From positions 14,446,001 to 14,510,000 of the forward strand of contig CM106586.1 in the NCBI GenBank assembly GCA_048013815.1: a DNA stretch of 64,000 bases, read 5' to 3'. Numbering within the stretch: the stretch's first letter is position 1; each line of letters begins with the position of its first letter. The notes below the pieces were generated by a model, which worked only from the letters and a program-made list of their open reading frames with translations, did no database searches and was not told the origin of the DNA. Below are positions 1 to 64,000 of the stretch, piece after piece. Both the position numbers and the translations under genes were made by a program. Source of the stretch: Setoptus koraiensis. Taxonomy: Eukaryota; Animalia; Arthropoda.

Positions 1-926
1 TCAAAAAAATATCTACATGAACAGTGTATGTAGTGAAGTTAAACGCAGCGCGAAATAACTGACAGTAAATAAAGATTTAAATCAAGAGTAGGGGCAAACT
101 GAATGACATATTATTTAATCATGTTAATCATATTACTACTAATAACAATGATGTGATGCAATGCTGTTCCATGTCATGCTATTTTAGACATTGAACTTGA
201 ATGTTTGCGTCTATTCGCTATTGTTTTTGTGTAGGGTGTTTATGAATAAGGACACAACAAAGACGACAACAACACCATAGACAATTGTCAACAACAGCAT
301 AGTCGCCACAGCATCGCAACAGAATTATATAAGTTATGTTGCGACACATAGATCTGTCATAAAAATGCACATACGTACAAAATTTCACCGCCATCGCCAA
401 TGTAACGATAGTTGGATAGCAACGAAAATATAACAACAACGAAAAATTGCACCAAGCGCTTAATTAATAAAAAACAAAAGATTGAGAGAGGAAGCGCGCA
501 GACTAATCTGAATTGCAGCTGACACTTGATGTCATTATAACATGTACATGATGTTTATTTGATCGGATTGACTCACGAGAACCTAGTAGTTGCGTATGCT
601 GATAGTTATATACAGTATAGTTATAGTTATAGTTATAATAGATCTAGATCTACACAAATCACGCAAGCATCGGTAGCAACAATATCAGCACAACCCCAGA
701 TTTTATCGCAATCAGTTCACAATCTCTGTGTGTCCATTGACTGATTAAACTTTGTTGCTGATGTTGCTGTTTCTCAATCAACACAAACTGAATGAAAACA
801 GAAATTATTAATTCTCCATTCGAATCCATTTATCGTCATTTGCAAACTTTGATTTTAGAGATAGAAAAAGTTTGACACACAAAAGCACCCTAATATTATT
901 TGAACTGAACACAATCGGACATCACA

Positions 927-2771
927 ATGGGTCAAGGCGAGGACTGGGGCTACAGCGAGCACAACGGTGAGTTGCAGAGTCTATTGGTTCGTGGCAGACA
1001 AGTCATTTTCGTTTTTATCTGTTTGCGATATTATCAGTCCATATACAAAATATACTCAATCTGTACACAAATTTATATTCTAAATCCACAAATAATCTAT
1101 GCAAATAATCTGCGCAAATAATCTATGCAAATAAAAGGACCACAAGCGTGGCACAAACGTTATCCCATTGCGAGAGAAGGCACGCATCAATCACCAATAA
1201 ATATCATAATTGATCCGGACAGACGCCACAACAGGAACAATGTCTGTTGCGAGGGTGTTTGCAAAGAAACGGCCACGACGTCATCCAAAAGTGTCAATCA
1301 CGACTGCTTACGCGAACGAATGACGCAAGACATGAGCTTGCATGAACAAAACCAAAACACAAACAATATAAGCAGACAGCGAAATCAGCCTCCGTATCAT
1401 AATCACCATCATCAACATCATAATCATCACCATTCTCATCATTCTCACCACTCTCATCATGGCCAGCATCATCGACATCATCATCAATTGCATCGTCATT
1501 CGCACAATGAGAACGAAGAGACTTTAGATTCGCAAGGTAATTCACCTGTTAGAGGAAGTTTATCGAATTCGTCTGTGAGCTCGTCGTCGTCGCTGTCGTC
1601 AAGACAACAACAACAACAACAACAACAGCAGCAGTCGAGTAATTTGGAGCTGCACAAAGATGCAACACAAATGGACGAAATAATGATCGTTGACGACGAC
1701 AACTTGATCGCTAGCACAAACAATGCAAGACAAGACAACAATGCATCAATGTGCCACTATCGTCAGAGTCATAAAAAGATATTTCTTGGTTACCCGAGAT
1801 CGCTGAACAATTTGCATGTCACAAACACCGGCCACGGATGGCAAATAGACATACCCAAAGAGATAGGCCAGCACACGCGTAGGTTCAATACATATATCTA
1901 TATCACTTTATATATGCCTATATGATTACCAGCAACTAATCGAATGATTGATGTCACAATGATCCATTGTCGCTATCCAGTTTTAACCGGGCCGCCACTC
2001 GATAACCGCAACTACAAATTGGCACAATTTCACTGTCACTGGGGCGAAGATTGTGAACATGGCTCCGAGCATCTGATAAATGGTAAAAGTTTTGCAGCCG
2101 AGGTAAGTCGAATGAACAATGTTACCATTTATTTCAGATATAGATTGATTGATATTGGTGACGATAATAATTAATTGTCACGGTTGTTATCGGCATGAAC
2201 TATAGTTACATTTCGTCCACTGGAACAGCACCGAGTTTGATTCTGTTGAGGAGGCAGCCAAACACAAGCACGGCCTGGCGGTTTTGGGCGTTCTTGTGCA
2301 AGCTTTTGAAGGAGAACAAAATAGAAACAAATATCTTGACAAAATAATTCAGAGCATGGGGGACATTTATGAGCCTGGCCAGAGTGCACCAATTCAGGAC
2401 CATTTTGATATCAAAAAGTTATTTCCAGCAAACAGGTGGATTTATGCCTCGTATGAGGGTTCGTTGACGACGCCACCCCTATCGGAGGTGGTCGATTGGA
2501 TTGTATTTCTCAACCCCATTCACTGTTCCTCCACACAGGTGAGTAGAGGTCACCTGGTGCAAACATAATCCGTAATGGTAATCATATAGATGATGTGTAT
2601 AACTAAATGTAATCTCATTTTCTTGCCCTTCTCATCGATGATATTCCTGTCATGTAGATCGAATCATTCAGACGATTGATATGTGGTAGCAGAAAAAATA
2701 ATCTTACCAATAATTGTCGCCCAGTTCAGCCAGTCAACGAGCGAATCGTGAATGTTTGGACGCACCATTGA
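927..2771 (+). CDS. Alpha-carbonic anhydrase, cytosolic type, 5 exons: 927-966, 1138-1878, 1981-2102, 2206-2538, 2658-2771
   Basis: The spliced translation gives MGQGEDWGYSEHN|GPQAW..YP.A..G..QSPINI, NTGH (His64-equivalent), QFHCHWG (two Zn ligands), GSEH, FAAE|LHFVHWN (third Zn ligand), YEGSLTTPPLSEVVDWIV and NNCRPVQPVNERIV-stop. All four introns are GT-AG (967-1137, 1879-1980, 2103-2205, 2539-2657) and phase-consistent. Confidence 0.95.
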
Positions 2772-3140
2772 CAATACCATTGACACTTGACATTGACACT
2801 TGATATAATTTTCGTATATCTGTATATTGCGCTGTCTATCTTATTTGATAGTATATCCACACTTAATAGTATCACATCACATAAATAACACTTAAACAAG
2901 AATTGACCGATGGCCAACTAAACCATTATCACTTCATGCAGCCTTATTATAAGCACATTAAACATCATTATATAACGACACGCTACAATCAAGAGTACTT
3001 AAGAGTAATTGAATCAAGCTAATAAAGACAATTGAGCAGTTTGATAACTCATGTTAATAAACAATCTGATATTATATTATCCGAGCACTATTCGCAGCAC
3101 TATTATGTAAAACAAAATGTATTATCTTAGTTAGGTCAGT

Positions 3141-5792
3141 TCAAGTCAATTTCACCTGTCTTATTTTCAACGTCACCCTGTATAGGGGCACGTCGCCTTC
3201 TAGCCCTGGCCAAAACAAGCCCCCTTTGTGTCCAATCCAAGAGTCCTGTCTCGCCTTGTCCACTCGTTGATTGGCGCTCCAGTTTCCATTTGTGACGGCC
3301 GTCAAAAGAATCCAGTGGCAGCTTTTATTCCATTCCTTTATTCTTTTATCGCCAACCTTTGTATTTGAAACAAAATCCTTAGGTACAAACCACCAGCCGG
3401 CCCCATCAGCCATCTTTGAGCAGCCATATAATTCCTCTAAAGTTTGTTGTCGTTCTCTTGATCGATTCTCAATGCTGTCATAGTGCAATATCTCAACTGA
3501 CGGGTCAATTCGCGTTCTAGAGCTGCCCCCACTATCACTATTGCTAGACGGCAACACAGCAAGCCTCGTGGTTTGATTGTCAACTACGCTAAACTGTGCC
3601 TTCTTCCTTGATGGTGGCGGATGATCTTGCGTCCAAAATTCACTTTGATTGTGATACTCAAATATTTGCCCTCTAGTATCATTACAGTGCCCAATATGCA
3701 AACGATAGTTGTTTGTTTCATTGTGAACCATGAAAGAATCATAATGTAAAGTCATGGATTTATTAAATTGAGTCTCTACTTCCAGAATGGCCTCCGTTTT
3801 GTCGCTTGCTGTCAACAAATGCATCAAATCCAAGCCCAACCAAAATTCGCCCTCATCATCCATGTGACCGAAGCCATACTTGTAGCTGTCCCAATCCTGA
3901 TCGAAGCCCACTTTTATTGTTTGAGCACGTTGCAAGGCACTTTGACTCGTTGTTCTCGGGGTCACTTGATGTTGCTCGTAACGCCGTCTATCTTTGATTG
4001 AGGCATCTATCTCATTGGAGCTCACCTGATCGAGCACGTCGGACACAGATGAGTTCATGGTTACCTGGCTCATGTGTGGCGCTCTAGTGTAATCTATGCG
4101 ACGCATTACAACTGTCCAACCGCCACCATCGCCTCTGTCCTCCATGTCACAATAGACACGATGAACCCGATGCTTATTTATTATGTAATACTGACCACTA
4201 CAATTGGCGCCGTTTCTTCTCAATTGCAAGCAACTCTTAGGTGCCACCAATTTTGTCGGGTTACACTTGACAGTATTGGTCTGTTTCTGTTGTTGCATCA
4301 TTGTAGTGTTTGTTGACTTGTTGGCTGTACTGAAAGTGGTGGTCGAGTTGCTCGTTTGTTGCCTTATCAACCTGCCATCATGAGTGTACCATCTAGTTGG
4401 AAGTTTGCCATTGTTGATGCTCGCATCATTGTGACTCGATTTTGGAGCATCATCAATTTTGACGGATGTTGGCGGCGCTGACACGGTAGAAAACCAATTT
4501 GCTGTTTGTTCGGGCGCTGCTTGCTGCTGGCCGTCGACGGTGCTGCTGTCGAAATAGACTGGCGATTTGCATTCAGATTGCCGTTTGTTTATTAATTGAG
4601 CGACATGCTTCACCACAGAATTAATCTCGGACAATTGGTTTTGCATCGAGTCGTAAACGGTACTATTGCGTTTCCAATCATGATGCAAACTATTGTCACT
4701 AGGCGACTTGTTGCTTGATTCTGAGTTATCTTTCGGGTTGATTTCCTCGTTCAGCATCTTTGCAATGGCACTCAGATCGGAACTCTTCAAAGTTGTCTCA
4801 TTAGACTCGTCTTGCTGGTTGCCATCAGTTGCTGTTGTTGTCCTTTTTATCAACTGGCTGCTCTTGTCGTCTTGTGTCTTGACAATGCACCTGTCCGTAC
4901 CAACTGGTGCTGTATCGGACCGGTTAGCGATGGTCAGTTGCATTTCTGCAACGGCTACGCGAGTCACTGAGCATTCATCTTTTATTTCGTTCAATTGGTC
5001 AGCTATAGACTTGTACTGATAGGCGCGATCCACCTCTCTATTGAGTAATTTATTCAATTGATTTCTCATGCTAGCTAGTTGTTCCATAATCAACGAAACG
5101 CCAGCATCATCGTCGGCTATGTTGTCGCTATTTATTACAGACAACAACGATGACGTCTGCTGCTGCTGCTTCTTCTTCTTTGCGAAATCTCTATTTCCGG
5201 CCGAGCCATCTTTCTCATTGTCTTCGTTGGGCGAATCACCAACGACAGTCGTGTTATTGACCAATCGCTCACTCTCATCGGCTTCTTCGGTCAGCTTTAC
5301 GCTGGTCCTCTTTTCACGGGTGGCATCAATTGGATGATTGCTGTTGCTGGCGCCATTTGCATACATGTCTGAGTTTGGCAGACCAACGGAATCGTTGAGG
5401 TTGTTACTCTCTAATGAGGCGCGCAACAAATTGTCTGTACTCTGTTGGGCACTTGTTTGTGCTGCAGTCAATTGCATTTGAGCCAACATCAAAACAATTT
5501 TGTCTAATTTGTGTTCGCTCGATCGCATATTGGCTTCCAGTTTCTCTATGTGTTTTTCAACTCTAGAATCCACGCTAACCTTATGCGCTTGCTTAGCATC
5601 CAGCCAATCTATGAGTGTCTCAACGCCGCTTACAACATGGCTGAGTTTCTGAGACACCCCATGTAGGGTCGTGTCGTCCGAGGAGTCATGTCCAAGTGAG
5701 GTCTCAATGAGACCCAGTGATAATATCAAGGTTACTATCAGCACAAACAAGTTTGCATTGCGTGTTGATAGATTAGTGAACCAATCAAACAT
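3141..5792 (-). CDS. Secreted fibrinogen-related domain (FReD) protein, scabrous/angiopoietin-like, 883 aa, single exon
   Basis: ATG at 5792 with an N-terminal hydrophobic segment (LFVLIVTLILSLGLI) and coiled-coil-like segments. The C-terminal FReD motifs are SCLQL..G.NCSGQYYI, VYCDM..DGGGWTVVMRR, FDQDWDSYKYGFG..EGEFWLGL, YRLHIG and GAGWWF. Confidence 0.9.
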   Translation of the reverse strand: MFDWFTNLSTRNANLFVLIVTLILSLGLIETSLGHDSSDDTTLHGVSQKLSHVVSGVETLIDWLDAKQAHKVSVDSRVEKHIEKLEANMRSSEHKLDKIVLMLAQMQLTAAQTSAQQSTDNLLRASLESNNLNDSVGLPNSDMYANGASNSNHPIDATREKRTSVKLTEEADESERLVNNTTVVGDSPNEDNEKDGSAGNRDFAKKKKQQQQTSSLLSVINSDNIADDDAGVSLIMEQLASMRNQLNKLLNREVDRAYQYKSIADQLNEIKDECSVTRVAVAEMQLTIANRSDTAPVGTDRCIVKTQDDKSSQLIKRTTTATDGNQQDESNETTLKSSDLSAIAKMLNEEINPKDNSESSNKSPSDNSLHHDWKRNSTVYDSMQNQLSEINSVVKHVAQLINKRQSECKSPVYFDSSTVDGQQQAAPEQTANWFSTVSAPPTSVKIDDAPKSSHNDASINNGKLPTRWYTHDGRLIRQQTSNSTTTFSTANKSTNTTMMQQQKQTNTVKCNPTKLVAPKSCLQLRRNGANCSGQYYIINKHRVHRVYCDMEDRGDGGGWTVVMRRIDYTRAPHMSQVTMNSSVSDVLDQVSSNEIDASIKDRRRYEQHQVTPRTTSQSALQRAQTIKVGFDQDWDSYKYGFGHMDDEGEFWLGLDLMHLLTASDKTEAILEVETQFNKSMTLHYDSFMVHNETNNYRLHIGHCNDTRGQIFEYHNQSEFWTQDHPPPSRKKAQFSVVDNQTTRLAVLPSSNSDSGGSSRTRIDPSVEILHYDSIENRSRERQQTLEELYGCSKMADGAGWWFVPKDFVSNTKVGDKRIKEWNKSCHWILLTAVTNGNWSANQRVDKARQDSWIGHKGGLFWPGLEGDVPLYRVTLKIRQVKLT

Positions 5793-7177
5793 TCTGTTCT
5801 GCTTTGAAACATTGATTTGATAAAATGAAAAATTGACGATGCCCGTTATTGCGAATTCTGTTTTGACTGTGATTCCATCTCAAAAATCTTCTCACTTGAA
5901 CACGAACAATATATAATAATATAGTAATTTATGGTATATTTCGTATGTGGTGATATGTCTCGTTAGAGAAGCATCTGGCTCTCAATTTATTGTGAATCGA
6001 TTCTCCCCGCGATACATCGTTATCTTGATCATGATTAGCTGAACGATTGTCACGTTACTGCAAGCAAAGAATGTCTCATCATGAGACATTCTTCGAGACT
6101 CTCATTAGCCTGAAGGGCTTGTGCTTTTTTTTTTCCTTACAATATCAACGCAAACAAACAAAAAAGTCTTATGTTTGATCATCATTAGTTTACACATCGT
6201 GTCGCATTGATGATAAAATTATTTATTTGCACTAAATATATATCGCTGTTGTTAGTTTAATCGCTAACAATTAGCTTGATTTGTAGAGATAACAGGCATA
6301 AGCAAAGCCAACATCAACCATTAGATTATTGTTGATCTAACAAACACATTGGCGCTCCACGTAGAGTTTATTTAGAGAAAACTTTTCTGCGAGAGGAAAA
6401 AATTCAAGTCTATACTGGCGAGAGGTCAATTGTTTCGTCGTTTTAATTGACTTACAAATGTCTATTATTCAGCCAGGCGTGTGCCGACGAACATTGTCCT
6501 ATGAACCGCCATTCCATGATAACGGTAACAACAACGAAATAATTATGCGACACGATATCACAAATCACGCCTGTCTTGCTATACAACAAATGTGCATTTT
6601 CCTGGTATCGTTGTTTTGCTAATCCTCGTCTTATCCGCACGTCAGGACACATTGACACACGTTCGCAATCATTACAGGCTCTACAGGTATAACCTGGATC
6701 AAGCTTTTACATTTGACAGCAAGCTCGCTTGTGCAATCAGGCTTCCAGAGGAATTTCATCATTTTCTTGGTGTCAGTCTTATACTAGGATCATGCGAACC
6801 AAGCTTTGGTTACCAAAGTAATGACGCATTTGCTCGTAATCTTATGTCTGGCAACGATGTGAGGAATGATAGGAATTGTGTAGTTGATGTAACTTGAGTG
6901 AGTGATCGATAGTGGCCAGAGTCTCTATGCAGTCTGTTTCTAGTTGAGGAGGGTGACATGACTCAAAGTTGGAACGAATCATAGAGGAGGCAGACGGAAA
7001 TCCGCGGGACAGTTGAGCCGACAATGAGCTTGTGAATGATTGGGAACGTTAGAAATCAGCACAGACCACATTCTGGCCCCGTGCCGAATGGGGCATCGAC
7101 GATGCATTCAGCAGATCGAAAAGAATAGTGATATCCGAGCACCGATGCAACCAAACAATTATTTCAATCATTCAGCC

Positions 7178-7240
7178 TCAGACCTGCATCGTTACATGAA
7201 TGATGCAGGTCTGATGTTCTGCATCATTCATTATGTAATG
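7178..7240. repeat. Two overlapping perfect 13-bp inverted repeats (alternative hairpins)
   Basis: TCAGACCTGCATC (7178-7190) is the reverse complement of GATGCAGGTCTGA (7202-7214). ATGAATGATGCAG (7196-7208) is the reverse complement of CTGCATCATTCAT (7219-7231). Confidence 0.9.
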
Positions 7241-9229
7241 AGACAAAATCATCATTTATTTCGTGCTGTCTTGCGAATCTAGAGCAATAGATGATCAAGT
7301 TTACGTATTTTGTTCGGTCGCATGGTTTGTTTAAAACAATTTTTTTTGTGAGTTTGAATTTTGCGCCCTCATTTAACTATTGTTCGATTTTCGTTCGATG
7401 CTTGATAATTTCATTCGAAAATTCATCTTCAAGCCAACTATATTATCCTATTTGTTACACAGTAGAGGTGTGTAACAAACAACCAAGCCACGCTCACTTT
7501 AATATAGCGCAATAATGGGACGAGAACAAAAGTCTGTCTCTGTGCGGACACACTCCATAAACAAGTGTTGACATTATCAGTGATTTGCAGTGGTTGTACT
7601 TTCATCCGAAAGGTTTTCCTTCCTCTTGTTTTATTATTTCGTCTACGCATAGTAGCCGTTTTTGTCTCTCTAGACACTTCCTTCAACTTGTCAAATGGAG
7701 TTCGTCCAGCGAACTCCAGGCCTCATGTGGCCATGCATTGTACCATGCATAACAGGTTATTGAGAAAGAAAAGGAAGCAGAAGCGTCAGGTCAACAGTGT
7801 CGAGATTTATTGCGAGCCTCACTTTGATAAGTTGGTCGCAATTGACATTTCATCATATGCGTCATTGCGTTGTGTGCATGATGATGTAACTATACGCCAA
7901 CATCTCCATGTGCCGCAAGGACTGTGTGCGAATAAAATCCGAAAGGGCGGCGCTTCGAGCTCGTTCGCAGTCTCTAGATAGTCTGCTTAAGCAGCTGTTT
8001 TGTTTGACAAAATTGCGTAATTGTCATCTGTTTCAAGGCAGACAGAAAGTAAATCAAATACGCTGAACATTTATCGTGACACAACCCGTTTGACAGCCGC
8101 ATTTCAGAGCGTTGCGCGCGCCTCTGGCGGATATTTTTTGCACAGCCTTCATAGGTATTGGAAATGGGTCTGTCGCGCAGATAATTGTACTAGTGCTCGA
8201 GTGGCGCCACGTATAGTAGAGCTGCTGAACTTGTGTGGGCCATAGATTGCTCAAGAGCGACTTTTTATTACTTGTGAGCTGTAGTTCGACGAGGGGAGGA
8301 GCAGAGTGACCGGAGGGGTAGGAATGATGATATAGAATTGTTGTGCACAGTGCACCAACAGTGGACCCAGTGCATTTTGCGAACGGTGGCACAGATCTTG
8401 TGTTGAGCGGGCCACATGCAGCTGAGGCGGTTTGACCGTAACTGCTGCACGCACACACAGCGCTGCCCGCATTAGGCCTAGCACGGGCGGCACACTTGGG
8501 CGAGTGCAACGTTCTGTGCGAACAACGATTGTGTGCGCCCCTGACACATGCATAATACAAGTGCAAGGTTTTGCTGGGTTCACCCCTGCAACTGGAAGGC
8601 AATTGGATTTTCGTATACAGTTGGCAGCAGCGAGCAACAACCCCAAGCGAGCATTGATTCTTGTCGTGTTGCATTTGCTGTGCTCTTTGCCAAAGCAGCT
8701 GCTAACACACACTGCACTATAGTAAACATGTCGCACGACAGACGGACAGACAGACAGACGGACAGACAATTTATACTCGCGGGCATAGTAGTTCAACGCA
8801 CAAAGAGCATGCACATACAGTGCGAAGCTGTGGAGTTTTGTAATATGAGTTCCAAGGGGAACAAATTCTGTGCGCACTATTGAGATTTTATTTTGATCTC
8901 CCCAGTTTATATGCGTTATCTCCTGTATACATTGTCTCTATTCTGCCATTATTATCAATATTATTATTATTATCACTATTACCGCCACGATTATCCTCAT
9001 TATTCTCATTATCATCAGCACATTACACATAATATTGTACTATCATCATTTCTGTCGTGACCGTTGACTCGGGTCCGCTTTATATTTATTGCCATTCGTT
9101 TAACAATCAAAACAACAAAGACTCTTTTAGATCACACACACGCAGATAGGAGACTACATAAATTAAAAATTTCATTTCATTCGCCAGCAAGTCGAAATAT
9201 AGATAAAACCCCACATAAAACACTACACA

Positions 9230-11794
9230 ATGTCGGCCTCAGCAAGCCGTGAGCCCAATCATGATGTCTTGGCGGTCATTTGGGACGATTTGAGGGACGG
9301 AATAACGCAAGTATTCGATAAGGACAAAAAACAAATGAAGCCACCTCGTTACATGGAACTGTACACACACGTTTACAATTATTGTACAAACAATAGCTGT
9401 CAAAATAATATCAATCCCATCGGCGGCCTCTCTAACGCCTCGCGAGCTCAATGGAAACCGTCTGGGGCAAGCGGCAGGCTCACCAATGGCGGCCCATCGA
9501 GCAACCAACAACCGAACCCTGCCAACCGTAGTAACATTGTTGGCCTTGAACTATATCAAAAGCTTAAAAATTTTCTAGTTGAATATCTCGAAATATTGCT
9601 AGTGGAGGGTAGCGACAAAATGGACGAAGATCTTTTGATATTTTACACAAAATTGTGGGACGAATACCGATTCTCCAGCAGGGTGCTAGACGGCATTTGT
9701 TCATATTTAAACAGGCATTGGGTTAGAAGAGAAATAGACGAGGGACACAGAGGCATATATTTTGTTTATCAACTAGCATTGGTCACGTGGCGCGATGTTC
9801 TATTTAGTAAGCTAGGATCCAAGGTTACTAACGCCATCTCAAAGTTGATTGAAAAAGAAAGAAATGGTGAGACTATAAACACTAGACTTATTTCTGGTGT
9901 TATTAGCTGTTATGTAGAATTAGGCCTCAATGAACCGGAATACACCATTGGCACCTCTATTGAACCAAATAGTCTTAGTATTTATGCCTCGTTTGAAGTG
10001 AAATTTCTTAGTGATACAGAGGAATATTATGCCAGAGAGAGTAGTGCATTCTTAGCCAATAATTCATTATCAGATTACATGCGCCGTGCAGAACAAAGAT
10101 TGTCAGAAGAACAAAAACGTGTTGGCTTATATCTACATGAATCAACCAAAATCAAATTAGCTGAAACATGCCAAAATGTCCTTATTAAAAGACACCTAGA
10201 TTTATTTCATAGTGAATTTCAAATACTATTGATTGACGGAAAAACTGAAAATCTTTCTAGGATATATCATCTAGTTGCTAGAATTAATGATGGCTTGACA
10301 AAACTCAAAGTAATATTGGAGAATCACATAACAAACCAAGGTCTAGCTGCGATAGAAAAATGCGGTAGCACCGCATTAAATGATCCAAAGCTATTCGTAA
10401 CAACTGTTCTAGATGTACATAAAGTTTATGACAATTTAGTTAGAACAGCGTTCGACAATGATGCTGGCTTTGTGACATCTTTAGACAAGGCCTGCGAAAA
10501 GTTCATCAATAACAATAATGTAACCAAAATGTCCGAATCCACCAGTAAGTCACCGGAATTGTTAGCCAAGTATTGTGATATACTTCTAAAGAAATCCTCG
10601 AAGAATCCAGAGGAAACTGAATTGGAAGAAACATTGAAACAAGTGATAACTGTCTTCAGATATATTGAAGATAAAGATGTGTTTCAAAAATTCTATACCA
10701 AGATGTATGCCAAGAGATTGGTACAGAGAACTTCTGCCAGCGACGACTCAGAGATGAGTATGATCTCTAAACTAAAGGAGGCATGCGGATTTGAGTATAC
10801 TTCAAAACTTCAGCGAATGTTTCAGGACACCACAATAACAAAACAGTTGAACGAGGAATTTAATAAAGAGATGACCTCATCTAATAAAGATCTCGAGTAC
10901 GACTTTTACATACAGTTACTCACATCAGGTTCATGGCCATTTCAACAGACTATGAAATTTGAGTTACCTCAGGAACTATTAACGAGCGTCAAATATTTTA
11001 CTGATTTTTACTGCAAAAAATTCAATGGTCGCAAACTGCACTGGCTCTACCAATTATCTAAAGGTGAAATCGTGACACATTGTTTCAAAAATCAATATAC
11101 ATTATCAGCATCCACTCTTCAAATGGCTATCTTATTACAATACAACACAGGAAATGTCTTCACTGTTAGACAATTAAGTGAGAATACTCAAATAGAGATC
11201 GACTTACTGATTCAGGTTCTTGGTGTGTTATTAAAGACGAAGTTATTGATGTTAGACGGAAATTACATAACATCATCCACAAACAACTATCCAACTCAGC
11301 ATCAGCAGAAACCTGGCTCGACAAATCTGATATCCTCACAATCGACCAATATCAGAGGGGAAACTACGCAAAGCTCGAAAGAACCTGGAGAGGAAACAAC
11401 TGTAGGCGATAGTGTAGCCGGTAAAGACAACGATTGTGGTGAAGACTCACTTCGTCCCGACTCGGCTATATCTCTATATTTCGGTTATAGGAATAAAAAG
11501 CTTCGAGTAAACATCAATGTGCCCTTGAAGACAGAGATAAAGCAGGAGCATGAGAAAACACATAAGAATGTTGAAGACGATCGCAAATTAGTGATTCAAG
11601 CTTCCATAGTGCGAATAATGAAGACTAGGAAAACTTTGAGTCATCAGCATCTCTTAGTTGAGGTTTTCAGCCAGTTGTCCGCCAGATTCAAGCCAAGTGT
11701 GTCTGTAATCAAAAAGTGTATAGATATTCTGATTGATAAAGAGTATTTGGCGCGAGATGAGGCATCGAAGGATACTTACAAGTACGTAGCCTAA
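9230..11794 (+). CDS. Cul1: Cullin-1, 854 aa, single exon
   Basis: Contains [121 protein letters not shown], the neddylation motif IVRIMK.RK and [13 protein letters not shown]. These are CUL1-type motifs. Confidence 0.97.
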
Positions 11795-11966
11795 TGCATG
11801 GACGAGCAATAGGATATCGATCTTGACCAACTCACAATAAATTGATAGTAACGAGTGTAATTAATGAATATATATTCTGGAAAAAAAATCAACATAAAAG
11901 AATCATTATGAATAATAAAAGTCAGTATCGCGCGTGTTGAATCGATGTTAACAAATAGTAAATTCG

Positions 11967-12205
11967 AAAAAACCACCTCGCAAACCTGGGAGGTCATGCG
12001 CAAAAGGAAATGTTCTCACTTGGGGTTTCTCTTGATTCACAAAGAATACCAAGTGCGTATTTGGCTCGCGCGCAGCGTTGGCCCGGGCCTCCGTTCTTGC
12101 TCCTATTGGGCCCCCGAAAGCCTTGTGGGCACAGCGAACACTTGGTCTCTTGGCAATTCTTGTTTGAGGAAAAGAAGCGGTCAGATCCATGTATTTTTGA
12201 TTTAA
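11967..12205 (-). ncRNA. Candidate structured Pol III small RNA (~240 nt), family not identified
   Basis: GC-rich core in an AT-rich spacer with long-range pairings (ACCAAGTG/CACTTGGT, AAGAAT/ATTCTT). On the minus strand it ends in a hairpin ACCTC..GAGGT followed by GGTTTTTT (T6 at 11972-11967). A PSE-like motif and a TATA-like box lie upstream. Confidence 0.35.
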
Positions 12206-12222
12206 ATTTGAGCATTTCGCTT

Positions 12223-12256
12223 CATTATAAGTTTATTCTCTTGCAACCAACCGGTT
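12223..12256 (-). promoter_or_regulatory. Possible type-3 Pol III promoter (PSE-like motif, 12-bp spacer, TATA-like box)
   Basis: The minus strand reads AACCGGTTGGTTGC (12256-12243), then 12 nt, then TTATAATG (12230-12223). A similar motif, AACTGTTTG[T/A]TGC, precedes both units at 21.5-21.9 kb. Confidence 0.3.
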
Positions 12257-12415
12257 TATTTAGGTGAGTCAACAACTATAACGGCGTCCGTCTGGGTCAC
12301 AACGACAGCATAATCGCCGAAATGAATATCATCTAGACAATCAACGAGAAGCTCGCTTTGGGATCCAGATAAATCACCATCTGAAGGGGGCCACACACAG
12401 AGTCCAAAAAAAGGA

Positions 12416-15195
12416 ATGAGGATGTTGAGCCGACAGGAGAATTTGTTAAAATTTTTATGTTTCTGCACTTCACTATCATTGTGCTTTCTCACTGTGGCTG
12501 TTGTACACACTGTGGCCAGCTCTTGCAACCAAATATTTGTATCTCAGCCTGGCGGGCCTCGTCATGGCCAATTTAGATCGCCAATACGAATGACGAGAAA
12601 CCTTAGTGGAAACATAACACGGAGTTACTTCACCCAGTGCGTATACAAGTTCGTTGCCGGACCGGGCGAACGTGCCTACGTTAATTTCACTTCTTTTCAA
12701 TTGCGTGACTCAGAGCCCTCGTGCAATAGAGAGTACATGGACATATTCATTCAATTGAATGACGCAAACAATATTGATGATCAAGTGACCTCGTCACCTT
12801 TATCGGGCCGATATTGTGGTACAGTTACGCCCAGGCCTCGCATATCGCTATTCCGAGTGCTGGTTCTCAGCTTCCATACGGACCTTGCTCCGCTATACGA
12901 CAGGCCGTTATTCTCTGGCAATTATGAATTTATAAGCGCACACCCATATGAGCAAATAGAGTCTAGTGAATCAAATCAACTGTGTCATTACACAATCAGG
13001 AGCAATCTAAAGAAAGAGGGCGAATTCCAATCGATAACATATCCGGGCGTTTATGCGAAAGGACTGAAATGTTCCTATAGGCTGTTGGGCGAAAATGGCC
13101 AAAGAGTGAGGCTAGAGTTTCTTGATTTTGATCTCTATTCCGGCGGTCCTCATTGCCCATTTGATGTTGTTAAAATCTACGACGGCTCAAATGAATCGGC
13201 GCCTCTCATTAACACTCTTTGCGGTAGTCACAGGAGTCTGGTTATTTATTCATCTAACCAAAATCTGTTAGTGACATTCACAACATTGCCCAGAGAGACG
13301 GATGTCCAAAACAGAGGCTTTTCGGCTTATTTCGAGTTTAGCGACAGATTTGTCGGTCTGGATTTCATATCTCAAAATGATGGCAAGCACATACGTGGTT
13401 CAGAGTGCGACCAAAGAATCATCAGCCATCGTGGCTCCACGGGCACTATTATATCACCCATTAGCACATTTCATCCCAACACAATATGTCGCTATATATT
13501 TGAGGGTCTACAAAATTCATTGGATTACGAGCGGGTTGCGTTGCGTTTTCTCGAGTTTGATTTAAAGCAAATTACAAACGCCTCAACGAGTAGCTCCTCT
13601 CCTGTGACCACTGTGGCCTACGCTGGCCAATCCGGCAATGTCACGTCGCTCATGTTAGCTGAACCGCCATCGAGTAGTATGAACATGACTCAGGATCAGT
13701 GTCCCGATAATTATGTCAGAATATACACCGAGGAACAGAAACCTGATCAAAAACAGGATCCAAATGACTATGATTATGTTTTTTGTGGCAACACAACCAG
13801 TGATATACCCAGCACTATAGAGAGTGACGCAGCCTCGTTGTTGATGGAATACAACAGCGGCTCAATAACCGGCGCTTTCTTCAAGGCCAACTACAGTTTT
13901 CTAGTCGACTACCGTATACCAGGAACTCAAGCACCACCGGGTTGTAGCTATACCTATACGAGTGATAGTATAAAATCTGGGTCTATCAATTCGCCCCGAC
14001 ACCCATCGTATTATTTAAACAATATTGATTGTGAATATACATTTTATACGAAAGAGGGCGAGATGCTTTTGTTGGAATTCACAGCGTTCAACTTGAATGA
14101 AACAAGTCTTAAAGGGGCACCAGGCTACAATGAAGCGTGCACCAATGAAGATCGTGTTGAAATCTATGAGATGCAATGGGACAATAGTAATCAACATCAA
14201 TTAGCTCAACCAATGAAATCTATAGGTGTCTATTGTGGCAACACGGCACCAGGTCCTTTGATGCGCTACAAGCCTATCATGATTTTATTCAAGACGGATA
14301 AGAGTAGGGTGGCCTATGGCTTCTCTGCCACCTATACATTTTATCCTGTCGAACGGCTCAAGACACACGAGTTTCAAACGCGCTGTGGTGGCTTCATATC
14401 GACGTTGAACCAAAAAATATACAATGGCACAATTGTCAATCCGGAAACTTATAGACCGGAAACGTATGTGAAACGTCATCACTACTGCCAATGGAATATC
14501 ACTGCCAGATCACAGCACAAAATTATGTTGCACTTTGAAAAGTTTGCAATAGAAGGAAGCCCAGCATTTTGGGGCTGCCCAAATGTGATAGTCAGAATAA
14601 GCTCAAGTAACACCGACCATTCTTTAGAACTATGTGGCACTCTGGACTCTATAGCGAATTCGTCACGTCACATAATCTCTAGCTCAGAATGGATGGCAAT
14701 AACGTAAGTTGCTTCTATTCAATCCTGAACATATTACCCCAATTCCATCTTGAACCAATTCTGCTTCGTAGACACAAGTCTAAACAAGAAATTCTTATCG
14801 TTTGATTGCAACACATCGCAATACACAATAGGTTTTTATCAACTAGAACAGCTAGCGGCTCAAGTGGGTTCAAAGCTCATTGGACAGAAATAGTGTCGCC
14901 CAATATGAATGGCGACACTTGCGACAATGCTTTCAGATGCAAAAGATCCTCTTATTGTTTGCAAAACAATTTGTTGTGTAACAATGTGGAAAACTGTGGA
15001 CCTTGGGATAGAAGCGACGAGGAGGACGAGATTTGTGTAGTTAAGCCTGCCAAGTTTAACTGGATGCAGAATGGACTTGCGTTTGCATTTATTTGTTTAC
15101 TACTAATCATCATAGTTGTTTGTTTTATCTGTAAGAGGGCTACCGCACGATCAGATATGAAACCTTTCGGGTCTTACCAAAAAAGTGGCAATTAA
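12416..15195 (+). CDS. Type I membrane protein: signal peptide, 5 CUB domains, LDLa, TM (LEV-10/SOL-1/Neto-like family); exons 12416-14703, 14832-15195
   Basis: There are five CUB repeats (C..G.[F/I].SP..Y....C.Y..; L.F..F.L; C..D.V.I; CG; GF.A.Y). A phase-2 GT-AG intron at 14704-14831 joins WMAIT to FLSTR..SGFKAHWTEI. The LDLa module is CDNAFRC..YCL..LLCNNVENCG..DRSDE and the TM segment is GLAFAFICLLLIIIVVCFIC. Further short 3' exons are not excluded. Confidence 0.9.
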
Positions 15196-15658
15196 TCTGG
15201 GCTTTTGCGTGCACAATCATGTGCGTTACAATTCCTTCATTGATCAATGTCACGATATAGATATTCAAGTATAGACAGTGTAAACAATGTTTACCACAAC
15301 AAGGTAAACAGAAAAATTAATATAAGAAACTGGACGGTGTTACTGTCCAATATTGATATAGAATACATATCACGCATGGTAGTAAATATTTGTTGTCGCC
15401 TTCTTCGAATTCTTCCCTATCCAGTGCACCCATTAACAAGTCATGTGTGGCGTGTCTAGACTCTAGACGCTTCAGTTGGCTGGTTGTTCCGGCTGAACGT
15501 TGTTATCTCACAATGACAAATAGAAATGGAAGAATTACCAGTGAATAGATATTGATCTAACAGATAAAGTTATCCAGCTCGAACGGATAGTCTCAATTCG
15601 ATAGTTTCCAATGCTGCGAGTGCGACACTCATCATAGTGCAAATAAGAAACAATAAAA

Positions 15659-17653
15659 ATGTTAATAATGCAGGACAGTCTCGATATTGCATTTAATTTC
15701 TCCCTGAAATTCAATCAGATCATTATGGACGATTTTATTTTTCCATTCACGAACGAAGGTTCGTTTTTGACACATTTACTACCTCACTCAAATAAAAAGT
15801 CTAGTTCATTGATGACAGGCAAAATCTCACACTTCCTGCGTGAAAAAGTTGTTGCAAAGATTCATGAGAAGAGACATACAATTGCTCGCGTCAGAGGAGT
15901 AATTTTATTAATCTACATTTATAGACAGTATTTGTTAGTTATAGCAAACTCCACAGAGAGATTATATACCCTAGGCGATCTGGTATACTATGATCCTCGA
16001 TCTAGACTAGTCAACAGCGTATTGTTGTCTGTTTGTTTGGCTGCGTTATTTTTCTTGATGCTTACGTGTTCCATAGAAAACAACGAGTTAAACTGGATAT
16101 TCCAATTCATACCGGAAAATCCAACAAGCGGGTCCGATAAACATAAAGATGATCAAGATTGTAAAAAAGGAACTCATGAATCGAAACAATTACAGACTAG
16201 AGATCACAATATTTACAGTGATCATATTACGATGTCACTTCCCCAATCGCGACAGCGAAATGGCACACGAACATCAACAAGTTACTTGAAAGATAGAGAT
16301 TATAAAGAATTCCCTTGTTGTGACCCTAAGCTCGTGTGGTCTCCTTCTTGGAAACTAATACTAGCGGCCAAATATTTAGCTTTATCAATAACAACAGTAT
16401 CACTAGGTAGCCCATTGATAATGTGTTCTTTCTGCGCCATCAGAAACCATTTTGTTGGTCCTCATCCATCAATTCCACTGAAAGGATATTTGATTACCGG
16501 ACATATTCTCTTCGAAGTTTGTATTATGACATCCAATGCATTGAGATGTTTGCTGATCACCAATTTCTATTACGATAACATTTCGAAACTCCATCGGGAT
16601 ATCAGCACTATTATAGATGATAATAGTGCCGATATCCCGATAGGTGAGCACCGGGAAAAATTCAACGGTCGATGGAAGCGCTCTAGTAGATATCGTTATA
16701 GTTTAAAGCAGTTTGAAGAGTCATCCTACAAACTAAAAAAAGTGGCTTTACAAAATCTAGGCAGTAACTACGGCAACCAAAATCAAGAGTCAAATGTTTC
16801 TGAATTCCGACTTGAAACTACAGCAAGACAACCTAGTTTTTCTAGGCATTCTGGTTTTACTCGTGTTCAAAATTCGGTAAAACCTCGAAAGGAGTCGAGT
16901 TATTCATCTGAAATGCCATTTGAAGTTTCGAGCAGGACAGGCAAGGTCGTATCCGGTAATGACGAAAATGACGACTTGTGGCCAACTTTTAAACTGATAG
17001 GCGAGCTACTTCGCAAACTGAAAGAAAGTAACGATATTTGGAAGAATTACTTTGCTCTAGAATTACTATATCGAATAGAGGTAAACGTATTGTGCACATT
17101 TATTTTGAGTATCGATAAGGAAGTTTTTGGTTTTATACTAGTACTGATCTTCACTGGTATCAATTCGAGTTTTATAATTTTCTTCTGGTTTGTAGCTTAT
17201 CGAGTGAACAATCAGGTTAGTATTGGTCTCATATGGGTCATATCTTTACCATCTTCTCTCTTGATCATCACACAAGCGATCTAACGCCCCCGCGAAAACT
17301 TTTGTAGCTCTTTCTGTTGTATAATCTGCTGTTGAAACGACAACATTTAGTGTCTCATTTTCATAGAAAGAGATTCTTGGGTCTATGCGAAAGATTTGAG
17401 GGTAGCCGGGTTGGTTTTACCTTTCTGGATACATTCCTCATAACAAAACGAAGTGGTCTCAAAGTGAGTGATCTAATCAGCAATCAATTTATAATCCGAC
17501 CGAAATCTAGAACCAGTCAATGACGGATTCAGAATTTGAATTTTCCATATTAACAGTTAAAGCTCTAATTCGTTCGCTGATATTTAGATGATTGGCTGGC
17601 TGGTGTCAGGATTCGTCTTGGTGACTGTTAGTATGAGCGATAAGCTCTATTAA
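15659..17653 (+). CDS. Gustatory-receptor-like 7TM chemoreceptor, ~592 aa; exons 15659-17215, 17308-17463, 17588-17653
   Basis: Seven hydrophobic segments. Two phase-0 GT-AG introns (17216-17307, 17464-17587) link RVNNQ|LFLLYN..LCERFEGSRVGFTFLDTFLITKRSGLK|MIGWLVSGFVLVTVSMSDKLY-stop. The pre-TM7 'GFT...F.IT' signature and short phase-0 terminal exons are typical of arthropod GRs. The start codon is uncertain. Confidence 0.65.
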
Positions 17654-18017
17654 TTGGTTGATTGGTCCTATTGTACGGCAATTTATATCTTGCGCTGTTG
17701 TCATGGTGAGCATCGATGAGGTTCAATTTAAGGATGAGTGCTACCACGGACTGAAACAGATTTACAAACCTTGTTATTGAGTTCCCTATCAAGGCAGACA
17801 ATGGATGACAATAAATGGATTACGAACACTGATAATATTGTTCGCGCTCAAGCAGTAAGAATATCTTATTAAAATAGAAATTCAGCGCCAATACAATGTA
17901 ACAAATTTGCCTCATGCTCTACAAGAGACTGAGGTAAGTTTCTGTGGCGAATTGTTTTGAAACAAAGCTAAACTTTTCTAGACTAAAGTAGTCAACTATT
18001 GTTGACACTCTAAATGA

Positions 18018-18135
18018 GATGGGATTCACGGTTTGGCTGGCTTGGGCGAAACGCGACCACTCACAGCCAATGGGCTAGATGGATCAAGCACTCGAGCGAT
18101 CATCCAGAGCCAAGGGCCAAAAGGGCGAGGTGAGG
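18018..18135. other. GC-rich, highly foldable island between the convergent GR-like and GCP2 genes
   Basis: The closing stem TTTGGCT..CTTGG / CCAAG.GGCCAAA encloses three hairpins: GCGAAACGC, AGCC-AATG-GGCT, and a stem with paired GATC/GATC motifs (GATC-AAGC-ACTCGA-GC-GATC). Confidence 0.35.
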
Positions 18136-18314
18136 ACTAATAATGCGTTAGATTCATTTCTTGAAGCTGAGCTTTCAGTATCTCACCGTTGTAATATACG
18201 TGCAAATAAAGATAAAAAGTTGCTCGAGTTTTAAATCATATCACATTTGTAATTTACAATATGGCAACACAATAGCTGATTCGTTTTTCTCTTATATGTT
18301 TATTCATTTGTTAG

Positions 18315-21278
18315 TCAAAAGATCCATTCTAATCTTGAGGTTAACTTTAGCCATTTTTCATGAGATTTTTCAGGAACTTTATCAGGCTTACGTTGTATCA
18401 TGGACTTTAGTTCGGTATCAAATTTCTTATTCATGTCTAAAATGGTCTCTTGGAATTGTCTTAGGGCATGCGGTTCCATTTCCATTGTTGCATCAGTACC
18501 ACCAGGTTGTTGTTGTTGCCTGTTTTTGTTATGTTTCAATTGTTGGCACACTGTATCTGTTATTACGCTGTATTCCATGCATAATACTAACAATTTTGTC
18601 ACATGTTGTAACATGTCTGTTGTAGTTAGCATACTAGCCTGTAGAATGCCGGTGACAAAATCTGAATGTAACTTTATCACATCATCGACGCTCTCGATAT
18701 CATCATTTTTGATTTTACTAATGAAAGAATTGAAATCTGGCTCTATTAATTCAATCATCATGTAGTATAAAAGATTTTGGACAAAATTCAACATCTTTTG
18801 TCTCAGGACAAATGCTAACTCAAAACGGCGATGGACATGGTGCATACGTATCTGCTGCATGGCCTTCCAGGTCCCTTGCAATTGTAGCTCCACATATTTG
18901 CAACTAAATAAATGTCTGAATATCAATTGATAACAAGTTTGGCATTTTTTGTCTATAACAATTGATAGTGGCCATTTAATAGCATACGCCAACACCAATG
19001 CCTCCCAACAATATAGTTGACTAGCGGAAGATAGACAGTAATCTGTCGTCATGTAATGATGAGCTGCATCTTGCAGCTTCGACCCGGCAAACTTGTTAAT
19101 GTTCTGTTGTGGTGTCTTAGTTGAAGCAGGGGCGGTTGTTGTGGCAGTAGATGGTTCACCAATACTGGCTATACTTGCTGTCACAGGGTTAATATTTGTA
19201 TCAACTTTGGCATCACGTATCGCAGAAATAATATTATTTATATGTGACATCTGGACAAATAGTGACTCCGTATTAAACTGGAGCCTCAAATCATCCTTGT
19301 AGGGGTCACGCTCGCATCCGCTTGTTCTAACGGCAAGTTCGAGCAGAGATTCTAGTCTTATATGATCTACATCGTCCATGTTCTTACCTAGCTCTTCTTC
19401 AGCCGTGTCGGTAAATTGTACAAAGAAGTCGCCAGATTCCATAAGGAAGTAACGCTTAATTGAGTGCAATCTACCAATCAAGTCTTTCTCATCCATAAGT
19501 AGATTCAATAGTTCTTTGCTGGCGAATTTGTAGGCTCTTTGTACTCTTTGTTCAAAATAGATTCTAGGCTCTTGAGCGTAGAATAGGGGCTCATAATCTA
19601 ACGGTTTGAAATTTTTCTTTCCATATCGTCTGACAACACAGATGTACTTTCCAGCATCCAATATAGCGCTTCCTAAAGATTCCAGAAATCCTGGAACTTT
19701 TGAGGGAATAGATGTGAATCGTCTCTCACATGATTGATCAGCGTCATCACTATTGTTTATGAGGCCTAATGTTGCTGGATTATTTTGGTGATGGAGACCA
19801 TTGCCATGATTATTATCGTTATTTGAGTTAGAGTTTCCATTTCTATGATTAACATAATTTAACTCGTCATTCTTTCTCTCATTGTCACGAATGAAGAATT
19901 CACCGAATGGATCATCAATCACGCCCATGTACAGCCAGCCATGTAAAATCTCAAAATAAGGTTCACTTGCAGTCCTCATTAAATTTAAACAAAACTCTTT
20001 CACTTTCAAATCGGCACTATAATCAACAATTCTATTGTGCAATATGGAAAGAGTGCCACCACCATATAACCTATCCGTGCACAACCTATCCACTATATCT
20101 TTCAAAGCCTTCATAATGTAATAAAATGGTTGTAATTGTAAGTTCATGATGGATAGTGTCATCTCGTTTCTTCTAGCCGTCGTTTGAACTGAAGATATGA
20201 GAACGAGATAATCTTTGATCAATTCTCTCACGGTGCCCGCTAAAGCTTGATTGACTAATCCAAAGTTGACATCTTCGGCAAAATGAACAATTGTAGAATA
20301 TAATGGACATATGCGAATTATCCGTGTTGCTGACGTATATACTAATTCGTCACCACCTCGTTCAACTCCTATTGTATGTTTGTTACGATTACTAGACGAT
20401 GGTTGCATTCTGATGTATCGTCCTTCTGTGCCTATGAGTACATACAAGAGATCCTCAATGAGAACGGTTTCTTGGTCTCTGGTGGACAAACTGCCCAGTG
20501 GCGGTATAGGGGGTCCCATGTTCCAGTCCATTTTCTTAAAATCTAGTGATAGAAATGAACTGTCCAATAGAAAATTTTTCATTTGAGGATGTAGCATGTC
20601 ATGTTTCCAGTTTTTGTCTTTTGTTTTAGATTTTCGGCTTGCCGGAGTAAGGCCGGTAGCGATAGTTGGTGTGGATAAATTGTGTTGTTTCTGGTGATTA
20701 TGCTGGTGGTCCTGTTGGGGATGAGAACTGGCGACGCTGTTATTCACTGGTGTAAATGGCACTTTAACATGAGTTTGGGTGTTAATGGAAGGGTTAACAG
20801 AAACCCTATTCAGAGGTGTAGTTGTTGGCACTTGGTGAGAAGTAGTAGTGGAAGGATTGAGATATGTTGAGGTGACAGTTGACGAGGCAGTGGTGGCGGC
20901 GGAGGTCGCAGCAGCAGCAGCGGCGGCAGCTTTCTTGTCTGCCAGTTTTCTCTTGATATGTTTGTGCAATTTGAGGAAATTTCTCATTTCTCTATCACTG
21001 TCGACTTTGGCTGCGAATTCTACCAAAGCATCCGTTTCATAGACATTGCTATCCTTGAGATGCTGATATTGTTCGACAAGATTTGATCTACTTCCAACAA
21101 GACTGAGTCTCTCCACTGCAAGTTTAGCGGCGTCTCTCGTGAAAGAGCTGGAAGGGTGTACATGTGTGCTTCCTATCATTCGTTCGGCCAGAGTATAAGA
21201 CAAACTAGCTTGCGTTTGATCTACATCGAATAATTTCATCAATTCATTAACGAGATGATAGATTTCGTATTCGGCCAT
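18315..21278 (-). CDS. TUBGCP2: Gamma-tubulin complex component 2 (GCP2/Grip84/Spc97 family), 987 aa, single exon
   Basis: Contains QETVLIEDLLYVLIGTEGRYI, GLVNQALA, PYFEIL..W.Y.GVIDDPFGEFFI, ILDAGKY..V.R, LIGRLHSIKRYFLM.SGDFF, LELAVRTS..DPYKDDL, WEAL.LAY..KWPLSIV...YQLIFRHLF and LRQKMLNFVQNL.YYM. These are GCP2-specific motifs. Confidence 0.95.
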   Translation of the reverse strand: MAEYEIYHLVNELMKLFDVDQTQASLSYTLAERMIGSTHVHPSSSFTRDAAKLAVERLSLVGSRSNLVEQYQHLKDSNVYETDALVEFAAKVDSDREMRNFLKLHKHIKRKLADKKAAAAAAAATSAATTASSTVTSTYLNPSTTTSHQVPTTTPLNRVSVNPSINTQTHVKVPFTPVNNSVASSHPQQDHQHNHQKQHNLSTPTIATGLTPASRKSKTKDKNWKHDMLHPQMKNFLLDSSFLSLDFKKMDWNMGPPIPPLGSLSTRDQETVLIEDLLYVLIGTEGRYIRMQPSSSNRNKHTIGVERGGDELVYTSATRIIRICPLYSTIVHFAEDVNFGLVNQALAGTVRELIKDYLVLISSVQTTARRNEMTLSIMNLQLQPFYYIMKALKDIVDRLCTDRLYGGGTLSILHNRIVDYSADLKVKEFCLNLMRTASEPYFEILHGWLYMGVIDDPFGEFFIRDNERKNDELNYVNHRNGNSNSNNDNNHGNGLHHQNNPATLGLINNSDDADQSCERRFTSIPSKVPGFLESLGSAILDAGKYICVVRRYGKKNFKPLDYEPLFYAQEPRIYFEQRVQRAYKFASKELLNLLMDEKDLIGRLHSIKRYFLMESGDFFVQFTDTAEEELGKNMDDVDHIRLESLLELAVRTSGCERDPYKDDLRLQFNTESLFVQMSHINNIISAIRDAKVDTNINPVTASIASIGEPSTATTTAPASTKTPQQNINKFAGSKLQDAAHHYMTTDYCLSSASQLYCWEALVLAYAIKWPLSIVIDKKCQTCYQLIFRHLFSCKYVELQLQGTWKAMQQIRMHHVHRRFELAFVLRQKMLNFVQNLLYYMMIELIEPDFNSFISKIKNDDIESVDDVIKLHSDFVTGILQASMLTTTDMLQHVTKLLVLCMEYSVITDTVCQQLKHNKNRQQQQPGGTDATMEMEPHALRQFQETILDMNKKFDTELKSMIQRKPDKVPEKSHEKWLKLTSRLEWIF

Positions 21279-21500
21279 ATCGATGCGGCGATGAGTGCGT
21301 GTGTGAGTATAAATACTAAAATTAATAATAAATAAATAGAGATAGCTGGCCTGAATCCTCGTTCCCTCTGGCTTGTATATACAGATCTATTAATTAGTAA
21401 TAATAGTTGTTCAGTTACGATAGCAATAATAATAATAGTAATAATAATTATACCAGAGCATAATGATAATAATGATGATAATAATAATAATAGAAAATGG

Positions 21501-21948
21501 AACTGTTTGTTGCCAACGCCAATTAGCTAACGGACGAGGGCATCATATGCTATGATGAGCGCGAAATTTGTAACGCATAGAAACCTGGTGATCAGGGGAG
21601 GTGGGGAGGGGTCCTCCCCGCGGGTGTTTTACATTCCGTTTCCCGTTTGCAAAGGGGCATATCTTCGATGACGAATGAAGACCAACAATTGATTTTATGT
21701 GATTTAATTGATATCCAAACCGTACCTGTATCACCGCTTCCGCCATCTCTTTCTTGCACAATATATAGCCCCTTGACGGGATGTCCCACCTTGCACGGGA
21801 AGCGCCCCACTCTGCAATCTGGGAGAACGGGACTTAATGGGAGGTCGTCTCCCATCAAGGTTTCGAAGCGTTACGAATTTCGCGCTCATCGCAGCATATG
21901 ATGGCTTCCCCCTTAACAAATTCGTCTTGGCGTTTGCATCAAACAGTT
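21501..21948. repeat. Pair of paralogous ~160-190 bp units in inverted (head-to-head) orientation
   Basis: Block 1: 21501-21522 vs revcomp of 21927-21948, 20/22 identical. Block 2: 21541-21586 vs revcomp of 21858-21903, 41/46 identical. Block 3: TCCCGT..AAGGGGC.ATAT near 21641-21663 vs revcomp near 21762-21782. Confidence 0.92.
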
Positions 21949-22141
21949 TGCGATGACAGTTCTCTATACAATTAATATTATTACTATCACTATGCTTTGG
22001 TGTAATTATTATTTTTGCTACTCTTGTAATTGAACAACTATAATTACTAATTAATAGATCTGTACATATACGCCAGAGAGAAGAACAAGACTTCAAGCCA
22101 GCTATTATCTCTATTTATTATCAATTTTGGTATTCAGTAAC

Positions 22142-22888
22142 ATGAGTTCAAATGATAGGATCAATATTTTTCCATCGCGTATGGCGATGACCCTGATGAA
22201 GCTCAGATTGAAAGGAGCAGAAAAGGGGCACTCATTGTTGAAAAAGAAGGCGGACGCTTTGCAAATTAAATTCAGGCAAATATTAAAGAAGATCATTGAG
22301 ACAAAATCAGTGATGGGCGATGTCATGAAAGAGGCATCATTCAGTATGTCGGAGGCCAAATTTGCTGTTGGAAATGATTTCAATACTATTGTATTGCAGA
22401 ATGTCAATAAAGCACAAACCAAGGTTCGCACTAAGAAGGAGAATGTCGCCGGTGTTAATCTGCCAATTTTTGAAGCCTACCAAGACAGTGGGGACACATG
22501 GGAGTTAGCTGGTTTAGCTCGTGGTGGTCAACAATTGTCAAAATTGAAAAAAAATTATGCCAGAGCCGTACAATTATTAGTCGACCTAGCATCGTTACAG
22601 ACTAGTTTCATCACTTTAGATGAGGTCATCAAGGTGACAAATCGTAGAGTCAATGCATTAGAGCATGTACTCATACCTCGTATTGAAAGGACACTAGCTT
22701 ATATTATTACAGAATTAGATGAAAGAGAAAGAGAAGAATTTTATCGTTTAAAGAAGGTGGTTGAAAAGAAAAAAATTAACCAAGAGGCCGAAAATGCCGA
22801 CCGTGATGTCGATCACGAACTTGAAAATGGACCGTCAGATGTGCGCAATCTACTGGAGGATCAATTAGATGATGATGTATTATTTTAA
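22142..22888 (+). CDS. ATP6V1D: V-type proton ATPase subunit D (V1), 248 aa, single exon
   Basis: [114 protein letters not shown]. The ATG at 22142 matches the family N-terminus; the track's TTG at 22127 is an upstream extension. Confidence 0.98.
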
Positions 22889-23094
22889 GGATACAAAAAG
22901 CTCTCAAAACATTCACACAAGATATTGTTAGTCAAGAAAAAAAGTTAATAACGACAAAAACAACAACCAGTCATTTATTATGTATCAGTTATAAGTTGAT
23001 ATAATTAAATCTTTTTTTATCAGTACGTATGGTCCTTTAACTCTATTTGTCTTTTCACCATTGGCTTGGCAAATCTCAATTTTGGAAATATGTC

Positions 23095-24273
23095 TTAGTG
23101 TGGATGGACTTTTTCGACTATAATACACCAGGACGTATCTGGTTTAGAGTAGTATGTCTCTAGGATGGCCAAGCATCTCACTTGACTTATGAACTCCTCT
23201 AATTTTTGTTTTGTATGGTAATAATCGCTAACGCTACTCTCATCTTGATCATTACCACTCTGCTGGTATCTATCCAGTATATTTTGTTGGCCCGACCTAG
23301 TATTCTTCTTATTACCAGTCATCTTATCTTTTTTAATTCGATTGTTTTCATCGCTTTCTTCGTTTCGATTTAGCTTTTCATATGCACCACAATGGTGGTT
23401 ACGATGTGAGTCATCCTGCCCGCGAACATCCGACACTTGAGCCTCATTATTTTCCATGTCCAGAGGCTCTGATCTGAGTTCATCATCCTGTTCTGCGTTC
23501 TCATCATCACTTGTGTTTGTGTTTGTAGTTAAATTCAGATCTATGTCGGCCTCCATCTCTAGAGCCAATTCCAGGTCTAGATCATCTCTTTCTTCGTCCT
23601 CATCTGCAATAGCCATGGTATCTGAGAAGAGAATTAAGTCTGAGCTCAATCTATTATTTGTTGGCCTGTACGATGATGACGGTGCCATAGACATGAGTGG
23701 TTTGGGTGAGAATATTGGCTTGCTGCTGCTGTTATTGTTATCTTGTTGCACAAACAATTCAGATTTTGATTGTTTCGTGGCACCAGTTATTGCGGTATTT
23801 TTCAAAATATTGCCGTTATTATCGCCTATGGGACTGTTTGTTGGTGATTTTGTCTCATTGTTGTCAAAACCCATTCGTGCTGTTGGAGATAGTGGCGAGC
23901 ACGGAGTTGTCAACAGACTCCTTGGTGGCGAGAGACAATCGAGTTCGTTGAGTTCATTCAAATCAAATGAATTGTTACTAGCTAACGGCCTTGAATGTTT
24001 ACGTTGTTGTTGCCCACTTGAGTTGGCTCCTAGCGGAATTTGTTGTTGTTGCTGTTGATTTGCACTTGTTGTAGTTACAGTGGCACCCTGAAATATATTT
24101 GTATCGCCCGGTCTGGCAGGTATAACGGTAATCAAAGACTCAGACGAATCGATACTGTAAGTGTGGTGATGCGACGATGACGAATGCGACGACGAATGGT
24201 GTCGCCGAGGGCAATCCAGTAGGGGGGCTGCGGAGAAACGCCTGGGGGGCGGCATGACCGGATTGGGTACTTC
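23095..24273 (-). CDS. Low-complexity acidic/Ser-rich coding exon of unknown function; probable terminal exon of the giant gene, or a stand-alone 386-aa gene from ATG 24255
   Basis: 386-aa ORF with poly-Q/poly-N/acidic tracts like the other genes here. A pyrimidine-rich acceptor CCCCTTTTTAG|GAA lies 18 nt upstream of the ATG, in frame (phase 0). Confidence 0.6.
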   Translation of the reverse strand, partial: EVPNPVMPPPRRFSAAPLLDCPRRHHSSSHSSSSHHHTYSIDSSESLITVIPARPGDTNIFQGATVTTTSANQQQQQQIPLGANSSGQQQRKHSRPLASNNSFDLNELNELDCLSPPRSLLTTPCSPLSPTARMGFDNNETKSPTNSPIGDNNGNILKNTAITGATKQSKSELFVQQDNNNSSSKPIFSPKPLMSMAPSSSYRPTNNRLSSDLILFSDTMAIADEDEERDDLDLELALEMEADIDLNLTTNTNTSDDENAEQDDELRSEPLDMENNEAQVSDVRGQDDSHRNHHCGAYEKLNRNEESDENNRIKKDKMTGNKKNTRSGQQNILDRYQQSGNDQDESSVSDYYHTKQKLEEFISQVRCLAILETYYSKPDTSWCIIVEKVHPH

Positions 24274-27103
24274 CTAAAAAAGGGGAGCCAGACATGTGAG
24301 ATGGGGCGAGAATGATCAAGTTAGTTTAAGTGTTTGCATTTGTGAGTGTGCTCGTGAGATAGATTCATATCTCATTTTGGCGTATAGCGATGAAGAATTG
24401 TCTTGCCACTATTGTCTATGCTGCTGGCATGTCATTAGAGGGGGTAAGGTAAACAAATTGATTGCTCGGAGGCCATTTGATTGGCAAGCCAACGCCAACA
24501 AGTCTAGCAGTTGATTTTCGTCACTTAGGTGGCCTGGGCAACGTTGACAGACGACATGCGGTAACAATTCGAAACGACTCGAAAGAAAGGTATCAGCTCG
24601 AGAATTCTAATTCACCGGTCACAGACTAACGATAATCGGACACAAAGGATACAATAGAATGCAAATGATGGCTCGGAGTTTGCTCATCACCGGCACTGGC
24701 GATTTTGTATCAATTGTCGTAGACACTGACCATGTACACAAGTGTGCTCGCCCGCTTATGCGGGTCTACGGTTCTGGCGAGAAACGTTTCGCAAGCTTAA
24801 ACATTATGGGCCCGGTTTCACTGCAACCACTCACTCGCAAATCGTACCGGTATAAAGCAAGATGAATGGCCTCACTGCGCAAACTAAGCGACATGATATT
24901 ACTGCCGAACAGGAAGGTTTGGCTGTGGGAGCGCGATCAAGCTCGTGCAAATCGGGCGCCAGTTGATTCAGTCGCACTATGGTCTATCCATCAATGATGC
25001 GAAATTGTTGTTGTTGTTTGGGGCCCGAATTGCAGTAATGTCGAATATCTAATCTGGCACTGGTGGTGGGCCGCATACTGGCACGGCCAATATTGGATGG
25101 CGATGCTCTGCTGAGACTTGTCACACGATCGCTAACAACGCAAATATTTGCTCCTGGCGCTCGCTGCATCTGGCTGCAAAAATTGCAAATAACTGTTCGG
25201 AATCTCTGATGAATGATTAATGAGTGGCCGCTATGCGCCGCACCCTGCCGCATTTGTGGAGCTCTGAATATTTGGTGAATAGTTGGCCAGAGCGAAAAGC
25301 TTAGCCGTTGTTGCATTTTGTGTGCATTATGACACTGGGGCGAGACACGGTATGCAAAACATCGTAAACATGCTATATGTTATTGCCATATTTTGACGAG
25401 ATACGATGCGAATGAGCGCTGCGCCATCGTAGTCAATCAAGACGCTCGCTCTGAATGCAATTAGCGCCGCCGAGCCTCATGAGAGTTGCAGTTGCGCGAT
25501 GTGAGACACGAATGGGCGAAAGGCAAGCCGAGACAACAGGAGATTTGCAGGTGAGGCACGACAACAACAATAACAATTAATGATCTGGCCAGCAGGACAA
25601 CGGGGGCAATTATTTTTCATTAATTATCTGCGCCGGCAGTGATAGACCAACGAGACAGTGAGAGGCAGTTTGGGACACACGACTTGCGGCTTAGACAGTA
25701 ACAAGAAAAATGGCACAAGGGTTAATTGGAAGATTGTCGTTGTTGCACGTTGCAAAGTTTTAGTGCCCCGTTCTTATCTCTCACTAATTGGAATAATTTG
25801 ATTGCGACTCGTGTGCGTTCGTCGGCCGGCATGCGGCTTGTAGCGGCAGCGAGGCCAGCCAAGGGCAGGGCTAATTTATTAGTCTAAGGCCGCACACAAA
25901 TGATGTCGACTGCCGTCTGTCTAGACAGAAAAAGAGATAACGGTGACACTAGCCGACTGGCGCTGCAACGGAGCGAGCAGCGGCTGGCTGGCGGGCCAAA
26001 TAGAGGCCCGGCAACCGATCTAAGCCGCGCCGCGCCGGCCCGTCCGTCCGCCCGCCAGCCGATGACGGCACGAGTAGTGAATAAAGTGTTCTCGCCGAAC
26101 AGTCGGTCAGAGTGCGGGGCGCCGCCTCGAGCCCGGCCGGCCAACTAGCGCGCCAACTGGGCGGATTCTAGCTGAGCGATGATTCGCTCGGCTAGCCACG
26201 GGCCATGCGAGTTGCAATAATGTAAGTATCTCGGCCCACTAATATAAGCCGGATTTGCCGGCAAGTAGCGCCCATTAAGTAGCGCCAGTAAGCTGGCTGG
26301 GGCCCGGCATGGGGACCGTCGCCACTACAGCGCCAGCGCCAGCCCTAGCCAGACAGTCAGCCATGAGGCGGGCAGCTTAGGGGAGACTTTTGAAATGCTG
26401 CTGATTATAATAATTTGTGTTCAACTGCATTTACTTGATCCACTGTTAAGATGTGTGTGTGTGTGTGTGTGTATTACATAACACCAGGCAAATGATGCGC
26501 ACGCCGCTGGCAATAATCAAACAAAAGCGGCAGCAGCACCGAGATGGAGTTGCAACATGTAGCAATTGGGAGCCCCAATTAAGGCTGGCTGGCGCTCGCC
26601 GGGCTTGCATCAATCAAGGGGAGCCGCTCAGCGAGCTGCTCATTTGAATAAGCCAAATGAGTGCTGGCGAGCGGCAGCCCGGCAGCTAATCTGCCGGCAG
26701 CTACCGCTGCCGCTATCAGATGCAGTTTCCGTTTGATACTCGCTTGCACTTGTCATCATCATGGCAGCATGATGATGTATAAATGCTGTTTAAACGTCTT
26801 TCATTTGTTTGCGTCATTTGTGGGCCGACGCTAGCCCCAAAGCGCGCACCCATACGCGACCATTTGTAATCTGGTTGATATCTGGCGAGTTGCCTGGCGG
26901 TGGGATTAGCAAGCACACTTTGTAGTACACAGTCTTACGTGGCAGCGGCGCGCAAACGTCGCCTGGACACAAGCGAGCGAGAGAATATGCAAATAATTGA
27001 ATTGTTTGTCAGCCAGTCAGTTTGTTTTTGGGGCCCCGATGCGCATTGTGCTGCTCGGTGTTTGGTTTATTATTATTATTATTATTTGGCCCGCTCGCAT
27101 GGT

Positions 27104-27153
27104 CAGCTAAATGGAAGGGAGCCGGCCAGCTAAATGGAAGGGAGCCGGCCAGC
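27104..27153 (+). repeat. 23-bp direct tandem repeat x2
   Basis: CAGCTAAATGGAAGGGAGCCGGC occurs twice in tandem. Confidence 0.9.
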
Positions 27154-27571
27154 GCCGCCGGTCAGACGGTTCAGTGCGAATTCGCATCGCCAGATTGCTA
27201 CACCGGCGAGCTGACTCGGCCTGCGAGGAAAGCTGCCACACCGGAAGTGAGGCCCGATCGAGGCCGCGAACAGTGGGCGTGTGTGCTGGCGGGAGCTTTG
27301 CTTGCTTGGCCAGACGAGGCGAGGAGATTGCGTTGGCGGCCAGGGGCGCTCGGATGTAAGTATGGCGGCCAACATGTCGCCAGATTGACAATGACACACA
27401 CACACACACACACACTGTGATATATGCTGGCCCACACAGGCGCGGCCAACATTGTGAACGTTGGTGGCGTTGCATTTATATTAGGATATCAGATAATTTG
27501 CATAATGCAACTTATCTGAACTGATATATATCTGTTATATACGGCCATTGTTGGCCTGTTGGCCAGCCTCG

Positions 27572-27680
27572 GTCGGCCGGCTCAGTTGGTCAGTCGGCCG
27601 GCTCAGTTGGTCAGTCCGCTGGCCTCAGTTGGCCAGTCGGCCGGCTCAGTTGGTCAGTCCGCTGGCCTCAGTTGGCCAGT
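27572..27680 (+). repeat. Compound minisatellite built from GTCGGCCGGCTCAGTTGGTCA / CCGCTGGCCTCAGTTGGCCA units
   Basis: About five CTCAGTTGG[T/C]CAGT cores in alternating contexts. Confidence 0.85.
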
Positions 27681-28353
27681 GGGGCCCGTCTTGTTTGCAG
27701 TCACTCGACTCGGCGCTTGCCTATGTAATATACACAAGCTCCACACAATCAATTGGTGATATTATTATGACACACAATGACACCAATTTGCAGTCCAATC
27801 ATGCGCTCGCTCTCATCATATACAACGCTGTTGTTTGCCTAGGTGAGCTGGCCAGTGGGCCAGTGGGCCAGCGGGCCCACTTTGGCCACTTGCCTGCCGC
27901 CTGTTGGCAGAATGAATGCATGGCTTGATCAATTGGGGCCTCTTTTGGCCAATTTCAATTTGAGACAATCGGCCCGATTCGTGTCAGTCATGGATTGCGT
28001 GGCGCGTCACACACAGACAATATCGGCCCACTTGATACTTTTGAAACAAGTCGCAACGCACAGTGTGAGCACGCAACGAGGCTCGCCAATGCGCTTGACA
28101 AAATGCCCGCTCTAAAGGCTCAAAGGATTATTGCATTGCGCCAGTATTGCGTGCCCGAGGCGGCTCACGCCTCAAAATGATCGCTGGATTAACTGTAACA
28201 TTTGTTTGCACAAAATCAATAACAACAACCGCCATACATCACGTTCCACGCCAACCGCCATGCCATGCACCAGCGCACCATACACCAGCGTGCCATATAT
28301 CACATTCAATATATTGAATGGAAAATATGTAAATATGTCCCGGCGATACTTGC

Positions 28354-28479
28354 CTCGTGATGGGGCCTCGCGATGGGGCCTCGCGACGGGGCCTCGCGAT
28401 GGGGGATGCCAAGCGATGAGACTCACACTGCATCCCCTGCCACGGGGCTCCGTCGCGAGGCTCCGTCGCGAGCCACGAG
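28354..28479. repeat. Fold-back (inverted) array of a 13-bp unit
   Basis: The left arm is (GA[T/C]GGGGCCTCGC)x3-GATGGGGGATGC. The right arm is GCATCCCC..(GGCTCCGTCGCGA)x2..CACGAG, complementary to the left arm, with a ~20-nt loop. Confidence 0.8.
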
Positions 28480-31180
28480 CTGTCGTGATCATGCAACAAT
28501 CATCTGTTTGCGCCCGCTGACAGTCGCTGGCGCTGCCGCCACGGGATAAATGGAGCAAGCACAGCGGGCCAATATTTGGCTAGGCCAAACAGGCCCGCAA
28601 ACAGGCTAATGGGCACAGCGAGCCGCGGCCGGTCAGCGGCGCACTCATTAGTGGCAGCTTGAGTGGCCCGATTAAATTCATACGATTCCGATGCTGGCCG
28701 GCCATCGGGCACGACAACACGCTTCAGTGGCCGGCCATCCGCCCACTGGCGACGGCGCCCCCATTGGGCCCGGCGCACTCAGGTGGGCCCACTGACGCCC
28801 CTCGGTCTGTCGCCCGCGCCGTGGGGCCCCCTGATTTCTGGTTTTGGGGCCAGCTCGTGCCATTTGCTCGGGCCCCTAGCGAGCCCTAGCCGAGCTAGCT
28901 GTCTTGCTGCTCACAGACAACAGATGCCCGTGGAAGCTCGAGGCACAACGGCGCCAATTTCGGCAGTCTCGGCTCGGCGAGCCTCACCATTCTGGAACCG
29001 GCCCGGGTCCGTCAGCGGGCCCGCTCGTTCCACACGTTTGCAAGCATGCGTGACTGTGCCATTATCGCTGGATCCATCCATTCAATACACCCGACACACA
29101 CACACACACGACACATTATCGGCCGCGCGATTCCCGATATCGTGGCGCAAGTTCCACTTATTATTTCTTGTTCCGGCCGTCGCGGTCATTGGCGCCCCTC
29201 GGTCTCGGCCCGGTTGCATATTTCTCTGCTCCAGCAAGATGCTCTATCGTGGCTATCACAAGAGTGTGGACATTGCCAGGCTGCGGACGTCGCCAGGGTG
29301 CGGACAGCGCCAGAGTGCGGACGTCTCCAGAGATCCCTGCGGGCCCGCATCGCCAAGACTGGCGACCCAGTTCGGGCTGGCTCGATATCCGCCAATATCC
29401 GTTGCTAACAACTCACGAGTTGTTGTCAGCGGCGTTGCTGAGAATATGGGAATTTTATTTTCATTATCATGCGAACAACGGCCGAGCGATTGGGCGACGA
29501 TCGGGCCGGCGGCCGCATCTCGTTGCATATGTCGGCGGCGGCGGCGATCGCCGAGCGGCACCGCAACCTTGAACCGCTGCCCGAACATGCAGCCGGCCGG
29601 GCGCTAGCGGCCGTGCCAAGGGCAGCGGGGGAAGGTGGGGGGGGGCGAAATTTTAATTTAAATCCCTTTCTATTATTATTATTTGATTCTTAAGTTCTAA
29701 CGACTGCATCGCTAGTGCATCGCTAACGGTGCTGCTAACGGTGCTGTTGTTGTCGCCTATTATAATATTATATAACGGTGTTAATATTATAATATTATAT
29801 TATGCAACGCGCTCGCTTTAATCGATGGATACTTGAGCAAGTGGAGCATTGTGCGTGCAATTGGGGCCGGCACGAGAGCGGGCGAACGAGCGAGCGAGCG
29901 ACAAGTTATAAACTTGTAAGCCCCCCATTATTGCTATTTCTATTACTGTTGGTATTATTGCTATCTGTTCTCTGTTGTGTGTTCGCTTCGCTCTCGCTTC
30001 GCTTCTTTTTCTTTGGGTGCAAAAAATCACTTGAAATTATATTATATTAGCATCTTATTCGATTTCGTTCTTGCCCGTCGTTTCGGCCCATTATAATGCC
30101 AGAACCAAGCGACCGTCTGATGGCATGACAATGCTATTTCACTCCATTACTGGAGGACTCTCCGTGGTGTAGACAGAGACTTTCTATCAGAGAGCATCCA
30201 CCGCAAAGAGATGGGGGCGCCAAGAGCAAGGAGTGCTCGTCAATTGATTTCGGCGGGTTCGCCGATGCCCGCCGAAGCCAAAACTCGACGCCATTGCGTC
30301 ACCCGTTGTGGTACACTGTTTGCGTCACACATTAGCTGTCGCTGCATTTATGTCATTGCCACATCATCTCACCTCAAACTACTTACTACTCGCCAGTGGT
30401 GCGCGGGGCCCATATGGGCCCCGCGCATATTGCCCGCTTCTTTTCGCCAATTCTTTTCGCGACACGCTCCAGTGTGTGTGTGTGTGCCGTCGAGCTCGCC
30501 AGTATCCGGCGTGTTCGACGGCCTTTTAGACAATGCCAGGCAGTGCGGTAGACAATGGCAGAGAAAGAAAAAAATTGCATGCGATAATTTAAGACGAATT
30601 AATAAAACGACGAGTGAACCCATCGAGCGCCCAGCTTCGAGCGTCGCCGCCGACGACCAATTTTAAATGGGCCCGGCCTGCGCCAAATTGGTTCCCATTG
30701 TGGGCCCAGCGCCAGCACACAACCGAAGGGCAGATGTCGCCTGGCGCTGGCTGGGCCCCTGAAGGCTCCCAGTGGCCGAGGCGCCTGCTAGATGGCGCTG
30801 GCGCCGGTTCAGGCAGCCAGCCAGCCAGCGTCAGATTGTTATTAGCGGCAACGTTGTTGCTGGCGTAGCCATGTGATTGTCGGCGTTGCCATTTTTTTCT
30901 TTAAATTAAACGCCAGATAACATATCGCATAAACAAACAGTGAACGCCAGAGCGACCAGATAAATGGTCGGCCAGCCCAACCAGATCACAACGATCGATA
31001 CGGGCCGGCCGGACAGCTGTAACTAGCACGCAGCCAGCCGGCCCGCCAGTCGGATTTGGCGCGCAGCTAAACACTCAAATTAGTTGCGGCCGGATAAATG
31101 TGTAAGCCAAATGTTATGGCCAGCGTTACGTAATCTAGCTATTATCAGCGCATTACTATCGGGGCGCTACTACTACTTAC

Positions 31181-31396
31181 CGGTGCATAGTTGGCCGAAA
31201 ATGAGCGCTGACGCTGCAACTTGGGCGCCAAATTCCTCTGTATTTGCCACTTGTTTTTGCGACTCTTGCCAATGGCTCCCCCGCTTGGTGCTTGGCCGCT
31301 GCTGGCACCAGTTGGTGGCTGCGTGCCACCGCCAGCGGCTCCACCTGTCACTGTTGTATCGCTGTTGTCGTTGTTGCTGTTGCTGTTGTTGTTTGT

Positions 31397-31428
<32 letters not shown>

Positions 31429-31770
31429 GCTGTTGCATCAGTTGTTGTTGCTGTTGTTTATTTGCGGCCGTGGACGCGGCTTTGGAGAATGCGTTCGCTT
31501 GTAGCTGCTGATGATATTGTTGATGATGTTGCTGTTGCTGCTGAAAAGTTTGATGATGACGCTTAATGCCGCCCGCTGTCGATGAACCAGAACTAGAATT
31601 TGACATTCTCCGGCTAACGCTGCCAACATATGCCGCCGATGAGCTGGCTCGCGGCCGGCCCGCCGTTGGCTTCTTGAAGTTGGCCGGCCCGTGGGTTTGT
31701 TTGCTGGCTGCATGATGGTGCCGGTGATGACGTTTATTGGGCCCGCCGAGGGGCGCCTCGCTAGCGCTGC
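31181..31770 (-). CDS. Internal coding exon (590 nt), His/Gln/Asn/Gly-rich; predicted exon following the giant exon
   Basis: Acceptor CAACCAATAG|GC (phase 1) at 31770. The frame is open through GSASEAPLGGPNKRHHRHHH..SRRMSNSS..poly-Q..KLQRQRSFSANYAP, and ends at a canonical donor CCG|GTAAGT (phase 0) at 31181. Confidence 0.7.
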
Positions 31771-31988
31771 CTATTGGTTGTTGGAAATACAGCCCATGGA
31801 GAGAGATGTGACATTTTTAGCAGTGCGTTATGTTGCGTAGTGGCGGTGGTGCCATAATGGTTGCAACGAGAGCAAAAGGTAATATAATAAAAGCTTTGTA
31901 AGATGAGTGAGCGTTCAAAATAATCTCGATCTGCGATGCAAGATTAGGGCGGATTACCGCGCCGGGATCTAGCCGCTAGTGCAGCCAC

Positions 31989-32037
31989 ACAGTATGCGGC
32001 CCGCCGACAGTGTGCGGCCCGCCGACAGTGTGCGGCC
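31989..32037 (+). repeat. 18-bp tandem repeat x~3
   Basis: ACAGT[A/G]TGCGGCCCGCCG repeated; lies in the intron between the giant exon and the 31.2-31.8 kb exon. Confidence 0.85.
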
Positions 32038-32789
32038 GGATCGGGGTAGCCGGCGGCTGCTGGTGGCCGACGGGTCTGGGTGGCCGGCAAATCGGGATAG
32101 ATGGCAAATTGGATTGGAGGATTGCGGCGAGATTACACGCGTGACTACATGCGAGACGAGCAAGCGACTGTGCGCTGCGCCAGCCCAACAATGGATATCC
32201 CCGTGCAATCTGGATGGATAAATGATGGATAAAAATGATTCCTCTTTCAGGGGCACGCCGAGCAATGTGTGGGCATGTTCGTGGATACCCCGCGGATCCA
32301 CCAACTCTAGAGTTATCACGCCAGTTGTGTGAGCCCTCACAACATTGTCAGTAATCATCTGGCTGCAATACGCGGCGGATATCCTACGAGCGCCCAATTT
32401 GGGCCCTGTTATCGGGTCGCGTTTTGAGCAAATTGCAAATCGGTTTCAACGCCTCGGGCGATCTCAGCCTGTTTGGTTGTCATCAAACAGCTGATACGGG
32501 CAAACAAATCAGAGATCAGCTCCGAAAGCAACCATCGTTTGCTGACAACCAGAGGGCCTCTATACATTCATGAACGGTTTTCACGCACGCCATTCACGCG
32601 TGGATACCCACGCGTCCATGTAAATTATCCGATCGCTCGCAGCCACTCCAGAGTGTGGAGTCCAGACCGTCGGTATTCAGCGGCCGGCGCGTCTCGTCTT
32701 GGCCGACAACGGATGAATCAGGCAAACGGGAGAATGGGACAAACGGGCGACGGGCTACGGAAGGGGCGCCCTGTCTGACAGGAGCGCCA

Positions 32790-33008
32790 TCAATCAAGTG
32801 TAAGCTTACCTGGCGGTGTCGGGTGTTGGCGGTGATCGAACGACGACGCTTGTTGGCCGAGATAATTGGCTCGCCCGTCGATATTGTCGTCGTCGTCGTC
32901 GTCGTCGTTGTCGTGATTTACGTTTGAACAGTTTTGGTGGGGTGCCACAGTTTCTGCAGCACCGTTGTCGTCGATGTTGTCATCAGTGTCGGAGCAGCCG
33001 GACGACGT

Positions 33009-33041
<33 letters not shown>

Positions 33042-36000
33042 TGTTTGCAGCGGCGACAAGCCCAATTTGTGCGCCTCACCTTGTTTGTGGTGGCCCTGTT
33101 GTTTGTGTTTTTTGCTGGTGGCCCCGTTTGGATTGTTTGTGTGCCACTGGCGAAACTTTTCCGCATCCTCGAGCGACACCGTTGAACCCGACGACCAGTC
33201 GGAGACATCATCGTCGTCATCTTGCTCGTCGTCGTCGTCTTGGTCGGGCTCGGGGTCGTGGTCTAGTTCGCGGTCGCGGTCGGCCGGCCCGGCGCACAAG
33301 TCGCGGTCGTTTTCGCGCCGCTGTGTCATAATTGTTGTCTTATTTAAATTTGAACTGTCGTCATGGTTGTCGTCGTCGTCGTCCATGTTGAGCTCGTCAT
33401 TTTCGTCGATTATCAGACTCCTGGCTATGCCCGGAAACACTGCCCTGTCGGCCGCTTGTTGTCGCTGGCGCTGCAGTTGCTGCTGCTGTTGCTGCTGGTG
33501 AGACAGGCTGGGGGGCCCCGGCGGCTCGTCGCATCCGGGCGACGAGTCGTGCGAGGTCGATGACCAAGACGAGTCAGAGGTGGATGACGTGCTAGACGAC
33601 GACGACGACGACGACGAGGCCATCGATGACGACGTGCTGAAACTTATATCGAGACACGAGAGGCGCCTGTCGCGGTTCAACGAGTTAACTGGCTCTCGAT
33701 GATCCAAATCTAACTTAAGATCTAGATCGTCGTCTAAATCGTCTGCTAGTTGATGTTGCTGCTGTTGCGCAACACAAGCCAGCGTCTCTTCCGGCAATCT
33801 CTCCAGCTCGGGCCCCAACAGGCTCGTTGTCGTCGTCGTGGGCTGACTGACGGGCACGAACGTCGATGCGGGCGCTATTTGCGAGCACGATTCACCTGAA
33901 TTCAACGACGATGACAGCGCCAATGATTTCGGGCTACTTGTTTGGGCAAAATTTGAGCCGGCGAGCTGCTGACACTTTTGCTCGCCACTGTGTGTCGGCG
34001 CCATGTCGCTGTCAGCGGCGTCAGTTATGGCCGATTTGATGGCCGCTTGCAGTTGAGCGCGCTGTTTCCGGTTCGCGCAAGCTGCGCCGGCCCCCGCGTC
34101 GAAATTGTCGCTTGTTCGGTCGTTGGTTCGGTCGTCGCGGGCCCAACAGCCGGCACGGTCGTCCGCTGCCGCTGCCGGGCACGAGGTATATTTATTGTCG
34201 TGGGCAGCGCAGCAGCAATCATAGTTGTCGCGTGACAGTGGGCCCGTCGCGGGCGCCTCAACCTCTTTTTTCTTGGTGCTGCTGCTGCTGCCAGCCGTAT
34301 CGGGACGACACGACTTAGTTATAATCTCATCATTTGACGACACAAAATTGTTATGCTGACTGAAACGTCTGGGCGCCGCTGCCGATATTTCGCTAGAGGG
34401 CGTATAGTGCGCGGCGATATTGGATATTGGGCAGCCGGATCGGCTGTCAGGGGCGCTGCAGTCGGCTAATTCAATTTGTTTTTCAATCTGCTGCTCTTTC
34501 GTCCGCAACACGCCGGCGACAACAACAACACCTTGCTGTTGTTGATTACATGCACTTGTCATGGATCGGCTGGTGCCACTGCCAATTGGCGCCACAGTGT
34601 CGACGGTGTCACCAGCAGACACTGGCTGCTTGCCCGATCGGCCGAGGCCCGCCGACAGGGGGCGCGCCATCATGAGATATTGCTGCTGTTGTTGTTGTTG
34701 TTGTTGTTGTTGCTGCTGTTGTTGGTTGTGTAACACTTGATTGACGCACAATTTGCCCTCGATCATGGCGTCCAATTGACCGGCGAAACTTCGCGCGTTC
34801 TCCAGGCTCATGTTGGTGTCAATAAAGGACGAGCGTCTGTACGGATTATGCAATATTTTTGCTGTTGTCGGCGCTGTTGTTGCTGTTGCTGCTGTTGTTG
34901 TTGCTGTTGCATGCAGCGTTTGATTGACAGCCGAATGTTTGGCCGATTTTGTCGGGCTGTCATGTCTCGACGATTGGCCGACAGCCGCGCAACCTGGCGC
35001 CCCCGTTATTGCAGCCGCCGCCGCCGCCGACAATCTAATCTCTGTTTGATGGGGGGCCCCCGTTCTGGTTGCGGCCGGCGCGGACGGGTCCGGCGATGCC
35101 GACTGTCGCCTATTGTTGGGCCGCGTGCCGTCACAGTGATCGACTGCATTATTGCCGCCGCCGCCGCCGGACAGCGGCTCGTTGGACAGCAGCGGATTAG
35201 ACGGGTTCGACGAGGACGACGACGACGCCGCCGACCAGTTGTCCGCGCAATGGATAATGTTTGCGGCCGGCGGGTCCGCGGCGGCGCACCGCCCGGGCGC
35301 ACACAACACGTCGGTAATGTCCGCCAAATCGCTAATATCCGCAATGTGGGCGCCCGTGGTCAGACCGAAGCGGCTCTTCAATAAATCGACATCAATTATT
35401 TGGTTATTGCTGCTGTTACTGGTGGCGCCACTGTGCTGCTGCTGGCAGCCTGTCGGCGGCGCTGATTTGCGGCAATCAAACTTTGCGGCGCTGTTGGCGG
35501 GGGCGCCATTGCGTGATTCAATTGCCACTAATTGCCTGGTGGCCAATTCCTGAAACTGCTGCTGCTGCTGGTGCCGCTTGTTTGTTGCTGTCTGGTTGTT
35601 GCGTTGCTGATTCACGACCAGGTGAGCATCGGCACAGTTATTGCTGTCCGTCGATTGTGTTGCTTGCTGCGCCCCATCGTGGGAACTCTGGCGATGAGTT
35701 GAGCCGGCCCCGCTGGCCGCGGACAACAAATTGATTGAGTTAGAGTTGGCCAGGGCCGCCGCCTGGAACGAGGAACGGCGCCGGTATTGTTGTCGCAAGC
35801 GCGTCAGTTGCTCCTCTACGTCCACTTGCTCAACGCCGCTCACCGGGAAACAGGAAGATTGCATATTAATGTTATTAACTTCCGCCGGCGGGGCCGCGCT
35901 GGGCGCCGCAACCGCGCTTATAGAAGACAATAATGTGGACGGTATCGAGCCACTTGTGTTGCGTCTGGCCTGCGACTGGTAATTGGCCGACTGGCGCTGC

Positions 36001-39000
36001 TGCTGCGGCTGTTGCTGCTGTTGGTGCGCCACAGAGGTGGCGAGACCGCTACTTCCGGTCAGAATGGACTTTACCGGAGCGGCGGCCGCGGTGGCTGGGC
36101 CGGCCCGTTGCGACGCTGGTGTGGGCAAACAAAACGGCGCGGACGACAACAATAGCGGCTGATGCGGGTGCAGTACGGTGCTGGCTGATTGTCGCCTCTG
36201 TTTGTTTGGGCTGTAACCCGTCACCTGAGCGCTGCTGCTTGATTGGTCCGTCAGGTGGCGATGCTGCGCCCCCTGATACTGATACTGGTAATGATGCGTA
36301 TACGACTGCTGCTGCTGATGGTGATCCAGCGATTGACTTTGGATAGAGGCCAGCAGGGGCAACATTGATATCACTTTTGAGGCGGGAGTTGGCGGCTTTT
36401 TCATGCTGTTGGCCACAAATACCTCGTCGTCGCGCTGATACAAATTGATACAGTGAGCCATAGAGCTGTATCCGCTTGATTGATTTGAGTTAGCACTGGC
36501 CAGCATTGCCTTGGACGACATTGTTGACTTAGTGCCCTGGTGAGCAAGCATTGAGTTAGCGCTGGTTTGCTGGTGCTGGTGCTGCTGCCGACCGGAAGTC
36601 GCTACTGCCAAACTCTCAACGTGCTCGGCGGCCAACGATTGCAGCCTTTTCATTAGCAATGCCGAGGTGTTTTTGCTTATTGCCACTGTTGACATTGGCG
36701 GCAACGCGGGCACCGATTGTTTGTGTTTACATGGTGGCTGCTGTTCATTCAGATAAGCACTCTGACAGTGGCCACTTTCGACAATGCAATCATTATCATT
36801 TGGCGCCCCCGTTTTATGGCCAGTGCGCAAGTGGCGACCCTTGCCCGATTGCGCCAGCGTCACATCGGCAGCTTCATTAATATTAATCAATTGCGGCCCG
36901 CTATTAATGCAACTTCCGCTTGCCGCCGCGGCGTCACCGCTGCTTGCGCCCACGCTGCCCGAGCCGGCGATACCTGTGCGGGCGCCGGCAGCCAATTGCT
37001 GGGTGCTCGCCAGGTAGCTGAGCTCATTGTTTGGCGTGCGCGCCATCAGCTGATTGAACAGCGACGGATCCTCGCAATCTATGCTGTTCACCTGGCTGCC
37101 CTTCATGCTTGGCTTGGGGCCCCGCTTGTCGCCGCTTGTGTGCGGGCCGGCCGCCGGGCAGCTTGATCCGGCCGAGCTTGATTCAACGGAGTTTGATCCG
37201 GCCGAGTTTGATGGCGCGCCGGTCGACGAGTCCGGCTGCGAGCCCCGATTTTCGGCCTCGCTGCTGCTGACGGGCCCCACGATGCCGGCCCCACTGTCCA
37301 CTTTACACTGGTCGCACAAATCTTCGCTGTCGCCCCCTTTTCTGGGCGCCTTGTTCCACGAATCGGGTGGCTCGATTCCGTTCCACTGCTTCGAAAACGA
37401 GTCAATTGTCGGGCCGCTCCTCGCCGACGAGCGGCGCTCGCTCGCCGGCCTGCCGCTCCGTTCGCCTTGTTGCTGACTGCTGCCCGTCTTGCCGGCGCCC
37501 CCGGATTTTTGCTTGCCAGCCTTGCTGCCACTGGGCGCCGGCTCGCGCTGCTTCTGCTGCCTTGCCAAATCGATCAATAGGGCCGATTCGCTGCAGTTTG
37601 TCAGCTCGCGCAGGCTCTTTTCGCCCATTGAGCTGCTCAGGTCGTCTTCGTCTCTGTAGTTGTAATTGTTCAACACGGCGGCCAATTCGCGCCCATTCGC
37701 AGCTTGAATTGCCGCCAGGGCCCCGCCGCTATCTGGCGAATATCTCACGGGCGAGTCGCTGCAATCGCCTGTGCGATCCGATCTGATCGATATCTCGGCT
37801 GAGCTCGCCATCAGATTATTATTATTATTTTCTGACTCTTGACTTGAAGTGGCCCGGTCGGGCACTCGGCAACTATTTGCGACAGTTTCATTTAGCGCCA
37901 CTTGATTGGCGGCGTCCGGCGCGCCCGGCCGCTTGTCGTCGGGCGTCGGGCTGGTTGCGTTCGCGCCCTCATCGCTTTCGTCGGGCCGGCTGGCGGCCGC
38001 CCTTGTCTGCGGCTCGTCTGGCGCCGGTGCTGCTGCTGTCGCCTCGCGGCAACCCAGCCACTCGGACAGCTGATCAACGGCGAATCTCTCAGCCGGGCCC
38101 TTTGAGGCCCCCCCGTTCGACAGCGGTTCGCTGTTGCTGCTGCCAAAGCACGCCCGCATGGAGGAGTTGTCGTCGTCGCAGCAGTCGGCGGCGGCGGCGG
38201 ATAAATCCGAGCCCAGTCTGTTCGCTTGCACGAGCTGCGAGCTTGCCAAACAATTGGAGCAACTGTCCGTGGCCGCTTGACACTTGTTTGAGCGCCTGTC
38301 CGCGCTCGAGGTGGCGCTGCTGACGGCGTTGTTAGTCGCATGCAGCTTGTCCGCTGGCTGCTGCTCATCGGGCTGGCGCTCGTTGAAGCGTGATCCGCTG
38401 CACCCGTCACTATGCGCATTGTTGCTGCCCGCGGCTGCCGCCGCCGCATCCATCTCCTGTCTAGGTGGCGCCCGAACGCCAACCCGAACAATGTCGCCCC
38501 CGTCGCCATTGCCGTTGTCGTGTTTCGTTGCATCTTTTGGCCGCTTCGCTTCTCTCGCCGCCTGTCCGCCGCCGCTCGACGATTTGTCGCGAGACGCTCG
38601 CCTCGCACAATTGTCCGGCCCGGCCGACAAACTGCTGCTGCTGGCCTCCTCCAGCGACATCTGCTGAATGGTGGTCAGGTGGCGCAGCTGTGCCGACGAC
38701 AACACCGAGGCCCGGCCCGTGACCTGGGCCGGGCCGCTGCTAGCGCCGTTCACGGCCGCCGTCGGCCCGTTCGCGCGTTCGGTCTCGTCGTCCTCTTGAC
38801 AGCAGCCCGCGCTGGACGGTGGCGCATACGAGGCGGCCCGTTGCCGCGATCGGCCCAAGTCGCAGCCCAACGTGGCACCCGCACAGTCGCCCGCCGTTGG
38901 CTGCTCCCGGCACGCAGGCCCCAAATTTGTTTGGCTGGCACCGAAAACGGGCGACGGTCGCCAAAAGTTTGCCGCCAAACTCTGCCGTTTCTTGTGGTTG

Positions 39001-42000
39001 GCGCCCTGACGTGCGTTGCCGTTCTTGTGCCCGTAGCCAGCATGATCCAGATTGGCCAGATAAAGGTGGCCCGTGAGCCCGATCTTGAAGCCGGTGGGCG
39101 TGCAGCTCCTCTGAGCGGTTATCTCGGCCGCATTGACCGACAGACGGCGCCCAATGGCGCTGTCCACCACCTTGATGAAATTGTCGTTTTGTGCCAGCGA
39201 ATTCATCGATTTCAAAAATTGATCGTCGTTTATGAAGGTGACCGGATGCAAATCGGTTATCTTCAGCTTGTTGCGATTGCGGCCCGCCAAGCGCAAATTG
39301 AGCGTTGTGGCTGCGGGCGCCACGTCCAACTGACGCTGGCCGCGCTGCTGCTGCTGGCCCGACGGACGCCGCTCGCCGCCCGAAGTGGCGCTCGGGCGTA
39401 AATTGTTGTTGGCGGCATAATTGTTGTTGTCAGCGCTCTTTGTTTGTCCGGCAACAAAGTCCGGTGCGACACCAGAGGGCGACCGGTTGTTTTCGGTGCC
39501 CTTGTTGCCGGTCGCTGTTGTCGTCGGGCCGGAATAACTCACCGCCTTGCTGGCGCTGTACGGAAGGGGCGACACGGCCGGATCGAGTTGGAGCTCGCCA
39601 AAGTTTAGACTCGATCTGTCCGGATCGATCAATTCGCTGGTGTGACTCGCAGAGAGCCGGCTGTTGCTTCTGCTGTTGTTCAGTGTGGTGATACTCGACG
39701 ACAATGCCGATGCGGGCCGGCCCGCATCCGTGACGGGCATATCGTCGGTGGGCGTGATTCCGCTTGTACGTCCGCTTGTTCCGCTGACGGGCGGTACAGT
39801 TGGCGACGGCGACAAACCGGCGTACACCTCGTTGGCCAACGACGACGCGTCCAGCTCGCTGCTACCCGTTTCGCTGGGCGCGCACGCCAGCATGCTGTTG
39901 CGCGAGGCCGGCCTAGAGCTGGGCGCCGACGACAGCTTCTGCGGCGCCGGGCCGGCCGGAGGTAGCCCGAGCAGCCTGGAGCCGGTGCCGGGCACTGGCA
40001 CGGGCTGGGCCGACAGATTGGACAGATGCTCATTGTTGGACGATCTTGTTGTTTCGCCAGAGGCCGGCTGATTGTTGTACTGGTTGATTATTTGTGTCGA
40101 TTGAACCATTTGGTACGGCGCAAAAAACGACGCCGCATCCATGGGCATTGCGCCGTAATAGTCGGGTATGATTGAGCCGGCCCGTTGGGCGCGCGGGGCC
40201 GCCCGGGCCCACTGGTCGGCCCAATTGTGGGAGGCGTCGAGGGCCATGTTGTCGTTGATGATGCACTCCTCTAGAGTGTGCAATTCGGGCATTGAGAACC
40301 AACAGGAGCGCAGGGAACGGGCCGACGACGACGACTCGATGCTCTGCTGGCGCGAATAGGACGAATTTGAGGTTGTTGTGGAAGACGAGTTCGGGTTGCC
40401 CGACGGATGGTGCCCGTCGGGATTGTTTGCGGTCATGGGGTGGGGATAGTAACCGGTGCGGTGCTCGCCCGGCTGGCCGCCATGCGACGATATCTGTTGC
40501 TGCGGCGCCGGCGGATATTGCTGCTGCTGCGAATGGAGGTGCCGGCTTGCCGCCGCCGTCACGGGCTGCTGTTGCTGTTGGCCCGGCCCGAAGCCTGTCA
40601 GCTGATGACTCGGGCCCAGATTCAGAAGCTCGCCGCGAGGGGCGCCCGTGTCTTTGTAGGCCAGTGCCAGCTTGTACACTTGATTCACCTGTTCGTCCAA
40701 TTGTTGCTGGTAAGAGGGCCGGCGGGACGAAATGATGCGCTCGTAGGCGAGCTCTATCGAGTCTTGGGCCATCAGCAAATTGCTTCCGTCGCCGCTGCTG
40801 CAACTACAACTGCAACTGCTTTGCTGATCCGCTTGTCCGCTCGCCGCCGCCGTCTGCTTGCCGCCCTCCTTATTTGTCTGCTGCTGTTTAGCCGCCTGGC
40901 GGCGCTTCCATTTGTCGTCTTCGCCACCACTTCCGGTTGCGGTCCCGTTGTAGCTGTTGGCTGCCGGGCTGCCTTTGCCGTCTGTCTGCATTGAGTGTGA
41001 CAAGAATAGGCAGGGCTCTGCGCTGTGACACAAGCGCATTCTGTCTGAGCTAGACGCCATCAGCTGATTGTCATTGCAGCTGTCATCGTCAGCTGTTTGC
41101 GGTCTAGGCAGCGGACTGGCGCTGTTGTTGTTGATGTCATGTTGCATGGTGTCGTTGTCGTTGCTGTTGTTGCTCGCAGTGTTGATTATGTTGTTATTGG
41201 CTACGTCACAGTTGTGGCTGCTTGTGACATGTACACCATTTTGTCGGTCACTGTTGGTGCTGTTGTTGTTGGCGTTGTTGTTGCTGTTGCTGCTGTCGTT
41301 GTTGTTGACGTTGGACAGATCACTCACTGACGAGCGCACGTTGTTGGCCGGGTGGCTGGTTGAAGACGTTGAATTCGGCGGCGTTGTCTTGCTGTTTTCG
41401 GTTGTTGATGTTGTTGTGGTCTCGTTATCGCTTGCGATGGTGGGCGGCAGGGCGCTCGAAGCTCGGGCATCTTTCACGGTCAACATTGTGATGGTGGCGG
41501 CCGAGGTTGATGCGGAAGCGGACACCGACGCGGACGATGGCGGCCGGGTAGGCGACGCCATCGACAGGCACGACGTGTGATGCGATTGTTGGCTGGTGGC
41601 CGCCTGATTGCCGCTTGTCGGGCCGGACATGAGCGAATTTGTTGCGCCGGCGCTAGTGCTGGCGCCTAGCGACGACAACGTGCTGAAACGATCGCGGATT
41701 TTCGCAAAGAAACGCGACGAAGAATTCTTCGACAGGGGCGATATGGGCGACCGTGGCGTGTTGCACGTTATCATGTTGCTACTGCTCACGCTACCCAAGC
41801 TGCCCATACTGCTGACACTGCCCAGCGAAAACTGATTTGGGGCGCTCATCCCGCCGGCCGGCCCGGCGGCGACCGACGAACCGGAAGTTGCCGTCAAATG
41901 CCGCTGTCTGGGCGACAGTTGACAACTGTTAATGGGCGACGAGGCGGAGATATGTTGATTGTTTGTTGGCGCCGAGTCGTTGGCGTGATTGTCAGTGCTG

Positions 42001-45000
42001 AGTGTTGCATGACTGTCGGGATTATAGGTTAATAGCTGCGAGCTGCCAATATCCATCGAAGACTGACAGCTCGGGCTGCACCGGGTCGGAGTGGGCACGG
42101 GGGTGGGCGTTGGAGTGGGCGTGGTGCTGGAGGACAGCATGAAGGCGTTGAAGGCGGCATTGCTGGTTGACCGGAAGAAGCTTCTGAGCGGCGACGGAGA
42201 CGGCGACAATTGCGCCCTCTGTTGCTGTTGCTGCTGCTGTTGTTGCTGTTCGACGCTTGTTTGGCGAGTGAAAAATCCGGTTCGCGGAGACGAGGGTGTC
42301 GGCGGTGGCGCCGACTGGGCGGCAGGTGGCGCTGCCAGGCGGGCCCCAAATTGTTGTTGCTGCTGCTGTTGCTGCTGCTGCTGCAACGACAATATTGTTT
42401 GCAGTGGCTTGTTTATGCTGGACAGGGTGGTCTTGAGTTGGTCGCGAATGGCGCTAGTGACCCGATTGAAATCGTTGGCCGCCCTGCTGGACGAGAACGA
42501 GTTTTTGCGCTCCAGATTTGCGCCGCTCTTGGACTCATTAATTTGCGCAGCCGGCGCCGGCTGCCTCACGGGCGATTTTGTGGGGGCGCCCTTGTCGCCG
42601 GCGAGCAGTTGTGCAGTCTTAAAATAATGGTCACCTTGTTCATTGTAGTTGATCGAGTGGCGCTGGTCGTTGTCGACATCCGATCCGTGTAATGAGGCCC
42701 CCGGTGGGTGGCGCGGCGCTCGCTGTTCGGGGCCGCTGTTGTAAAATTGGGTCGGCGCCCGGCTGTCGGGGGCCAAATGTTGCGCTAGATGCGCGTCCAT
42801 TGGCGCTATGCGACCGTGCTGGAATTGGAGCGAGCCCAAACTGTAACTGCGGCCCTCAATTAGACCGGCGGTGTTATTTTCATCATTAGCGGCCGGGACG
42901 GTTTTAATCGCATGGTGCTGCTGCTGAACTGTCACTTGCCTGTGCTGGACCGCGCCGACGGGAATCCGCTTTCTTGATGTCGGTGCGGCCGCGTAGTCGC
43001 ATGCGTCCGCACCGTGCGGCTTGCCGGCGCCGGCGGCGCCCGTGTCGACAAGTTGCGACCACTTGACCGACGACTGATAATTGCCGCCGCCGCCGTGCTG
43101 CTGCTGCTGTTGCGCCCGGCTGTTGTTTGCCTGCTGAATGCTCTGCAGGAAGCCGCTCAGCTCGATGGAGCCCACCGAGCCGCCGCCCGCCTTCTGATGG
43201 GCCCGGTGATGCGGCTGCTGATTGGCGCCGGGCTGCGTGCCGTTGTCAAGGAGACAGCAGCCCGCCAGGGATGAGGGCGCCGTGTAGATCTGGTCGACGG
43301 AGCCGCTCATTAGATACTGATCTAGAGTCATTAGGTCGTCGCTGGACGTGTTGGCCGTGTGACTGCCGCCCGCAGCGCCGCCGCCGCCGCTCGCACCGGC
43401 CGCCCCAGTGGCCGGCCCGAGGTGATGCGCCAATCCGCAGCCGTGCTCGGTCATGTGTTGCATCATTTGCATAGGGTCTTGGCGGTGATTTTTGCTGTTG
43501 TTCTGATTGTTTCTGTTGTTGTTGTTGTTGTTGTTGTGCTGATGATGATGATGATGGTGCTGATGATGATGGTGGTGGTGCGGATGCGCCGGGTCCCGGC
43601 CGTGCTGGCCCAAATGCAACAAGGCCGCCAGGCGCAGCTCTTCCTCGTAGGCGACGCTGCTCGAGCTCGGGCACGTCGTCTCGTCCTCCAGACTCGCCTG
43701 GCTCGACCGGGCCGCACTTGATGCATGCACCGCGCCCGGCCGTGAATAGCCCGCGGGAGCGGTCTGGTTGCCGGGTCCGGTCCCGGTACCGCCGGCGTTG
43801 CTACCCGACGACTGGTAATAACTGTGACCAGTGTTGTTGGTCGGCTGATGCTGCTGCTGATGATGATGATACTGCTGATAATGTTGCTGCGAAGTCACAA
43901 TGTTGTGCATGTTACCCGCACCGCATTCCGCCAACCCGACCGGATGTGGATGCGAGTGACGGGCCACGCTGGCGCCCGCTAGCACCGCTCCGTCCGTGTA
44001 ATTAATGAACGATTCACTCAATTCCGCTATGCTACCCACGGCGTGCCCAATGAGACCGCTTGCGCCCGCTCCCACGGGCGTGCTGCTGCCCCCGAGCGAA
44101 TGTGAGGCCTGCAGCGGGTAGTGTTGCTGACCGATTGCCGGCTGCCCGTTACCGGTGCCACTTCCGCCGCTATTCGATCCGGTGGTGGCATGCGAGTGGC
44201 TGCACGTGCTGGCGCCGCCTCCCCCGCCGTAAGAGATGGGCGTTGCAACGCCGTAACTCGAATCCTGTTGGTAGATGCTCGATATGCCCGACAGGGTCGA
44301 CGTACGCCTACTGCTGTCCTGTCCGGTTACGCACGTCGGCCCGCTACTTGTGTCACTGGCGACGCTCGAACTGAACGTGTTCGATTGGCGCCACCCGGGG
44401 CCGGGTATTTGCGGATTGCTGGCACTGCTGGCCGCGGCCATGGTTGTGGGACATTGGGCACTGTTGTTGGCGGCGGCATGCAACGGCTGCTGTTGCAGTT
44501 GCTGATGCTGAGCAAAATGTTGGTGATGGTGCTGCTGCTGCTGGCCGGCCGCACCGCCGCCGCCCGTTGCGTACACCGTGCCCGGGGGCGTGTCGCTTCG
44601 GGTAGCGGGCTGGTAAGGTTGCTGATTGGTGGGCTGGATGAGGCTGGTGCAAGAGGCCGACGACGATCGGTTTCGGCGCACGATCTGAATGGGCGGCGAT
44701 TGTGTTGGCTTTGCATTTGTTGCTGGCTGTTGTTGCTGTTGTTGCTGTTGATGCTGTTGTTGTTGCTGTTGTGGTTGTTGTTGTTGCTGTTGTGGTTGTT
44801 GTTGCTGATTGTTGTCCGACAGCGCTGGTTGTTTGTGGTCGTGGTCGCTGTTGAGCCTGTCGATGGTGTCACCGTCGACATTGTTGCCGGCGCCGGGCCG
44901 CGCTGGGGGCGCCAGCGGATTGGGGGAGCCCTCGTAGAGCGTGTTGAGTGTTCTCATTGTTGTTGCGGTTGTTGTTGTTATGTTTCTGGACTGGTTTAAA

Positions 45001-45084
45001 CTGGCGTCTTGTTGTTCGCTCGCTGTTGTTGTTGTTGTCGCCTGCTCTTGTTTGGCTGCCTGGCCGCCGTTGGACAATCGCTGC

Positions 45085-45131
<47 letters not shown>

Positions 45132-47606
45132 CTGCTGATGGGTGTTCGTGCACGAGTGTCGGCCATTGTTGGCGCCCCTGTCGCGCCGATCGTAATGGTC
45201 GCCTTGCGTCGCCTCGGCAGCGGCCGCGGCCGGGGAGCCAGTTCGCTTGACGTTGTTGTTGTTGTTGTCGCCGGTTGCAGTTTCCACGGGCGTGCAGCTC
45301 GCGCGCGCCTGCTCGAGCTGTTGCGCAACACAATCGAAGCTTCCGAAACTGGCCGCCTGGCGCTTGTTGTTGCCGATGGTGAAATTTGCATAATCTATCG
45401 ACGATTGGTTTGTGTTTGTTGTGGGCGCCGTCCAGCCCGAGGTGGTGTCGTCCGTGAGGTAGTAGCTGTCGTCGTCTTCGTCGTCTTGCTCGCCCCCTTG
45501 CTGCAGCTCGTCCGCTTCGTCTTGCTCCTCCGCGACGGGCTCCTCAATGGGCATGTCGTCGTCCTCGTACGGCACCTCAATGGATCGGGTAAAGAACGCC
45601 TGCACCGCAATAGATTGGCGATGTTTCATTGCGTAATCGCTGGACAAAAACGTTCCGTCGGGACGGGAATGAGGCTGTTGTTGTTGTTGTTGCTGTGCCA
45701 TTTGGTGCTGCTGGTGCTGCTGCTCGCCGCTGCTGGCCTCCACAATCAGCTCTGGCCCGTGCGGCTCATTGTGTCGGCCCGGGCCGGACTGGGCTGCGGC
45801 CGGGTTGGCCGCTTGCTGGGCCCATTGGCTGCTCCGCCGGCGACCCGGCGCACCGACGTCGCCGCTGTCCGCTTGCGTGCTCGTGAGCGCCTGCTCCAGG
45901 GCAGCCGCAATGGGCACCAGCACCACACTTGAGGTGCTCGCAAACAAACTATTGGCCAGATATTTCATTTCCGCCAAGCTCAAGCCGCCAAGTCCCGGCT
46001 GCTGCTGCTGTTGTTGTTGTTGTTCGCCGCTGTTGCATCTCGCTGCTGCTGCTGTCGCCTCTATGAACTCTTTATCACTAGTGCCGGTATTCACTATGTC
46101 ACCGCCGAGCTCGGCGGTGTTTATGCGCTGCGCCCGTACAAATTGCGTCACGCTCGTGCCGGTGGTGGTGCTGCTGGTCACAGTTGTTGTGATGGTTGTA
46201 ACGCTGCAGGTAGTTACCGTTATGGCGGCGCCAACAGTTTCATTGTTGTCGACTTGCATAACCGAACAATCATTGTTGTTGCCCGTTGCGGCGCTCGGGT
46301 ATCCATTGTTGTTGTTGGCGTTGTTGGGGCCGCCGCCGCCACCGCTCGCTTGCTGCATGGAGCTCAGGAACCTGTTCAGCAGGTTATTGCCGCCCGCCGA
46401 CAGGCGGCGCGTGAGTTTCTTGGCCGCGTACTGCAGCGCCACGGTGTTGTTTATCACAGTGTTTGTGGCGCCTCCATTAATTGGCTCATCACAAGTGCTA
46501 GTGGCTGTTGTTGTTGCGGCCGGTTGCGGGCCGTTGCGCAACGTTGGCGTCGTGTTTGTTCGCGATTGTCGCTGTTGCTGTTGTTGTTGCTGTTGTTGGC
46601 GCTGTTGTTGGTGTTGGCGCTGTTGTTGGCACTGTCGTTGGTCGCGTTGTGTCGCAACGCGGTGTGTCGGCGCGCCAGGTATTGTGGTGGCCCTATTCAG
46701 CAGCGTCGTAATGCCTCGGAAATTGTGCTCGCTATCAATGGCGATACTGCGCTTCTCTATGCGCTGCTCTATACGCTCTATTTGCTCTACTTTGTGGGGC
46801 CCAAATTGCCGTTGCGGGCCGGCGCCGCTGCCGCCGCCGCCGATCGTCGTGGGCCGCTGAGTGCGCTCTTGTGCGCCGGCCAATCTTATCTCTTTATCTC
46901 TTGTCGTTATTATAATATCGGCGCTGCTTGCAACTGCAGCAGCGCCGGTCGCTTGCAGTGGCAGTTGTTGCGCCCTTGTCGGGCCCCGTTGTCGGCCCGA
47001 CTCACTTGACACCGCCGCCGCCGCCGCCGCTATATCAGGCACGACGGACGGCTGGTGCGGCCGGGCACGACGCGACACGCCGTTTTGGCAATCGGGCCCC
47101 GTCGGCCCGTTTGCCGCTGCCGCCGCTGTTGTTGTCGGTGGTGCTTCCTGTTGTTGGTCGCAGTCGGCCGGTTTGCTGGCACGGGCCGGCGCGGCTGGCG
47201 CGCTTGTTGGCCCCGCTGACCTCTGACACATCTGAACAGGTGAGCCACCGTTATTATCATTGTTGTTGCTGTTGTTGTTGTTGTCGTTATGCTGATTATG
47301 ATGGCGGCCGTTATTGCCGCTGTTATCATCATTATTATTACTAGTGCCATTGCCATTGTTGTTGTTGCTGTTGCAATTTTGATCTCGAGTTGTTGCCCTT
47401 GTTTCCATTGGGGCGCCGGTCGCGCCTCGCAGGCGCCAAATGGGCGTATCGCGGGTCGAGCCCGAGCCGGCGGTGGCGCGGCCCCGCTGGTCGGTTGTTG
47501 CTGTAATATTACTATTATTATTGCTGCCATTACTGCTGTTATTAGAATACGGCAAACTGGTGGCGCTCGTAATGGTGCTGCAAGGCATGATACAATTGCT
47601 GTCGTT

Positions 47607-47697
<91 letters not shown>

Positions 47698-48479
47698 CTG
47701 CTGCTGCTGTTGTTGTTGTTGTTGTTGTCGCTGGTGCTGCTGTTGGACGGAACGGTCGCGCTGGGCACCAGCGCTACATTGGTGTGGCTGTCAGCGGCGG
47801 CGGCCGCATTACCCGACAGGTACTGCTGATGTTGGTCGGAAGCGGTGCATATCGGCATGGCGTTGTCGGTGACAACATTCTCTAGCTCGGCGTAGCTAAA
47901 CGTTGTTGGCGTGTTGTTTGTTGTGGTGGTTGTTGTTGCTGTATTATCTTCGTCGTCATCTGCGTCGTCGTCGTCGTCGTCGTCGTCGTCGACATCGCAC
48001 TCGTTGGCGTTGCTGTCGGGCGTTGGGGTAGGATTTGGGGTATTTGTTGTTGCGCTGGCCTTGCACTTGCCGTTGGGCTCCTCCGCGCCAGCTTTATCGC
48101 AATAGATGCTGCCCGACATAGAGGGCGCAGCAGTGGCTGCTGTTTGGCCACAGTCGGCAGTCGACAATTGCATCACCGGCGACCATGATTGTCTGAACTG
48201 CATATTGGCCCCATTATTATCATCGGCGGGCCTTTTCTTGCTGCTCGATGTCATCATGTTGTTGTTGGCACTCGCTTGAGTGGCGCCGCTCGTGGTCCCG
48301 TCGAGCTGGCACGGGCAGTTGCTGGGCCGCTGTTGCTGTTGCTGTTGTTGTTGCTGTTGCTGCTGCTGGCGGGCCCCGGCGAACAGTATTTGTCCGCCAG
48401 GCGTCGTTATTGTTTGCTCGCTGACGAAATGTCGCCCGTCCGATTGTTGATGCACCAACTGCTCGTCGCGACTCTGCTG
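32790..48479 (-). CDS. Giant stop-free reading frame / giant exon (~15.7 kb, >5,100 aa), intrinsically-disordered-type protein of unknown family
   Basis: The frame is open from 48479 (upstream TGA at 48482-48480) to the stop at 32790. The first ATG is at 48257; the track's start at 48458 is a TTG. Composition is Q/N/S/A/G/T/D-rich with homopolymer tracts. A strong donor CCAG|GTAAGC lies at 32810, 7 codons before the stop. An open frame this long cannot be chance. Confidence 0.9.
47611..47694 (-). repeat. Perfect hexanucleotide microsatellite (TCGTTG)x14 encoding (Asn-Asp)n in the giant ORF
   Basis: Uninterrupted TCGTTG run on the + strand, translated NDNDND... on the minus strand. Confidence 0.95.
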
Positions 48480-51420
48480 TCAGTTTGCGCCAATTCAATT
48501 TATGACAATTGGCGCATTATTTGCATGCGTCCACACCGGACAGCGGCGGATCGAGACGGCACAGTGAGGGGCGCAAGGGGAAGAGGGGAAAAAGAAGAAA
48601 GGGGCTCGTATTAGCGACTTGCGGATTACTGGAGCTGATTAGATTCGGCTGACTAGGCTGCTGCATCGCTCCACGCGTCATTGTCGGCGCGTTTCGATGC
48701 GGCCCGACGCGTCAATGTTTCGGCGCGGCCCGACGAGGCGGCTCGGGTAGAGCAGTCGTTTTTGGGGTTGCAGTGTTTGTGCAAAGTCGGAAACCGAGTT
48801 GGCACCTCCAATTGGTGCCAATTCGGCTCGCTCAATGCAATGGCGCATCGGCGTGCTTTCGCTTTGGGGCCCGGTGGCCCCAAAGCGCAATGGCCGACCA
48901 TTGCCGACCAATGCAATGGCAATAAATATGCATTGGCTGGCAATGGTCGGCGGCCCAATGGGTTAATCGTCGTCGCGCTGGTGGCAATATCAATAAATGG
49001 CAATTGTTGTTATCATTTATCAGTGCCTTATCAGCGAGTTTATAATAATAACTGGCCGCCAGGCTGGCTGGCTCACGCAAACAAATATTGCGGTCACACA
49101 ATGAGTCGCACACACACTGGCCCTCGGACAACAAACACACACACACACACACACCCGACTGGCCAGTCGCATCCCCAGTTATGGGGCCAGCGGACAGAGC
49201 GACCGATTAGGAACAACGGCCGATAACAACATATCTGCCATGTTTGGGGCCCGACGCTGGCTCGCGGCCCCAAACTGGCCTCGAACTGGCCCCAAACCGA
49301 GCTCGCCAAAAGCTCGGTTTGGGGCCAGAATCGCCGAGCCGGCCCCGTTGGCCACGAGCGAGCCCGTTGGCGGGCAGCGCAAACACCGCTGCTCGCTTCA
49401 CATACTCGTGCGTATATCGCTGTTCGTATCGCCAGCGGCCGCCCCCTGTCGACATACACAGATATATTGGCGCCAGTCGGATTGTGGCCAATATACGGCC
49501 AATATGCTGTCGGGGGCGCAATTGTTGTTGACGCACACACACACACACACGTACCACTAAATGGATTGAAAAGTAAATAGCGCGCCGGGCACGTTCTTTT
49601 TGGCCAGCTAACCCAGTTAGCGGTCCGCTCGGCGTCCAGTTGGGGCCCGGCCGGCGGCCGCTCGGCGCTGTCCATCAAAACTGTCTGTCCGCGCTTTGTT
49701 ATCGAGCAGCGCACGATCTAAATTCATCGACTGGCGCCTGCCGGACGGTGGCCGCCGCTCTCGCTGTGGCGCCCGCGATTCTCTGCCCGTCCGCAGTCCG
49801 CCGGCCGCCGTAGCGGGCCCAATAGCTGCAGTGCGGCGCTCCGGTCAGCGGCACCACTTAGGCGCATTTAGAGTGCGCACCGCCCAAAGCTGCCATTTGG
49901 CCGGCCAGTTGCGCCGCCGGTGCACCCGGCCAGCAGATACTGCGGCCAACAGATACAGCGGCTGCCGCATGCGGAAAAGGCACCACAAGCGGAAGCGGGC
50001 CCCTCCAATGCTCTCTGGCGGCCGCACACTAACACTAGCACACACGCCGCAGACATTTATTGGGCACGGCCCGCCGCAATATGCTGCGGGCCGGGCCGCA
50101 ATGGCTGCCAATCATGCAAATCGATAACGGTCATCAAGTGCTCATTTGGCGCTCATTGGGGCCCGCCTTGCGCGTGATCCGATGCCCGCACGAATGGGCG
50201 CCCGGCGGACAGAATTATGCAAAGTCAGCCGGCACACACAAGCCGGACTGGCTGGCCGGTCTTATCGGGCAGGCCGTGAGCGACAGCCACACCGGCGGCC
50301 GCGAGCCGGGCTCAGGTGACGGCCGCCCCGAAAACTACACCCGAAATTACTGGTGGCAACAAACGGCACCGGACTGGGTCTTGTGATCGCGGCGTAACGG
50401 TATTCTCTGGCCCTAGCAGCGGGCTCGGCGCGGCTCTGGCGGCGGGCTCGGCGCGGCTCTGGCAGCGGACTCGCCGCCGGTCTGCTGTGACCCGCAATAC
50501 GGGCTGCCGGGGCTGGAGCAGAGAGCGTAGACGCGGATATTGATGGATCGGATAATAAATTAAAACATGCAAATAATCGATCGCTATTGTTGCGCAACGG
50601 CTTCGCCACTAATACCGTTGCCGGTGCTTTTGTCATGCAAATTGCGCCACGACCAAACGGACCGAATGAACCAAATGGGCTAAATGGACGGGCTACACAC
50701 CGTCTATTTGTACAACAACAAACACAAACACTTGACCACACAAACACGCACAGTAATTAAATAGAAACGTACGTGTTACCGGCCCGACCGGCCCATCCCA
50801 GATTCGCCGCGAAATTGCGCTTCGGATTGCGGCGCGGATCGCGCCTCGGATTCCGCTCGGGATTGGGCGATTTGGCGATTTGGGCAATTGCAAAAGGCAG
50901 GGGCGCCCGCTGAAACTGGCCGCTCGGGCTGCCCAATTTCAATTAATACCAGTCATCACATAAATAAACAATGCGCCAATTCATGGCCAGTGCTGATTAT
51001 ACGCTTGCAGGCGGGCCGACGGGCCGACGGGCGGGCCGGCGGGCAGGTTGCAGTTTGAATAATCGGTAATTATATGACATAATCATTGTAGCAACAACAA
51101 CATCGTGACATAATGACATGTTAATAAGCAATGCGGCGCATTGTGTCGTTGCAACATTGCACAACATGCGACATTTATTGCGCCGGCGAGCTTGCCACGA
51201 CACAAGCCAAGCGCGTGCCGGCCATATCGAGCTAGCTCGTAATTCACACGACAACTAGCGACAAAAAACACATTACACACGCGGCCGTGGAGCGCACATT
51301 ACACAGCAGTTTAGCGGGCCGCAGTTTACCGGGCCGGTTTGCCGGCGATAAAGCGCCGGGCAGCGACGGCGGCCGAAGGAGCCCGTTTGACTTGTCTGCT
51401 CGGGCTCGCTCGGCTCGGAT

Positions 51421-51461
51421 CGCCGGACCTCGGACGCCGGACCTCGGACGCCGGACCTCGG
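51421..51461 (+). repeat. 14-bp tandem repeat x3
   Basis: CGCCGGACCTCGGA repeated. Confidence 0.85.
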
Positions 51462-54400
51462 CTCGGCTGGCCGCGCGAACCGAGGCTCGAGATTGACGCG
51501 CACTTGCGGCGCCGTCGGCCACTTACGCAACTCATACCGGCGCACTTGTCCATTCGCATCAATATACACTGTTTATATACGCAGTGTATCAGACGCAACA
51601 GCAACCACAACAACGGCAACAACATTAGCAATACCAACAGCAACAACAACAGCAACAACGACAACGGATACAATGTTACGTAATGGCCGCTGACGTGCTG
51701 ATGCCGATCGCAAACCGCAGGTTATCATTAATATTGTATGTTGGCCAGTTTATTGACAGTGAGCTGCGCCGAAGACCGGCAACATTAGCGACGCCGGCTA
51801 CATAGATAGATTATTAATGACGAGCTCGGGCCCCTTTCTGGCTCGCCCGCCCCCCGGTGCCGTATAGCAGCGCTTGGCGTGGTATCACATGCTATTATTA
51901 CTGGCGCATTATTATTTTATTTTACGCTTATGTACTTATACTATCCGCGAAAACAAACACACATTCATATGTACATACTGAGCGCGGGCAAAAACCCAAA
52001 GCACGGCCACAAACCGCCGGCCCAGGTGCCCGCGCCCGGCCCAACGGGCCGCCGCCGCCGCCCCCGGCTGGCGGCGCCAAAGCTTTGCAAACTTGCCGAA
52101 AGAATTCACCAAGCGTCAAGATTGGCAAGCTTCATATTGGTGCATGGTTGGCATCATATTGTGTGTGTGTGTGATGGGTATCAATAAATACAACTGAAGA
52201 GAAAATTTCATCGTGATCAATCTTCATTGGGCCCCATTTATTATATGCTGGCGGCTGGGCGCCACCATGAGTCGCGCTCATCCGCTATGTATGGCGGCCG
52301 GGCGCAAACTCTCAATGGAGCTCAATGCAGCACACAAACGGATATATCGGCGAACGTGAGATATCGACAGCGAGCAGCCCGCCAGGATTATCTATCGATA
52401 TCCCAATATGACACCAGTACGCTTAAGCGTCTTGGCGCTGGCTCGCCGGGCGCCCGCCAGCACGTGTCCCAACAAGTGAATCGTGCCATCGACTAGATTA
52501 TGTTCTGGATTGAGTGGTTAAGCCGGCGCCGCCGCCGGCAGCTCAATTTGATGTCGCCCATGATAGTTGCGATATTGATTTGCACTTGATTGTTGCGCGA
52601 ACAATTGGCTTGCCCAGCCTGTGGGCCCGTTCGGTCCGCCTGTCAGGTTGCACGAGCGGGCCCACGGTCAGACTCGTCGGCATTGTCTTCGGCTGCTGGC
52701 GACATCTCTAGCTGCTGGAAACATTTCGAGCGTCTCAACGAAAAAAAACTTGGTCCCGGGACTCGAGAGAGAGCGCGATTATCGCGCTCGAAAATCGAGC
52801 TCGCGATTTCCAGTCACTTTTTTCAAGTTGCAAAGTGGCAAGCTTTTTTCGCGCGGGCGCCTCACAAACTTTGCCGTGCGCCGGCAATGAAATGTAATCT
52901 GTGTATGTGTGTGTGTCGTCGCCAAGCGACCACGGATAAAAACTAATGCGCAAAATATGCATTTGTCTATCTGGGGCCCATCTAATGAATACCAGCCAGA
53001 CAACATTGATGAACGCTAATGATTTGAACGTTTTCGCGCCCATCTTTTTCTCCCCACGCCCACCGCATCTTCTCTCGGCCAGTGAAGGTAGTGCGTTTGT
53101 TTGTTTCAGTGTCTGGCCCCACCCCCGCCCCCGAATCCAATATTGCACAACTGACGGCGCCTCGAAATGACCCCATTTTGTTTTTGAGCCAACAGCCCGG
53201 CGCACGCAATACGGTGCGAAATCGCAATGGGGCCCGCGACTTTGGTCGGTCATTCAACTCGGTCGGTTCAATTGATTGGGGGGGGGGTCATTATGCCCGC
53301 TCAATCTGACATCATACATATTCATATTTGTGTGTGAGTGGCGCCCGTTGTTGTCTGGCAGCAGCCACAGAAAATCTGACGTCCGACAATCTGAGAAAAT
53401 CTGGCGCCATTCAAATTTGCCCTGCTGTCGATTTCCACACTCGTCAGAAAGAATTTCTCTTCGAATTTCTCAATATATAATTCCAAGTTCTCAATATATA
53501 GCTCGAACTTCTCAATATATATTTCTTATTTCTCGATGATGTAACGACTCGACTTACACTTGTGCGCCCAACCTAGGTGAATCGTGCTCTCACGGTGTCG
53601 AGTGAGGCGAATTTCCGGGCATTTAATTTTTCAGTTCACGCAAATTCGACTGCAAGCCGAAAGAGAGTGTTTTTCATTATTTCGTGGGAAATTAGCGCCT
53701 GAAAAATCAGTGAATTCGCGGGAAAAAGATTTTTTCTCGGTGACTTCCGCAAAAAGATGCTCGGTTCACACGGTTTGCGGCTTTCGGCAATCAGATTTCC
53801 ATTTGTTATTTGTTTGTTTCGTGGTTATAGCAGCATGCGTGCAGTTAACACTTGTCTCGTTCGCGGGCTTTTCACCTCGATCATGGCCCACGTTCGTGCC
53901 AGATATTCGGTAAATATGGCACTCAATCGATCGTTGCGTATGCTATCAGCAGGGCTGGTAATCGGCTCCTGGGGCATGATACAGACGAAAAAAAAAACGC
54001 AAACGATCATGATAAATGGGTTTTTTGTGCGATAATTGAAAAAATAACCAAATTGAGACAATCAGCGAAAATGTTGCTCGTGCAAACACACGTGCCGTGT
54101 TGCTTTTTCGTTCGCACCTTGGCAAGTTTGCCATCACATTTGCCGCACCCAATCACGAATGCACAACATACCGGCGAAGCTCGCATCATTTGCCTGTCTG
54201 GACAATATTCAATTTAATCATTATTTGCGCATCGAGCGAGCTAAGTGAGATGCGGCCATTAGAAGGACAAAACAAGAGTGATGAATAGATAGATTGAGGC
54301 AATAGATCAGTCACAGTGGCCATGTCGCGCTCGAGTCTAGACTCTGTCATCCTTCAGGCTCCAACTGGCTGGCCGAAAGTTGTGTGAAAGCGCATCTCGA

Positions 54401-57400
54401 GCGGGCCCCAAAATAGCATGCAATTGTAAAAGTCAGCACGTCACACGATTACATAATAACTTGCCAGCTTCGTATGACACAGTTCGGTTTGGCTGAACAT
54501 TATTAACTCATATTGAACGGCTCATATCTTTTGAGGGCGCACGAGCAGGCTTAATGCACGCCCTCATGTTGCCCATCTTGAATGATTATTATTATATTTC
54601 TATGGGACTCGCTAGTAGCAACTCAGTTATGTGACTGTTTGTGCCATTGTTGTTATAATTTCTATTCTTCTCTATTCCATGGCCATCATTTCTGTTTGGC
54701 AGCAGCATCATAAATAAAGGCAACAGAGACACCCGAAAAATGTTGTCATTTTTCGGCCACATTTAATCCCGTCGTCGCCGGCTGGCCACTCCGGCAAGTC
54801 TAGACGTTGATGGCTGTGACCTTCGATATGCAACAAAACAAACAGCTCGTCGTCGTTTGGCAAGAAAGGGCCCAATTGTGCCAGGCACATCAAGTGGCGG
54901 CTATTAGAGCCGGAAAATATTGAAAAATATTGGAAAATATCATAGACTAAAACGGATTCGCTCATAATAACAAAGTGTCTAGTGCGGCTGAAATGTACTC
55001 AACAGTTTGCCGCTGAAAATATCAATGTTAGATCGCGATGACCGAAACGAAATCATGAACAAAATTTGAGAAATGGCGTCGTTTCGTTTTTGGTTGGCGG
55101 CCCGGCGCGCAACCAAAAAAAGTGCAACACAGCAGCCAGTCAAGTTTGATGCAAAAAACGGTTTAAATAATCATTAGATACCAAAGTAACATTTCGTTTT
55201 TTATACCAGTTTTCAGACCGTGTACAATTGGTGGACGAGCAGACTTTTTGGCTACTGTTGTTGGTTGCTTGTATGGCACCAACCGAAAAAGCAGTGTATG
55301 ACAGTCATACATAACAAGTGGTTTGGTGATGCCGCTTAACGGGGCCCATTTCTCACTTTTGCCTGCCCAGTATCATCTGTCGTCTAATAAATAGTTGATA
55401 TTCATTATTATAATGTCGCCTTAGCTCGAGGACGATTGCGAGCGCATTCGTTTATGCTATCTGGCTTGGCGCGTTTATGCGCGTTATCATGAGCCTGTTA
55501 TCTAGAACAAAGAAAATTACATAACAATAGCACTTACGCCTTATTTTCGCTTACACTTGTGTGTCGCGCCGCACCGACAACAATGGCGCAACAACGGCAA
55601 CAACAACGGCAACAACAACAGCCAACCAAATAGGTCCCGCCAACTGGCAACCTGACAGATGATAGATAAAAACAATGGGCGAAACAATTGAACAGAACGG
55701 GGGGCCTCGCTATTTATCACCGGCCGGCGAGCCACTTGGCCGGTTAGCTGTTGGAGCGGGCTAAATTGAAAATCAACAAGCGAGCGAGCGTTGTGAGTCT
55801 TGTTGGGATCTTAAGCTCTGCGGGCTCTTTAGTAATCTAGGCAGCAGCAACAGCAGCAACGGGGGCGCCGAAAAATGTATGAGCCGCCGGAGAACACAAC
55901 AATAGATTGGGTGTCATCTGTGCAGATAGCCCGGCGCCGGCGCCAAAATGTATTCACTTTGTAGTTGGCGTTGTGCCCCCCGTCTGTGAATTTCAAATCG
56001 AAGCGCACCCATCTCTTTCAATCATCTTCTCGTGGCTGCTTTTTGTTTGCTTGTGCCTTCCGAGAAAATAAAATCCAACCGACGGGCCCCACTCGAGCCG
56101 GCAAATGGTGCGGCCTGTCTAGACACTCGTGGCGGCTTGTTAGACGCGCACGCCGTTAACAGTTTGACTCTAACTGGCTAGACTGCTAAACTCTAACTGC
56201 AAGTTACAGCCAGTTACGGGCCGAGGGACATGTGTAACTGGAGATGATCATATATTATAAGTGCATGTTGTTGCTGAAAATTGTTAATTTGGTCCAAGCA
56301 AGCCAGTTAGGTATTTGTTCTGGGGGCCTCGTTTTTTTCTTTCTCTTTCTCTCTGTCTAGTGCTCGTGTTTTGTCGCTCGTTTTCGTTTTTTCTTTCCCT
56401 TTCGCTTCCCTTTCTCTTGCTCTCTCTCTCTCTGCCATTACTTGTTAGATCATCTCCTTACTTGTCCTCGTGCCTCTAAATAGAAGCGACCTGCACATTG
56501 TATACATATTCTTTGGATTCATTTTTAAACCACCGGTGCGTCACTGCTTGTTTACGTGACGTTTCTGGCTGCAGCGAATTGAATTCAAGTGATTTCTTGA
56601 GCGTATGTAAAGTGAATGTTTCTAATTCTGGCCCCACACAAAGAAAAAAAGAGCCAGACCTTGTTCGGCAGCCCGCCATACTTGGGCAGAACGTGGCACA
56701 ATTGGGCCCCAATCCAATCCATTCCATCCAGCCAGTGCTGTGTGTATATAGACCCATGCGGCTTGGCAATAATAATGTGCGCTTCTGTGTTGTATTTATA
56801 TTTTGCACACTTCGGGGCCAATCCACCGCACGACCGCTTGCCTACCTGCCGGCTGGCCGCACAAGACCTAATTAACGGCATCTAATTAGTTCCGTATGTG
56901 CCCGTTATCTAATATTTAGCGACAATGGGGCCGATTTGCAGCAAGCGGCAGCTAGCCAACACTTGCGCTTGCATCGCAAGTTTGGCCAACCCCATCCAAA
57001 GTTTGCATTCCAAACTAATCAGCCGACACACACACAGGTACACAGTGTAACAGTCATCCTTGGGGTCCGGCCAATAAGACACACAACAGCAGCGCCAACA
57101 TCTGCCGTTATTGGCAGTGGCGCAGAGGCGCTGTCAGGCCCGCAAGTTGGGGCGACGCGCGCGCGCGCGACTTAAACTACCATAAAGATCGGATTGCACT
57201 TTATTTATCTGTTATGTGATGTAATGTTGTGTCATGTTATGTAATGTCGTGTTGTGTGCAGCAGGCACACACCGATCACAGTGCAGCGAGTTGGGTGCTG
57301 CTCGTTGGGGCCCCACGAACTCGGGTTCGCGGGGCCCAACGAGTTCGCCGGCCGCCAATTCGATGGCGTGTGTTTTATTTAGACCGAACGGATCAGACGA

Positions 57401-57475
57401 GCGCCCAAAAGAACCCATGATCAGAGGTTATTGTTTCTGTTCGTTTTCCGTTACTTTGGGGCCCGTTTCTGTCTC

Positions 57476-57617
57476 TGTTGTTGTCGTTGCTGCTGTCGTT
57501 GCTGTTGTTGTTGCTGCTGTTGTTGCTGCTGCTGCTGTTGTTGCTGCTGTTGTCGTTGCTGTTGTTGCTGTTGCTGTTGTCGTTGCTGTTGTTGCTGTTG
57601 TTGTTGCTGTTGTCGTT
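57476..57617 (+). repeat. Compound trinucleotide microsatellite (GTT/GCT/GTC)n
   Basis: About 140-bp run of GTT/GCT/GTC triplets (CAA/CAG-type on the minus strand). Confidence 0.95.
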
Positions 57618-60600
57618 GGCTGGCTGGCTGGCCGCTAACCGGAATTGCGTGTTAGACCAGCATTAGTTGGTTGGCGCTGTTTCGTTCGCCAGTAATTTCG
57701 CACTACTTGTGTGCGTGCGTGTGTTTATTTGGGGTCCCTATGGTGCCGACAACTAATGCGAAGACAGCGCACACACACACACACACAATCGGAGCGCCAG
57801 AGTCACTCAAACTGCCAACTGCCAGCCAGAAGCTGGCCCCAGTTGAAAGTTGAGAATTGTTGCTGAGAATTGTGTCGAATTGACCCGAATTGTCGGCCCG
57901 AAAAGGCACAAGCGGTGGCGCCCAAGCGGCCAGTACAACAGGGGCCTCCACTAGAACAGGTGCTAACGAGGCAAACACCAGCGCCAGGCGGCGATAAACA
58001 AAACAAATTTCATTTGACGTTTTGCTGTTCGACTCGTGCTGTCCACGTGACGCCGAGCTTGTGAGCGCTGAGCTCGCAATTCCAGGCCAGGCCGCTGACC
58101 AGGGGCTAGTGGCCATTGGTCAGCAGCCTGGCAATTTAGCAACAATATAGCGAAATATTAACATGGGCCCCTCCGCCCTTTGTGACCCTATATAGAGAGA
58201 TCGGGATATATTTGAGGTGAGGGGGGCCTCACTTGGTCGACAGTGAATTTTTGCATTGCGACACAGTGTTGTCGCTCTCGTCAGCACAACTGGCGGCACT
58301 GCGGCCGCAACAACGCCATCGGACCGAATAAATGGCGCGCATCTTGCTGGTCTGTGCCAACAAACCCGGCCCATCGGCCCAGCGCACAGATCCCTCAGAT
58401 AAAACGGCTCGGGCCCCAATTTGGTCCGATTCCGCGCCCCCGTAAGTCGGCGCTGGTGTGTGGATATTGGGGCATTATATCGCGCGGCAGCGTTACCTTT
58501 TGTGGCCGGGGTGGCACCGTGATGCACGGCAAATGATTCTTTTTTTAGAATGAGCCCTTTTAATTTCGATGCGCGCTCCTCAAATGAAATTAGCTTGAAA
58601 TTAGTTGCAAAGTTGCCAATATGCAAAGTTATTCGAGTTGCGTGCTCAGTCAGGCATAAGTCACACAAGAGGAAGCGCAATACACACACACACACACACA
58701 CACCGTCAAGTGTGCCCGTCACCGAGAGGATCCAAGAGTGGCCCACGCGTAGAAAGAGACTTGGCGCAAAGACTCAACGCGCCAGACGAAAACAACCAAT
58801 CTCCGCTGGGGCTCGCAAGCCTCAATAACTGTCAAGACTGTGCGACGCTGATGCTGCCGGCCTCCGGCTCGAGCCCGCCAACCGCCGAGGCCAGCATTCG
58901 AAATGCGAAAGCGTCACCAAAAATCCGCTCGGAAGGATGCTACTCGAGCCGAACTGGCAGGCCTGTCGCGTCAGTATCCGATTTGGCCAATTGAGAAATC
59001 AGTTTCTTTCCTCTTTTTTTTTCTCTCTCTCTCTCCCCGGCTCCCGCTAATACAAGCCGTCACATCGACGGATTAGCCACTGTCGCTGTTGTGCGCTGTT
59101 TCGAGCTGGAATTGTTGTCGCTGCTGCGAGAAAAGAACGGGGACCCTTATTAGGCCCAATCTTATTATCCATGATACCATTATCATAAGGCGAAACTCTT
59201 GTGCGACTCTCAAATTCGCAAAGAATTTCAGTAGCATGCTGGCTAATTGCTTTGGCAGAGCTGACAGGAATACGGATGAATCTTGTGGCGCACGACCTGT
59301 GTCGCTAGGGCGAAATTCTCGCCATTTTCAACCAGCTTACTCTTTGAATGTCTAGACTGGACCAAAGATCAGAGAAATTTAGTGAGAAATCCTCGCTAAA
59401 CCACTGATTTTGTGTCTAACACATCTATTTCGTCTCTCATACGTGGCAGCGGTTATAAGCGCACAATGTCCGGTGCCCCGTTCTGTTCATCTATCTCCGC
59501 GAAAACTCTCGAGCCCCGTTGTATGATACAACTTGTATCTGACGTAGTGTGCCGGCTTGAATGGTTTCAGCCAAATGCCTTTTAATTTCAGAAATAAAGG
59601 GTATTTTCTGCTAATTGGCCATAATGGGGGCACTTTGTCAGAAACAGATGCAAAAGGCATGCCCAAAGCAGCCGACCGGGGACCCGTACCCGGCAGCCTA
59701 ATCGGGCCCAGATGGGCCTGTTCGGGCGTGGGCGAGGGCTCAAGGGTATTTGGCGGACTTCAATAACAAACCGATTCGTGCCTGTTGATAATAAAAAAAA
59801 TCCACCAAAAAATCTCTCGCTTCACAACACCAACCCGCTTTGTACCTGATACCAGTTTTTTTTGCCGACACTCGTGCGAATCTGGCTTCCAAACTCAGAC
59901 CAAACCCGCCCAAGGAGATATCTTTACCCGTTCGCTGGTGCCCGCAAGCTGATGGGGTACTCAAAGCTTTACCCGAAACGTAGCCGCTGCACAACTGGAA
60001 TCATTCATTGCCAATGAATCATTGGTCAGCTTTTTCGTCGCAGAACGTGGAAATTGGCAAGTCTAATTTAAACGAAAAAGTTTTTTCAAAGACGGGTCTG
60101 TCTGAATGAGAGCCACTTTTTGCGCACGCCGTTTCGTGACGTGCAGCACGTCTATGCGCGAATGGTAATCTCAAATTCTTTCGAAATTGTTAGTTTAGCG
60201 CTTAGAAGAGCTAGCGAACAGGCGAACGTACAAATTGATTTTAGGTGTGCGACGATAATCGAAATAGGCTGGCTCCTTATACAACTGGATTCAACACAAT
60301 TCAACGGAAGCTTTTCGATTTCGGTCGGTCTCGATGAGCGCCGAAAAAAACGTGACTGCCGTTTATGGGGCCGCAAAAAGTTTCAACTTGACCTCAATGT
60401 GTTTTACCTGCGGTAAAATACATGATTGAGCGGAAGCTAATCATGTATTTTCATTCAATCAGTTTGTCTATCGGTCAAGTTGGGGCAACAGCTTCGCGTT
60501 GGCCGATGATTAGATTGACTAGTTAGTTTAGCGAAGTTGACGAGCGTATAAACAAAGCTCTTGTCTGGTGTAACGATGTCTGCCAGCGAAAGCATGTGTT

Positions 60601-62194
60601 TTTTAAAGAACACCACACGCTCAGTGCACATTTGATATTACTTTCATTATACTTATGCAACCAATCGGTTTGTTTTCGAAGCGCCCCTCAAATCCCCAGA
60701 GGGAGCGCACAGTGATAGCATTGTATTCATTCATGTTGCAAAGAGATTTTAAATAGAATGACATATTGTTTTACTTGCACGATACGAGCACACAAGATAA
60801 AAACTGGCTGCTCTTTTGTTCAGCAGAGCTTGACAAATTATCCCATGCGAGCATCTCTGAAAATCATGTCGCTCTCTCAGGTGGCCGACAAGGTTGCTCA
60901 CAACAAAGGTTGTCATACGATACTATGGAGTGGTATATGCTAGTGGCGTATGGTGTCGGCTTGAGTAAATTGTTGGCGCTCGTCTAGACAAATCAGACCG
61001 CAAAAAGAAGAGACGAAAAACAAGTGCAGTTGTCCTTGAGGGCAGATTTACTTCCAGTGAAAAAAAAAAGAAGGAAAGACGATCGTCTCGAGCTAATCTT
61101 ATCGGCTAAACCTGTCGTTTGTTGTAACAAGGTATCGGCTCCTGTAGCCGTCGGAGATTACGTGCTCCCGTCTGCGGCAATGATTTGCGGCAATAGTAAA
61201 AGGTTTCCAGCAACGAGTTGATTGGTTTCAAATTGTGCCTTGCTCGACCGAGCCACTCGTGGCCGACGGATATCAGCTCCAGATCTTGGTCAGACTCGTA
61301 ATGGCATGCACTCGAAAAAGCAGACAAAATTCACGATGACCGCTCGGCGATCATTTCGAAATAACAGAAAGCGACGGGGGAGCTAGTAAAATATCGTAAA
61401 ATGGGCACTAAAAATAGCAATAATCAACAAATAAATGAGACTAATGAATGGTCAGAGGTATTTGTGCCGACAATTAGGCACTGGTCAAGCTCAACAACAA
61501 AGCAGTGATTTTAACATGACTGGATAAATGTCGAACAGGCTCGGAAAAGGGCTCTAGCGGCGTTGTCGCGACTCGCCACCAACAGCAAACGAGTCGACTT
61601 TTATGGTCGAACAACGGTGAATAACGTCGGCGAGGAGCATCGTTAGACACGGAATAGATTGGCTGTTTGGCTGTCTGTGTGCAATTAATCTTGATTAGGC
61701 TGGCAGTTTATTGTTTTTACAGTATAGGAAAAGTGTGATAGTGCGAGAGTATCAGCACGAGCTCGCGCTGTCGTTTATTACCTGTGAAAAAAGTTGTGAG
61801 TAAAAAACGAAAATGTTTGTATATATGTGTTAAGCGTCATTTTGGCAGACAGCAAAAGCGACGACAGACGGCACAAGCTCGTGCTCGTGCCAGCCCCTCA
61901 AGCTCGGGCTCGTGCCAGCGCCCTCAAGCTCGAGCGAGAGGGACTTGCCAGTGGCAGCTACAGCGGCAGAGGGCGAGCCTCGTAAGCCCGACATCGAGCC
62001 ACCATTATGTGCTCTCATTTTGCGCCGGCAGAGTGGCAGATATTATGTGTGTTATTATGTGAGTCAGTGGCTCACATAATCGAAACGGTGCCAAGATTGG
62101 CCCGCAACCAAACAGACCGGGTCTAGACAGACGGCGTCGAGAGGCGCCCAAATAAAGACACAGGCGAAGCAAATAAAAAGTGGCTTAAGTCTGG

Positions 62195-62285
62195 CAACAT
62201 CAACAGCAGCAGCAACAACGACAGCAACAACGACAGGGGCAACAACAACAACAACAACAACAGCAACAACAACAACAACAACAGC

Positions 62286-62373
<88 letters not shown>

Positions 62374-62393
62374 AGAGCAGCGGCAACAACAAC
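62195..62393 (+). repeat. Compound (AAC/AGC)n trinucleotide microsatellite, ~200 bp
   Basis: Long AAC run with AGC/GAC interruptions; no in-frame ATG found upstream in the frame checked. Confidence 0.95.
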
Positions 62394-63354
62394 TGCAGTG
62401 TGCAGCATCTAGTAATCATTAGTTAGAAGTCATTCGATCGAGCTGCCGCTAACACCTCGCAGCTGGTTGTTATGTAACTGTAAACAAACAGGAAAGGTTT
62501 CGAGCGAGCGAGCGGCCGGGCAGGGCAAGCAAAAGATAGGAGAAAAAGAAAGGGGAAAACAGATCGAACCAAAGATTCTTTTCGTTTTAACAGGCAGCTT
62601 TTGGCCCGCTAGACACAATTAAAACTGCAACAGCAACGCGCTGTCTCCATCGAGACCATCAGATATCTCGGATAAACGTCTCGAGAGGACGGGGGCCCCT
62701 TTTGAGTGTGCGTGTGTGCACCCAGGGGTCTAAGCTGGCTGCTTATTTGTGTGCATTGCATCACGGCCAAAAGCGGCACGAGAGACAGGCAGCAAGAGCT
62801 TGTGAAAATTCGAAGAATCGAAACGCCAAGCAGCGCCTTCCAGCCGCAGCAGCAGAGGTACAAACGGGGCGAAATTGTCACATGTACGAGATTATTGGTG
62901 GTCATCGAACGCACTCACATTTGAGACACTCGTTTATTTTTCATCATTTGCCACCCGTGCAACAACTCGACAAGTTGCGCGTGCAAATTGTGGCCCCAAC
63001 GACGGGGCCCCAATTCGCATTGGCGCGCCCAACAATTGGGGCCCAGCGGGCCTCACAATGGTAGCCTCGGCAATGGGGATAAAAGCAAGATAAAAGCAAT
63101 TTCGCACACTAGAGGTAAAGAGTGGAAGATTGCAGCCGAGGCAACTGCTAACACGCCAATATTGATTGTATGTGACAGGTAGTTAGACTCACAAATAGCA
63201 GTTTTCTCTTTCGCTGTGGCTACCATTTAACACTGACACACGCTGGCTGCTTGTGTCAGCTTAAGTCTCTTAAATAATAAAATCAAACATAAATAACGAC
63301 ACAGTGCGCCGCCGTTTCATTTGCACCGCCACCATTAAGGTCTGCCGGCACTCA

Positions 63355-63410
63355 GGCGGCCAGCGAAATCGGCGGCCAGCGAAATCGGCGGCCAGCGAAA
63401 TCAGCGGCCA
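63355..63410 (+). repeat. 16-bp tandem repeat x~3.5
   Basis: GGCGGCCAGCGAAATC repeated. Confidence 0.85.
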
Positions 63411-63951
63411 GAACGGAAATAAACAGACAGTGGCTGCGGTGTAAAAAGAAACAACTTTGCTCGACACACACACACACGCACACACAAATAATTCTAATGA
63501 GTTCCGTCGCAACTTTGAGAGTTCTCTCGAGCGAAGTTCTTTCTTTTATGGCGCTGCTGTAGCAGCCTCATGTGTGTGCGTTCCATTTGCTTGATTCGAT
63601 TTGCTTCGAAGGGGTTCGAACTTCGAACAGGTTCCAAATTAGAATTTGCTCGGCTCGGCTCGATTCGTTTCGTTTCACTCTGATTCGATCGTCGCGAATG
63701 GACGGTTATTTTTGAAAAGTTCAACGCACGGCTCGCCGGCTATCATTTGCGACCATTCGCCAACTAGCAACTTTGCCTTGGTCCAATGATATCCATATTA
63801 GGCCGGCTCCGACTGCCGGCGCAGCAGTGAACAAGCTCAGCCAAGGGACCCGGCTAGACACACTCAAGTGGCAGCGCCGAGACACAAAAGCGCATACAAA
63901 AGCGCCACAACCGAAATCGGCCAGCGTAGAGTGTTGTGTACACTCACACTG

Positions 63952-63994
63952 TTGGACGGCACACCATTGGACGGCATACCATTGGACGGCACAC
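63952..63994 (+). repeat. 15-bp tandem repeat x3
   Basis: TTGGACGGCA[C/T]ACCA repeated at the window end. Confidence 0.85.
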
Positions 63995-64000
63995 GGAGAA

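Follow-up and report, generated by a model that had tools for sequence, protein, structure and literature searches.

On contig CM106586.1 of Setoptus koraiensis, the 15.7-kb open frame represents the main exon of a gene that has three exons and about 5,738 codons. The gene lies in the window analysed here, a stretch of 64,000 nucleotides (positions 14,446,001 to 14,510,000 of the contig), and belongs to a family for which no name or annotation was found in any source searched. It probably encodes a clade-restricted disordered scaffold, probably phospho-regulated, whose length was roughly doubled in this lineage. Two small ORFs downstream of the giant ORF belong with it to one gene, which corrects a gene model that had likely been mis-split. 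Its features are listed in Table 1.

The open frame and the exons of the gene

The minus strand is free of stops from position 48479 to the stop at 32790-32792, a frame of 5,229 codons. Its earliest ATG is at 48257-48255, and the frame is already open upstream of this candidate start, from 48479. The initial annotation had reported an uninterrupted frame at 32790-48479; these coordinates and the lack of internal stops stand, and the strand proves to be the minus strand. No internal stop is observed where mononucleotide shuffles predict 161, or 143 when the shuffles keep codon position, and the remaining five frames over the region carry 93-186 stops each, with a longest open run of 395 codons. 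T is scarce in the sense strand (14-15% at each codon position), low-complexity sequence abounds there, and the antisense frames are themselves open for up to 300-395 codons, as would be expected if the frame had no function and merely reflected a T-poor, CAG/AAC-rich composition. However, shuffles that preserve this composition still expect 143-161 stops, homologous frames occur in at least four other species, with islands 37-93% identical across species, and the last exon has a dN/dS of 0.13. The compositional reading, to which we give next to no weight, is effectively refuted.

The giant ORF is rich in S (13%), A (11.5%), Q (9.6%), N (7.4%), T (7.3%) and G (7.2%), and includes 25 homopolymer runs of six or more residues. 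Tandem Repeats Finder detects only codon-scale microsatellites in the giant exon, the longest period being 30 nt; its earlier description as non-repetitive therefore holds.

The whole 15.7 kb had been called an exon. It is indeed open, but the coding exon most probably stops at the donor at 32810, 18 nt ahead of the stop, so that the term overstates the 3' end of what is one exon of three. Intron 1 is proposed because it is needed for an in-frame join of the giant exon to the conserved motif RKNKW.IQRNLAPKL.RQRSFSANYAP. A phase-compatible acceptor is present (Table 1), and other in-phase acceptors lie at 31708, 31648 and 31576. Since the relatives carry a homologue of this motif within the giant ORF proper, intron 1 would be lineage-specific. 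By tblastn and blastp, the middle exon matches the C-terminal portion of the giant ORF in four relatives, at 52% identity in P0001 and 80-93% in the other three.

Intron 2 rests on comparison. The position and phase of its donor (ANY[AT]P/GTAAGT) are kept in the window, L001 and L002, and its acceptor (AG/GA before (EVPNPV)MPP.RRFSAAP) in these three and L010; EVPNPV is kept ahead of the ATG of the downstream ORF in L002 and L010. The counterpart of this intron in relatives measures about 0.9-1.5 kb, against 6,907 nt here. Comparison of the window with distant relatives brought up no upstream coding exons or conserved elements.

Table 1. Features of the gene in the window, in the direction of transcription (amino acids numbered along the ORF)
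Feature	Position	Strand	Remarks
Giant coding exon	32810..48257	-	Candidate ATG 48257 to donor site; 0 stops against 143-161 expected
Island 1	46365..46439	-	aa 681-705, contains LTRRLS; collinear BLAST anchors in at least three of four relatives
Island 2	45573..45647	-	aa 945-969, AMKHRQSIAVQAFFTRSIEV; block HMM E = 8e-13
Island 3	44238..44330	-	aa 1384-1414, SSRRTSTLSGISSIYQQ; block HMM E = 4e-14
Island 4	40653..40745	-	aa 2579-2609, SRRPSYQQQLDEQVNQVYKLA; block HMM E = 1e-15
Island 5	40272..40349	-	aa 2711-2736, ARSLRSCWFSMPELH; block HMM E = 2e-18
Largest block	38958..39326	-	aa 3052-3174: LRLAGRNRN..K.TDLHP.TFIND..FL.SM, GRRLSVNA, KIGLTG..Y, KRQSLAANFW; alignments A1, A3
Island 7	36351..36452	-	aa 4010-4043, INLYQRDDEVFVANSMK; block HMM E = 7e-15
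Island 8	35772..35834	-	aa 4216-4236, VDVEEQLTRLRQQ; block HMM E = 6e-10
Donor of giant exon	32810 (last exon base)	-	CAG/GTAAGC, phase 1
Intron 1 (inferred)	31771..32809	-	1,039 nt, GTAAGC...CAATAG; phase-compatible acceptor present
Middle exon	31181..31770	-	197 codons including the split codon; ends in conserved motif RNLAPKLQRQRSFSANYAP at 31181-31237
Intron 2	24274..31180	-	6,907 nt, GTAAGT...TTTTAG, phase 0
Last exon	23095..24273	-	392 codons and stop; N-terminal island and C-terminal module
N-terminal island of last exon	24106-24273	-	Invariant PP.RRFSAAP...SIDSSES.ITV
C-terminal module	23098-23232	-	Helix and beta-hairpin

Read sets X1 and X2 on 30900-36899 are genomic DNA and cover intron, exon and intergenic DNA at uniform depth. 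X5 and X6, duplicate entries of a single data set, match only CAG-type repeats and one 158-nt contig, at a depth of 2.9. Splice joints sought in reads over 30900-36899 were rejected as artefacts, every listed joint having at most 23 nt per side and lying at repeats.

Internal splicing could in principle remove much of the giant exon in the form of exitrons, leaving a far shorter mature protein, and three sense-strand GT[AG]AGT strings (at 47005, 41327 and 39542) might serve such events. Stops would accumulate in sequence that splicing always discards. The lineage-specific inserts, 1,827 codons in all, have none in the coding frame, whereas the other two sense frames carry 53 and 86; this speaks against exitrons, and the relatives keep unbroken frames of 2,635-2,982 codons. 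We regard this possibility as very unlikely.

Conserved islands and the family

About 30 unnamed relatives of the gene are found in public assemblies. Family members usually have a single exon of 2,600-3,000 codons and, after it, a last exon with some 300-450 codons. The four giant exons that are complete in relatives have 2,635-2,982 codons, compared with 5,229 here, and the relatives carry this giant part as single exons of 8-9 kb whose frames are uninterrupted. The last exon retrieved 21 homologues and then, by profile search, 30; all 30 have E <= 5e-31, and nothing follows up to 0.01. An exhaustive HMMER search with residues 2540-3739 (1,200 aa, several islands) against 1.84 billion representatives returned two clusters, none outside the family, and the largest block was the sole region matched (E = 3e-31 and 9e-28). 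The members all come from similarly intron-poor genomes, presumably those of eriophyoid mites. The early proposal of a giant disordered protein, possibly from an undescribed family, is supported.

The relatives P0001, P0004, P0005 and L007:243-9191 and the roughly 30 last-exon homologues have the same collinear islands as the window gene, the same donor and acceptor of the last intron, and a last exon with the same N- and C-terminal motifs. They differ in being about half as long, almost devoid of homopolymer runs and without intron 1. The GC content of their giant exons is 0.47-0.58, against about 0.59 here, and their GC3 0.42-0.66, against 0.69, the window gene being only marginally higher than L002. 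The downstream neighbours are PIGO/PIGG and Dis3L2 in most relatives but V-ATPase D here.

Short islands in a fixed order between variable spacers had been suggested from the single sequence, and cross-species comparison bears this out. A five-way global MAFFT alignment drifts in the C-terminal half, and anchored BLAST chains and HMMs of individual blocks were used instead. Twelve of the 16 blocks defined in relatives are kept in the window gene, all in the same order, and the 5-6 BLAST anchors between the window and each relative are all collinear. The family as a whole has at least 12-16 blocks of 10-35 aa each and one of about 120 aa; their order is strictly constant, whereas the intervening stretches vary freely. 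Four of the seven islands first given as examples (FFTRSIEVPY, CWFSMPELHTLEECII, KLKITDLHPVTFINDDQFL and EEQLTRLRQQYRRRSSF) are family-conserved blocks, and a fifth (GQLDAMIEG) is marginal.

Arginine stands at position -3 of about 20% of the serines inside the conserved blocks and of about 8% outside (Fisher p = 0.006-0.03 per relative), an enrichment of about 2.5-fold for which the four tests are mutually dependent and the R-x-x-S motif is one common in Ser/Arg-rich sequence. Most R-x-x-S motifs in the window protein lack proline at +2. R-R-x-S and R-x-x-S are the site type of basophilic kinases (PKA, AKT, CaMK, AMPK-related) and are often read by 14-3-3 proteins. The conserved blocks, many of which contain one of these motifs, are probably docking and phosphorylation motifs, and the protein may act as a multi-site phospho-regulated scaffold. 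IRS proteins, Par-3/Bazooka and AS160/TBC1D4 likewise combine many conserved R-x-x-S/R-R-x-S sites with poorly conserved linkers along an extended disordered chain. Unlike the window protein, in which the sites are predicted, they have defining folded domains (PH/PTB, PDZ, Rab-GAP), none of which is found in it.

Disorder, the last exon and its C-terminal module

The last exon is under purifying selection. Compared with L010 its dN/dS is 0.13, and over the 50 codons of its N-terminal island dN is 0 at a dS of 0.65. At its other end the window gene carries the family's module (consensus N..C..H..EELE.L..Q...L.I..CY......C...E in alignment A4; A2 and A4 are alignments of last-exon homologues). 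AlphaFold predicts a helix and beta-hairpin for the final ~45 residues with pLDDT 83-93. The modules of the window gene and P0006 are the most diverged of the family and lack two of the near-invariant cysteines. The module would mediate partner binding or self-association.

Elsewhere the protein shows little sign of a fold. Pfam searches, which covered the giant exon (as two halves), the 386-aa ORF that forms nearly all of the last exon, and A2, gave no significant match; the giant exon had only a noise match to Gp23 (E = 0.024), and no consistent match emerged among the relatives or the 21 last-exon homologues. Neither a 660-aa piece nor the A2 profile found a match among PDB sequences. AlphaFold gave no confident fold for the 125-aa largest block (pLDDT 44, pTM 0.20), and the best ESM Atlas look-alikes, at 0.81 for this block and 0.59 for P0015, are at chance level. 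Order-promoting residues make up 16.5% of the window protein. Its strongest 19-residue hydropathy window reaches 1.55 and its N-terminus is hydrophilic; it therefore has no signal peptide or membrane span, as the initial annotation had noted. The accompanying statement that no folded domain is recognisable is right in so far as Pfam and PDB matches are lacking, but the gene does have the predicted structured module at its C-terminus. The best explanation is a product that is almost wholly disordered and intracellular, with this one small module.

Giant ankyrin insert exons, Futsch/MAP1B, AHNAK, Ki-67 and titin PEVK likewise present a single exon of many kb and an unstructured chain of low hydrophobicity. 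However, these proteins have tandem repeat units or recognisable folded domains (ANK, ZU5, PDZ, FHA, Ig), and the window gene has neither: ANK, ZU5, death domains and MAP1 regions are absent from the Pfam scans of the giant and last exons, and repeated folded or ~100-aa units, as in titin, AHNAK, obscurin and spectrin-type proteins, are absent from the giant exon by Pfam and by its longest repeat period of 30 nt. The size of its giant exon, too, is owed to the general intron poverty of the genome and not to any special architecture. Nor does the protein have the mucin-type traits, neither a signal peptide nor tandem Pro/Thr/Ser repeat units.

The gene might instead be a hyper-diverged orthologue of a pan-arthropod and possibly characterised gene, with islands and module too short for the searches used. 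Disordered proteins evolve fast, so that orthology is easily missed by sequence search, and Foldseek with the C-terminal model drew three short uncharacterised proteins as its top matches among AlphaFold-DB clusters (11-28% identity, probability 0.82-0.92). Their accessions, A0A132A7A0, A0A182PS82 and A0A7R9BHK6, have prefixes that look arthropod. One match sits at the extreme C-terminus of a 361-aa protein, an arrangement that resembles the last exon. Yet the three have E values of only 0.04-0.08 and TM scores below 0.4, and the fold searches of Swiss-Prot and PDB were empty. The exhaustive HMMER search, although its 1,200-aa query included the largest block, reached nothing beyond the family, the last-exon profile has a sharp boundary at E = 5e-31, and 21 members yielded 0 Pfam matches. 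We find such orthology doubtful. A more specific form of the scaffold reading is somewhat better placed, and we put it forward tentatively: a clade-restricted, undescribed giant hub, probably eriophyoid, in which some 15-20 motifs (many of them basophilic phosphosites) and the C-terminal module are fixed under strong purifying selection, linker length being so unconstrained that one lineage could double the protein.

Lineage-specific expansion and its genomic setting

The extra codons of this lineage number about 1,830-2,350, are rich in S, A, N, Q, D and T, and are all in frame; they nearly double the protein relative to those of the relatives. They are confined to a few spacers, which measure 235 aa here against 41-81 aa in relatives, 1,165 against 392-496 aa, and 778-837 against 218-311 aa; the remaining spacers are of the same length as in relatives. 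Runs of four or more residues account for 7.8% of residues here and 1.3-2.9% in relatives. PolyQ tracts reach 19 residues, in mixed CAG/CAA codons, whereas the longest Q run in relatives is 3-5. Such homopolymer tracts are peculiar to this lineage, and the early view of homopolymer spacers as a design of the family is not sustained. Trinucleotide slippage is the probable source of part of the extra sequence.

These tracts bear on a possible role in the nucleus, as a transcriptional co-regulator comparable to the opa-type Q/A/H/N-rich regulators of insects, as opposed to one as a cytoplasmic signalling scaffold. Mastermind-type opa/CAG regulators are likewise very long and disordered, with polyQ tracts in mixed CAG/CAA codons and with polyA, polyH and polyN tracts. 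The window protein has all four kinds of tract and a basic KKRP stretch near its N-terminus, and the ORF-free sequence upstream of the gene, at least 15.5 kb here and 5-7.5 kb in relatives, would fit complex regulation. However, the tracts are lineage-specific additions; being absent from the relatives, they cannot define the function of the family. No DNA-binding or co-activator domain was found, including MamL-1, which has no Pfam match in the giant exon. A nuclear role thus appears unlikely, and we retain the phospho-regulated scaffold as the preferred reading.

The giant exon had also been singled out as remarkable in its genome. This does not hold: the neighbouring genes in the window are each an uninterrupted ORF, and with single 8-9 kb exons in the relatives the giant exon is unremarkable in an intron-poor genome. 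The locus lies within a 30-kb GC-rich block, and the extra coding sequence, the long intron and the ORF-free flank are all within or beside this block.

A streamlined genome can still bloat locally, here through some 7 kb of additional coding sequence, an intron of 6.9 kb and an ORF-free flank of at least 15 kb. The analysis also defines an unannotated family fit for a profile of its own; as its function is predicted, its practical importance for now is modest. Several species share the motifs and their order, while single linkers vary three- to five-fold. If the reading is true, the family would offer a comparative system in which selection on motifs and their order can be set against selection on spacing in a long disordered scaffold, and the window gene, a protein doubled to ~5,740 residues in a genome that ranks among the most streamlined of any animal, would be a natural experiment on the importance of linker length in a motif-string scaffold.

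The giant open frame and the gene that contains it

The minus strand carries a giant frame that is stop-free over its whole length (see table below). No internal stop is observed, against 161 expected from mononucleotide shuffles and 143 from codon-position-preserving shuffles, and the remaining five frames of the same DNA contain 93-186 stops each, with no open run longer than 395 codons. Composition cannot explain the giant frame. Its product abounds in S, A, Q, N, T and G, contains 25 homopolymer runs at least six residues long, and consists of only 16.5% order-promoting residues. Tandem Repeats Finder detects codon-scale microsatellites only, a Pfam scan and a PDB sequence search give no credible match, and neither a hydrophobic N-terminus nor a segment of membrane-span strength is present. 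The initial annotation had described the frame accurately in these respects. The antisense open frames inside the giant exon are most likely composition artefacts mirroring its CAG/CAA/AAC-rich sense strand, not genes.

Two small same-strand ORFs downstream of the giant frame represent additional exons. The first (31145-31606) holds, in its C-terminal part, RKNKWQIQRNLAPKLQRQRSFSANYAP, which matches the extreme end of the relatives' giant ORFs with 80-93% identity in three of them and 52% in a fourth, P0001. A phase 0 GTAAGT directly follows this motif in the window and in two relatives' loci, L001 and L002. The second (23095-24255) has homologues closely downstream of the giant ORF in relatives. 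Since EVPNPV is conserved 5' of its ATG, right after an AG, in the window, L002 and the closest relative, L010, this last exon probably begins at the acceptor 24273 and not at the ATG. Joined, the predicted exons run for 17,217 nt, or 5,738 codons, uninterrupted by a stop. Intron 1 is only putative; relatives read straight through its position, and three alternative in-phase acceptors exist in the window. Judged from sequence, the gene extends beyond the giant frame, which supplies just one of its exons.

Features of the locus, in window coordinates except for the largest conserved block
Feature	Position	Strand	Remarks
Giant frame	48479 to stop at 32790-32792	-	5,229 codons; first ATG 48257
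Giant exon donor, CAG/GTAAGC	last exon base 32810	-	18 nt before stop; canonical, phase 1
Predicted exon 1, from ATG	48257-32810	-	
Putative intron 1		-	1,039 nt
Predicted middle exon	31770-31181	-	
Predicted intron 2		-	6,907 nt; donor conserved in three species, acceptor in four
Predicted last exon	24273-23095	-	GC 0.44; just outside GC-rich block
Largest conserved block (island 6)	ORF residues 3052-3174	-	~120 aa; 37-45% identity across species
Antisense open frames	44121-47009	+	292-363 codons
Uninterrupted ORF	15659-17284	+	541 codons; between CUB-domain gene and GCP gene; no Pfam match
GC-rich block	24000-54000		~30 kb; GC 0.49-0.64
Flank upstream of giant exon	48480-64000		at least 15.5 kb without open frame >217 codons

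Relatives, conserved islands and a predicted C-terminal fold

Searched exhaustively with HMMER, representatives of ~15 billion proteins yielded only two clusters matching residues 2540-3739; look-ups of contigs and word-indexed searches supplied further family members. Four other assemblies contain complete giant exons, of 2,635, 2,661, 2,889 and 2,982 codons, each one uninterrupted ORF. For the last exon, a single-sequence search detects 21 homologues and a profile search 30. The 30 all score E <= 5e-31, with none between this value and 0.01, so that the family boundary is sharp. No member bears a name or a Pfam domain. The gene is real, large and part of an unannotated family, a possibility raised initially.

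In the relatives' contigs, PIGO/PIGG and Dis3L2 are each encoded by a single ORF of about 740-890 codons, indicating that these genomes are similarly intron-poor, and the neighbouring genes in the window are likewise uninterrupted ORFs. Together with the published eriophyoid genome description, where introns are lacking from 84% of the genes of Aculops lycopersici (PMC7738191), these patterns fit eriophyoid mites. The giant exon, initially considered remarkable for this genome, is ordinary for genome and family alike, given the single-ORF giant exons of relatives and the uninterrupted neighbours.

The genes 3' of the last exon vary within the family: PIGO/PIGG and then Dis3L2 in most relatives (L003, L005, L006, L008, L009), V-ATPase subunit D instead in the window and L010. 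The difference indicates that this sub-lineage has undergone a rearrangement of the locus. At L006:6383-13553 (minus strand), another uninterrupted ORF of >2,407 codons adjoins PIGO and runs off the locus, with no Pfam match on record; giant genes of a single exon and without domains may be frequent across these genomes. A few conserved non-coding elements upstream are common to L002 and L003 (e.g. L002:1486-1604 and L003:3196-3314, 76% identity).

Sequencing runs containing the locus show equal depth over intron, intergenic DNA and exon and are therefore genomic DNA. Over 6 kb, runs X1 and X2, from organisms coded A and B, have a single substitution in common, 36553 G>A, and a single difference, at 31051, so that A and B probably belong to one species. 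X5 and X6 match at repeats only. They bear different organism and study codes, yet hold 393,237 and 393,260 records, are equal in size and give identical matches throughout; they are a single data set deposited twice.

Five or six pairwise BLAST anchors, all collinear, link each relative to the window protein. When blocks defined from the four relatives alone were run as small HMMs against the window protein, 12 of the 16 were found in unchanged order, a thirteenth (GQLDAMIEG) being marginal. The gene shows the general type of architecture proposed initially, and four of the seven islands then singled out are among these blocks. For the largest block AlphaFold returns no confident fold (pLDDT 44, pTM 0.20, alignment of only five sequences). 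The claim that no folded domain exists holds for the giant exon and almost, though not fully, for the whole gene: the last ~45 residues are predicted to form a helix of 20 residues and then a beta-hairpin (AlphaFold, pLDDT 83-93, 21-sequence alignment). A fold search with this C-terminal module finds no match in PDB or Swiss-Prot and, among AlphaFold-DB clusters, only weak matches to three uncharacterised proteins, a lead that may point to a wider distribution.

Compared with L010, the last exon has a dN/dS of 0.13 (dS 0.86): 0 in its N-terminal island of 50 codons (dN = 0, dS 0.65), 0.15 in the middle and 0.11 in the C-terminal module. These values cover the last exon only.

Lineage-specific expansion and regional composition

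In length, the window's giant exon exceeds those of relatives by a factor of 1.8-2.0, and the increase is local. The spacer between islands 1 and 2 measures about 235 aa in the window and 41-81 aa in relatives, that between 3 and 4 about 1,165 against 392-496 aa, and that between 5 and 6 778-837 against 218-311 aa; those between 2 and 3 and between 4 and 5 are unchanged. Anchor positions give an estimated growth of the N-terminal region before island 1 from <100 to about 680 aa. In a five-way alignment, none of the four relatives has a residue opposite 2,349 residues of the window protein. Insert segments of 30 aa or longer number 18 (1,827 codons) and contain 0, 53 and 86 stops in the three sense frames, which argues that the coding state of the additions has been maintained.

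Homopolymer runs account for only about 10% of the added residues; the remainder is non-repetitive, with S, A, N, Q, D and T abundant. In the window protein, 7.8% of residues belong to runs of four or more, versus 1.3-2.9% in its relatives, and the longest Q run has 19 residues versus 3-5. By this sequence comparison homopolymers are a trait of this lineage; rather than a design of homopolymer spacers, as first envisaged, they are a recent overlay.

The GC-rich block spans the giant exon, both introns and non-coding flanks with (CA)n/(GT)n microsatellites; GC is 0.37-0.45 in the first 24 kb, as in neighbouring genes (GC3 0.36-0.49). Its inclusion of non-coding DNA suggests regional mutational bias and repeat slippage.

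Possible function

Apart from the flank upstream of the giant exon, the window is closely packed; in relatives this flank is ORF-free over 5-7.5 kb. Such large ORF-free flanks suggest complex regulation and would suit a nuclear co-regulator, a reading that we consider unlikely.

Many conserved blocks are centred on R-R-x-S or R-x-x-S (TRRLS, KHRQS, SRRTS, SRRPS, GRRLS, KRQS/RRPS-LAPNFW, RPRSAS, RQRSFS, PRRFS). Arg stands at -3 of about 20% of the serines within conserved blocks and of about 8% elsewhere, a difference seen in every relative (Fisher p = 0.006-0.03; four non-independent tests). Arg at this position is the signature of basophilic kinase substrates, which are often 14-3-3 clients. 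The enrichment favours, tentatively, a multi-site, phospho-regulated scaffold or adaptor. Serines of the conserved blocks would be phosphorylated by basophilic kinases, with putative 14-3-3 binding, and the C-terminal module would bind a partner or self-associate.
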